A stretch of DNA of 60,000 nucleotides. It comes from Schmidtea polychroa (Eukaryota). The position numbers and the translations under genes are program-made. The notes beneath the pieces are model-generated. The model did no database searches, was not told where the DNA came from, and saw only the letters and a program-made list of their open reading frames with translations. Positions within the stretch are counted from its first letter, which is position 1. Every line of letters begins with the position of its first letter. Shown here in pieces: positions 1-60,000 of this stretch. The stretch lies in assembly GCA_044892525.1 (NCBI GenBank), contig CM097885.1:14386001-14446000 (forward strand), read 5' to 3'.

Positions 1-639
1 AAATGGAAAATCGATAATTTTACTTGAAATTCCAATCGATAAAATGAACAATGTAGTTTATACATTCAAAAATGGGTTAGTTCATGGTATGGATGTAGCT
101 ATTACTAATTGAAGTAATTAATATAATTCGTACACAGAGTGGGATAGTAGCAGTAACCTGTCTAATATAATTAATTTGGGTGACCATAATGCATATTAAT
201 GAGGTAATAAAGGTAATCAAAGTATTAATAATATAACTAATTAACGATTCAAGTAATAGTATTTGAGTATGTTATTAGCCAATGATAACATGGGTTATTA
301 AACCAGAGTAGTATATAATGAGGACTCCAGCGCACTTCCAAGGTCATGGAATATCAAGATCAAATGTAGACCAATCGAATCATTTTTTTTAAAATTAAAT
401 TAAATTTCTTCCATCTATTTAATTTATTACTTTTTATTATATTTTTATTATTATTTGATTTTAATTAATACTTTTGTTAATTTTAAATTTATTACACTTA
501 TTAAGTAATTATTTTATTATATGTTTATTATTATTTTATTTTAATTTAATTAGTTCTATTTAGTTATTTTATTATAATTTATTAATTAATTAAAATAATT
601 AATTAATAAATAGGGTAGTAGGGTAAAGTGTGGACCCGG

Positions 640-1105
640 GAACAAAGAACTATTACGTAATCGACGACGTCACAGGGGAAATTACATCATACCCCTTTAC
701 CGCGGAGAGGGAATATTTTAAAATTTTTAAAAGTTACGTAACAAAACATATTAAATAATAAAGACACATTACATAACAAAGTCATATTACATAACAAATA
801 CACATTACACAACAAAGACATGTTACATAACACAGGCATATGGCTCATAAATTTAAACTAAGAACTGTTACGTAACAAAGACATATTACACAACAAAGAC
901 ATTTCAACGAAGAAGGACATATGTCTAATCAATTTAAACAAAGAAGTATTACACAAGAAAGACATTTTAAGACACATGACTCATTAATTTAAACAAAGAA
1001 ATATTACGTAACAAAAGCATTTTAAGAAAGAAAGACAGATAAATTTCAACAAAGAACTATTACGTAACAAATATATTTACTGCACAAAGAAACATGACTC
1101 ATCAT
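640..1105. repeat. Subterminal degenerate ~18-bp tandem array (GACAYATTACRYAACAAA-like) rich in bZIP-type sites
   Basis: Five perfect TTACGTAA palindromes (653, 734, 868, 1004, 1060), two TGACTCA (977, 1095) and many TTACA(T/C)AA variants. Confidence 0.8.
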
Positions 1106-1229
1106 ACTTTTTAATTATTAATTATATTACGTTGCGGTATTTTAAAATTCAAATATATTTTAAAACACATTTTGACGCTAAAGTTGACTTAATTACCAAA
1201 GACATAATAAAATTATTGAACATGTTTTG

Positions 1230-1230
<1 letters not shown>

Positions 1231-1318
<88 letters not shown>
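1231..1318. repeat. (ATT)n microsatellite
   Basis: Seen directly; explains the poly-Ile ORF 1132-1329. Confidence 0.98.
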
Positions 1319-1320
<2 letters not shown>

Positions 1321-1323
1321 ATT

Positions 1324-1448
1324 ATATAGTCAGAGTTTATCCGACAAGATATTCTGTCCCCCTATGGATACTTGTTGCAAAGATACTGGTTGTAAAGGTA
1401 CTGGTCGTAAAGATACTGGTCGTAAAGATACTGGTCGTAAAGGTACTG
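1324..1448 (+). repeat. Transposon-end-like fragment with 15-bp tandem repeats (AAAGATACTGGTCGT); second copy of its start at ~59367-59435
   Basis: ATATAGTCAGAGTTTATCCGACAAGATATT is shared with ~59367, followed by about five 15-mers. Confidence 0.65.
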
Positions 1449-2007
1449 CTAAAAATATTCAAGGCAAAACTTTAACAAAAAATTCTAAATAATATACTTT
1501 AAATATACACTCAAACTAAAATTTATTAACACATTCACACTCATCATCTCCGCATTTCATAACAATTTCAACAACATGATCTATACAATCGTTATATACA
1601 CGCGGTTCAGTATCCGTAAATTCCTCCATAGGTTCATCAATTTCTTAAATGATTTCCTCATCATCTTCTTGAATGTTTTCTTCATCAATTTGTTCAGTTT
1701 CATCAAATCCTGAATCTTCACTTTCTGCTACCCAGTCTAATGCATTTGTAACAGATAATATGTCCTCCATTTTTACACCAGATATTTCTGCTAATTTTTC
1801 CAATAAAAAGTTTATTACAAATTCGAAATATTAAATAATTCGATAATTAACTAATCATATTAACCTTTTTCTGTAGTCATTATTAACACTTTAAAACTAT
1901 AATGTATATTTGTTTATAGAATGTCTTTGTTAAAGTTTTGCATTAATATAGAAAATAAGTGAAAAACAAATATGACTAAATACATTTATTAAATACATCA
2001 ACATTTA

Positions 2008-2427
2008 TTAAAATATTTGTGAAAGTCTAGCAGACATAATTTTCCAAATTGGAGAATACAAATCATTATTATCAAATTTATATCCTTGGATTGCAATTGT
2101 TATATACCAATTTTCGTTTTCTTTGAAGCTGATTTCATCAAAGAAATCATAAAATCTTGCATATCGGTTGTTGAAAAATGCATGTTGATTACATGATAGA
2201 TTCGTATTCAACCGTTTGAAAACCTCATCAATAGATTTAATATCTATCATTGAAAGTGTACCGGATAAGAATTGAAATTGAGTAGGAATTAGCTTGATCG
2301 GTGACACCAATTTCATATTTATTTCTTCTTTTAAAAAATACATTTTGTAGTTGTGGAACATTTGAACAGGTTGTACAAGTTCTGGAACAACTTTTGGTTT
2401 TTCAGTGCTTGAAATTTTCTTTGTCAT
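2008..2427 (-). CDS. Intact 139-aa Maverick accessory ORF, unknown function (possibly OB-fold/ssDNA-binding)
   Basis: Uninterrupted ORF of non-repetitive composition inside the Maverick. The aromatic, beta-strand-like C-terminus (WYITIAIQGYKF..YSPIWKIM) is only suggestive. Confidence 0.55.
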   Translation of the reverse strand: MTKKISSTEKPKVVPELVQPVQMFHNYKMYFLKEEINMKLVSPIKLIPTQFQFLSGTLSMIDIKSIDEVFKRLNTNLSCNQHAFFNNRYARFYDFFDEISFKENENWYITIAIQGYKFDNNDLYSPIWKIMSARLSQIF

Positions 2428-3229
2428 CGTGAATTATGAATAAAATGAAATGGTACAGGGTTTTTATACTTATGACTAATGTTTATAATCCAATCAGATT
2501 GCAGCATGTCTTTGTTTTAATTGCATTCAAATTGTATTGATATTGCATTGTGACATGTTTTATATTATTACTACATAAAGTAATATTATTATTAAAATTA
2601 TTATTATTATTGTTGGTATTAAAATTATTATTATTATTGTTGGTATTAAAATTATTATTATTATTTTTCAATTATCTATAGAAAAAATAACGCTGAAAAC
2701 ATAAAGATTTATTAAATCAACCAAGGTCAACAATTCTGCTGAACTAATATGTTCTAAGAGCCTTCACTACAGCCCATTCCACCCACCGCTGATATCTATC
2801 GATGCAGTACGGGCACCTTTTGTTGCAGAGTGCTTCGGTGGCCATTTCATACTGCATTCTGTTTATCTTCACGTCCCATACGAACTCATTAAACAGATCG
2901 AAAATCCTGACCCTGGTTGCATTATATACTAGGTCAGGAATCTTCTCGGCAGATTGATCTTTTAATAGAATGTTAACCTCCCAATCATTACTACAGAATA
3001 CTTATCTGAAAATAAATAGTTATAAAAATGTGTTTAATAAATTAAAAATTTACCATGATGATCAATCTCAGCCAATGACTTTGCAGCACTTGGAATATTG
3101 TACATTTTGTAAAAAACTGTTAATAAATGAAGAAACATCATGTTTTAAACAATCAACAGCCAATGAGATATCGACCAATTAGAATGATGCATTTCAATTG
3201 CACTGAATTTGCAATCACATGATAAATAA

Positions 3230-3712
3230 TTAATTAAGTGATAATAAAAAATCTAAAAATTCCTTTCTTTCAATTATTGATTTAATTTCAGATACGATAT
3301 TATCAACTATACATTTGTAATCAATACTTTTTACTCCAAGAATTACTATCTTACCACTAGCGAATATATTAACACACATAGGGTTATATTTTATATATCA
3401 AAGCTGGAAATAATTCTAGTTCGTAAAAACATGGTATTAATTTAGCCAATTTATTTAAATTACAACAAAAGAAGTTACAGTTATCGATGGTATTTCTAAA
3501 TCATAAACATTATATTCACTAGCTTTGATTATTTCCTTACATCCCATAATTCTACATTTACCAGTTTTGAAACATATTATGGGATATTTATTACTTCTAT
3601 TGATAATTTGTTATGGTTTCCCCAGTGGAAATACCAGTTTTGATACATCAGCGTTTGTCCTGTAAATTATATTTGAAAGCCTTTTAATGAAATAATTATA
3701 AAACTCAGATAT
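3230..3712 (-). pseudogene. TATA-binding protein (TBP)-like gene inside the Maverick, disrupted (1 stop, 2 frameshifts, ATA at the presumed start)
   Basis: Manual translation: LSNIIYRTNADVSKL..P*QIINRSNKYPIICFKTGKCRIMGCK..DLEIPSITVT / NLNKLAKLIPCFYELELFPALIYK / YNPMCVNIFASGKIVILGVKS. Matches both TBP repeats (IFSSGKMVCTGAK; YEPELFPGLIYR..IFVSGKVVLTGAK). Confidence 0.85.
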
Positions 3713-3722
3713 AAAATTAAAA

Positions 3723-4343
3723 ATGGAATTAAGAAATGATGCAGTATACCAAATCGTTGGTCCGAGTGGTAGCGGAAAAACATTATTTGTTTGTAAATTA
3801 CTAAAATCAAATTTGTTCAAAACAAAATTCAACAATATTTATTGGCATAGGGGCACTGATGACGAAGAACATGGATTGACGCAATCAAGTTTCTGTCAAT
3901 TGAAAAACATGAAAATAGTAAAGGGTTTTGATAAAAACTGGTCAAGTCGTTTGAAGAAAGATGATGTCATCATTATCGATGATTTTTATCAAGAAGCTAA
4001 TAAAGAAAAGATTTTAATAATTTATTCACAAAGATCAGCAGACATGTTGTAACAGTTATTTTCATAACACAAAATCTATTTCATCAAGGTTGTGCACACC
4101 GAACACGTAATTTAAATGTACAATATTTAGTTATTTTCAAGAATCCTAGAGATGCAACTGTCATTGATTTTCTTGGACGACAAGCATACTCTAATAACCG
4201 TAATTTTCTTAACAGTGCATTTCAAGATGCTACGAAAATATGCATGGGTATATATTTCTCGATTTCACTCAACAATGTCCTGATGATATACGGGTAAAAA
4301 CAGATATTTTCAACCCAAAAGGTGAAAATCATGAAAACATATA
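3723..4343 (+). pseudogene. Maverick packaging ATPase (FtsK/A32-like), frameshifted
   Basis: Walker A GPSGSGKT and Walker B IIIDD; continues in other frames as VIFITQNLFH..RTRNLNVQYLVIFKNPRD..HGYIFLDFTQ. Confidence 0.93.
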
Positions 4344-4415
4344 AAACAACCAAAAGTTCCACCAACAACTTGTTATACTCCATCTAAAGAACTTATTACA
4401 GAAAATTTTCCTGCA

Positions 4416-4808
4416 ATGAATCTTATTTCGAAAAATCCTAAACCTAAACCTAAAAGTAAAACCAATAAGAAAGTAAAAGTTGTTAAAAATCATCGGAGTT
4501 TCCCGTTTTTTAATACATTTTTAAAGGCACCAAGTATGAAAAGAAACAGTATTTTGCAATCATTCCCAAATTATGTTGTCGATGATTTACTCGATATTAT
4601 ACTTAAAGTAGTCAAAAGCAAGATTAAAATCAGTAAATATAAGAAGCAATTATTGAGTAAACATAGGAAACCTTTGCTATCATTAGAAAATAATAAAAAT
4701 CGTCAACAAATGAGAAAAATTATATATAACCAACAAGGGGGATTTATCGGTGCATTGATACCTTTAGCAATATCATTATTAGGTGGAATAATAAAAAGTC
4801 GATCATAA
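4416..4808 (+). CDS. Basic Maverick/adintovirus core (pX-like) protein
   Basis: Lys/Arg-rich 130-aa ORF ending QQGGFIGALIPLAISLLGG (putative protease site plus hydrophobic helix), directly after the ATPase. Confidence 0.75.
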   Translation: MNLISKNPKPKPKSKTNKKVKVVKNHRSFPFFNTFLKAPSMKRNSILQSFPNYVVDDLLDIILKVVKSKIKISKYKKQLLSKHRKPLLSLENNKNRQQMRKIIYNQQGGFIGALIPLAISLLGGIIKSRS

Positions 4809-4811
4809 ACA

Positions 4812-4895
4812 ATGGGTGCTAATTCTTCATTACCCGAAATTAAATTTAATATTAAATCTTCTTGTTGTAATGGAAAAGATTTGGACGAACCCTGA
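4812..4895 (+). CDS. 27-aa micro-ORF with N-myristoylation motif (MGANSSLPEIKFNIKSSCCNGKDLDEP)
   Basis: Starts 3 nt after the previous stop and overlaps the integrase ATG; MGxxxS motif and a CC pair. Confidence 0.5.
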   Translation: MGANSSLPEIKFNIKSSCCNGKDLDEP

Positions 4896-4968
4896 AGATG
4901 AAGCCGGTTTCGGTGGAGTGGCAAAATTAAAGAAAAGAGTTCCGAATTCGAAAAAAGAAACCCAGAAA
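4870..4968 (+). pseudogene. Maverick retroviral-type integrase, N-terminal fragment only
   Basis: MEKIWTNPEDEAGFGGVAKLKKRVP resembles the conserved Polinton integrase N-terminus; truncated at a deletion junction. Confidence 0.75.
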
Positions 4969-5118
4969 AATCGGCTGGTATACGTAAACCAAGAATACTT
5001 GAACATCATCAACAAATGTTCATATATACTAATATTATTGAGCCCATCATTGTTGGCGATTCCAGTGTTTCTCTTTTGAAATCGGTATGGATTGGAAAAT
5101 ATGAACACGATGAAGTTG

Positions 5119-5200
<82 letters not shown>

Positions 5201-5342
5201 TAATCCCATTTATTTACCAATTTCAAGCTCATGTATAAACAATATAGAAATAAATATTCGTAACGATAGTAGAAACCTTATAAACTTTCCAAAAGATTCG
5301 AAAACTCATTTGACATTACATTTTCGTAAAGTAGATGGCTAA
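4969..5342 (+). pseudogene. Maverick minor capsid (penton-like) protein, C-terminal fragment with (TA)n expansion
   Basis: FIYTNIIEPIIVGDSSVSLLKSV..NPIYLPISSSCINNIEINIRND..THLTLHFRK; (TA)n at ~5122-5198. Confidence 0.85.
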
Positions 5343-5586
5343 TTTTGATATTATTAGTATGTAATCTGGCTGTGAATTACCATATTTCGTTGGTAAACAG
5401 TACGGATCAGGTTGGTTAAAAACAATAGGGAGATTTGCATTACCTATTCTTAAACGTATTGGTAGTTTTGGTATGAAAGCTGCTAAAGACGTGATTATGA
5501 ATGAACAGAAAATATTACCATCCCTAAAAACAAATGCTTTAGCTGAGTTAGGGAAGATTCGACCTGGAGTTGCTGGTATGTTTTAA
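5335..5586 (+). pseudogene. Maverick small core protein with QxGxG-type protease site, internal stop
   Basis: MANFDIISM*SGCELPYFVGKQYGSGWLKTIGRFALPILKRIGSFGMKAAKDV..., overlapping the minor capsid stop. Confidence 0.7.
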
Positions 5587-5658
5587 AAAGATACGCCTCC
5601 CGCCCCGCTCATGCTCCAAAACGTAAAGGTCATGGAATATAGCATGTATTTATTACAG

Positions 5659-6468
5659 GCTTATGTAAATTTCGTTTAGATCTATTTATTTCATGTTAAA
5701 ATGTTGAACGCGAAACCTTTAAATATTTCATGATTAACCCAATAACGTACTTGATAATAAGTACATTAACCTAAATCGTTCAATTATTTATGTGTTGAGG
5801 TCTGTAAATTAAAATAAATTAAAATGAAATTTAGGTTGAAAATTTAAATAAAAAGTAAGTGAAGAAAAAAGACAAATAAAAGCGTGATCATGCACAGAAT
5901 TGATAGTAAAGCAAAGTATGATGGAAGCAGTATTAGGAAATGGAAAAAGCAATTGCGAAAGGAAAGAATCCGGAAATCCGAGAAAAATCAATAAATTGTA
6001 AAATCATCGAAATCGAATTGGGAAAACGGAACAGGTATAGATTAGCTAATGATCAACAAGATGAAGATTAGGGATTTATCAGAAAATGGTTAAAAAGGGT
6101 CGAAAAGCGTTCAAATGTGTTAAAACAGAAAATATTAATTAATTAATTAATTGGCTTATAGAAAACTCGAGCTAATAGGAAACCCGAGCCAGTGGAGAAC
6201 TCGAGAGATGAAGGAAGCTCGAGCTGTGTATACAAAGAGAAAAGTAAATAGAAGGAAGATTTGGACCCATTATTGTGACACAATGATTAATGGGAAAATT
6301 TCAAGGAGAAGCTAGTGCGTGCAGAAAGGCGGGGCGGGCCATTAATTATCTTTGTTCGTTGGACTATTTTGTATGACAGCCAAAGCAGATATGTGGACTC
6401 GAATGTCAAGTGAGAGATTGGCTCGGTAATACCCATTTGTCATCCCGATTTCGAAAAGAATATAAGGA
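5659..6468 (+). repeat. Segmental duplicate of ~28639-29447 (flank plus 5' part of a solo LTR starting TGTTGAGG at 5793)
   Basis: Near-identical sequence, including ~134 bp of flank outside the LTR. Confidence 0.92.
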
Positions 6469-6556
6469 ATGAGTAGGTCCTCTGCAGCAAGCACCCCTTC
6501 CCCTCTGCTGCAGAGTGCCACACATATATTTTTCAATACAAATAGGTAGATCCAAT

Positions 6557-9500
6557 CAGGGGCGCGCCGAGCTGTTAGGCCGCTTGAGTGCAAAATAATT
6601 TCCCGCCGCTCTTCATCCTTGCTGCAAAAATGTTTCTATAATCCAAAATAAAAATAACATTTAATTAAAGTAAAAATTAAACTAACTACGGAAGAACACA
6701 CATATCACATGCAATAGTTTATGAAAATTATAGTTTATTAATCACAAAACAGATAAGTTTAGGAAAGTTATAGTTTAGTACACACAAACAATAGAAAGTT
6801 TATGAAATTAATAGTTTACTACTCATACAAAAGAGACTTTTCTTGCCTTGTTCAAAGCAAATTGTGAAATTAAGTCATGCATATCTAAATTATCTAGGAT
6901 TTCATGTTCTATTGAAATTATTGATATATTACTTAAACGTTCCTGGAGCATAGTTGATCGTAAATAATTTTTAATTATCTTCAATTTTGAAAACGATCTT
7001 TCACCTGTTGCAACTGAGATTGGTAATGTTAATAGAATTCTGGTCACAATAAATATATTTGGGAATGTTGCCTGAAGATCATTTTGTAAAATATATAATA
7101 ATATAGATTGAGGTTTAATGTCTTCTTCTTTTAAAAATACCTTTATAGTTTTTATCTCTTCGAATAAATCAATTCCATTAATATCGGACTCATTTCTTTG
7201 TTCGTCAGTTAATTTCAAATGTAAATCTTTGCAGCTTTTCAAAAGTATTTCTTCTGTTATATCTTTAATATTATACATAAATCCAAATATATCATTATAC
7301 GATTTTAACGCTTCGAATCTTGTTGTAATTGATACTAATGCTTGGTTGATAATGCAGAAATAAAAGTTAATTTTAAAATTTGTTTTTGGATCTAATATTG
7401 GTTCATCCTTGCCTTCATAATCAAAATTTGTTGTTTTTCTTCTTATTCTTAAACGTGAAACTTCTGGAAATTTAGGTTCTACGTGTAATTTTTCGGCTAA
7501 TTTACTAGCTGATGTAAGCATTTTTTCAAATCCATTATCATTACGACAATTTTTAAAAAACTCTATTAAATCATCTAACGCGGTAACGCTTCTATTGATA
7601 TCGGTGTTTGGGTTCTGTAATATTTGACTAACAACATTAATTTTCATCAAAATTTCATGCCAAATAACAATGGAACATAAATAACGATAACTTGATATTT
7701 TTAGTGAAAGAGAATTTGCCACATGTCTGGTTTTAAAGTCAATCAATTGATCATTTGATATTTCAAGAAGAGATTTATAAATTTGTTCAGTATGATACCT
7801 TAGTGGTTGTATGGCATCAATTCTACTTGACCACCTTGTATCGCTCAGGGGTTTTAATTTTAAATTCGGTAAATATTTTACTATTATCGCCCATCTTTTA
7901 GTTGACGCCGAAAAAACTACATATATTTCTTGTACTAAATCAAAAAATGTTACTGTTTCATGTGAAATATGTGCCGCATCATTAACAACTAAATTTAAGC
8001 TATGAGCAGAACATGGTACAAAAAATGCTCGCGGGTTGATATTTACAATTCTTTTTGTAAGCCATTATGCTTTCCTCGCATATTGGCACCATTGTCATAT
8101 CCCTGTCCACGCATATTATGAATATTTAAATTTAGATTTGAAAGTTCTTTTGAAACAAATTCGGTTAACCCCTCGCCGGTAGTATTTGTTATTTGATAGA
8201 AACCCAAAAAATGTTCACGTATTTAAATTTATTTTTATTCCAAATTCACAATTCTTATTACAATAGTTAATTGCTCAGTATGACTAACATCTGGTGTGCA
8301 ATCTAATATAATTGAAAAATATTTTGCTTTTCTAATTAAATCTAATATAGCGTTTTTAATACTTGTGCTAATAATATTGATAATTTCGTTTTGTATTTTA
8401 TCCCCCAAATAATGAGGCATATATTTCAAATTGTTTCGAGACTTTTCAATCCGTTGTACATGCTCTTGCATAATAGGGTCAAATCTGGCAACCATTTTTC
8501 TGCTTTCAAAAAGTTTCCATTGTTATTTGCATATTATTGATTTGACTTTCCTCTTATGGCAAGGCATTGCCTAGAAAGATATTGAATAATATATATTATT
8601 CGTTGAATTACTTCATACCAATACTTTCGTTCGGCTTGTAATAGTCTTTGGTTCGCACTATCAACTGTAGTATTATTTTTTAATGATTTATTTAACAATA
8701 TCCATTTTTTTATATTTTCATTATGAAACTGACTTTTTTCATGTCGAGACAAAGTTAACGATAAATGTTGCCAATCAGAAAAACCAGATGAATCGGATAG
8801 ACTGCTTTTATCACTGAAATCAAATATCCTACAGCAAAAACAATACACAGAATTTTTAGTAATTGAATACCCAAGCCATTCGCGTTGTGTTTCTTCTCCG
8901 TTCGGCAATTGTCTTAAATAATACTTTTTTGAAAATTTACGCCCACTTGACAATGGAAATTCGAAATTTTTTATTTGAATCGCTCCTCTTTCAACAAGGT
9001 TACGTGCGGTAATACTTGATATATTATTTGCCCACATACCTGGATCGTCCAATATTATATTTGCTTCACAATTTTCGTCAGATGAATTTCCAACAGATGA
9101 ATTTTCAGACCGAATTTCTGTAAAAATTTCATATTCATTCTCATCGCTATCGCTAGAACTTTTATTATCGTCAACAGATATGGTAACATTATTTTCTATT
9201 TCTATAGGGGTGCTTGACGACGCTGTTGGTGTATTTTCAAAATATTTTGAAAGCGAATTCTTCAAACTCTGCATTGATTTCAGTTTATTTAAACGCTGCT
9301 TTTTGTATTGTGCGCCAGATAAACGTTTTGTTTTTCTTCCGGTCATATCTAATGGTGCAAATAATACAAATAATAAATATCTAACGTACATCATAACACT
9401 TATGTTTAACAAAAATATAGAAAAAGTTGCATTATACTTACCAAATTCTATAATACAATCCTGCTTTCTAATCTAATATTATATATCTCTATTTTTTTTT

Positions 9501-9863
9501 TAAATAAAAATCTTATTGATTTTTATAAATTTAAAAACTGGAAATATTAATGTTGTTTTGAATCCAAAATTAAAACACTAAATGACTTTGACAACTTGTC
9601 AAAGTTATTTAGTGTAATAGTATTTGTCAATGACAAGCCAAGACAGATATATAAAAATTAATGGAGTGCGTTCAATGATACTACACAAACTGTGTGCGTT
9701 CAGTAACAAAATAGTCGAAACTTTTTTTTTATTTTACAAAATGAAAAAATGAATTTTACAAAATGAAATTGTTGTTTTTGCAAATGCATTTTTTAATTTG
9801 CCACCTTTCGAACGGCCGCCTGCGTGCCACGAACGCGTTGCACGCCCGCTTGGAGCGCCCCTG
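6557..9863 (-). mobile_element. Full-length hAT DNA transposon (ZMYM1-like transposase)
   Basis: TIRs CAGGGGCGCGCCGAG / CTTGGAGCGCCCCTG (13/15 match); 8-bp TSD GATCCAAT/GGTCCAAT. Confidence 0.95.
6823..9346 (-). pseudogene. hAT transposase, frameshifted with internal stop
   Basis: TTF-type Zn finger (REWLGYS..YCFCCRIF), FSIILDCTPD, GQGYDNGANM, FVPCSAHSLNL, DTRWSSR and the dimerisation motif SVATGERSFSKLKIIKNYLRSTM, split across frames. Confidence 0.95.
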
Positions 9864-10437
9864 GGTCCAATAGAAAAAATACCAAGGAATTTTCAGACTA
9901 TAGTGAGGGGTCTCCCTTGTGCCGGGATTTTCAATAGAAAAAAGTGGTCTACACTAAAAAGCATGGTAAATATTTGAATTACAGAAAATTATGGTCAAAA
10001 ATTTTAAATTATACTTAATTAAGGGTTCAGATTTTTCAATTACGGTAAATTATGTTCAAAAATTTTAAATTAAGTAATCAATGGGCTAAAATTTTAAATT
10101 AATGCTAAATAAGTTAATAAAAGTAATGTAATAAGCAAATTAAAGTAAAGTTTTTAAATTTATTAACAAAACGTTGGAATAATAGTCAGTGTTTGAGAAT
10201 TAAAATTTTTTAATGAAATTTTTTAAGAAATAATTTTTAAAGTCAATTTTTAATAGAAACTTTTATTGATTATTTTTTAAGTTAATTTTAAATGATAATT
10301 TTTATGAATTAATAATATTTCAATTAACTAGACACATAAAAATAACTAGAACAAAAGTAAAGATATAAAATTTATTCAATAAGTTCTAATTGTTCTACGT
10401 GTAATTTTTCTCATTGCAGTTGAAATACAAAAACAAT

Positions 10438-10809
10438 TTACTTTGAACCAGTGTATTTAGTAACAGCCTTCGTTCCTTCACTGACAGCATGTTTGGCCAA
10501 TTCTCCAGGCAAGATCAATCGGACAGCAGTTTGGATCTCTCTGCTGGAAATCGTTGATTTCTTGTTGTAAGTTGCCAACTTACTAGCTTCAGTTGCGATT
10601 CTTTCGAATACATCATTAACGAAGCTGTTCATGATTGACATGGCTTTACCAGAAATTCCAGTATCTGGATGAACTTGTCTGAGAACTTTGTAGATATAGA
10701 TACCATAGCTTTCTTTACGTTTGTGAAATCTCTTCTTTTTGTCGGATTTCACAACTTCCTTGGAAATCTTCTTTACTGATTTTGTAGCGACTTTTGTTGA
10801 AGGAGCCAT
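10438..10809 (-). CDS. H2B: Histone H2B (copy lacking the 3' stem-loop)
   Basis: Intact 123-aa H2[66 protein letters not shown]. Confidence 0.98.
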
Positions 10810-11355
10810 TTTAATCTGAATTTTATAAATGATAAAAGTTCATTCCTTCCTTATATATGATTATCATTTTTTTAAATATATTACGTTGCGGTATTTTCAA
10901 TGATAAAATTAGAAAATTTAAATTTTGTTTCTGAAAAAAAACTAATTCAGTAATAATTTTTTATTTTACAAATAGAACAAAATGTGCAATTATTACAGAA
11001 ATGAAAACCTGTTTAATTATTGAAATGTTTTTTTAATTAAAATTTTTTATAAATCATCCGCTTTTATGCAAATTATTTCCACGCAAGAAATTATTACGCT
11101 GAGATAACATTTTAAAATTAAAATTTCTTTTAGAAACTAATATTAATAATTAATTAATTTTTGTGAGTTGATGGATATGTCCCTTCCACACCATATCCCA
11201 TCCATACCACAACCCCTCCCTGGAGATTATTGTTAAACTCGTAATTTTATAACGAACAAGAAAATATATAGTCTATATATAGAAAAAATGCATAGTTTCC
11301 ATGGAAATGAGCTCCAAAGTCTCTAACTTCAACATCAAATACCATAATTTAACAT

Positions 11356-11435
11356 CAGTGGCGTAGCGAGGGGCGAGGGGGCGAGGGGGCGAGGGGGGCA
11401 GTTGCTCCGGGCGCCACAATTTTTGGGGCGCCGGA
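11356..11435 (+). mobile_element. hAT-type MITE terminus (CAGTGGCGTAGC..), single end; similar ends at 42458 and 56709
   Basis: GC-rich island starting CAGTGGCGTAGCGAGGGGCGAGGGGG; no partner TIR found. Confidence 0.55.
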
Positions 11436-13089
11436 TTGAACGCAATATATATAAAATATATAAATATAGCCAAGCATTGAAAATTTACCCCTTAAGTTTG
11501 TATCGTCTTGGAAATCAAAACAGCTAAATGCACGATATGATCGCGGTATCACTAAAAAATTGTGTCAACGAAGCGCTAAAAAAGTTTAATCCAATCTTTT
11601 TTTTGTTTTGTTCCTTCAAACAAATAACGCCAATGCTAAGGGGCAGTATTTTTAATTCCGTGCGCTTGTGACTGCAATCTCGAGCGCTTACAACCAGGCG
11701 TGTGTTACAGCGCGGCGGTGCCATAAAACAGATATGACAGCTAAACAAAGTTAAGCACTGCAAAAAATCCCCAAAATCAATGCACTACGCTGTATCACCG
11801 CAAAGTGCACAACAATCTTCTCGATAACATATGCACAAGTAGAATTAATACTTTTTCGACGTTTGCTTATAAACCTTATGCACGAATCACCATGTAAAGA
11901 CCAAAATAAATTTTTTTTATAAATTTGAAAACTTATTTACTTTTTTATAAATTTGAAAAACGAACGCCTTTTGTCGTACGACTAATTTCGCCGAAAAAAT
12001 TTGACCAAAACTAAATTCGTGATTAAATAATTTGGTTTATAAATAATTAAATAAAAATTTTTTTTTGGTAGATTATGATTTCGTCTTAAAAACGATTTTC
12101 GCTTAAAAAATTTTACTGGATGTTTCTTGATTAAATTAATTTTAAAACAATGATTTTACGGACAAATTGCCTTTTTCTGCGAAATCAAAGGCTATGAGAA
12201 TAAAGTGTTTTATTCTTCAAATTTATACAAAAAATGTTATAATTTTCAAATTTATGCAAAAAGTGTTCAAATTTTCACATTTATAAAAAAAGTTTATATT
12301 TTTCAAATTATTGCAAAATATGTTCTATTTTTAAAATCAACGATGAAAAAGGGATTTTATTTTTCCGTTTTCCAGTTTTTTTCTAGTTTTGTTATATTTT
12401 TATATTTTATATTTTATATTTTTTTTAAATATTATTTTAGAATTTATTAATATGCATTTTATATTTGGCGTTTTTACATATGTCTATTTTAATATTATAA
12501 AAATAAAATCATATTCTTCAACACACGGTGAAACAATGAACAAAAGCTTTAATAAAATACTTAGAAAAATTTTTTTAAAAATATGAAAGTACTTTAAAGT
12601 GAAGGTCACACCACTTGACTTAGAAAAAATTTTGAAAAATAAAAATGTCAAGAAAAATTTTCAAATTTTAAGGTCACACCACTTAGAAATTTTTATATAA
12701 AAAAATAATTGGATAAATCAACAAATTACTAGAAAAAAATCACATGGAATATTTACAAAATATTTCCAAATCAAAAATCCCCAAAATAAATTTCCCAAAA
12801 TTTAAAAAGTCCCAAAATTATTTTCTCCAAATTTTAAAAAGCCCCAAAAAACAAATTTCCCAAAATTTTCCAAAGCAAAATTTTAAAAAGATGGAAAAAT
12901 TAAAGTCTAAATTTTTAATCATACACAAAACATGCATGTCCAAGTTATTCAAATAAAAGATTAAAATCATCAACCTACATGCCCGCCGCCGCCCCAAAGA
13001 GTCAGGCGCGGTAGTTTGTAAATTAAAATAATAAATAAATGAATTAATAAATAAATAATTAAAGATTGAAAAATATTTAAAAAAAATAT

Positions 13090-14760
13090 ATTAAACAACA
13101 ATACACACTTAAGTCTGTAAATATTTCAACCATTTTGAAGTTGTCGAACTGTTTCTTGATCCATCATATCACTCTCATAATCATCAAGTTCATAGATACC
13201 TAAATAATACCCAAATGCAAGATTAGTATTTTTCCCTACCCACAATCGCTTATCATCATTGTTTGACAAGGAGATTTTTATATTTTTAAATGTGTAAATT
13301 TGATGGTTACGCGACCCTATCCTAGATTGTGGTACTTAAAATATCTCGTTAGAGTTATAACAATCGAGATATGATTGATGATTCCACTAAATTAATTCCC
13401 TTCGCTTTCATACTAGTCTTAGTGCCTAAAAGACTAACATTTTGGTCTGAAGAAAACCCATTCACTATATCCAAGTCCTTTACTCTCATCCTTAAACTTA
13501 CCGATAACAGAATCGAGTTTTCTAGAATATAAAGGATGTGAAGGATCATAATTGGATGTGTCAAGCAGATTATCTCTAATCATTGGCGGTAATAATACAT
13601 TTAATTTACAGTCTTTAATTTCTAAAAAGAAAGAGTCTGTATCTCCGGAAACAATATTTATTTTACAATGAAACTCGCACCTATACTTGTCCAATTCAAT
13701 ATATTGAAGTTGATACATGCGCAGTTTAGATAGATCTAGTACAGACTGCCCAATATAGCTGGGTCTATCTAAACAGATTTGATCCTTGTTCAAATGTTCC
13801 GCAACTAAATCACAAGTAATTGTGATAGATTTTCTAAATTAAGGTTTTGATGCATATGTAATAAGCTTTTCTGCGGAGTTACAAAGTCTCAAATTCATGC
13901 GCTTTTTTAAATTTTCGACTGATTTACCATATAGGCTATTATTGTAAAGTTTAAATAAATCTCTATAAAGCTCGCTAGTAGAAGTCACACCTAATTGCGT
14001 GTTTTTGTCAATATATGTTTTAAAAATTGATGCTTGTTTAAATTTAATGGCACGATGAACATTTACAACGACTGCCCCCCAATTCAATATAAAATTTTAA
14101 AAGTCTCTAATGAAGAATATGGTTCTTCTTGGCCCAATGCGTGAGCATCAACTTTTCAACTTTAGAACCGGGTGGACATATCTTATCCGGAGCAAGAGGA
14201 AAATCTTTCAAAAAACCATGCAACAGATTAGGGATATTTATATCGACTTCCATAGTGTAACCATATGAAAGTGTTTCAATATCCGAATTTATACACTCAT
14301 GCAATATAGATTCAAGATTATTATAAACCCAAGTAAAATCGGCATAAGGAAGTTTGTGGCTAAGAGCCCAACCATACAAATTATTAATATCAATATATAA
14401 TAATTCTGTGTTCTCCGATGTTGAAACATGATGCTGGTTAACAAATGTCAAACCACCTCGTATTCCTCCCTCATAAAAATTGAACATTTCCATATCCTGC
14501 AAAAGTTCTATCGGCTTTTGTAACGTAATGAATGCTGATGCCTATGACATACCAGGAATGCCATAGAAATTCAGAGGTTTAAGGCCATTGTAAGCAATGG
14601 CCTTTGCGCGGAATTGTTGGAAATAATCAGCCAAGAGAAATACATCTAATTTAAGATAAGTTAACAAGTAGTTCAAAAGATTATTACAATTCTGCCGAGT
14701 CCAAATTTGTTAGGCAGTAGCATATTCATCTGCCGTAACACCATCCAAAAGTAGGTAATT
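13090..14760 (-). pseudogene. Protein-primed family B DNA polymerase of Maverick/Polinton type, fragmented
   Basis: YLKLDVFLLADYF, GGIRGG, YIDINNLYGWAL, FKLYNNSLYGKSVEN, YIGQSVLDLSK, GDTDSFF, IGKFKDE, NDDKR; multiple stops and frameshifts. Confidence 0.95.
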
Positions 14761-14989
14761 AGAGGCTCCCTGGATCAAGCACCCATGGCGGGGGGGTGGG
14801 GGTTTTGCTCCAGGAATTTCTTTCTGCTTTTTGATTATGCAATTACTCCAGTAATATTTTGTAATATTTTTCAATACATTTAGATAGGCCCTATAGAAAA
14901 AAGACCAAGATTTATCAGTCTATAGTGAGGGGGTCTCCTTGGTCCTGGGATTTTCAATACAAAATCCTATTATCACTAAAAAAGCATAG

Positions 14990-15872
14990 TAACTTCTTCA
15001 GCCACTCGATTCTTCTTTCTTTCGCTCCTTCTTGTGAATGTAGTTCGACTCGATGAGGTGATAGAAATCTGGCGATTTTATATGGGCCATCGTATTGCAT
15101 ACCATCCTTGTGCCTGTTCTGCGGCTTTTTACGTATGAGTATCTCCTCCCCTACCTCGAAAACACGAGTGCCCATCTTTGTCTTATCCATAGCTCTCATA
15201 GTGTCTGCGGCTTTACTCGAGTTAAATCTCGCGTCTTCGATTCTTTCGCTTCTTGATATCTCAGCTTGTTTCAGGTTAGAGTGTAGGTTAACACTCCGTC
15301 CATAAATTATCTCAAATGGTGATAAACCTGTAGCACTTTGTCGACTGCTATTTATAGTGAACTCTATTCTGGGTAGACGTTCGTGCCAGTTTCTCTCTTC
15401 ACATCCGCCTGCCAATGTTGCTGTAATAAGATCTCTTATCGTTCGTATGGCTCTTTCGGCTAAACCATTTGATTGGTGTTGATAAGGTGAGCTGAATTCC
15501 TGTTTGATTCCAAGTTTCTGGAGCTTCTGTCTTAGGAAATTCCTTTCGAAATTTCGGCCTCTATCTGTTAAAATACTCTTCGGTTTTCCAAAACGATAGA
15601 TCCAACTATTAAGTATTGTTTTGAAAATGGTCCCTTCGTCTTGCTTTGTGATTGCAGTTAAAGAAATCAGTTTGCTATAACGGTCCACCATTACTACCAT
15701 ATATTTTTTTTGGCGTTTATTTCCATGTAAGCCACATCTATAACAATCTGTTCTAGGAATTCAGAGCTATACTTTTTCCATAGCTTCTGTTCTTTGGATA
15801 GTATATATATATCTAATCTTTGATTTTCCTTCCTTAGCTTCTTCATGTCTTGTTTGACACTGGGTGCAAACC

Positions 15873-15873
<1 letters not shown>
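14990..15873 (-). mobile_element. Partial second copy of the Gypsy integrase region with an internal deletion
   Basis: Near-identical to ~17495-18760, but ~370 bp are missing at ~15770. Confidence 0.92.
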
Positions 15874-15924
<51 letters not shown>

Positions 15925-15927
<3 letters not shown>

Positions 15928-16410
15928 GGGTTATTGAGTTGGTGACAATATTTGTAAATTCAAACCTTTAATCTGGCTCCAAAGCGTGTTTATTAATTCA
16001 CAATTCAACACTCTCGAACACAATAAGCTTTATTAATATCCACACGTAATAGTACAAATTTCAATTACAACCAATTAACTATAACCAATTTATCACACAG
16101 AGCTTATTTCGACACTACGTGAATAGCCCTTTCTGTAATAACAGCAATAATCACTAGCTGTCAACTACTCAATCACAGAATATGCTGATCGATTGTTCTA
16201 TTTGCTTTGAACACACAATTTATTTAATCCACCTTTACTTTATATTCAATTTTATACAAGATTCTTGTCACTTCTCTTTTCACTCTGTTTTGATTCCCCT
16301 TTTTACTCTGTCGTCTCTAATTTTACTCTACTTTTTGCCTCTAATTTCGTTTCGTTTTGCTCTCAACTTCGTTCTGTTTCCCTTCTACTTTTCGCTCCAA
16401 ATTTGTCACA
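15925..16410. repeat. Truncated LTR-family fragment bounded by (ATT)n tracts (15875-15927 and 16411-16486)
   Basis: Similar to the start of the solo LTR at 55009 and to 59497-60000. Confidence 0.75.
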
Positions 16411-16416
16411 TTATTA

Positions 16417-16486
<70 letters not shown>

Positions 16487-16487
<1 letters not shown>

Positions 16488-17318
16488 AGATAACGCCAAT
16501 CAAATACATTTTTCACGATATATTTCGGCATTTTTCGACAGTCAAATAAATTAAATAGTGTGAGCAAGGATGATGAGCCTAAATTTGTGTTAGTATTGCC
16601 GTACTCAGAAGGTTTTAAGGATTATAAAGTGAATATAAGAAAGCAGTTAGGCAATTTAAACTATAGGATAGTGTCAACTTCATGGAAAGTACGCAATATG
16701 TTTATTAATAAGTAAAAAACTCTGGTCGAATTGTGTTCCGATCTCGTTTATCAGTTTACATGTAATGGGGGTAATGCCACATACATTGGAGAAACTTCCC
16801 GCCATCTCTGTATTCGAACTCAAGAGCATTATAGACCGAAGGCATTGACCCATATTGGTGAGCACAATAAGGGCTGTAAGATTAAAATAGGAATGTCTGA
16901 TTTCAAAATTTTATAAAAAAATTTCGATAATTATTGGGAACGTGTGATTTGTGAGGCGTTGTTGATAAAATCATTGAATCCGAAAATTAATGTGCAGAAT
17001 GCAGTGAATACTTGTGTTGTAAATGTTTTTAAATAATTTTTTTTTCTTGTATATTGTATGTATTGATTGTTGTGTTAAATTAAATAATTAATAAAATTTT
17101 ATTAAATTAAATTTTGAATGTTTAAATTTTAAAAATAATATATTAATTTAATTATAATTTTTAAAAATATTTAAATGTTTTTATTAAATAAAAACGTTTT
17201 ATATAATTAATAAATTTGTTTAAAATCCTTAATTTACATAGTTATTATATCCCACCTAATGATGACAGGAAAACTGTCGAAATATATCGTGAAAAGAATG
17301 TTTGATTGGCGTTATCTT
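16487..17318 (+). mobile_element. Penelope-like element 3' fragment (GIY-YIG endonuclease remnant) with inverted terminal pLTR pieces
   Basis: VLPYSEG..LVYQFTCNGGNATYIGETSRHLCIRTQEH..EALLIKSLNPKINVQ. 16487-16527 is the inverted copy of 17278-17319. Confidence 0.9.
17253..17291 (+). ncRNA. Minimal hammerhead ribozyme motif of the Penelope pLTR (core mutated to CUAAUGA)
   Basis: CAC-CTAATGA-T-GACAG-GAAAA-CTGTC-GAAA-TATA-TC-GTG: stem I, stem II, palindromic tetranucleotide and UC cleavage site. Confidence 0.7.
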
Positions 17319-17480
17319 AGTTAAATCCATCTTTAGATCCATCTTTAAATTTGCAGCAAAAATCTTGGAACTAACAATATATATTTAATCAAAGAATTTA
17401 TAAATAACAAGTTTTAATTAATTCACAAAAACCGCAAATTCCTAATTATTAAAACAACAAGATATCTAACTCACCCCTTC

Positions 17481-18675
17481 TTAAGACTTTTTCCACTTCT
17501 TCAGCCACTCGATTCTTCTTTCTTTCGTTCCTTTTTGTGAATGTAGTTCGACTCGATGAGGTGATAGAAATCTGGCGATTTTATATGGGCCATCGTATTG
17601 CATACCATCCTTGTGCCTGTTCTGCGGCTCTTTACGTACGAGTACCTCCTCCCCCACCTCGAAAACACGAGTGCCCCTCTTTGTCTTATCCATAGCTCTC
17701 ATAGTGTCTGCGGCTTTACTCGAGTTAAATCTCGCGTCTTCGATTCTTTCGCTTCTTGATATCTCGGCTTGTTTCAGGTTAGAGTGTAGGTTAACACTCC
17801 GTCCATAAATTATCTCAAATGGTGATAAACCTGTAGCACTTTGTCGACTGCTATTTATAGTGAACTCTATTCTGGGTAGAAGTTCGTGCCAGTTTCTCTC
17901 TTCACATCCGCCTGCCAATGTTGCTGTAATAAGATCTCTTATCGTTCGTATGGCTCTTTCGGCTAAACCATTTGATTGGTGCTGATAAGGTGAGCTGAAT
18001 TCCTGTTTGATTCCAAGTTTCTGTAGCTTCTGTCTTAGGAAATTCCCTTCGAAATTTCGACCTCTATCTGTTAAAATACTCTTCGGTTTTCCAAATCGAT
18101 AGATCCAACTATTAAGTATTGTTTTGAAAATGGTCCCTTCGTCTTGCTTTGTGATTGCAGTTAAAGAAATCAGTTTGCTATAACGGTCCACCATTACTAC
18201 CATATATTTTTTTTGGCGTTTATTTCCATGTAAGCCACATCTATAACAATCTGTTCTAGGAATTCAGAGCTATATCTAGGAATAAATGTTTCCTTGGTTC
18301 TTGTCTGATCGATCTTTCTCTTAGCGCAGATCTCGCAACATTGTAAACAGAGTTGGATTGTTTCTTGCATTTTCGGCCAATAAAATATCTTTTCCATATA
18401 ATGAAATAATTTCTTAACTCCAATGTGACATAGTTCTTCATGTAGTGTTGTTGTTAACAGGCCTGCAAATGTTTCTGGGACTAACATTAAGATATTTTTG
18501 TTCTTTTCTACTGTTATTAATCCTCCATAAATTTGTGTATTTTTTACGTTAAAAGGAAAACAATTCTTTTTCTCCCGTGTACATCCATTTTCCAATATCT
18601 CTCGCAGCTCTCGAAACCGAATGTCCTTTTGTTGTTGTTCCCATACTTTTTCCATAGCTTCTGTTCTTTGGATAG

Positions 18676-18706
<31 letters not shown>

Positions 18707-20600
18707 AATCTTTGATTTTCCTTCTTTAGCTTCTTCATGTCTTGTTTGACACTGGGTGCAAACCATACTTTTTAATCTTGATAGTCCATCTGCATTTGAG
18801 TGTTCTTCGCCTTTCCGATATTTTAGTTCAAAATCATATTCCGACAGGTTAGCTAACCATGTTTGGAATTGCGGACTGATTGGCGTTTTTGTAGTGTTCA
18901 TGAAAACCAATGCCTTGTGGTCGGTGCGAATTATGAATTTTTTTCCGTACAGATATTCTCTAAAATGCATGACGTATTCATGTACGGCGAGCAGTTCTTT
19001 CCTGGTTACACAGTATCCCTTTTCATGTGATGACATATGTCTCGAGCCATAAGCTATGACAGATTCTTCTCCATCTTCTGTAATTTGACTCAAAACTGCA
19101 CCAATGGCTCCGAAACTAGCGTCTGTGTCTAAGATAAAAGTCCTATCTTCTCTTGGAAAATCAAGGATAGGTGCTTCGCACAACCGTCTCTTCAGAGTTT
19201 GGAAGCTCTCATTGCATTCTTTAGTCCAATTTATATCTTTATCGCATCCAGATGTTGCAGCGTATAATGGTTCGGCGATTTTGGCATAGTCTTTGATGAA
19301 TCTTCTATAGTAGTTCGTTAATCCGAGAAACGATCTCAATTGTTTTGAACATTTTGGTACTTCTGCTTTCTCGATCTCTTCCACTTTCTTCCTGTTTGTC
19401 TGGATACCCTTCTCGTTAATTGTGTGACCAAGGAAACACAATTCTGTTTTATTGAATTTGCATTTTTCTGGATTTATCTTAAGTCCTGCCAATTTAATTC
19501 TTCTGAATATTTCCCTTAATAGCTCATCGTGGTCTTTTTGACTTTTACCATATACCAAGATATCATCTAGATAAACTACTACTCCCTTGAATAGCATTCC
19601 TTCTAGAACTGTGTGCATCAGTCTCTGGAATGTCGCAGGAGCTGTTGCTAAGCCAAACGGTAGTCTATTGAAGCAAAATTGTCCTTCTCTTGTACTGAAT
19701 GCAGTCATTTCTTGAATTTCTGGAGCCAACTCCACTTGATAATACGCCTGACATAAACCGATTGACGAAAATACTTTTGCATTCGCGAGACAGTCTAGTA
19801 AGAATTTGGTGTTAGGCATAGGAAATGACTCTTTTTCTGTTATGGAATTTAATCCAGGATAATCTACACACATCCTGATAGATCCATCTTTCTTCCCTAC
19901 TATAACTAACGGGGCGTTCCAAGGACTCTTGCCACATCGAATAACATTTGCTTTCATTAACTCTTTTATCAGTTCTTTAATCCTTTTCTCCATGTGCATT
20001 GGTTGACGTCGAGGATGTTGCATTATTGGGCCTCCTGTTATCCGCATCTCATGTCGAACTAAGTTTGTAAATCCCAGATCGAATTTCGATGCCATAAAAA
20101 TTCCGCCGTATTCCCTGATCATTCCTTCAATATCTTTATTATTGTCACCTGCCATCGCCACTAGTGCTTTATTTATTCTTTCTTCATCAGTGTAAATTTT
20201 GTTTATCAATGACGTTTCTATATTATTGATTTTCACTAACTTAACTCCAAACTCTTTCATTGTATCAATGCCCCCTATGAATTCGGGTTTGATCTCTTTT
20301 ACCACTACTACTGTGATTTTTTTGGTCTTCTGATTCCATGTGGCCGGTATAGTCATGTATCCCATTGCTTATTCACCTCCAGTTGAAAAAACTCCGCACA
20401 ATAATATCATACTACGTTTAAGTTCTGGTTTGCCTATTTTCTCCCACAAACTCTTGCTCATGACTGTTAGTGATGCTCCAGAATCCCATAACATCTCTGT
20501 TTCGGCATTATTCAACATTATTTTACTCCAATTTCTTCCATCTTTCGTCTGGTACATCTCTTCTTCTGCCTCGCCTCTTCGTCGTTCATTTCTTATTTCA
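17481..20600 (-). pseudogene. Gypsy pol (protease, RT, RNase H, integrase), stop at ~20369 and frameshift at ~18205
   Basis: WDSGAS, LPFGL, YLDD, FILDTDAS, HHCC finger, ILTDRG..SNGLAER and GPY motif. Confidence 0.96.
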
Positions 20601-20604
20601 CAAT

Positions 20605-21900
20605 TTATTGTCTTGACTCCACCGACGAAATGAAACCCATGGAGTCGCTGTTGTTTTTTCCGTCTTCTCTCAATATAGTATATTTTTCAGGGACATTGTA
20701 TCTATCTTCAATGTCGCTGTGAGCAGTTCTGAAATCCTGGCTGTTTTCGGTGTAATCTCTTCTTTCAGATTTTGAATCTTCTTCTTCTATGCACGCTATT
20801 CTTTGATATCGGTGTGGAACCTCTTTCTGTAACGAAAAACAATCTCGGAAACCGTGACCTTCCTTGCCACATATCAGGCATTTATTTCCCAGTAGACACT
20901 CATACCTTCTGTGTCCCTTTTCGCCACAGCAAAAACAATCACCTACCGTTAATTTTGGGACCGATGCTTGTGGGAGTCCTCTACTTTCTTTATACAGCCT
21001 CCTTGCTATATTCTTCATGGATATTGTTGGCAGCTTCCTTTCTGAGCAATTCGGGATTCTCGCATTTCTCAAGAATTGTTCTCTTGGAGATTGTTCTCGA
21101 CGACCATGGTTATTTCCTTCATATTGTATTGGTCCGCGTATAGGATGTTCGTCTCTTCTTGATCTGTGGTGACTAAATCGGTCTTCTGATTGCCTTCTTT
21201 TTGGTGATGTAGGCATGTGATTTTGGGTATTCTGTTGAATTCTCATCTGTCCTCCCTCAGTCACGCTAGCGTATGTTCTTTGACCGATTGCTTTAACAAA
21301 TTCTGTTTTATGGTTTCCATTTTTGTTACTTTCAAAAGTTTTCGCCAATTATCTCGTTTCTTCAATTTTTGTTTCTGGTTTCGTCAATAGTATCTCCCGC
21401 AGTCTCGCATCGCGTGCTTTATTTGAGATGAGGTCTTGAACAATATCTTCTTCTGATCGTCCTGAATTTACAACTTCAGCTAAAGCTTTTCTTAGCCGTA
21501 TCTTAAAAGCTGCAAACCTTTCATCATCTTCCTGTTCCATAGCTGCCAATTCTCTGATTTTGTCAGTTATAGATTTTGTAATTGTGAACGTATTTAAGAA
21601 CCACGCTTTGGCTTTTACATCTGTTGTTTCTGTTTCTCTGACGTTTCCCCACAATGTCTTTGCTTCTGCCACTAATAACACATCGAAAGTGCTTGTCAAT
21701 CGCTGTCCATTTGTCAGCAACCATTCTTCTATATCTCTGATCCATTCTTCGGCTTCTTTTAAACCTCGTCCATCATATCGTCTGATGTTCAGTGTGAGCA
21801 TGTATTGGCATGATTTCGGTAGGCATTCCATTAGCGATTTTGTCGATTTCGAAATGGCGTTGATATTTTGATTTTCGGCTTGGTCGCCAGTTAAATCCAT
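20605..21900 (-). pseudogene. Gypsy gag with two CCHC zinc knuckles, in-frame stop at 21349-21351
   Basis: CFCCGEKGHRRYEC and CLICGKEGHGFRDC; two abutting ORFs in the same frame. Confidence 0.9.
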
Positions 21901-22031
21901 CTTTAAATTTGCAGCAAAAATCTTGAAACTAACAATATATATTTAATCAAAGAATTTATAAATAACAAGTTTTAATTAATTCACAAAAACCGCAAATTCC
22001 TAATTATTCAAACAACAAGATATCTAACTAA

Positions 22032-22380
22032 GTAAATTAAAGTAATGTAATAAGTAAATTAAAGTAATAATTTTTAAATTTATTAACAAAAAAATTTATT
22101 AACAAATGAAATTTTTTATGAAATAATTTTTAAAGTCAATTTTTAATAGAAATTTTTATTGAATATTTTTTAAGTTAATTTTAAATGAAAAGTTTTATGA
22201 ATTAATAATATTTCAACTAATACTATACAACACATAAAAATTAACTAGACACATAACTAAACCCATAAAAATTAACTAGGCACATAAAAATTAACTAGAG
22301 CAAAAGTAAAATATAAAATTTATTCAATAAGTTCTAATTGTTCTACGTGTAATTTTTCTCATTGCATTTCAAATACAAAA
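22032..22380 (+). repeat. Duplicate of the H2B 3' flank (~10121-10433) without H2B coding sequence
   Basis: Shared TTTATTCAATAAGTTCTAATTGTTCTACGTGTAATTTTTCTCATTGCA and the upstream AT-rich block. Confidence 0.85.
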
Positions 22381-23462
22381 ATTACAACCAATTCCCAAAA
22401 TATTTCGTTTCAGAAGATCTTGTAATTTTCTGTACACATTATTGACACCTTTACGGGTGCGTCCTCGAAAATTAGTTTTTGTGTTATCAGCCGAGAGCGC
22501 CAAAATTTTCTTATTCAAATTGTTGTCTGTTATAACTTGAAATAAGTGATTAGACAAAATGTCTGATGTTTCCCCTTCGATTGATTCCAAATTTAAAATC
22601 TTAATTTGAATACCGTTCTTAATATCGAAATACCTTACTAAAATTGGATAAAGTTTTATTTCAGTGTGATTCGATGCGCCTGATACAGAATCCAGATTTT
22701 CTGATAGCATTTTCTTGCAGTATTCATTAAATACGCTGGTTACGATAGACTCACATTTTGTTCGCGCACAAGAAAATTTTTCGTCACAAATTTTTTTTAA
22801 TAATTTAGTAGTACAGTCCATGCTGCGAAAACTTTGATTATGGGCTATTGGGTGAAAAGCGAAAGTATCCTCCATAACTGCCAATTTTTTTCATTAGTTC
22901 CAAAGTATTCCCTTTAAAAATGTTGTCAGTTTGGATTTTAAGCTACTGTGTCATGAGACGTTTTATGTACTTTAGTTTCAATGTGTGCCGTTATTAGACT
23001 ACGTCCATGAATTGCAATTGAAAATTCCCTATTGCAGATTGTGCATTTAACCAATGAGTTATACTTTCCATTTTTAACTACAATAAACGAAAACTCTTTT
23101 TTTAAATTTTCGTTTAAACAATTTTTTTTCTTTTGTTATCGCTCATATTTGAATTAATAATCTAAAAATTATATTATAAAATAATTAGTAATATATTTTT
23201 TATTTTGATTTTAAATAAATATTATAATCTGATATTATTTAAGTAAAATGAAAATTAAACTATAATAAATCAAATCACTATCAAAATAATTTTAAATATT
23301 TAATTAATAAAATTGAAATAAAATAATCTAAAAAAATGTTTTAGAAATACAAATGAGTATAAAATTATACAAATGAGTACTTTCAGAGTACAGGATTTGA
23401 AAAGAGTACGGTTTGCGAAAAAAGAGTACAAAATTCAGTAAATGAGTATAGTTGGTCACCTT
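22381..23462 (-). mobile_element. hAT-like transposon 5' fragment with transposase remnant
   Basis: HNQSFRSMDC..FSCARTKCESIV..LYPILVRYFD..LSADNT; the minus-strand terminus AAGGTGACCAAC has GAGTAC subterminal repeats. Confidence 0.75.
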
Positions 23463-23974
23463 AATATTAATGATGTGGAGGTAATAAATCAAGTATTAAT
23501 AATATAAATAATTAACGATCCAAGTAATAGTATTTGAGTATGTTAGTAGCTAATGATAACATGGGTTATTAAACCAAGGCTAATAAAATCATTTAATAAC
23601 AATAATTTTGGTTTTAATTAGCTTACGTATTTTAATAATTAAGCTGGTATAGATATCATACAAATACTGCATAATGTAAATATAATTTATTCAATGGACA
23701 ATTTTGGTGGTATGAAGCCTTTACATATAAAATTCAAGTTTCCAAATATCAAATTTAGTGGAATAAATGGACTACCGGAGTACTTGTTTTGTGAAATTTT
23801 ACATCTGGAGACCTTGTCTAAATTTATATCTTAATCGTAACTCATGTAAATAATGTTTTTAATATATTATATATTATATTATACATATATTTATATTATA
23901 CATATATTTTAATTGCTGTTGAGATTTGGTTCTACAAGTACTATAAAATTCGGAGTAGAAATTTTAGTAATGTC

Positions 23975-24991
23975 TGTTGAGGATACCTAAATGACAAAAT
24001 ATAAATAAATAAATAAAATTACCTGGGACGATCTATGGGAAATCAGACAAGAAAGCGGAAGCAAAAAGAAATGAGAAAGAGGAAAGAAACAAAAGAAATT
24101 AAACAAGAAAATAAAAGCCAAGGTCAGTACAAATAATTTAGTACAAAAGGAAAAGGAATTTCGATAGGAAAAACAAAAATACTCTTATCTCGACAGCTTG
24201 TAAGTGATAACAGAATTGCTGGGAGAAGGCGGTTAAACAAACAAGGAAAAAGGGGAAATAGTTTGACAACCGTCAGAGATAAAAATTGAACAGTTGGGGA
24301 AAGCATGAGAAAGAAAGTGGGAAAACACTTGATTATCTTGAGTACCACAATAGAGGCAAATTATATAAAGAGAAACTAGCAGAGAGAAAATTAGACAAAA
24401 TTAGAGACAAAGAGTGACGCAAAGCGAGACAAAATTAGAGACAAAAAGTGACGCGAAATTAAGACAATTTGTGAGACAATTTGGGAGAGACAATTTGTAA
24501 GACGATTTGGGAGACAATTTGAGAAATAAAATTATTGGAGAAAAATTAAACAACGTCGGACGAAACGTTGTTGGAGAAACGATTGTGAAAAGGAATTGTA
24601 AAGAAAATAATTGTGAAAAATAATTGTTGGAGAAGATTTGAATAAAAGAATTAGTTTGAAAATTAAACGAAAAGAAGTTACTTGATTATTTGAATGAACT
24701 TGTGAAGAAGGTAAAGAAAACAGTCAGCTCAAAGTACCAGTTATTAAACCAATCAGTAATTTGTGATCTTTTAATCCGGTGATATACGCAAGTGCTATTC
24801 CTCACCGAGTGTTGTAATAAGCATTGTATAGTCACCAAGCAAAGTGTTGTATTGATTGTCAGTGTAAAGATAAAGTTTATTTGTGATTATCAATAAAGAT
24901 TTCTGTTGTCAACTGTTATTTGTGGATCATGTAAAGACACGTTTGAAGTCAGAGTAACATTTAAATTTATCAGAAACTCAATAACCCAACA
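23975..24991. mobile_element. Solo LTR (TGTTG..CAACA), 4-bp TSD TGTC
   Basis: Termini and TSD read directly; inverted homologue at 55009-56027. Confidence 0.88.
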
Positions 24992-25479
24992 TGTCTATTT
25001 CGAAACCTTTTAACCGTAATAACATATATCGATAATATACGAAAACTACATAATGTATAATTGGTTCAATACAAAAACTTTGGTATCATTGACGTTAAGC
25101 ATTTTAAGATTTTAATATTAGATTTATGAATTAATCGGCTACCGCAATGTTTGTTTCGGTTCAATTTTAAGTCTGGGATAATTCCCGTTTTTATTTCGCT
25201 AAGGTTGTGTACTCTAAAGTAGATTAAGTGTAAAATTAGATATGTAAGTTTAATGTCAAAACGGTCATTTTAATTAAAATTTACCTACTTTCCCGACTAC
25301 ACTGAGTTCAGTACGATAGGCCCTATTGTTATGTGAGGGTCATAGACCCTTTATTTACTATAAGTTTGATTCGCCCGCATAGCCGTAACGACTAATCCAG
25401 CTACCAAGATGAATTTTCTCCCACTACTCTATGGTTTATCACCATTTTATTCGTGGCGATCTCTGGTAAGAAAAAATTC

Positions 25480-27490
25480 AATTTAGGTGAATGCCAGGTC
25501 GTGGACCCAACAATGATGATGTTAATTAATTATATGTAAGCCTGGTCAAAGTGGTGTGCAATATCCTGATCACGACGGCTTTAATCACCCTTGCATAATG
25601 TTGGGCTAGAACTTATTTCTAGACCCTAAATCTTATAAATGTGACAAAATGTGTCTGCACATAGCATGCATACCTGACAATAGGTTTAGTTAAATACAAT
25701 GATAAAAACACCAAATAAGCAATATTAATTAAGAAAAACACAACAGAAAATAAAAACATTGAAATTAAATAAAATCTCACAAATGCAAGAAGTATTGCAT
25801 GAAAATTAACTCAATCATAACGGAGAAACATAAAAAATTACAAAACACAGACTCGAATGACATCGAAAGATGGTAAAATACTAAATTCTAGATGAAATTC
25901 CAGAACAATTCATAAAAATGGCGACATCCATCATAAAAGCTATGTAAATCAACAAAAGTTAATAAAAATAAATAAATTAGTTTTAAAAATAAAAATTTGA
26001 AAAAAGAATTTAGAAAAAACAACATTAAAATAAAAATTAACCTTAATTTAATATAGAAGGTTCTGGAATTGCCCAAATCCATCATGGAGGCAAATTTAAC
26101 AAAAAATAATTAAAGAATAAAAATTTAAAAATAAAAATAAAAATTATGGCACTAAAATTGCCATTAAAATATATCAAAAATAGAAAATAGAAAATTCTAG
26201 AATATAATGAATTCGAGTTTGTTTTAATGCATCAACACGCACACGTGTATTTTGCATGCACAAAACTAGGTATATACCGACACATTTTAGTCACAAAAAC
26301 ACTCTTTATGCCAAATTTCCTTTTGTCGAAATTTTAACTATCGATTTTATTGGAAAGTAAGCATGATATGTTGTTTATTATCATATTATTATAATACAAA
26401 TATTAATGATCGATTTTATATTTTTATTTTTTTTTATTTAGTATGTAAGAGGGGTTAAAATCGAATTGATTGATCTTCGATTTTGATCCGTCCTGCATCT
26501 AATCTATTAAATTTAGCGTCATTGAGCACACAGCCTTGAGACATGCAGACCACCTCCTGTCACGCATTAATCTATATTATATGTTGCGGGGTCGTCGGAT
26601 GTCGTACCGACTCGGTGGTATATGCCACCGGGTTCGTCGATGAATTCCATCTGGTACGGCGGAGTTTCTAAAACTCATTGTAATGTATTGTAATTTTTTA
26701 TTTTTTTGATTTTGTTAATCGTATGGTATGAATGCAAATAACAATTCTGCACGTTGCACGTGGAGAAGGTTTTTTATTTTATTTTTAAAAAAACAAACTA
26801 TATAGTAATAATTTACCATAGTAAATTATCACTATAGAAAAAAATTACAAAATTAAAAAATCGAAATTAATTGAATTAAAAATTAAGCTAAATCAAAAAT
26901 TTGATAATCTCGGATTCCTGCTCTAAGAAGATTCAAAAGATTTTGATTCTAATATATAAATTCAGATTTCAACTCCAATTAAGAAGATTCAAAAGATTCT
27001 TATTCTAATATAGAAAATTCGGATCCCAACTCTAATTAGGAAGATACAAAAGATTCTGATTTTAATATAGAAAATTCGGATCACAACTCTAATTAGAAAG
27101 ATACAGAAGATTCGGATTCTAATATATAAATTCAGATTTAAACTCCAATTAAGAAGATTCAAAAGCTTCTTATTCTAATATAGAAAAACCAGATTTCTCA
27201 AATTAAGAAGATTCGAGAGATTCAGGTTCTAATATAAAATTTCAGATTTCTCTAATTAAGAAGGTTATTATCGTTATTATATTACGGTAGTATATACATA
27301 GTATTATACATTACCGATTCACATAGACATTAGGGCTTGTCGTAGTGAGCATAATGTGGCCACGAAAGCAAGCAACTTTCTTTAAATCGACCTTTTTACA
27401 TGCACAATATACATATAATGTCTACACTAAAAATCTATACTAATACATTACCATAAACGGAGAAAAGCTCCAGACTCAAATTGATCACAA
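25480..27490. repeat. Dispersed repeat family, largely inverted homologue of ~49270-50345
   Basis: Blocks 25599-26310, 26585-26665 and 27325-27485 match 49860-50344, 49495-49565 and 49270-49440 in reverse. LTR-like TGTTGGG terminus at 25599 and 50344. Confidence 0.75.
26905..27262. repeat. Minisatellite, ~56-bp unit (AAGAAGATTCAAAAGATTCTGATTCTAATATAGAAAATTC..), ~6 copies
   Basis: Seen directly. Confidence 0.88.
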
Positions 27491-28772
27491 TATTGAACTA
27501 AAATTGTATTCGGCTAAGCCTAAATTATAGAATACATCGATTTGGGTATGGAATTCCCCATTGCGCATATGCATTCTGGAATAAAAGTTGAAGTTTAAAG
27601 AAGATGGAAGTAGTCGTCAGTTACTACAATGATAATTTCAATACTCAGAAATAATAAATGAATTACCACAAGAAAAGGACTAAATTTCGTAAGAGGAAAA
27701 TCGTGTAAAAGGAGAACAACTATGGTTTGGAACATTTCGAAATGCATATGCGCAGCTCAGGAATCCCCAGTTCATTTAGTTAATTAAAGTTAATTTGCTA
27801 GTTATGAAAATAATCATATTCATATCCAAAATTTATATAGTAAACCTTTTTATAAATTATAAATTGCCGATACCCAGAATCGGATACTTATGTATATTAA
27901 TAGTATTCATAAATTATAAACCCAGAAAGTATTTTTTTTGATATTTAGCTTTACCCTTAACCCTTACTTATATCTGTAATTATATTGCCATACTCATAAA
28001 GCTAGAACTCATAATGTATTATATTATAATTACCTCTAATTTCATTAAACTATATTTATCAAATTGAAACATTTTATAATGATAAAATACATCCATAATA
28101 CTTATAAAATTGAGATTAATGATTTTATAGATATTCATCAAAATTCATGCTCCCTACACTTATGAACCTGAAAGCTATAATAACTGCTTATACATCTACC
28201 ATTATAGTATTACGTATTTACATTGTTTCTAAATTTAAAATTCAGTATTGAATTTATAAACTTATACTCTAAAAATTTGTAAATCCCCCTACAACATCCT
28301 ATATTTATATTCTCATACTAATATATATATATATATATATATTACTTATAAATAAAAATTCTTATATACATCCCCCCTCCCCACAGTCTCCCCTATATCT
28401 AGAACCATATCAATACTACTTATATATACTACTTAGACCCATCAATTATAAATAAAATTTTATAAATCAATCCCCTATAGTCCCAGGGATCTCTCTGGTC
28501 ATACTAATGCTGCTTATATATGTTACTTATAAATAAAAGAATTTACAATTTGAAATTTTATAAATAACCCCCCCCCCCTTATAATTCTATATATATATTT
28601 ATCTATATCTCCCTATTAATAACTAATACTCACATTTTGCTTATGTAAATTACGTTTAGATCTATTTATTTCATGTTAAAAAGTTGAACGCGAAACCTTT
28701 AAATATTTCATGATTAACTCAATGACGTACTTGATAATAAGTACATTAACCTAAATCGTTTAATTATTTATG

Positions 28773-29831
28773 TGTTGAGGTCTGTAAATTAAAATAAATT
28801 TAAATGAAATTTAGGTTGAAAATTTAAATAAAAATAAGTGAAGAAAAAAGACAAATAAAACCGTGATCATGCACAGTATTGATAGTAAAGGAAAGTATGA
28901 TGGAAGCAGTATTAGGAAATGGCAAACGCAATTGCGAAAGGAAAGAATTCGGAAATCCGAGAAAAATCAATGAATTGTAAAATCATCGAAATCGAATTGG
29001 GAAAACGGAACAGGTATAGATTAGCTAATAGTCAACAAGATGATGATTAGGGATTTATCAGGAAATGGTTAGAAAGGTTCGAAAAGTATTCGAATATTTT
29101 AAAACAAAAAACGTTAATTAATTAATTAATTAGCTAATTGAAAACCCGAGCTAATAGGAAACCCGAGCCAATGGAGAACCCGAGAGATGAAGGAAACCTG
29201 AGCTGGGTATACAAAAAGCAAAGTAAATAGAAGGAAGATTTGAACCCATTATCGTGACACAATGATTAATGGGAAAAAACCAAGGAGAAGACAGTGCGTG
29301 CAGAAAGGCCGGGCGGGCCATTAATTATCTTTGTTCGTTGGACCATTATGGGTGACAGCCGAAGCAGATATGTAGAAGCAAATGTCAAGTGAGAGATTGG
29401 CTCAGCAATAACCATTTGTATCCCGATTTCAAAGAGTATATAAGGAAGGGGAAAATCAGAGCAAATCGGTATTTTGCCTCAAGTAGGGTAAGAAGAATCG
29501 AGAAAAGTCGAGAGGTAAAAACGAATTAAGGATATTAGGGAAAAGTAGATATAGAATAGGAATACGGAAAGGTGAAAAAGAATCAAATCAAATAGAGAAA
29601 GAGGAAAACGTGGGTCAAGAGAATCTAAAGAAATAAAAGGTGAATATTATCTTTTGCCAAAGCATCAACGCCGTGCTGAGAATCGGTCAAACGTAACTTT
29701 GATTATTGATTGTAAAGTGTTGAGAAAAGATTATAAATTTTGTTATTCCAATATACGTTGGTAGTTATTGTTTTGATTTAAAGGACACGGGGAGTCAGCA
29801 GTTACCGACTTAAATTAACTAAAACCCAACA
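28773..29831. mobile_element. Solo LTR (TGTTG..CAACA), 4-bp TSD TATG
   Basis: Termini and TSD read directly. Confidence 0.88.
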
Positions 29832-31289
29832 TATGTTTTAACTCTAATATTAGAATTTACAATTTTTAATTTTGACCCCCACTAAAGAACTACTACCATT
29901 TATCCAATCCCAGTTGTATCAATGCAAATTACTTATTTCTATACGCTTGACTAAATTTACAAGTTTTAAAGATTATAATTTATGAATTCTGTACGACCCC
30001 CTCAAGTAAAATGACCACCAACCCCTCCTAACCACGCCAAAATAAATGAAAATTTTCGCAGGCAACTACCCCCAAGTAATTTTCCGAGTTAGCTTAATTC
30101 GGCGTATATCTAACTTCAAGTGGAAATAAAAATCGAGTCAAAAATTTTTTTAGATAAAAATCAAAAGCCCGAACTGAAGTCAAACTTTATTAATAAATGA
30201 AAACTGAAATTCCAAAAATTCTAACAATATTTATTAAAAGTAAGGAAAGTATTGAAACCGATGGAATGAATAGAAATTAGAAATCCTCTAACAACCTGAA
30301 TATATAAACTACATTGTTCAATTTATCGATTGGAATTTCAAGTAAAATTATCGATTTTCCATTTTTCGGATCGATCAATAGGCGAGTGACGAACCCTTGT
30401 GCCATTAATAGCAACGTACCCGTCATAGAATATTGACTATAAATTCAGACACTGTAACCAATCCAACGCGTCAATTCCACGAATCGACCAATCACCATCG
30501 GCCATAAGGAAATATCAATTTAACACCCAATCGCATCGTAAATTAACCTACACTTACTCCAGAAGCGAACTCCGATAATATGTTAAAAGACAAAAATAAA
30601 TTAATTTTCAATCTAATAAAATTTAATAAAAAATTTATTAAAAAATTATTTTACATCACGTGACATTGTAAAATCTACACAAATATGAAATTCACATTTT
30701 AAGAACTTTTCCACTGTATTAATGTGATAATATTTTAAATAAAATTTAATTATTAATATAAATTTATTAGTTAATTATTTTGCACTAAAATTTTGAATTT
30801 TCGTAATTTTTGCACTTTAATTTCCTTTTGAATTTGAATTAATTTTGGAGGAATTTAATTATTTTTCTTAATTATTTATTTTGTGTATTTAATAGAAAAT
30901 AAAACTTAGAAAATTACATTAAATTGTCACAAAAATTAATTAATTATTAATATTAGTTTCTAAAAGAAATTTTAATTTTAAAATGTTATCTCAGCGTAAT
31001 AATTTCTTGCGTGGAAATAATTCGCATAAAAGCGGAAGATTTATAAAAAATTTTAATTAAAAAAAACATTTCAATAATCCTAAACAGGTCTTCATTTCTG
31101 TAATAATTGCACATTTTGTTCTATTTGTAAAATAAAAAATTATTACTGAATTAGTTTTTATTTCAGAAACAAAATTTAAATTTTCTAATTTTTATCATTT
31201 AAAATACCGCAACGTAATATATTTTAAAAAAATGATAATCATATATAACGAAGGAATGAACTTTTATCATTTATAAAATTCAGATTAAA

Positions 31290-31661
31290 ATGGCTCCTTC
31301 AGCAAAAGTCGCTACAAAATCAGTAAAGAAGATTTCCAAGGAAGTTGTGAAATCCGACAAAAAGAAGAGATCTCACAAACGTAAAGAAAGCTATGGTATC
31401 TATATCTACAAAGTTCTCAGACAAGTTCATCCAGATACTGGAATTTCTGGTAAAGCCATGTCAATCATGAACAGCTTCGTTAATGACGTATTCGAAAGAA
31501 TCGCAACTGAAGCTAGTAAGTTGGCAACTTACAACAAGAAATCAACGATTTCCAGCAGAGAGATCCAAACTGCTGTCCGATTGATCTTGCCTGGAGAATT
31601 GGCCAAGCATGCTGTCAGTGAAGGAACCAAGGCTGTCACTAAATACACTGGTTCCAAGTAA
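31290..31661 (+). CDS. H2B: Histone H2B (replication-dependent type, stem-loop present)
   Basis: Intact 123-aa H2B; differs from the 10438-10809 copy at two residues (A5/T5, S28/F28). Confidence 0.98.
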
Positions 31662-31696
31662 ATTGTTGATTTTCATTTAGTTTGAGAATGTTCAAC

Positions 31697-31712
31697 GGTC
31701 CTCTTTAGGACC
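31697..31712 (+). promoter_or_regulatory. Histone mRNA 3' stem-loop
   Basis: CAAC-GGTCCT-CTTT-AGGACC-ACAAA: 6-bp stem and 4-nt loop, 35 nt after the stop codon. Confidence 0.92.
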
Positions 31713-32569
31713 ACAAATGTTGGTTGTGATATTACAGTTTGATTTTGTATGCTATTTGATGTTCTCTTAGACATTTATACGTTTGTAATGTTTGTATTTC
31801 ATGTAAATTGTTTTTGTATTTGAACTGCAATGAGAACAATTACACGTGCCAACAATAAATAAGGCAAATAGGCCCTGTGATCTTTTCTGTCCTTAGCAAG
31901 AGAGTAAAAGATTTGAAAGACAATCTGATGAAGGCATTGTTACTTCAAGAAGTGATAGAATGAGTGGCTAAAGTTATTATGATTCCTTCGGGTTCTTTTA
32001 ATTATTTCAAGTGCAAGAGATCAATATAAATTCAAGATAAAATATTGTGAAGGTTTCTTTCTTGACACAAGGTCTGACTATTGCAAAAGGTCCAAAGGCT
32101 GCTGTAAAACACAAAGATCTAGCTTAGGATGATATTTTGTTACCCGTATGCCTCGTGATTGGTTAAATTTCATTTGATTATAAATGATTTTAATTAATAA
32201 TTAATTAGTTTTTGCAACAAATTATATTATACTGTTTACGGACCCCTTTTAGAAATATTTATCGAGCATAATTCCATCCAGCATCTTGCTCATTTGAAAT
32301 TATTATTTGTGTTGCCTGATAACGTTTGACTAGAGGCATTTGTTCTGGGGACTCTTCAAATTTTGGTGAAAATTAATTTATAACTCACATAGCAACTGTC
32401 TTATTATGATGTGCTTTTCAATGTAGAATGCGTTTAGCATTACTCTTATTAGCTCTCCTGTCACCTATTTCCAAATCGACTCCCTCTTTCTCTGTATATA
32501 AAACAATCATCTCATGATGTTATGAAGAGTAATTAGTAATGATGTCTACAATTTCTAGAACAATTTCAG

Positions 32570-33349
32570 TTTACACCACTTTTTCCTATTTTTTTACTCT
32601 TTTTACTCTGCACACTTCAATTTCAACCACAATCTTGCGCAAGGAAAAATCTTCCAACGGGAGATCTCTCTTTCTGGTACGCTAAGAATCAAAATGATTT
32701 GGTTGACACTAAGTTTTAAATCGATTTTTATTCCCTTTCAATTTACTGTCAATCGCATTTCTTCAACCAACTGTCAATTCTGTTGACTTGACTGTTCTTT
32801 TTATACACATCCCATAATTCCATGAGTTCCTCATCAAATTAGTTCTGGTATCTTTTTTCCGGGATTCCCCTTGCCGACCTAATTGGGTTTGAGTTTGTAG
32901 CCTTCAGGCCTCCGGGTAATTTATTTATTTTTGACAACTTTCCCGAATTTAATTTCCAGCCTGCCAATTTCATTTTCTCATTCCCTTTCAGTTTCACTCT
33001 ACCTAATAAAATAATAATGTTGATCACTCGGGTTTTCTCACACTCCTCGAATTTTCTTTTAGCTAATTAATTTTTAATTAATTTTAGGTTTTTGTAATTA
33101 TTTCCTTCTAGGGACCCACGTTAACTTTATTATTATTATATTTAAACTTGTGTCATTGTCTGTCCATACCAGGTGTCCTTGGAAAATATTCTTTTTTAAT
33201 TTTTATGATTTTTTAATTAATATTTTGTATTTCTGATTATTATTGTGAATTTGATGTTTTTATTGATTTTTCATTTGCTTGTGTGCCTATTTCATCGGGT
33301 TTTATAGTTATAACATGTCGAGTCAGGCTGTAACTGTTTCTTTCCAACA
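32570..33349. mobile_element. Truncated LTR, inverted relative of 42923-43736
   Basis: Shared ATCTTCCAACGGGAGAT..TCTGGTACG block; ends CCAACA. Confidence 0.7.
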
Positions 33350-33386
33350 ATACTTTTAAGAGGAAGACATGGAAACGTTATAGCCA

Positions 33387-33800
33387 ACGAGAATGTGCAT
33401 AGATCTTCAAAGGGTTTTTAGGGGCTAAAAATGGTTGAAATTTACCTAAATCCATCCTTTACCGTGATCAATTAGTTATAGTAAAATAATAAACATCACT
33501 TTGTTAGCATTTTCTTATTTATGTATGTTTATTTATAAAATAATACTTTACTTTTTTTGGTTGCAAACCTCAGCCTATTATCCTAATTCGTGTTGTTGGC
33601 CAAAAATGTTAAGAACCTTGGACCTTAATAAAAACTATAACTTATTAAATCAAATATAAGTTATTTGTGCTTGTTAATTGATGCCAAATATCACGAGAAT
33701 GCGCATAGATCTTCAAAGGGTTTTTAGGGGCTAAAATGGTTGAAATTTACCTAAATCCATCCTTTACCGTGATCAATTAGTTATAATAAAATAATAAACA
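33387..33800. repeat. ~113-bp direct repeat (33387-33497 and 33693-33800) upstream of the ARF-like gene
   Basis: ACGAGAATGYGCATAGATCTTCAAAGGGTTTTTAGGGGCT..AATAATAAACA occurs twice. Confidence 0.9.
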
Positions 33801-33968
33801 AAAACTTTATTAATTTGTATTTTCACGCATGAGCAGCTTCATTCTAAAACATAATCAATAATTAGAGACTTCTAATAATCTATGGTGCTGAATAATGTTT
33901 TTAGACATTATATTATTGATAAGCTTGCAAATAAATAAAACCAGTTCAAGTCTCTCTGTTAAAATTCG

Positions 33969-34576
33969 ATGGGATCAAAAATCAGCAAATCAAAAAATCC
34001 CAGAAGAATTCTAATGCTAGGATTGGACTCCGCCGGAAAGACGTCAATTGTTTATAGGCTGAAATTAAACGAACAGATGTTAACAATTCCAACGATTGGG
34101 TTCAATGTTGAGGAAATAAAAGTTAGAAAAGGTTTGAGATTCACAATCTGGGATGTTGGAGGACAGGACAAAATAAGGATGCTGTGGAGACATTATTACC
34201 GAAATAGCAGAGCCTTGATATACGTTGTTGACAGTAATGATAATGAAAGGATGGATATTGCAAAAAATGAGTTATTTTCAATTTTCGAATCAGACGACAT
34301 GAAACAGGTATATTCATACGTATTTTTACGTAACTCTAATGGGAGGTTTTTATCTAGATCCCTGTTGTTGTAATTGCCAATAAACAGGACTTACCAAATG
34401 CTATGTCTCCCGAGGAAATTCAAGAAAGATTAGAGTTAAAAAAGCTTGAACCTGCCCATAAATGGCACATGCAACCATGTTGTGCAATATCTGGGGACGG
34501 GTTGATTGAAGCAATGACAGCGGTTGCAAAATTGTCATCTGAGTACATTAAAATTTGTAAAAGAGAATTGAGATAA
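33969..34576 (+). CDS. ARF-family small GTPase (ARF-like), 2 exons: 33969-34307 and 34358-34576, 185 aa
   Basis: MGxxx[23 protein letters not shown]; a 50-nt GT-AG intron restores NKQD and CCAISGDG. Confidence 0.95.
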
Positions 34577-35134
34577 AAATTATTTTTAATGAAATTAAGT
34601 TTATTTATAACCTATTTCCTCTCCTTTTTATATCTAATTTGCGTTCATGTTGGTGTCGTGAGTTTTCCTTAGGCCGAAAAGACTTGAAAGTTTTGTTAGA
34701 GTTATGTAAGTTAGTGTAAATTGCACAAAAAGCTATAATAAAAAATGAATTACATTAATTAAATTAACTAAAAATTAATTACATTAATTAAATTAATCAA
34801 AAAATTAATAAGTCTTCTGGCTAACTATTAATGATTTGATATAGACTAATCGATTTAATTGGTAAACAAAATTCCGAGATTGAGAGGCGAGATGACAGTC
34901 TGTCAAGCTAAAATAAAATAATTTAATTTCCTTCACAATTTGTGGTTTCTTGAGACCAGAAAAGCTGATTTGAAAGAACGAGTGATGTAAAAAAGGCATA
35001 TAAAAGGATCTAAAAACATGGGAAGACTATCATACAATTAAGTTTATTATAATTATAAAACTAAAATATGAAACAATAAAATGAAAATATTATTTTTATT
35101 TTTATATTAAATTATTAATTTAATTTAATTAATG

Positions 35135-35768
35135 TCATTGAACTGAGCTGGCTGAACTTCTAATTTCGTAGTATTGGCTGGACAGAATCGAAACTTTCTG
35201 TATCATTTCCGGTAACCCCTTCCCATTCATAGCGCTGCATAGCACAAGGTCCCATCTGTGAGATTCTGTTAATTGTTTTAATTTTAAACCATCCGTAACC
35301 TCATCGGCAGTCATTATGTTTCGAAGGTCACTTTTGTTGCCGACTATTAAAACAGGAATCTAGAATTTTATAGTTTATTAGCTCATAAACACAATTTCTT
35401 ACAGTTCGCATCTCAATAAATGATAGCACATAATATAACTCTTTGCGAGCTTCATCAATCCTTGAGAAGTCATTGAGGTCTACCACAAAAATCAGAGCAT
35501 GAGCATGGTAAAAATTATGCCTCCATAGCGATCGCTGCTTTTTTTGACCACTGTAATCAATTAAATTACATTTTATTCCATTTTTCAAATAACTCTTCTC
35601 CAGATTGAACCCGGTCGTCGGAACTGTTGACACATATTCATTCAGTTTCCATCTGTAAAGAAGCGAGGTCTTTCCAACTGAATCAAGACCTAAGAGAAGA
35701 ATGTTCACCCGGGGATTTGATAGGAGCTTTGCAAATAATGAACAGAATTTGGTTAAAAAACCCCCCAT
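35135..35768 (-). CDS. Divergent ARF-like GTPase paralogue, 2 exons: 35768-35403 and 35359-35135, 196 aa
   Basis: MGxxxT, GLDSVGKT, PTTGFN, DYSGQ; a 43-nt intron at the same position as in the neighbour restores NKSD and CSAMNGKG. Confidence 0.92.
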
Positions 35769-37715
35769 GATAAAGTTAAATTATTATATTCATTTTTTTA
35801 CTAAAAATTGATTATAATTAATTAATATTTTTATATTATAAATAATTAAGCTCATTAAATTTCTTGTTTTGCTTTCATAATTAATTGTTTATTATCTGAT
35901 TGTTTAATGTTATCTTAATCAGGGACGGATCTACATATGGGCTAATAGGGCTATAGCCCTGGGCCCAGATCCACAAGGGGCCCAACCTCTCGGACATATA
36001 TCTATTATATTCTATACCAAGCCCGGCTTATAAGAGAAAACATCGAAACACAAAAAATTTAAAACACAAATTTACTAATATTTATTAAAAATCAACAAAA
36101 AATAATATATAACATTAAAACGTGATTAATTTTCATCACTTAATCACCTCAAGGAATGATCAGGGTCATTTTTATTAACCGGTAGTGATAAGACGCAGCT
36201 GCAGAAACAAATAATGACCGTATTGTAAATAAGCATTATTTGGTCGACTATTGTATCAGTATTTGAGAGTGCTGGTATGTAAATAGTAACTAGTTTTGTT
36301 ACGATAAACTAAGAAAAGACTTTTGCCGCTTCATTCGCCCAATAAATGAACTCGCATTGTTTCTGGGTTATACTTCAAATTGCATTATTTCGACTATCTC
36401 AGTTCGCAGTTGACCCTTGACCTCGAACATACGTAGAGCGTAGAGGACTAGAGGTATTCTTAAAACTTAATTTAATGGTGCACAAAACTATTTACTATAA
36501 ACAATTAATTGATACTTTTCCAAATACATTATTAAAAATTTTCCATACGATACCTATTACTAATTGTGAAGTCGAAAGATCATTCTCAAGAATGAGTTAC
36601 ATTAAAAATAAACAAAGAAATAAAATAAATAATGAGAGATAAGCGGACTTGATAATTTTATCAGTGGAAAGTGATTTAACGAAGTTATTAAGGAATATGA
36701 GCAGAATGAGCAGAAAGAATGTTCACCCGGGGATTTGATAGGAGCTTTGCAAATAATGAACAGAATTTGGTTAAAAAACCCCCCATGATAAAGTTAAATT
36801 ATTATATTCATTTTTTTACTAAAAATTGATTATAATTAATTAATATTTTTATATTATAAATAATTAAGCTCATTAAATTTCTTGTTTTGCTTTCATAATT
36901 AATTGTTTATTATCTGATTGTTTAATGTTATCTTAATCAGGGACGGATCTACATATGGGCTAATAGGGCTATAGCCCTGGGCCCAGATCCACAAGGGGCC
37001 CAACCTCTCGGACATATATCTATTATATTCTATACCAAGCCCGGCTTATAAGAGAAAACATCGAAACACAAAATTTAAAACACAAATTTACTAATATTTA
37101 TTAAAAATCAACAAAAAATAATATATAACATTAAAACGTGATTAATTTTCATCACTTAATCACCTCAAGGAATGATCAGGGTCATTTTTATTAACCGGTA
37201 GTGATAAGACGCAGCTGCAGAAACAAATAATGACCGTATTGTAAATAAGCATTATTTGGTCGACTATTGTATCAGTATTTGAGAGTGCTGGTATGTAAAT
37301 AGTAACTAGTTTTGTTACGATAAACTAAGAAAAGACTTTTGCCGCTTCATTCGCCCAATAAATGAACTCGCATTGTTTCTGGGTTATACTTCAAATTGCA
37401 TTATTTCGACTATCTCAGTTCGCAGTTGACCCTTGACCTCGAACATACGTAGAGCGTAGAGGACTAGAGGTATTCTTAAAACTTAATTTAATGGTGCACA
37501 AAACTATTTACTATAAACAATTAATTGATACTTTTCCAAATACATTATTAAAAATTTTCCATACGATACCTATTACTAATTGTGAAGTCGAAAGATCATT
37601 CTCAAGAATGAGTTACATTAAAAATAAACAAAGAAATAAAATAAATAATGAGAGATAAGCGGACTTGATAATTTTATCAGTGGAAAGTGATTTAACGAAG
37701 TTATTAAGGAATATG
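35697..37715. repeat. ~1.02-kb near-perfect tandem duplication (35697-36698 / 36715-37715)
   Basis: Copies include the ARL 5' end and a hAT left half; the differences seen are homopolymer lengths. Confidence 0.95.
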
Positions 37716-38082
37716 CTGAGAAAAATGTCAGAAAAATACGTCATTAATAATTTTAAAATTTTATAATCTGTTATTGTAATTGTATTGTATTTAATTTCAT
37801 TGAGATTGTACTTAATATATGTTTAATGAAAATGCAATAAATAATTGTGATTGTACTTTAATATCATTGTGTGTACTTCTTAATACATATACGAGTATTT
37901 AATAAAAATGTAATAAATAATAATTAACCTTTAATACTGTCTTTTATTTTTTAAAATTTTTTATAATCAATGGCGAAGGCGTAAGTCAAAGCCAAAAAAG
38001 AAATAAACAATTTTTTTTGAAACGTGTAGGACTCCTTGCTATTTTTAAGCCCTGGGCCCTCAAAAGGCTAGATTCGTCCCTG
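36938..38082 (+). mobile_element. Non-autonomous hAT element (duplicated left half at 35920-~36698)
   Basis: TIRs CAGGGACGGATCTA / TAGATTCGTCCCTG; perfect 8-bp TSD ATCTTAAT; remnant IPITNCEVERSFSRMSYIKNK. Confidence 0.93.
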
Positions 38083-38398
38083 ATCTTAATGGTCATAAAC
38101 TTCCATTTACTACCTGGTTTTGCCACGGATTTGGATTATTGAAAATATAAATTTCATATTTCCTTACATTTCGCTGAAATACTTTAAAATTGAGTGTGGT
38201 CAAATAAAATGCTTGTAAGGTATTCATTGACCAATCATTTTACAGGTTCTCGCAGTTTTATTGAAACAGCGTATTAAAAAAGTGTCATACACGATATTGA
38301 TATCTTCGATCTTATAAAAATTTTTATTAATTAACACCCTACAAAAATGCAATGTAAAAAAACATAACAGTTACATTATAGGTAGGTTCAGTTATAAG

Positions 38399-39193
38399 TG
38401 ATGGGGTTGTTATTGAAATGTGAAATTAACAATTATTAATCTGACTCCAAGCGTGTTTTGAAATATTAACAACAATGACAAGTTATCGATAGTACCAATA
38501 TTTATTGTCTAATGCAATTGCACAAAAGATTCAGCACTCCAAAGAGCAATAGACCAATTCAATGAACGCTACTTTACCTCTCGATAGTACCGACTCTATA
38601 TATTTGTACCAATTGGCTGATTACTTGAACTTATGTTTCCACTTTCTCTAATCTTTCTGATACCTTATATTCAATTAATTAATATAAATTATGAATTTTC
38701 AGTTTCTACAAATTTTCTATTTTTCTTCTGTCCGACTCTATTTGTGTCGCTGTTTTTTAGCTTGTAATTCGCTGACAGTTATAAATAATTAAATGTTGTT
38801 TTCGTTTTTCAATTTTAACTCCAAATAATCTCTGGCTAATTCCTCTATTATCTCATACAACTGTCGAGTAATAAAGCTCACTTGATTCTGCCTTCTTCTT
38901 TTCGATTTCCCTTGTGATTTATCTGTTATCGCAGACAAACTGTCGATATATAGAAATTCGATTTCGTTTTTGTTTTTCCTTTTTCAATTTGTATTTGTTA
39001 ATTAAGATTGACCTTGTCGTATTTCATTGTTTGATTTTATAGATCGCTTACCATTTTCTTTTCATTTTTCTATTTCTTCCCCTTTCTACTGCTTTTCAGA
39101 ACTCTAAAGCAACATACAGTATATGGTATATCTTTGTCCTCACTTCTTTTGGACACTTAATTATTTAATTTTATTATTTAGGTATTCTCAACA
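38399..39193. mobile_element. Solo LTR (TGATG..CAACA), 4-bp TSD TAAG
   Basis: Termini and TSD read directly; shares AATCTGACTCCAAGCG with the other LTRs. Confidence 0.82.
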
Positions 39194-39369
39194 TAAGTTT
39201 TAGTCTTTTAATTGTAGGTCTTTTCACTTTGAAAACGCGCTAGCTCACTAACAATAGAAAGTTGTTTAGGTTATCAGTTTTGTTGTGATTCATGTAGAAA
39301 TAAGTACCTTCTGTGAAATACTGCTATTAATGATTTTCTGCCAGCCATCTTACAATCAAATTGTAAATG

Positions 39370-39666
39370 AAAATTAAACGAAAAGAAGTTAGTTGAGTAC
39401 TTGAATAAAGTTATGAAGAAGGTTACAGAAAACAACCAACTCAAAGTCCCAGTTGATAAACTAATCAGAGTGCTATTCTTCACTAAGTGTTGCAAAAAGC
39501 ATTGTATAGTCACCGAGCGGAGTGTTGAATTGATTGTCAGTGTAAAGTGAAAATTATTTGTGATCAGTAAAGATTTCTGTTGTCAAGTGTCATTTGTGGA
39601 TAAATCAAAGACACGCCTGGAGTCAGAGTAAGAAATTTGATTTATCACCAACCCAATAACCCAACA
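39370..39666. repeat. Truncated LTR fragment of the 23975-24991 family
   Basis: Similar to ~24658-24991; ends AACCCAACA. Confidence 0.8.
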
Positions 39667-40130
39667 AGAAGTAAGATATGCAAGATTAGGAATGATTTTT
39701 GTGGTTAATCGTGTTGATTTTAATATTGAAACATGAGAGACAAAGAAATTTCTCGCAATAATTGTTGAGAGTTCAGAGTATATCAAAATTGCTAGCTTAA
39801 TTCATATTTAGTTTCTTGGTCGAAAATGGATAAAGGTAAACCGATTGGCGTCAGCGAAAGTTTTGTAAAATTCGATCTATTTATTTACTAGATTAACAAA
39901 TAGCAGAATTTGTCCTTATGAAAGACATCCTGATTTGAAATTTTAGAAGAAAAAGTGATTGCCACAAGACTTGTATCTTGACAAATGTGAATGAGAATAA
40001 TATATGAAATTATGCTTTAAATTAAATAAAGTTTCAATATTGTTATTAAGACCTGGGTTAATTGATATAGAACACATTGAGTGAGAAATTATGTTAGAAA
40101 TAGCGATAATAGAATTTCAATATCATAATT

Positions 40131-40217
40131 GTTGAGATGAGCATCGGTGGTCCGGGGTGCAGGCTTCAAACCTGTAGTTGGTTGACACCGAAGTGTTTCG
40201 ATTCCACCTTTCCAGCG
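40131..40217 (+). pseudogene. tRNA-Sec: tRNA-Sec (UCA) copy 1, probably decayed
   Basis: Six substitutions versus copies 3/4, giving mismatches in the acceptor, D and T stems; upstream TATA block replaced. Confidence 0.8.
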
Positions 40218-40454
40218 ATTTTTGAAAATTTTCTTACTTACCCAATTTTACATATTTGCATTCCATTAATATAATTTCTCTCATAATATAATATTATAAT
40301 CATAAATATTATCAATCCTACTGATTAGGGGCCAATTTTGATAATCTCAACTGCGCTTATCATGAAGTTGAATTACAATTGCTTTTACTTGCAAGGGCCA
40401 CCCTTTATAATTAAATTTGTTCAAAAATCTAAAATTTCTATAGTTTTTCTATTC

Positions 40455-40492
40455 TACCTGACGATGACATGAAAACTGTCGAAATATATCGA
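40455..40492 (+). ncRNA. Minimal hammerhead motif in a Penelope-derived pLTR fragment (more decayed copy at ~44456-44493)
   Basis: CTGACGA-T-GACA-7nt-TGTC-GAAA-TATA-TC; flanks homologous to ~17210-17318; stem I weak. Confidence 0.55.
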
Positions 40493-41145
40493 TAAACAAA
40501 TTTTGAATGGTGTTTCTTATAAATTAATTATTATAATAATTCGACATTGTATTATTTTATAACATATTTTATGAAAAAAAAATGTTTAAATAAGAAGACA
40601 AATATTACATACAAGAATAAAAATATATATACTAGCATATGGCGTCGCTCGGAGAGGTAAGAAGAGCCATCGCCCTCTGAAAACTTTGGCCTAAAAACAT
40701 GGATTAAGTTGAACTTTGTTAGGAAGGTCAGATTTTGTATTAGATTGTATGGAAACATGAGCCAAAGTTAAGAATCGTCCTAGGTGGCACATAATACAAT
40801 TCTACTAATAAATTAATCAGTAGTTAATTTTTTTCACATTTTGATTTCGATATATAAATGTATTTTATCACTGAATAATTTATATTTATATTTAATTTTC
40901 AAAATTTTATGACAGAAATAAAAGAATTGATTACCTCAAGAATATAATTATGAGATAAAGGGTGGCCCTTGCAAGTAAAAGCAATTGTAATTCAACTCCA
41001 TGATAATAGCAGTTGAGATTATCAAAATTGGCCCCTAATCAGTAGGATTTATAATATTTATGATTATAATATTATTTTATGAGAGAAATTATATTAATGG
41101 AATGCAAATATGTAAAATTGGGTAAAAAAGAAAATTTTCAAAAAT

Positions 41146-41232
41146 CGCTGGAAAGGTGGAATCGAACCACTTCGGTGTCAACCGACTACAGATCTGAAGC
41201 CTGCACCCCGGACCGCCGAGGCTCATCCCAGC
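41146..41232 (-). tRNA. tRNA-Sec: tRNA-Sec (UCA) copy 2, variant with A37G and C39U
   Basis: Identical to copies 3/4 except the anticodon arm, GGCTTCAGATCTGT vs GGCTTCAAACCTGT; upstream TATA and T5 terminator retained. Confidence 0.9.
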
Positions 41233-41838
41233 AATTATAAATATCTAATTCTCTTATAAATAGATTATAAACACTTTACATTTTATTTATAATTATTATT
41301 GCAACAAATTATTTATCGTAAATTAATTAAAGTCCAGTACAAAGTTGATGTTATCGATATCTCTAGCAAATATATTAATAATTTTATTAACATCTCCATT
41401 AATGTCCAGGAGTATTTCTAATATTGGCTCCGAACTATGCTTTCAATTAGAAAACATTTATAAAATATTACCTCATTTCTACATATGTCTGAAATGGAAG
41501 AATATTTTGTAAAAGAAACAAGTACAATAGAATGATATTCACGAATATTCATCAATATGTTTCCGGGAAAGAAATGCAAAACAAGGCATGTGCCGGACAT
41601 TTTAGGAGAATAGTGAAACAAGCCACAAAATACATAAAGATAAAGTAAGAATTGAATTGTTGATTTTTTGAGAAGGCTTTTGAAATTATTAGAGTTGCAA
41701 GAGATATCGATAACATGGACTTTGTGTTTTAATTTAATTAATTTACAAATTTATTGAAATAATTTGCAGCAATAATAATTATAAATAAAATGTAAAGTGT
41801 ATATAATCTATTTATAAGAGAATTAGAAATTCATGATT

Positions 41839-41925
41839 GCTGGGATGAGCCTCGGCGGTCCGGGGTGCAGGCTTCAAACCTGTAGTCGGTTGACACCGAA
41901 GTGGTTCGATTCCACCTTTCCAGCG
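41839..41925 (+). tRNA. tRNA-Sec: tRNA-Sec (UCA) copy 3, canonical
   Basis: 87 nt GCTGGGATGAGCCTCGGCGGTCCGGGGTGCAGGCTTCAAACCTGTAG..GTGGTTCGATTCCACCTTTCCAGCG. 6-bp D stem, 4-bp T stem, long variable arm, G73; TATTTATAA at -30 and TTTTT downstream. Confidence 0.97.
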
Positions 41926-42659
41926 ATTTTTGAAAATTTTCTTTTTCACACAATTTTACATATTTGCATTCCATTAATATAATTTCTCTCATAATATAAA
42001 ATTATAATCATAAATATTATAAATCCTACTGGTTAGGGGCCAATTTTGATAATCTCAACTGCGATTATCATGGAGTTGAATTACAATTGCTTTTACTTGC
42101 AAGGGCCACCCTTTATCTCATCATCATATTCTTTAAGTAATCAATTCTTTTATTTCTGTCATAAAATTTTAAAAATTAAATATAAATATAAATTATTCAG
42201 TGATAAAATTCATTTATATATCGAAATCAAAATGTGAAAAGAATTAACTACTGATTAATTTATCAGTAGAATTGAATTATTCAATAAAATTAAGTTTTTA
42301 CTTTATTAATTAATAATGAATTATGTCATTTTATCACAATATATTTATAAATAAAAGTTATAAATAAAATAATAAATTAGTTTGTATAGTTTTCTGATTC
42401 CGCATAACAATACAGTGCATAAAATTCTAATGCAAATTAATTATATATTCAAAAATGCAGTGGCGTAGCTAGAATATGTGCCTCCTGGGGCGATCCTTAA
42501 CTTTGCCTCCTGTCCCCATATAATTATCTAACACAAGTCTGATCTAACTAAGAATGTGTAATAAATATATTTTTATCCTTTATGTAAAATATTTATTTTC
42601 TCATTTAAACATTATGTTGTAATAAAATATGTTATAAAATAATGCATGGTCAATTTATT

Positions 42660-42869
42660 GAGTATAGGACAATATCCCCTCGGACAATATCCCCTCGGAC
42701 AATATCCACCTGGACAAATACCCCCCCCCCACTCTTGTTAATAATGCATATATTTTAGTATGAATATAATAATAAAGACAGTGTAGTTTATTAACAAGTA
42801 ATTATTAATTAATTGCCCGGGGGATATTGTCCAGGATGATATTGTTATGGGGATATTGTCCTTATACCC
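42660..42869. mobile_element. MITE (MULE-like) with GGACAATATCCCC subterminal repeats, 8-9 bp TSD (C)AATTTATT
   Basis: Inverted arrays of GGACAATATCC at both ends; duplicated flank. Confidence 0.82.
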
Positions 42870-42922
42870 AATTTATTACAATAATTATGCTTATTGAATA
42901 AAATTGTGATAATTATTAATAT

Positions 42923-43736
42923 TGTTGGGGTTCAACAGGAGAGGCCCAAAAATGAGGTGAAAATCGATAAAAGACACTAAATTCAAAATAAAAATTTAAA
43001 GTACAAAATATTAATTAAAAATCAAAAATTTTAAAAATGAATATTTTCCGGGGGAAACTGGTATGGGCGGATGCTAAATAATGAGACGAGTTCAGCTATA
43101 ATAAAATAAAATCAATGGGGGGGTCCCAAAAAGGAATAAATTGCAAAAAAACAAAAATTAATTAAAAATTAATTAACTAATGGAGAACCCGAGCGAATTG
43201 AGAAAACCTGAATTAGCAATCCAATTTTGGGAAGGTAATTAATTTAGCCGAATAAAATAAAAGTGATAAGAGCCGTCAAAGAAAAGGGGCAATTCCCTTA
43301 AATTGAATTAGACCTACAAAAGGAAGCCCGGGGGAAGTTAGACCCAAACTAATTTACCAAAATAAAGTCAATTACCAAGTGAGTATAAAAGCAACTGGCA
43401 AGAAAACAAAACTGCCAGTTGGTCGAAGAAAAGAAAATAGAAGTTTGATGAGAGCGAAAAAGGAAACATTCAAATTAGTAGAAAATAAACAATTTAAAAA
43501 TCGAACGTACCAGAAAGGGACATCTCCCGTTGGAAGATCTACCCCTGTGTGAGATTTGTTGGCAAATTGAAAAGTGCAGACAAAACCTAATTGTATCAAG
43601 TGTGAGTAAACTAATAAAAGTGTAAAAGTGTAACTGCATCAATGTCAATAAAGATTTTGTGTTGGGTCGTTTATTTATTTTGAAAAGAACACAAAGGAGT
43701 CAGACCGTAGTACCGACTTACATTAAAAACCCAACA
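42923..43736. mobile_element. Solo LTR (TGTTG..CAACA), TSD ATAT, upstream of tRNA-Sec copy 4
   Basis: Termini and TSD read directly; the empty site is visible in reverse at ~41362-41384. Confidence 0.9.
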
Positions 43737-43879
43737 ATATATTTGCTAGAGATATCGATAACATCAACTTTGTACTGGACTTTAATTAATTTACGATAAA
43801 TAATTAGTTGCAATAATAATTATAAATAAAATGTAAAGTGTATATAATCTATTTATAAGAGAATTAGAAATGCATGATT

Positions 43880-43966
43880 GCTGGGATGAGCCTCGGCGGT
43901 CCGGGGTGCAGGCTTCAAACCTGTAGTCGGTTGACACCGAAGTGGTTCGATTCCACCTTTCCAGCG
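43880..43966 (+). tRNA. tRNA-Sec: tRNA-Sec (UCA) copy 4, canonical
   Basis: Identical to copy 3, with the same TATA and terminator context. Confidence 0.97.
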
Positions 43967-44672
43967 ATTTTTGAAAATTTTCTTTTTCACACAATTTTAC
44001 ATATTTGCATTCCATTAATATAATTTCTCTCATAATATAATATTATAATCATAAATATTATCAATCCTACTGATTAGGGGCCAATTTTGATAATCTCAAC
44101 AGCGATTATCATGAAGTTGAATTACAATTGCTTTAACTTGCAAGGGTCACCCTTTATCTCATCATCATATACCTTAGGTAATCAATTCTTTTAGCGTGTC
44201 GTAAAATTTTGAAAATTAAATATAAATGTAATTTATTCAGTGATAAAATTCATTTATATATCGATATCAAAATGTGAAAAGAATTATTTACTGATTAATT
44301 TGTCAGTAGAATTGAATTATTCAATAAAATTAAGATTTTACTAAAATGATTTATCATATAAATTATAATTTTTATAATTAAAAAAAATATTTTTTATTAA
44401 AAGAATACATTTAATAAATTTGTTAAAAAATCTTAAATTTCTAGTTTTTCTATTCTACCTGACGATGATATGAAAACTGTTGACATATATCGTTAAACAA
44501 ATGTTTGGATAGCGCTTTCTTATAAATGAATTATTATAATAATTTGACAATGTATTATTTTATAATATATTTTATGAAAACAAAAATATGTTTAAATAAG
44601 AAGACAAATATTACATACAAGGATAAAAATATATACGAGCACATAATATGTGAAGTGTAACTGGCGTCGCTT

Positions 44673-47471
44673 TGTTGGGCTGAGGGCTGAAATATTCACA
44701 CCGTTTCTTAATTTTTATTTTTTTTCTGTTAAAACAATACCTGGTAGTGCAGTGGAATAGTCAGTAAAATAAAATAAAAATGAAAACATGATAGTTAAAT
44801 ATATAAAATAAGGCAAAATACCAACTGAAATAAGAATAGCTAAATAAGTATAATTGACAATAAACCAATAACTAACAATGAAATAGGAAACAAGTAAAAT
44901 AATAAAAAAGTGAAATTAAAGGAAAAAAATAAATAAACCAAATTAACTAATTCAAAAAGAAGAGGAAAAAATAAAAATAAATAGACCATTTAATTAATAA
45001 AAAGTAGCCAGGAAAAAGAAAGCCAAAACATAAAAATAAAATAATTGGAAAATAAATTATGTGCAACCAATCACATCCAGTGAATTATGAATTAAAAAAA
45101 TAAATGAATAAAACTACACTAGGTTAATTTTGATTGGTCAAATGACCGACCCGAAAACTATATATACAACAGATTAAAATGACAATTCCACAGTCATTTT
45201 TTAATCGCTACAGGTAAAATTAATTTTTAATTTTTTAGACTGTCATTTTTTAATCACTACAGACTTCCACGAGCCATCAACTCAATATTATCTACTATTC
45301 TATAAAGCTATACGGGAGTCATTCTAGTTTTCAGTCCGACGCAATTATCACCCGAGGTTCGATTTTATCATTTGAGGATTTAGCATTCAGTATACGAGGA
45401 ATTCATTTGTATTTGAGAACCCTGGAGTTATTTGTTTATCGTTAAAAGTTTTATTATTTTCATAGAATTTGTGCCATGTATATAAATATTAATTAAATAT
45501 TTTAACTGTAAATGTCTTCATTCTTTATCACAACAGGAATTAATCGTAAAATTTATTTAATGACAATTTCGTAAAAAATCAGTAAAGTAAAATGATAATA
45601 TATAATGTTACCAACGGGTTGATCTAGTGGAAATGTCATCGAAATAAGCGGAATTGAGGACAGTGTTTCATGATCAAGGCACCTTCGGGAAGCTTGGCGG
45701 GTGGGAATGCTGGATCTTCAATCGTTTGGCTGACTTTGGGGCAGTAATGTGAAGGTTTCTCAGCAATTTACTGTCAAAGATTTACACTACAAAGGCAAAT
45801 GACAGGTGTATACGATAAATTTTGATAAATGAAAAATTTCACGATAAACGATAATAATAATGTTGATGAATAAAGTTCATTCAACAAAAACATAATATTC
45901 AAGCTCAGATCGATTTAGAACATTTATAAAACTTTGTTTGAGACAAGGTAGGACACACCGACAGTTCTTTCTTGTAACCATTTACTACAGACAACTCTCG
46001 GTAAGCGTTCCGTTTTCGACCAATGTTTTCTATGAAATCTTACTATAAATTAACAATAATCAAACTAATCGGCTAGGAATAGAAATATATTAACGTAATA
46101 ATTTATCAAATTTTCATTTTGTTGGGGTCGTCAGTGATATCAAAATCCTCCTTACTCCTCACACCTGCAGTTCATCTAATTTTCTTTTGATCATTTGGTG
46201 TACCGATCCATATCTTCAATGTGTGATACACCTGTTTCATTTTTTTCTCGTTAACTTCCTAAATGTTTATTTTCTAGAGAAAAAGTGTCCCAACCACCAA
46301 GACTCCTATTCGGCCTTGTTTCTCTTGTGCTGACAAAAACACCATCATCCGAACTCTTCAAACTCAGCTCAAGAAAAAGATCGATCATCTCGAGGGAACC
46401 TGGTTTTCCACAACCCAACTGCAGGAGGTAAAGAAGAAATTGTTCCGTAGTGAACAATGCAGAGATCCCTCATAAAAGAGCCACCAGAGGTCCTACACAA
46501 GGTCTATTTGCAGGCCACCATTACAAAGTAGATAGTAGATATCGCGAACGCCGAAGCAGGTAATCTCTTCCCTCTCCATCACGATCAGTTGGATCATTTT
46601 AATATCTCACCTAAAAGGGGTGTTGCAACTGTATCTCCTTCCACATCAGAAGTAGTTATTACAGGCACTAGCCGAGTGTCATCGAGAATTTATCAATTTT
46701 CCGTTACACCCGAGAAAATTGCAGTGCAAGAAAGACACAAACGCCGGCATTTGTCACGAGCCGAGCGAAAGAAACGACACGAAATGGGACGACTTGACGG
46801 ACAAGCCAAGAAAAACCTCGCCTATGAACAATCATATAATAGTAACGTTCCAGTGCAGTCATCCGGCATGGCACCAGGTTTTCGCGTGGTAACGACCACA
46901 GGTGTGATTTGGGAAGAGAATATGGCCGAGCAATTCAATTTCGAAGCTCTGTTCACTGAAGCGGCCGTGGATAGAACTTGAGTTATGATCTCTTCTAATT
47001 TTTCGATGTTTCACATTAAACAACTGGACTGAACTTATCCGATGTTTTCGTTTTATTTCTTTTGTGATGTCATTAATGTGGTTGTGTTATACTTGTCGTA
47101 GTAATAAATTGTCCTGTGTCATTGGTTCGTTGATTATATCGTAATAACTAGATAAAAGCGTCAAGCGTTGATGAAATGGTGATACTGTGGTCCTCCCAGG
47201 ATACCTTGAGGCAGGTTAAATGAAAGTTACGACGGAATGGTATGAGAAAATTGTGTGAAGATAAGATGTAGGTCCTTCTACCGTCAATCAGATGAAGTGA
47301 GTCGGAAGGGGAAGCAGCACCAACATGTCGCAAGTCATGGGCACCATGGTGTGAGAACGGTCATTTGGCATACTGCTTAAGTCAACCTCAGCGGATGGAA
47401 CAATTGTGAGTGACCTTCATCCCTTAGGCATAACGCGCAAAATTCTTTCGTCAACCAGGTAGCACGCCACA
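44673..47471. mobile_element. ~2.8-kb composite LTR-like insertion (TGTTG start; nested TGTTGGGG at 46120)
   Basis: Splits GGCGTCGCT|GGAGAGG, which is contiguous at ~40641-40657; imperfect TSD GCTT/ACTT. Confidence 0.55.
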
Positions 47472-47899
47472 ACTTGGAGAGGTCAAGAAGAGCCACCTGC
47501 TTCTGCAAATTTTTGCCTACAAACATGAATTAAGTTGCAGTTTGTTAGGAAGGTCAGATTTTGTATTAGATAATTGTATGGGTACAGGAGGCAAAGTTAA
47601 GGATCGTCCTAGGTAGCACATATTTCAATTCTACTGATAAATTAATCAGTAATTAATTCTTTTGAAATTTTGATTATAAGACATTCGATTGATCTGAAAG
47701 AATACATTGTCATCGACGACGAATCTATCTGCCAAATTTCAGCTCGATCCGGTCAAGGAAAGTGGGTTAATTTTCCGTTGCAAGATCTGAGTGGCTCATA
47801 CAAACATACATACAAAGTGAAATTAATATAATGAGTTTAAAAATACAATTAAATGCAGCAATATATCAAACAGTATAAAACACGACTAAATATTATGCA

Positions 47900-48880
47900 T
47901 TTATTAATTATAACTTTGAATACAAAATGAAATGTTTATAATACAGATCAACTTTCTAACATAGAAATGTCTATAAGCGAAAAACCGAAAAATGCATAAA
48001 AACTTTATAAGGTCTGAATTGTTGCCAGCCGTGAAGATTAGAATTTGCAATCTGCTTACTGTCTTCAATGACTTTGAGGACAATATCGTAAGGACTTTGA
48101 TTATTATTGACACCTATTAAAACTTCGAGGTGTTGATAGAATTCATTTATTCCAATTCTTTTGATAAGTTTACAGTTAGACATTTTTTCATTTAGTTTCC
48201 TCTAGGATATTGAACATATGCGCACTTTCAGGATGATATTTGAATCTAATTTCACTAGCTATATTGATAGCAATGTTTACTACGCTTTTTAAATCGGCTG
48301 GATTAGTTGCAATCAATGCAATATCATCTGCATAAACTGACACAGAAGTTCCTGTTGTAAATAGGGTAATGTTTGACATGCTTATTGCCTCAAGTTCCGG
48401 ATTAATAGTTATTACACAGAGAATCATCCTTGCTTGACATTCGCTTTTATTGGAATGTCCGGTGTCTGCCTTTCTTACATCAATAAAAGGCAATAAACTC
48501 GTGTCAGTATTGAGCAATGTGAGGATGTTCACAAAATTCTCGCTTATGTTATATGTCTTAAAAAATCTATATGTGGAGCGCTTTCGAAAGCGTTTTTAAT
48601 ATCAAAACAGGCAATATTAATGATGACGATTTACTTTATTTCAAGTGCTCAACAATCGCAGAAAGAATTGAGTTATGTTCAGTACATCGTTCGTATTATC
48701 TGATCAAAGTATAACCGATTGTTAACTCTGATCCAGGAACTAAGTGGATTTGCGGAAACAGATATAAAAATTTTGTAAATCACTGACAAAGCAATTGAGA
48801 GAGACTGGATGTAGCTGCTGAGGTCGGGTATATTAAGGTATATATTAGGTGGTTTGACTAAGAATTCACACAATTCTTAA
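47900..48880 (-). pseudogene. Highly decayed non-LTR retrotransposon reverse transcriptase
   Basis: DIKNAFES (~48580-48603) and VYADDIALIA motifs in the expected order. Confidence 0.75.
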
Positions 48881-50564
48881 TATTGGTATTAAGCTGAATT
48901 TGTACAACCGGAGGGGGGTTAATGATAAAATAATAAATATTACAAATTTTTCTTTTTAAGGTTAACAGTTAGGTTTACAATTCAGACTAGTATTATAAGT
49001 GTTAATTTCAACTACTATATAACTCAAGGGGATACTTATGAAAAATGTAAATTATACTTTTATAAGTTCTAATATATTTATAAATACTTTATATTATTCG
49101 CATTGATCTTATTTTGATTATGATATAACTTAGGGGGGGAGGTCTTATGAAAAATTGTAAACTAAAATTTTATAAGTTTAATATATGCATTTATCAGTAA
49201 TTTTTTAAGTAGTTTTTAAAAAGTAATGGTTAAGTATGAATTATTTCATTTCATTACGTGTAGTGTAATAATTTTGAGTCTGGGGTTCTTCCCGTTTAAG
49301 CTCCTAGTGTCATGTAACTTCACAAGATGTTTAATGTTGGTTTAGATGTGTAAATTATTCATGGAAAAAAAGTCATTTAATGAAAGTTTACTTGTTTTCG
49401 TGACCGCACTGTGCTCACTACGACAAGCCCTAGTGTTATGTAGGTCGATACTATACTATCGATTTATTGATAATTCCATATCGAGTTCAGAGGAGCCCGT
49501 CGTACCATTTACCGAAGAATCTAGCGGCCTATACCACTAAGTCAGTGCGATCTCCGACGACCCCACTCCATATAAATATGAATAGATACATGTCAGGCAA
49601 TGACTGCAATCGCCGAGAGTTGTGGACCCAACAACGACGATGAATTAGTTAAATATAGGACTAGCTTAGTTCGTGTGAGATAAATCTACACAACGCCCCT
49701 AGTCACCCATATAGAAATAAAAAGCAAAAACAAATGATGTGGTTATCAATTAATAGCTAGTAATCATATAGATATAATGCAACATTTCTTACTCTTTAAA
49801 ATTTTCGGTTATTAGGATTCACAATTATCACAAAAAGTTTTTTGACATAAAGTGTATAATCAAAAATTTGACATAGAAGTGTTTGGTGACTGAAACATAT
49901 TAGTATATATACCTGGTTTTCGGTGTGCGAGTTCGTGTGCATGCATTAATGTAGTAAAACAAATTCGAATTATTTGTTTTTATTCTAGAAGTTTCTATTT
50001 TCAATTTTATCGATTTTCTTGATCGATTAATTTTTAATTGTTTAATGCAAATTTTCTTGAAATTTTTGTTTTTTAACTAAAATATTTATATTTTATTACT
50101 TTATTAGGTTTTCTGGCGGTCATACTGGATTTCGCCATTTTATGGGTTGTTCTGAATTTTTAATCTTAATTAGTTGTCATTTTCTCTAAGTTTTTTATTT
50201 AATTTTTCTTTACTTCGTTCGGATTTGTTTTTGGTTAGTTTGTGTTGGTTATATTTAAGTATAAGACTGAGTTGCATGCTATGTACCTACACATTTTATT
50301 TACGAATCTAGCTTTTGGGTCGAGAAATCAGCTCTAACCCAACACTATGTTAAACTCTATATCGGCCCATTTTCTACCGAAATCCGATTGACTACTTTGT
50401 TTTTAAATAAAGTGTTTTATTTTATCTATAACTGTCGTGGCTTTAATACGGAAGTACCAACAAATCTTTATAATAAATAACAGCCAAATTTCTATTCCAT
50501 TTTTTGGTTTCCATATGGATCCTAGTAAATAGATATGAGTCCACTATGAATAATTTTTTAAGTG

Positions 50565-50895
50565 TAAATATTGATTTTCGAAAGTGTAAGGTGCAATTAT
50601 TGATTTTTAGTTAAATTTTTTATTAAGTGCACAGTGCAATTTTAAATATTGTTTTAGGTTTTCGAAAGTGCAATTATTGATTTTTAATAATTTTTTTTAT
50701 TAAATGCAGTGCAATTATTGATTTCTTAATGTAGATTTTTATTAAGGTACACAGTGCAATTATTGATTTTTAGTAAATTTTTATTAAGTGCAATTATTGA
50801 TTTTTAATAAATTTTTTTATTAAATGCAGTGCAATTATTGATTTTTAGTAAAATTTTTTATTAAGTGCACAGTGGAATTTTAAATATTGTTTTGG
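50565..50895. repeat. Degenerate minisatellite (GTGCAATTATTGATTTTTA core)
   Basis: Core repeated about 6-8 times. Confidence 0.85.
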
Positions 50896-51589
50896 GTTAT
50901 TCCTAATGTAAGATTTGATATTTTAGCCATGCATAATCATTTTTTACTCAAAAAATCAACCACCGAAATATCCAAAACGTTTTTCATTGGAATAGTAAAA
51001 ATTCACGGCATCCATTACAAATAGAGAATCAATAGCAAATATCATAGAAAAGCCTACACACACACACACATAGAGAGAGAGAGAGATGTACATGGTCAAT
51101 AATACGACAAAAACTCCAATATAAATAAGATAAAATCGCCCATAGTCACAAAACATTCAATAAAAATAAAAATTTATTTAAATAGGAACGAATTTTGAAA
51201 TGTCTGAGCTCGTTTTCTAAATGATAATTACCAATGAGATCTATTTATTCAGTAATCGACTTGCTTTTGCTGTATACAGAGTAGGCATAAATGATCATTT
51301 TCACAATGCAATGATTGCCGTAAGCTGTCGCAATGGGGATCTATTGCATCGGTTCGTGATGAGGAAATGGACAAATTCTAGATTGAACAATAATTCTTGT
51401 TGATAAGCAAATTTGGTAATAAATATCGATTAAATTAAATCTAACAGTGAACTTGAATCTATGATACTCATTAATACTCAAATTATCCTTGACAACAAAT
51501 TTATGACAGTTGCCAAGGGCGCCACTACATTTCTAATTTTAGCTAAATGTTTATTTTTAAATAGATAATTCACTCGATATTATCCTCGA

Positions 51590-52440
51590 TAATAAAAAAG
51601 CTAATAATTTAATTAATTATATTTAAATATATAAATCATTATAAAATATGCAATCAATTAATCAATTCTTAATTAATTAAATTGATTATCCAGAATATAT
51701 ATATGTATATATATATATATATATAAGGGAAAAATTGAAAAAGTCCGAAAGTTGAAATTAGCTAAGGACGTCGCAAATATTGATTTTATAGATTATACAA
51801 AAATCATTAAATTATTTTTTAATTAGCAAAATTGATTTTCTTAGTTTTCAAAATATAATTAGAAAAAATCGATTTTTTAATAGAATTTTTTTAGTTAGCA
51901 AAATTGATTTTTTTAGTTTTCCAAAAATAGATTTTTTAATGTGCAAAAATTATTAATTAAATTCATTATCCAGAATATATATAAGGGAAAAATTGAAAAA
52001 GTCACAAAGCTGGAATTAGCTAAGGGCGTCGAAAACGTCGCAAATATTGATTTTATAGAGTACAAAAATCATTAAATTAATTTTTTAATTAGCAAAATTG
52101 ATTTTTTTTAGTTTTCAAAATATAGTTAGCAAAATTGATTTTCTGTGTAAAAATTATTTTTAACTAGCAAAATTGAATTTTTTAGTTTTCAAAATAAAGT
52201 CAGCAAAAATTGATTTTTTTAATGTGCCTAAATAATATAAAAATATTTTCTTAGTTAGCAAAAATAGATTTTTAATGTGCAAAAAAAGCTAATAATTTAA
52301 TTAATTATATTTAAATATATAAACCATTATAAAATATATAATCAATTAATCAGTGTGCAAAAATAATTTTTTAGTTTGCAAAATTGATTTTTTAATGTGC
52401 AAAATGGAATTATTTAGTTTGCATTTAATTATGAGCAAAT
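51590..52440. repeat. Complex tandem repeat (TTAGCAAAATTGATTTTT core with ~260-bp higher-order duplication)
   Basis: Seen directly. Confidence 0.8.
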
Positions 52441-53058
52441 TATTTTTTTCTAACAATTGAAAAAGTGGCAAAGCTGAAATTAGTCAATTTGTGAAGGTTG
52501 CCGAAAATATAATTAGCGAATTGACCAACCTCCTTCAATAGCCGATCCAAGCAGCTGTCACAGTCACAATCAGTGGAATATCTGCCCAACCAAGACGAAG
52601 TGCTCCTATTTAGCGAATCTATGAATAAGGATTATGGTGAATATCAATATATTTGATTATGATTACCGGAATGGAGAGAAGCACTGAGAGAAACATTGCC
52701 AAGCGTCCCGTTGCCAGCCAACAGGTGGCCATTATAATCACTGATAGAATCATTCCAGTAGAAATCATCATCGTTATCATCACCATTCGTGTCAGAATCG
52801 AGCCTGGAATCTGATAATCCATCAATCAATCGCTCACAATCACCAAATGCATAACTACATACCGCTCAAGCTCTCATCGCAGGAATCCTCGATTATCCGC
52901 GTCCTAAATGCCAGTTAAACTCACGATTACAACAGGGTTATAATTAATCAATAAACCTTACACGATATCTAAATCGGAACAATCGGAACCATTCGAATAC
53001 TCATTGACAGATTCCGTATAAACTCCCCTATATATATTACCAATCAATCCACACTCGA

Positions 53059-53887
53059 TCAATAAATCAAAACTAACGATGAAGACGTTTTGTTAGTATT
53101 CTCGTGATTGGATAAGTTATGAGGCGATTGCATAGTGGATATATTAGAGATTTCTTTCTGTTTGTACTGGAAATTCGGGGAAGATTCCTCACATGTCTGA
53201 TTGTTACTGGTGTTTTCGTTAGATATGTCAGCTTCGTAACCGTTCTTATAATCTTTATTGTTTATAATATCGATAGAAATTGGAGATAAATAATAACCGG
53301 AAATATTATGTGAATTGCTGCAATCATTGATATCGGTAAGTCTACAGCTATAAAGAAATTTATGCAAATATTAATAATTTACTTTTCAACTGTCTTCAGA
53401 ACAACTTGGCTCAACTGTTTGACATCATACATGTCTAATTTTGAACTTTGCAATAAATTGAAAATTGATTTACTATAATCTTCTTTACGGTTATTTTCAT
53501 TTTTAAGAATTTCCATTAAATTACTATTACAACGGACTTTTAATTCGGAATAATCATCATCATTTGACATTCTATAAAGGTAAAAACTAATATATTATAA
53601 AATTTTAAATATCATTACTTTTTAACTGCGTTAAGAACAACTTCACTTAAGATTTTAACGTCAACCATATCTAACTTTGAATTTTCTAATAACATGCAAG
53701 TTGATTTAATGTAATTTTTTCTGTCGTCATTTTCAATTAATTTCTTATGGGAATAAAGTTGATATTCAGTATTTTTAATTATACAATTTTTATCCTTAAC
53801 ACTCATTTTCATGGCGTTATAATCTAAGTTTTTGGAACTATAAATCATAAATTACTAAAATTTTAAAAATTCATATTACTTATTCAT
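53059..53887 (-). CDS. Predicted 4-exon orphan gene (~233 aa) with two homologous exons
   Basis: Exons 53887-53880, 53837-53619, 53571-53383 and 53347(or 53341)-53059 are joined in frame by three phase-2 GT-AG introns of 42, 47 and 35/41 nt. Confidence 0.72.
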
Positions 53888-55008
53888 TTAATAATAGCAT
53901 ATAAATTTTAGAATTCTGTAAATGAAAATTCAAAGCAAATTTTATTAAACAAATTATTTAAACAAAAATTAAAATGAAATTTTAATTGCTTGCAGAATAA
54001 GAATAAATTAATTTTATAAATACCTATAAAAAATTACGGCAATATTTAGTAATTTTCATTTTTTCTTTTCTCTTATTTGAAAAACTGAATATTTATTGTT
54101 TCCAAATTCAATAAGAAAAAATTAGTAACATCGTATTTACTTTTCTTAGGATGATTAATATATTTCTTAGTCAAGATTAATGTTAAATTTTAATAAATTT
54201 CAATATAAAAATAATTCACGTATTAACAAACAATATGCCTTTTAATAGATTAGGATATTGAGTGTTGTTATAGTAACCATTTCAGCTCTGGCTGTTACGC
54301 TAATTATTTTCCACTGTAAGCAGCACGATTTTATCAGAAAAGTAACTATTATTAGATGAATCTTGCAGCAAAGGTCAGCACATTAAAATGGCTGCTGAGC
54401 CCCAGAATCCCAGAGTTTAGTGCTGATGTGTAAGGTCTCGAGTTATTGATATCGACTTATTTAAGTTTTCGCTCCATTATTAGACTAATCTACTTATAAT
54501 TTTCTAGAAGCCAACTTGTTGTATAGAATATAGACTAAATATTAATTTCATTTTTAATGATATGCTGCTTCACTTAGGATCCATGCCTCTTTTCTTTATC
54601 AGTTTAGACGAGAATTTCTGATTATAGTGCTCCTTTGTTATTATGTAATACAAACAGTAATGTTGAATATATCAACACTTGATGCATTGGTTCCATTTGT
54701 ATTGAACATTTTGATAACAAACCGTGGAGTCGTGTTTAAAACTATTGACGTTTATTGATAATTTGCCACGAAATGAGATAAATCCTGACCTTGCTCAAGC
54801 ATAATGATTTTTTGATGCCGCACATAGTTTTGATAATTATCTATGATTTTTTTTCACTTTCACTTTAATTTCCCCATATTAGATCAAAACTAGACAGCTT
54901 TAACCTTTGTACCTTTTATGAATTTTTTAGCTCTCCAATGTCGCTTATCTTTCTCATCGGCTATAGTTTTCTAATTGGATTATATTTGAGAGTTACAATT
55001 AAAAAAAA

Positions 55009-56027
55009 TGTTGGGTTATTGGGTTGGTGACAATATTTGAAAAGTTAAAATTCTTAATCTGACTCCAAGCGAGTCTTTGACTGATTCACAAATAACAATT
55101 GACAACAGAAATCTTTATTGATAATCACAAATAATGTTCACTTTACACTGACAATCAATTCAACACTCTGCTTGGTGATTATACAATGCTTATTGCAACA
55201 TTCAGAGAGAAACATCACTCGTGTATAACACAGGATTGAAAGATCACTAACTACTGATTTATTTATTGACTGGGACTTTGAGTTGGTTGTTTTCTTTGAC
55301 ATTCTTTGACAACTTTATTTAAATATTCAAATAACTTCTTTTTGTTTATTTCTCAACTAATTCTTTTCTGAAAATCTTCTCCAACAATTATTCTTCACAA
55401 TCATTCTTTAACAATTATTCTCCAACAAATCGTTTTCAAATAAATACTTGTCTCAATGACTTCTATAAATTACTTAAACAATTTCTCCGTTAGTTTTATC
55501 TCCTTTTCCGTAGACTCTTGCCTCGTTTTCCGTTTCGTTCTCCAATAAATTTTTGTCTGATATTTTGTCTGATGTTTTTGTCCATTTCTCGACCAACAGT
55601 TCCTCTTTATATAACCCGTTTCATTTGTAGCACTATAGATAATCAAATGCTTCCCATTTCTCTTCCTCCCGCTTTTCCAGACTGTTTCCATTTTATCTCT
55701 GACAGATGTCGAGATATGTTTTGCTTTTCCCCTTTTTTGTTAGGCCGACTTCACTCGACAATTCCGATATCTCTGACAATCTCAAGATATCCCTTTTTCA
55801 TCTTGTTCTGCCTTTTGGAATTTGAAATTCCTTTTCTCTTTTGTACTAATTAATTAATAATGAACTTTGTTTTGCTTTCTTGTTTGTTTTATTTTGTTTG
55901 GTTTCATTTTCTTATTTTCCTTTTCTTTTCACTTTTGTTCCCCTAAATCGTCCCGTTTGTCTTGACGATTTCCCCCCAGGTAATTTACTTATTTATTCTA
56001 TTATTTGATATTTGGGTATCCTCAACA
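55009..56027. mobile_element. Solo LTR (TGTTG..CAACA), TSD AAAA
   Basis: Inverted homologue of 23975-24991, with similar length. Confidence 0.87.
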
Positions 56028-57842
56028 AAAATAAGAAACTATCTATGTTTTTTAGGAAACTAACATTCTCGGCCGAAGCCATTTCATCGATGTCTCAGGC
56101 ATCTTCCTTCTACATTTGAGATAAAGTTATACCTCAGTTTCAAAAAAATTCTGAAATTATTGCGTTAAAGTCATTTTGACAAATTAAACCATATGTTTGC
56201 TTATATTCTCTCTAACAAAAATTTGAAAGGAACTAAAATGAAATTTTACTAATTTTAATTAAATTTAATTTTAGTTTAATTTTCGAATCACAACACCCGT
56301 AAAAAAATAAATATTGATAAAATGAAATAATAAATAAAGCAATATTTTAATTAATAAAATTTGTGATATTATTTAAAATAGGTAATGTTAAAAAGTTTGG
56401 ATCAGTCCTACAATGAATTTTACACCAGATTTTTATGAACCAGATTTTTTATGACTATCAGACTAACTCAAAATGAATTACAAAAATTTTTAATGAACTT
56501 TTATTTTATTAAAAATGAATATAATTGTGATATTTTTAGTATAGCTGTTAAAAAGTAAAATATTTAAGAGGTACGGTTAATGTAGCTTGGAGGTCCATGA
56601 ACAAAAATTGCAATTTATATAAAAAATATCCTTCTTCAAAAAATAGATTTCTTCAAGATTTTACTGTAAGTTTGCAAATAATTCTACGGATAATAGTAAA
56701 ATATTAGTCAGTGGCGTCTTGTACTCAAAAACTTTGTGAAAGCAATAAAAAAAATTCAAAAAAAATTTTTATTAATATAAAAACTCAATTCTTCCTGTTT
56801 TTCTACAAAATTCTTTAATTACTAAATCATAAAAATTGTCTTTAGTAGCCAAAAGTTCTTTTCAAAAAATATTAAAAATTTAAAATATGGAATTTCTCAA
56901 AATTGAAGTGCAAGGAAAATGGATATTACTGATATTACTGTAAACACAGTATTGAAAGAAACTAATTAAATAATTGAGAAAATAGTAACCAACCTTGACT
57001 GCTTTAAATTTTTTTGTTAATTTTATTTTTTAAATATTATCAATTTGGTATGAAAATTCATAAACAATTAATCGACATATAATCAAGCTTTATTCAAAAT
57101 TGTTATAAATTTCTAATAAAAATATAAAGTTAACATAATCAATTTAAAACGAAACATTTAAATTACAAAGCCACATTTAAAACTTAATTTTCTTTATAAT
57201 ATTCTGGAAGTTTAAGCTTAAAACCTTTGTGGTTTTGCTGATTATTAACATTCAATATTTTAATATCTTTTCATGACTGTTTAAATAATTAGAAAATTTT
57301 CGAGAAATTTAGTTTAATATATTTTGTATACAAACAATAATAAAAATATTAAAATTATTGAAATTCATATTTTTATTCATAATTATTATTTTCAAATTTT
57401 CAAAAGATTTTTCCAATATTTTGAATTCAGTTAAATAATTATTTTAAAAAGTCCGCGCGCTTCAAAGCCGGAAGTTACGATATTATCATCGTTGTGTAAA
57501 GATGGACAATTTCTTGACAATAAAAGTATTTTATTTTTATTGATAGTGTATTTTTATTAATTATTCAATTTTACTGATTCCGATTTAATTGATTATGTAA
57601 GAAATATATTTTTTTCCAAATATATCTTATTGCAAACCAAATATATTATAAATGACTTGTGGTTTTCTTAAAATATTTTCGTTAAGTTAGCTACTTAGTA
57701 TTTACTCAAGTAAAATTTTATTTTCTATTACTAAATATTTTTAAAAATTATTTAATTACATTGTTTTCTATGTAATAATGTATAAATGTAACGCTATTTA
57801 AAGATTTGAAATGAAAAATAATGAATTATTAGTAATTAATTA

Positions 57843-58080
57843 CTCCCTCTGTCCAAAAATGATAGTCCAGTTGCATTTTAGCCTTTTTACCAAAATGATT
57901 GTCAATAGAGAATATAAAAAATTGAACGGTTTTGTAAAACCTTTTACAGTAAAAACAAATTAAATTATTTTATTTTATTGATTGAACAAATAACAAAACT
58001 GCATTTTAAGTATCACTGTTACGTATAAAAGAAATTACGATTTAAAGTCAAACTGGACTATCATTTTTGGACAGAGGGAG
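57843..58080. mobile_element. Tc1/mariner-type MITE with Stowaway-like ends
   Basis: Perfect 30-bp TIR CTCCCTCTGTCCAAAAATGATAGTCCAGTT; TA TSD. Confidence 0.93.
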
Positions 58081-58459
58081 TATTATTTTTTATATTAAAG
58101 TTTTGATTATAAAAATAGTTTTTCAGAAGAGATTCAGAAGAGTTTTGGTTTATAACCCGCTAGGGCATAAAAATAACTTATTACCTAAAGCTGAAATTTA
58201 AACGTGTAAAAGGCAGTCATTTTGACGGGCCATAGCTACTATAAATAAGAATCATTTGATTTTTAAATAAAAATTGAATTACTCATTGAATAATTAAAAT
58301 TTATTATTATTTAATAAAATATTAAAATAAATTTTAATCGAACAATTCAAATTTAAAAATGATGGATCAATAAACATTTTGATGGAGAACATGATTATTA
58401 ACTCATCAAAATAAAAAAAATTAACATGACACTAAACAAGAAATTTTGGTACTGCATTT

Positions 58460-58813
58460 GGTACTTCCGTGTTATCTTACCCCCAAAAATTAAATTAAAA
58501 AAGAACACATAATTATTATATTTATTTTCTAAATCACAGTTACAAACTCAGCAAATGTTTGTAAATGGTCATCCAGGTGGCCAGAAAACCACAATGTCGT
58601 TGAGAATAGTGTCGAACACATCGGCACTGTTGCTTAGAACACGTTTGCGCCACATAAACTCACATAATCACATCAATCACAGATAGCCTTAATAAATTCA
58701 TGTTTAATAATGTTCAATAACGTCATCAATAATGTATTCTCTCATTTTTTATATTGTTATTTTAATTGTATTTTATAATTTAATTTTTGGGAGTAAGATA
58801 ACACGGAAGTACC
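58460..58813 (-). mobile_element. Non-autonomous Merlin (IS1595-like) element
   Basis: ~38-bp TIR GGTACTTCCGTGTTATCTTAC..; perfect 8-bp TSD CTGCATTT; internal remnant LCEFMWRKR..DVFDTILNDIVVFWPP. Confidence 0.9.
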
Positions 58814-59496
58814 CTGCATTTATGGTTTATGTATACATGTGTACTAAATTTATAATATTATATATTAGATAGTATATGTATAATTGCAGTATGGTGACAA
58901 CGTCCATAATATCAAAATACATTAATAAATTCTCCAAATTTTAGTTAGCATTTTGTTTTATTAACAAATATTGGGGAAGTCTTTTGAATGTAAAGTTATT
59001 ATTATTATGAATAGAAATAAAAATTTCAATAATTTAATAAATATATTATATTACTATGATTATATTACTATGGCCATAAATATGGTCATATATGGTAACA
59101 AATCATATGGAAGTAACATCAAATTGCTTTAGTAAAACATGTATATTTGAGTTACGTTGGACTAATTTATGAATATTAGTTAAAGGTCTTTAAAAGGGCT
59201 ATTACGCGCACAGAGATTATTATTATTATTATTAGTATTAATATAATAATTATTATTATATATAGAGAGATAGATATGTAGTTGCGTGCTCAATGTTAAT
59301 TACTTTGGGCAATTATTATTATTATTTTCAAAGTATTATAATTAGTATTATTTGTATTATTATTATATATAGTCAGAGTTTATCCGACAAGATATTTTGT
59401 TATCCTATGGATATTGCTCGCAATCGTACTGGTCACTCTTATTATTATTTTCTTCAAAGTTCATATTATTTACAACGAATTATTATTATTATTATT

Positions 59497-60000
59497 ATTG
59501 GGTTGGTGATAATATTTGTAAATTTAAATTTTTCACTCTGACTCCAAAGCGTGTTTTATTAATTCACAAATTAACAATCCCGAACAAGATAAACTTTTAT
59601 TAATATTCACAGTAGATCGTACAAGTTGCAATTACAACCAATTAACTCCAAATCAATGAATTACACAGAGCTTATTACGGCACTACGTGAAGAATAACCC
59701 TTCTCGTATAATTTTCTGTAACAGTAACAATAATCACTGGCCGTCAGCCAACTAAATCAGAGCGTACGTTTCCCGATTGTTCTTTTTACTTTGACCACAA
59801 CTTTATTCACTCCACTTCCACTTTTTATTCAATTTTACAAACGATTCTCGTCACTCCAAATCAATTGTTTATTATCAACTCGTTCTCTTCTGTCACTCTG
59901 GGTTCACTCAGTTTTAACACTGTTTTAATTCTCCTTTTAATTCTCTTTGAACTCTCTTGTTGGTTTTCCTATTCACTCTCGTTTTTCTTCTGTCTTCTGA
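59497..60000. repeat. LTR-family fragment running off the window end
   Basis: Similar to 15925-16410; preceded by (ATT)n. Confidence 0.78.

Follow-up and report, generated by a model that had tools for sequence, protein, structure and literature searches.

The window analysed here, a stretch of 60,000 nucleotides of Schmidtea polychroa DNA, carries on its minus strand, at positions 3230-3682, a pseudogene for a short protein resembling the TATA-binding protein (TBP). Three-frame translation, tblastn, DNA identity and a weak match to PF00352 identify this segment as a decayed copy of TBPL, a 154-aa TBP paralogue encoded by a high-copy Polinton/Maverick family whose full element measures 15.4 kb. 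Minus-strand translation of positions 3150-3800 placed the three motifs on which the first-pass annotation had relied exactly where they had been reported, with CFKTGKCRIMGCK at 3574-3536, YELELFPALIYK beginning at 3425 and IFASGKIVILGVK at 3367-3329. The same annotation had stitched the protein together from three minus-strand frames; three pieces are indeed needed (3610-3458, 3500-3387 and 3397-3233), and they alternate between two frames only. The start codon is gone, and one in-frame premature stop and two frame-shifting deletions interrupt the remainder. When the window was searched with an intact TBPL protein by tblastn, residues 2-154 could be followed from 3679 to 3233 with 76% identity. 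The last piece alone gave a weak PF00352 match (E 4.1e-4, 20.6 bits, under the cut-off of 22.9 bits), and a Pfam scan of the other two pieces gave no TBP match. The resemblance to TBP is not due to chance, since the DNA of the segment matches, at 92% identity, an intact 154-aa gene at another genomic site, and this intact gene scores 54.9 bits on PF00352.

The pseudogene lies within a Polinton remnant at 1517-5643 (plus strand), where blastn with a full natural copy aligned approximately 4.1 kb of the 15.4-kb element in five blocks of 82-95% identity. By comparison with the full element, this remnant is without terminal inverted repeats (TIRs), capsid gene and polymerase, and an internal deletion has removed element positions 5028-6775. 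On the minus strand at 2011-2427 is orf139, an open 139-aa gene that travels with TBPL (tblastn identity of 93% over 139 aa). An A32/FtsK-type packaging ATPase follows on the plus strand at 3723-4323 in three broken frame pieces (tblastn, 3723-4010, 4004-4258 and 4243-4323), the first of which has weak P-loop matches in Pfam. Located 3' of the ATPase is a homologue of orf164 (4344-4805, plus strand; tblastn identity of 94% over residues 11-164), a gene that matched no Pfam family at threshold. The plus-strand segment from 4870 to 5607 holds remnants, detected by tblastn, of the integrase (first 33 aa), orf355 (last ~100 aa) and orf120 (first 95 aa).

TBPL and the ATPase were correctly described in the first-pass annotation as standing head-to-head, and the A32-type identity of the ATPase was confirmed by Pfam and tblastn. 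The gap of only ~10 bp given there was too small, as 40 bp separate the former TBPL start from the ATPase start codon at 3723. This divergent intergenic region (3683-3722) is itself shortened; in intact copies of the three subfamilies found in the genome (a, b and c) it measures 92-128 bp. It also lacks the TATAAACAA box that intact copies have approximately 30-37 nt before the ATPase start. With the gene broken and the box gone, the window copy is incapable of the promoter role proposed below.

Other mobile sequences are present further along the window. To its right, a 413-aa ORF with a hAT dimerisation domain (6826-8064, minus strand; PF05699, E 3e-11) marks a hAT transposon. A fragment of protein-primed DNA polymerase B (pPolB) at 13198-14739 (minus strand; PF03175 fragment match, E 4.2e-5) belongs to another, more divergent Polinton lineage, with 45-67% amino acid identity by tblastn and 66% DNA identity. 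It lies on the strand opposite to that of the TBPL remnant and does not belong to it. Between the Polinton remnant and the pPolB fragment there is an open 133-aa ORF with a core histone fold (10441-10839, minus strand; PF00125, E 3e-21). A Ty3/gypsy-type retroelement occupies 14957-22890 on the minus strand, with matches to reverse transcriptase, RNase H, an integrase zinc-binding domain and an aspartyl protease. It includes two near-identical rve ORFs (14957-15760 and 17484-18263, both minus strand), which suggests a partial duplication or two nested copies.

Intact copies and gene content of the element

A search of the 781-Mb genome with the window DNA gave 1290 first-look candidates, and all 40 that were scored matched; the 39 scored matches besides the window itself showed 91-92% DNA identity to the window copy of TBPL. 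Among 29 other loci retrieved from the genome, 23 carry the 154-codon TBPL frame intact. The gene is therefore intronless, as had been proposed from the window alone, and the intact copies beside the ATPase that the first-pass annotation had suggested looking for do exist. These 23 loci encode 13 distinct proteins, with one identical protein shared by 10 loci, and the copies in the genome are 94-100% identical. The differences among them probably arose mostly after insertion, and comparisons of TBPL between subfamilies are probably saturated.

Two copies of the element with wide flanks align over approximately 15.1-15.4 kb at 97-99% identity, and the terminal 348-570 bp at either end of the element match in inverted orientation, which defines them as TIRs. 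The gene order between them is TIR, orf139 (minus), TBPL (minus), ATPase (plus), orf164, integrase, orf355, orf120, orf407, a gap, an ORF of 1377 aa and the second TIR. The intact ATPase matches PF04665 (Pox_A32) with 31.2 bits against a cut-off of 22.8. The integrase falls just below the cut-off of PF00665 (rve; E 2.1e-7, 31.5 bits against 32.6) and has a weak chromodomain match (E 6.9e-4) as well as similarity to an IS481-type transposase in NCBIfam (E 3e-15, far under the model cut-off). The pPolB assignment comes from a deletion copy, one ORF of which matches PF03175 with E 1.6e-17 and corresponds, at 99% identity, to residues 857-1272 of the 1377-aa ORF; when scanned whole, the 1377-aa ORF had no match to PF03175 in Pfam. 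In one locus of the same genome (L015), an internal deletion fuses the DNA just 3' of TBPL to the middle of pPolB.

Structural genes could be proposed as well. The structure predicted for orf407 (407 aa, pLDDT 77.2) matches capsid proteins of PBCV-1, SGIV, mavirus and Sputnik with E-values from 5e-15 to 1e-11, and a protein atlas provided a lead to the DJR-like family PF21738; on its predicted fold, orf407 is a double-jelly-roll major capsid protein. For orf355 the protein atlas gave a lead only, to Preplasmiviricota proteins and the Sputnik minor capsid protein, and orf355 is thus a putative minor capsid protein. Pfam and NCBIfam scans of the element ORFs matched no protease family. Taken together, the TIRs, pPolB, rve integrase, A32-type ATPase and double-jelly-roll capsid protein make this element a true Polinton/Maverick. 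The orf139 product has no relative in Pfam, NCBIfam or among PDB sequences. It represents a conserved family of approximately 110-140 aa, with another copy in the same genome at L039:2073-2489, and among 80 metagenome loci encoding TBPL relatives it adjoins TBPL in 20, on a side and strand that vary between lineages. This protein may be a partner of TBPL or another early gene.

Fold, family and origin of TBPL

Intact TBPL scores far above the gathering threshold of PF00352 (E 8e-15, 54.9 against 22.9 bits), with the match confined to residues 62-125, and all 35 of its sequence matches in the PDB are TBPs (best E 9.5e-17). An AlphaFold2 model built from an alignment of 42 family members had a pLDDT of 96.9 and a pTM of 0.86. 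When this model was used in Foldseek, the top 44 matches were all TBP, with E-values from 2e-9, and the next match had an E-value of 0.018. VIA-align superposed residues 1-142 on the whole TBP core (Z 12.7, rmsd 2.5 A over 142 aligned residues); 38 TBP entries reached Z-scores of 10.5-12.7 and the next, unrelated entry 6.2. The HMM and structure searches that the first-pass annotation had advised for the reconstructed gene thus revealed a TBP fold once an intact copy was used.

Both TBP repeats had been expected from the window reading, and in the model the second is complete and the first shortened. The model runs through a strand, three further strands and a short helix, and then a complete repeat. 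Residues 60-153 form a full TBP repeat with the strand-helix-four strands-helix topology. This topology is absent from the first repeat (residues 1-58), which has strands at 2-10, 25-28, 35-38 and 42-48 and a helix only at 54-57, so that H1 is missing and a helix of four residues replaces the long H2. Judged by this model, intact TBPL is a two-lobed TBP saddle with a canonical C-terminal repeat and a helix-reduced N-terminal repeat. Local alignment of the two halves by hhalign paired residues 33-50 with residues 106-123 (E 1.8e-5), which corresponds to a strand hairpin; global hhalign found no match between the halves, and significance is limited to this local hairpin alignment.

HMMER alignments place the YEPELFP and IFASGK motifs of TBPL on the corresponding motifs of the second TBP repeat, and YEPELFP and IF-x-SGK are nearly invariant in the family. 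In the stirrup, E91 and P92 are found in at least 90% of the family sequences and E93 and F95 in all of them. Fourteen columns are invariant across 42 TBPL sequences, including F38, F95 and F111, and F18 is nearly so. F95 and F111 align to positions of the paired DNA-kinking phenylalanines of TBP and F38 aligns to F111 by hhalign, with F18 placed by inference only. In cellular TBP, TFIIB binds at the EPELF stirrup, and TATA boxes are contacted at their 5' half by the C-terminal repeat. TFIIA and several regulators dock on H2 of the first repeat, and the upper-surface helices in general serve transcription partners. The loss of helices is specific to a lineage and not a property of the whole family, because members of a distant clade (L085, L088, L096, L098, L100-L106 and L109) keep a longer first half with extra segments at the H1 and H2 sites. 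From these alignments, the helix loss in TBPL of this genome looks like a later reduction within the family.

TBPL homologues of approximately 145-170 aa are common in metagenome-derived protein sets. A protein search found 97 of them at E<=1e-3 among 120 candidates, and in a representative library 1168 proteins reached E<=1e-3, 105 of them with E<=1e-10. A pattern search of JGI metagenome contigs matched 228 times, with a TBPL relative encoded in 151 cases, and the 80 loci that were kept encode proteins with 23-59% identity. In IMG/VR, TBPL relatives were almost absent, with one weak locus. At least one of six Polinton genes was found beside TBPL in 39 of the 80 loci, and in 29 of the 37 loci of at least 3 kb; in four of these 37, neither a recognisable Polinton gene nor orf139 lies beside TBPL. 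The linked ATPases are 30-75% and the linked polymerases 33-53% identical to the proteins of this genome. TBPL and the ATPase occur together in 29 metagenome loci, on the same strand in 27 and head-to-head in two.

A search of the whole genome with PF00352 produced 2998 first-look candidates; 150 of these were scored, and every one exceeded the cut-off. Host TBP (124 bits) and several two-repeat paralogues head the list, and the remaining scored matches fall into at least three TBPL subfamilies, with proteins of 154, 170 and 156 aa. In a maximum likelihood tree of 73 proteins (a quick run with rows hand-chosen from the homologue searches and the two-repeat rows unnamed), the short TBPL proteins lie on one side of a branch with SH-aLRT support of 100 and host TBP with its paralogues on the other. 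One row of 173 aa, labelled two-repeat by match count alone, groups with the short TBPL proteins. In addition to the canonical TBP of the host (L122), two-repeat TBP paralogues of approximately 166-215 aa are encoded by single ORFs in the genome (L125, L127 and L128), and these three group with cellular TBPs.

The phylogeny called for by the first-pass annotation therefore sets a TBPL clade apart from the host TBPs. The view taken there, that the gene has long resided in the element, is borne out by the three subfamilies in the genome, the linked relatives in metagenomes and the split with SH-aLRT 100. Linkage of homologues to Maverick genes, which it had named as a test, was found in the 39 metagenome loci. 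We conclude that TBPL is a standing gene of this Polinton family, kept and linked across a deep clade. Between subfamilies a and b (L134 and L136 versus L039), identity is 91-97% for the proteins of the ATPase, integrase, orf355, orf120 and capsid genes and only 58% for TBPL; going by these identities, element lineages seem to have swapped the TBPL arm through recombination.

The promoter box and its possible reader

Among 24 non-redundant regions upstream of the ATPase in the metagenome relatives, 23 contain ATAAAC between -65 and -20 of its start, compared to 0.8 in shuffled sequences and 0 of 24 in reverse orientation. In these 23 boxes, the hexamer is preceded by T (16 boxes), C (6) or G (1) and is followed by A in 21, which gives a consensus of YATAAACA, located 31-52 nt before the ATPase start, with unconserved flanks. 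Of the regions before the capsid gene, 5 of 7 contain the box as well, as do 6 of 14 before the integrase. Seven long loci contain 92 YATAAAC boxes, and 53 of these are followed by a same-strand ORF start at a distance of 20-110 nt, as opposed to 7.65 for random positions. Most genes of these elements other than TBPL are preceded, within a few tens of nt of the start codon, by a YATAAACA box in fixed orientation. All three subfamilies of this genome keep TATAAACAA before the ATPase even though the other intergenic DNA differs between them. In the element itself, the heptamer TATAAAC stands upstream of the starts of the ATPase (by 34 nt), orf164 (by 40 nt) and orf120 (by 101 and 56 nt). Its seven occurrences on the gene strand are not clearly enriched over a roughly estimated expectation of ~4.6, and the signal in the element is one of position and orientation, not of plain count. 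The part of the intergenic region nearest to TBPL contains a (TA)n stretch whose length varies (L004, L009, L134 and L136), and this shifts promoter spacing between copies.

TBPL genes have a different kind of upstream region. The box was found in 2 of 43 of these (shuffles 1.5), whereas TATAWAWR was found in 23 of 43 (shuffles 3.4) and CCAAT in 13 of 43 (shuffles 4.4). TBPL is not always outside the box regime, however, because in one lineage (L045, L048 and L050) it lies 3' of an acidic ORF that has its own box. Five distant ATPase loci from IMG/VR, which are without TBPL, showed no box (0 of 5); these are weak loci with uncertain start codons. As for transcripts, no sequencing run on record as RNA is listed with the element. 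Contigs of four runs whose RNA status is a guess and whose library kind is uncertain cover most of the stretch, and one of these four has A-runs and T-runs as loose ends near gene ends; such contigs cannot show starts.

We favour, with a probability of about one half, the interpretation that TBPL is the element's own core-promoter factor for the YATAAACA promoters and is itself expressed from a host-type promoter. The earlier suggestion that the gene directs the transcription of its own element is in this respect plausible and has indirect support from the conserved promoter box, although the copy in which it was made is dead. A fuller version, which we put forward more tentatively, is a two-step RNA polymerase II programme operating across the deep clade, in which host TBP would fire TBPL from a canonical TATA/CCAAT promoter and the helix-stripped TBPL would then redirect polymerase II to YATAAACA promoters at nearly every other gene. 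In the interpretation that we favour, the TBPL gene would be transcribed first by host TBP and RNA polymerase II, and its product would then bind the variant YATAAACA boxes, its canonical C-terminal repeat lying over their 5' half and its remodelled N-terminal repeat over the AAC(A) that is invariant at their 3' end. The retained stirrup would recruit TFIIB and polymerase II, and the packaging, capsid and integrase genes would thereby be turned on. Without upper-surface helices, TBPL could moreover escape the host regulators that dock there on cellular TBP.

The box might instead be read by the host, either by TBP through TATAAA or by a forkhead-type factor through ATAAACA, with TBPL acting on host transcription; TBPL could then compete, for example, for TATA boxes or for TFIIB, thereby biasing host transcription or shutting it down. 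We consider this unlikely, yet it deserves serious weight. TATAAAC contains a perfect TATAAA, which is present in 16 of the 23 ATPase boxes, so host TBP could read these T-type boxes, and ATAAACA presumably fits the forkhead core RYAAAYA. The retained YEPELFP stirrup would also suit a TFIIB decoy. No TBPL column co-varies with box type, as the two columns that separate the T-type from the C-type group are not convincing and the groups are partly clades. What speaks for TBPL as the reader is that the box is invariant at ATAAAC(A) and not at TATA. Six of the 23 ATPase boxes start with C and one with G, and a start other than T should weaken the binding of cellular TBP. Furthermore, the strict orientation of the box and its tight spacing from the start codon fit a core-promoter element better than an enhancer-type site, and the absence of the box from the five distant loci without TBPL points in the same direction, weak as this control is.

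A role outside transcription, as an architectural protein that bends DNA for replication, integration or packaging, for example at AT-rich TIRs, seems improbable to us. The TBP fold does bend AT-rich DNA, the TIRs of the element extend over 350-570 bp, TBPL adjoins the packaging ATPase in those 29 metagenome loci, and it has lost the upper-surface helices at which cellular TBP meets its transcription partners. The near invariance of a TFIIB-type stirrup across the family, by contrast, points to a transcription partner, as it would otherwise be hard to explain, and the gene-by-gene box offers TBPL a readier target than the TIRs do. Far less probable still is that the likeness to TBP came about by chance, through frame stitching in AT-rich DNA, or through a recent retrocopy of host TBP at this single locus, the alternative that the first-pass annotation had raised. 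Its one point of support is that a single window piece of three had a Pfam match, and this below threshold. Chance and retrocopy are excluded by the PF00352 scores of the intact copies and of all scored genome candidates, by the unambiguous fold, by the position of host TBPs across the SH-aLRT 100 branch and by the linkage of homologues to Polinton genes in unrelated metagenome contigs.

How Polintons and Mavericks are transcribed, silenced and reawakened has so far been little understood. If our interpretation is true, a self-encoded TBP and a gene-by-gene box would provide a concrete switch consisting of one small protein and one 8-nt site, and the element would have converged on a solution also seen in herpesviruses and giant viruses with their late-gene TBP-like factors. 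The reduced N-terminal repeat would be a natural experiment on which surfaces of TBP are dispensable in promoter recognition. For annotation, thousands of TBP-like matches in this genome are accounted for by transposon genes and not by host paralogues.

Compared to cellular TBP (PF00352, which covers TBP/TRF of eukaryotes and the TBP of archaea), TBPL has the same saddle over both lobes and a canonical C-terminal repeat carrying both conserved motifs. It differs in length (154 aa versus a core of ~180), in the first repeat without H1 and with only a vestige of H2, in a Pfam match restricted to the second repeat and in forming a separate deep clade encoded by mobile elements. A TBP-like gene in an element of Polinton/adintovirus type has a precedent in Starrett et al. 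2021 (PMC8502044), where the Figure 5 legend has a 'TBP' gene drawn in MELD viruses or elements with adintovirus-like PolB; the premise of the first-pass annotation that such genes were unknown in Polinton-type elements is outdated by this legend. The gene named there and TBPL are probably of the same family. Section 3.4 of that article and its main-text passages on TBP, TATA, transcription or promoters contain no analysis of fold, distribution or promoters, and full-text literature on TBP in Polintons, Mavericks or adintoviruses, or on their promoter motifs, yielded that legend alone. Another article, PMC12220804, was rejected as a precedent since it had matched through an author's name only.

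Among viral proteins, the best structure matches of TBPL are TBP-like proteins of Nucleocytoviricota (21 Foldseek hits in BFVD, E 1.4e-7 to 1e-3), such as the putative TBP of Heterosigma akashiwo virus, TFIID-like proteins of mimivirids and an asfarvirus B263R homologue. These proteins differ from TBPL in their size of 190-500 aa and share only 9-22% identity with it. Moreover, Nucleocytoviricota are large viruses with their own RNA polymerase, and no RNA polymerase subunit was recognised in the 15-kb TBPL element. The BcRF1/ORF24/UL87 family of herpesviruses shows a weak likeness in Foldseek (BcRF1, E 8.2e-3; U58 homologue, E 5.2e-3). TBPL is probably not a member of this family; there is no sequence relationship, and the fold matches are weak. 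The herpesvirus proteins are also much longer (577-1005 aa), work in a multi-protein complex and read another box. In beta- and gamma-herpesviruses, nonetheless, the viral TBP-like protein of a nuclear DNA virus reads a non-canonical TATA variant before late genes, and in its possible mode of action this would be the closest analogue of TBPL.

Follow-up and report, generated by a model that had tools for sequence, protein, structure and literature searches.

Selenocysteine tRNA copies of unequal condition in a local cluster of the planarian Schmidtea polychroa

The selenocysteine tRNA gene (tRNA-Sec) is usually single in animals, which holds as a rule of thumb with many published exceptions (PMC5330540). 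A planarian locus with several copies side by side therefore raises a question: are these working genes kept because selenoprotein synthesis needs more tRNA, or is this a "single-copy" gene acting like any other tRNA family in a duplication-prone genome? We analysed a window of 60,000 nucleotides from Schmidtea polychroa (assembly GCA_044892525.1, contig CM097885.1, positions 14,386,001 to 14,446,000 of the forward strand), and all coordinates below are counted from its first letter. The first-pass annotation, made from the letters alone, had named four tRNA-Sec genes here with orientations +, -, + and +. Our search with the Rfam model RF01852 found these four at the claimed places and strands as the only tRNA-Sec matches in the window, all in one cluster (40131-43966), scoring 57.9 bits (40131, +), 73.2 bits (41232, -), 79.2 bits (41839, +) and 79.2 bits (43880, +) against a gathering score of 47, with E-values from 3.8e-9 to 1.1e-14. 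Each of the four combines a UCA anticodon with a score above the cut-off. ARAGORN called three of them and missed copy 1, and an nhmmer search of the 60 kb window, with four matches at E<=10, returned no fifth tRNA-Sec relic. From the evidence set out below, we consider it probable that the cluster is a local birth-and-death family, formed by duplications, conversion and copy-by-copy decay, without selection for extra dose.

Condition of the four tRNA-Sec copies

The four copies differ in condition, with copies 3 and 4 intact, copy 2 a variant in the anticodon arm and copy 1 broken. Copy 3 (41839..41925, +) and copy 4 (43880..43966, +) have the same 87 nt, with the UCA anticodon, the 9/4 fold, A37, G73 and then five T, and both passed every structural tRNA-Sec test that was run. 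The 9/4 acceptor-T arm, the 6-bp D stem, the long variable arm and the paired stems are present in copies 2, 3 and 4, each of which keeps 29 of the 30 standard pairs; the exception, U8-U79, is common to all copies. The discriminator base G73 (gene position 87), a criterion taken from PMC5330540, is G in all four, and a T5 run follows the gene in all four as well. A37, the site of isopentenylation, is present in copies 1, 3 and 4, and copy 2 has G there.

Copy 1 (40131..40217, +) carries six substitutions (C2T, G5A, C13A, C18T, C49T and G66T, by gene position) and fails stem pairing, since three pairs are lost besides the U8-U79 exception: 5-82 in the acceptor, 13-26 in the D stem and 66-74 in the T stem, the last within the B box. 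Free-energy folding of the copies was weak (z from -0.7 to -1.9) and gave no cloverleaf for copy 1. An intact B box is accompanied by a TATA-like site at -30 in copies 2 (41253-41262, in the - strand unit), 3 (41809-41818, +) and 4 (43850-43859, +), and both elements are altered in copy 1, although a match to TATA says little in DNA as AT-rich as this. Homology between copy 1 and the other units extends only some 25 nt to the 5' side of the tRNA, which leaves copy 1 with no TATA-like site at -30. Transcription of vertebrate tRNA-Sec depends on upstream elements (PMC2943599), and if this vertebrate promoter model can be applied to a flatworm, such a loss would matter. Lacking both these three pairs and a TATA-like site, copy 1 is, as judged from its letters, a pseudogene. 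It recalls the human pseudogene TRNAU2, also a decayed second copy; however, TRNAU2 was retroposed, its homology is confined to the mature tRNA and it has C at position 73 (PMC5330540), whereas copy 1 keeps about 190 bp of common 3' flank and G73.

Copy 2 (41146..41232, -) has two substitutions, both read from the assembly sequence. A39G at window position 41194 corresponds to A37G in standard numbering, and C41T at 41192 corresponds to C39U, so that a G-U pair closes the anticodon loop; we assigned the standard positions ourselves, with the anticodon as anchor. Every other pair is kept, and so is the upstream region. The A37G change is identical in base and position to that of the mouse Trsp A37G (G37) transgene, whose tRNA-Sec sustains the synthesis of housekeeping selenoproteins, though not of stress-related ones, and acts in part as a dominant negative (PMC3459062, PMC8583801). 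Copy 2 differs from it in that it is natural, carries C39U in addition and is known from sequence alone, whereas the mouse lines had 2-40 engineered copies. If copy 2 were expressed, it could alter the set of selenoproteins produced, like the engineered mouse allele, and its retained upstream region, B box, G73 and terminator would be compatible with expression. Yet a single copy would be diluted by the many others, the anticodon stem is weakened by C39U at two bases' distance, changes so close together may be an assembly error, and there is no sign of conservation elsewhere. We therefore regard an expressed A37G isodecoder of this kind as very improbable. Nevertheless, a natural A37G copy that matches a known mouse hypomorph is the sole lead from this locus worth testing; if true, it would offer a natural form of a lever that has so far been studied only in engineered mice.

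Repeat units and their mosaic relationships

Self-comparison of the window showed that each tRNA copy lies in a repeat unit of 0.3-0.7 kb, that the units have flanks in common and diverge from each other by 4-12% (89-94% identity in the self-comparison), and that homology between them continues for 300-686 bp beyond the tRNA. The earlier description of each copy as part of a unit of several hundred base pairs stands for copy 2 (40791..41379, -), copy 3 (41685..42378, +) and copy 4 (43736..44411, +); the unit of copy 1 is shorter, only about 300 bp (40106..40408, +). The proposed inverted repeat of copies 2 and 3 was recovered close to its first bounds: its left arm is the copy 2 unit, 40791-41379, which aligns with 41685-42280 over 596 columns at 92.8% identity. 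The two arms, whose tRNA copies point away from each other, are separated by a 305-bp spacer (41380..41684) that is unique in the window. Local amplification including an inverted duplication, as the first-pass annotation had suggested, is thus supported by the units themselves, and their common flanks indicate duplication at the DNA level and not retroposition. A retroposed origin of the TRNAU2 type was rejected, as the homology is not confined to the mature tRNA and flanks of 300-686 bp are held in common.

Several other elements lie among the units. Behind copy 1 there is a tail segment (40412..40629, +) with a direct relative behind copy 4 (44415-44635, 90%) and a partial, reversed one behind copy 3 (42559-42659, 82%). 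Between copies 1 and 2 lies a short element (40640..40790, +) with related pieces at 42458-42557 (reversed) and 47473-47620; a common end motif suggests that it may be a MITE remnant. The interval between copies 3 and 4 contains a very high-copy interspersed repeat (42918..43735, bounds approximate) with relatives at 32607-33270, for which the summed contig depth exceeds 1,000,000 in one public sequencing run (X3) and 120,000 in another (X5). Beyond the cluster, a relic of a further copy-2-type unit (47473..47675, -; nhmmer E 1.1e-7) keeps about 55 bp of the distal flank next to the short element, in the arrangement seen in copy 2, but has no tRNA. The window as a whole has about 29% GC and many mobile elements.

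These neighbours bring up the idea that the unit is itself a mobile element or a tRNA-Sec-derived SINE, since the units are bordered by fragments of repeats and a relic is found 3 kb off. However, the units reach up to about 150 bp upstream of the tRNA, their ends differ, and their depth is thousands of times below that of the adjacent true repeats. A tRNA-derived SINE was rejected because of this upstream DNA and because unit depth is far under that of the neighbouring repeats, and we find a mobile unit in general extremely unlikely. Retrotransposons enter a second alternative, in which spare copies serve as insurance against elements that target tRNA genes. None of the four copies is interrupted, all of them matching RF01852 end to end, and nothing marks tRNA-Sec as a target, which makes insurance a highly improbable reason for the cluster. 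Local duplication is not peculiar to tRNA-Sec in this window: H2B is duplicated in inverted orientation (97.6%), a segment of 1003 bp in tandem (99.8%), and Arf-family genes are present as two copies, all unrelated to the cluster. Schmidtea genomes are reported to undergo fast rearrangement (PMC11410931).

The relationships among copies 2-4 change along the unit. In the zone from -145 to -76, copy 3 is the odd one out at all 11 variable sites; from -7 to +161 it is copy 2, at 7 of 7; and from +162 to +441 it is copy 4, at 17 of 29. The 53 sites along the unit fall into 24 runs (permutation runs test, P=0.00015), and the zones are heterogeneous at P=7e-8, a value for zones that were picked after the data had been seen. 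Copy 1 is likewise uneven, with private changes at 11 of 112 nt in its 5' part versus 3 of 191 nt in its 3' flank (P=0.0015), so that its 5' end appears to be old and its 3' end young. Since relationships that change block by block are more than simple duplication can explain, and exchange between copies is sufficient to explain them, we infer that gene conversion or unequal crossing-over produced the mosaic.

We suggest a probable course for the family as a birth-and-death process. Short duplications at the DNA level, repeated and in part inverted, would have produced a local set of tRNA-Sec units. Copies 3 and 4, with their TATA-like site at -30, B box and T5, would supply ordinary tRNA-Sec through Pol III. 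One working sequence may suffice for selection, and conversion may pass that sequence to neighbouring copies. Meanwhile, insertions of repeats and deletions would trim the units, and a copy that has lost its upstream promoter, as copy 1 may have done, would decay. The order of these events is the one that seems most natural to us, and neutrality of the family is taken as the default. Birth-and-death evolution and concerted evolution are known for tRNA and snRNA multigene families. The present locus resembles them in its clustered duplicates, mosaic tracts and pseudogene, and is unlike them in that tRNA-Sec is usually a single-copy gene.

Public contigs and the size of the family

Contigs were compared from four public runs (X3, X5, X7 and X10) out of 17 that contain the window or part of it, 24 being listed; two of the four belong to the 11 with a small share, and no RNA run is among the 17. 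For organism A, six entries drawn from two studies contain 43-59% of the window's words. These contigs bear on the suspicion that the assembly wrote a single gene several times. Such an artefact would fit with the fact that no contig among those listed spans the whole cluster and that, among the same contigs, the junction of spacer and copy 2 is covered by an overlap of only 15 letters. The best-matching runs, X3 included, may moreover come from the source sample, and many multi-copy calls in other genomes are identical including their flanks and were judged to be artefacts (PMC5330540). The units here, on the other hand, diverge with indels, have different ends and lie on opposite strands. 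A contig of X3 (39563-40177) runs from unique DNA into the 5' 47 nt of copy 1 with 1 other letter in 615, and one of X5 (39760-40159), a run of a different study, bridges the same junction with 29 nt of tRNA and 6 other letters; a junction bridged in contigs of two studies argues against an artefact. The spacer is joined to the copy 3 arm in one study, by an X3 contig (41365-41793) with 0 other letters, and an X5 contig (41392-41668) covers the spacer with 2 other letters. The depth over the tRNA is also higher, not lower, than over its flanks. Taken together, these observations leave the artefact with hardly any probability.

In three of the four runs, those where it was readable, the tRNA depth is several times the flank depth. 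A 197-bp contig of X5 over the tRNA and its trailer has a depth of 935 versus 32-119 for four flank contigs, giving ratios of 8-29, or 8-22 without the most AT-rich flank contig. For X10 (organism B), the depth of the tRNA contig is 94 versus about 9-25 for the other contigs listed, with ratios of 4-9 against the three used, and in X7 (unlabelled) it has 29.6 versus about 5, a ratio of 5-6. Contig depth is not copy number, the library types of these runs are unrecorded, and the tRNA contigs have 37-46% GC versus 18-31% in the flanks; read with this in mind, the depths hint weakly that the family may be larger than the window shows, with some 8-20 copies, and that it may be multi-copy in related samples too. 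If true, a family of about 8-20 genes would rank among the largest known in animals. A multi-copy state that lasts across species, if that is so, would be harder to call neutral.

The contigs also contain further sequence variants. X3 has a diverged further tRNA-Sec copy with 35 other letters in 268. This contig and copy 1 have in common 5 of 22 listed differences that are absent from the other copies, all at or before +18. In X7, gene position 18 is T in both contigs (depth 29.6/29.6), where copies 2-4 have C, an observation on one site in one unlabelled run.

Selection, dose and known tRNA-Sec loci

The first-pass annotation had considered that the amplification might be under dosage selection, in which case several active tRNA-Sec genes would be kept because selenoprotein synthesis needs more tRNA. 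Greater conservation of the tRNA than of its flanks could speak for this, and it was found only for some sets of copies. Between copies 3 and 4, variable sites number 0 of 87 in the tRNA versus 25 of 428 in the flanks (P=0.009, post hoc). Among copies 2-4 they number 2 of 87 versus 40 of 428 (P=0.016), so the tRNA body of copies 2-4 has indeed diverged less than the flanks. With near flanks only, the tests were weaker (P=0.04 and 0.07 for these comparisons, P=0.04-0.17 overall), and with all four copies together there was no deficit of variable sites (8 of 87 in the tRNA versus 23 of 216 in the flank, P=0.44), an outcome that the first-pass annotation had itself named as refuting its view. The identity of copies 3 and 4 that had been noted holds over the 87 nt and extends further, from -7 to +161, a tract of 168 bp that exceeds the tRNA and whose flanking portion shows nothing unusual by itself (P=0.11). 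Because the 0 of 87 falls within this identical tract of a mosaic unit, conversion explains it equally well, and the data for copies 3 and 4 do not separate a conversion tract from selection on both.

Other evidence on dose likewise points in two directions. The contig depth, as described above, gives a hint of several copies in each of three samples with different labels. In S. mediterranea there are 19 selenoprotein genes, the largest selenoproteome of the three flatworms studied, but 19 is an ordinary count for an animal (PMC3828610, Table 2). Copy number of tRNA-Sec is reported to be uncorrelated with the number of selenoproteins (PMC5330540), and in mice with 20 wild-type Trsp transgene copies selenoprotein expression scarcely changed, if at all (PMC3459062). 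In the cluster itself, two of the four copies are altered; four functional genes were rejected for this reason, and dosage selection is not supported with only two intact copies. We consider it unlikely. A broader combination, in which a conversion-homogenised family of about 8-20 genes is maintained across species for dose and an expressed A37G isodecoder tunes the selenoproteins, seems to us very improbable. A further early suggestion was an effect on UGA readthrough. As tRNA-Sec is delivered by a dedicated factor at SECIS-bearing mRNAs, an effect on general UGA readthrough is unlikely.

The locus is a further case of multi-copy tRNA-Sec, and it illustrates clearly that a gene regarded as single-copy can act like other tRNA families where the genome duplicates freely. 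The Secmarker survey reported at least two tRNA-Sec in 151 genomes, among them 11 predictions in the diatom Fragilariopsis, 4 in the spider Parasteatoda, 4 in the lancelet, 2 in the flatworm Gyrodactylus and 2 identical ones in zebrafish (PMC5330540). As in those loci, several G73 copies occur here in one genome, with intact and structure-breaking ones mixed; unlike them, the present copies are clustered, partly inverted and mosaic. The likely functional duplicates of that survey carry compensatory changes (PMC5330540), whereas none of the 30 pairs does so among our four copies. The locus would matter more if the 8-20 copies were real and conserved, or if the A37G copy were expressed, because planarian knock-down and regeneration assays would then allow tests, in a natural setting, of how tRNA-Sec dose and isodecoders act on the selenoprotein hierarchy.

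Our literature search, whose range left most subscription papers outside, turned up no description of a tRNA-Sec cluster in planarians or of an A37G copy in nature. The three supplementary text files of PMC5330540 have no entry for Schmidtea, and the supplementary text file of PMC2770079 has none for SeC; the locus-count figures of PMC7962491 (Fig. 1D, S1) and PMC2770079 (Fig. 1) may already give the copy number. For S. mediterranea, PMC7962491 reports 457 distinct tRNA genes at 1372 loci, with two distinct SeC genes (SEC-TCA_tRNA_1 and _2) to which small-RNA reads were mapped; the passages and tables consulted do not discuss SeC copy number or arrangement. Compared by eye with its Table S1, copy 3 agrees with the first of these tRNAs at 83 of 86 positions and with the second at 85 of 87, which by itself would make a planarian close to S. 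mediterranea a very likely host. Where one of the two departs from copy 3, the other agrees with copy 3, and both have changes that break pairs relative to copy 3 (PMC7962491). The representative SeC sequences recorded for planarians thus resemble decayed versions of the intact tRNA found here, which is a warning for annotation.

Contig depth and sequence variants among the tRNA-Sec copies

Contig depth, which provides a hint rather than a copy number, is lower upstream of copy 1 (39563-40105), the tRNA-Sec pseudogene, than in the spacer between copies 2 and 3 in two public sequencing runs from different studies: 321 vs 509 in X3, and 42 vs 119 in X5. Because of this lower depth, copy 1 may be limited to some haplotypes, or the spacer itself may be duplicated. 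The tail of the repeated unit around copy 3 is interrupted by a small MITE-like inverted repeat (42657-42713 and 42816-42872) made of 15-bp subrepeats.

At gene position 18 of the tRNA-Sec (43897 in the window), both contigs of run X7 that cover the site carry T; the base there is C in copies 2-4, as it is in the two published SeC genes of S. mediterranea (PMC7962491). It is possible that the T in X7 is a lineage-wide homogenised variant.

We also observed a diverged tRNA-Sec copy, absent from the window, on an X3 contig that aligned to 43794-44061 with 35 of 268 letters different and a depth of 677. Its C2U and G85A changes form a compensatory-looking pair, but G1A and changes in the D-stem are present too, and five letters are common to this copy and copy 1 and occur in no other copy.

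Mobile elements and repeats

A broken LTR-type retrotransposon lies on the minus strand (14954-21942), with matches to RT, RNase H and integrase zinc-finger; self-comparison showed that its integrase region has a second 780-bp copy (14992-15771 vs 17495-18274, 98%). A broken hAT transposase is also on the minus strand (6823-9472; Pfam Dimer_Tnp_hAT, E 3e-11). The fragmented reading frames at 2008-5342 and 13434-14541 appear Polinton-like. In the protein-domain search, the frame at 3705-4049 gave weak P-loop ATPase matches and nothing else, and that at 13437-13838 gave no match. A minisatellite of 5.8 copies of a 57-bp repeat occupies 26924-27247.

Other gene duplications

Two histone H2B genes with their flanks (10432-11166 and 30927-31667) are inverted duplicates of 97.6% identity, 20 kb apart. 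Two Arf-family GTPase genes, at 33969-34575 on the plus strand (Pfam Arf, E 4e-42) and 35331-35768 on the minus strand (E 6e-29), are convergent and diverged from each other. The upstream region and first codons of the minus-strand gene are taken in by a 1003-bp tandem duplicate found by self-comparison (35697-36699 and 36715-37715, 99.8% identity), which is either a very recent duplication or an assembly artefact.
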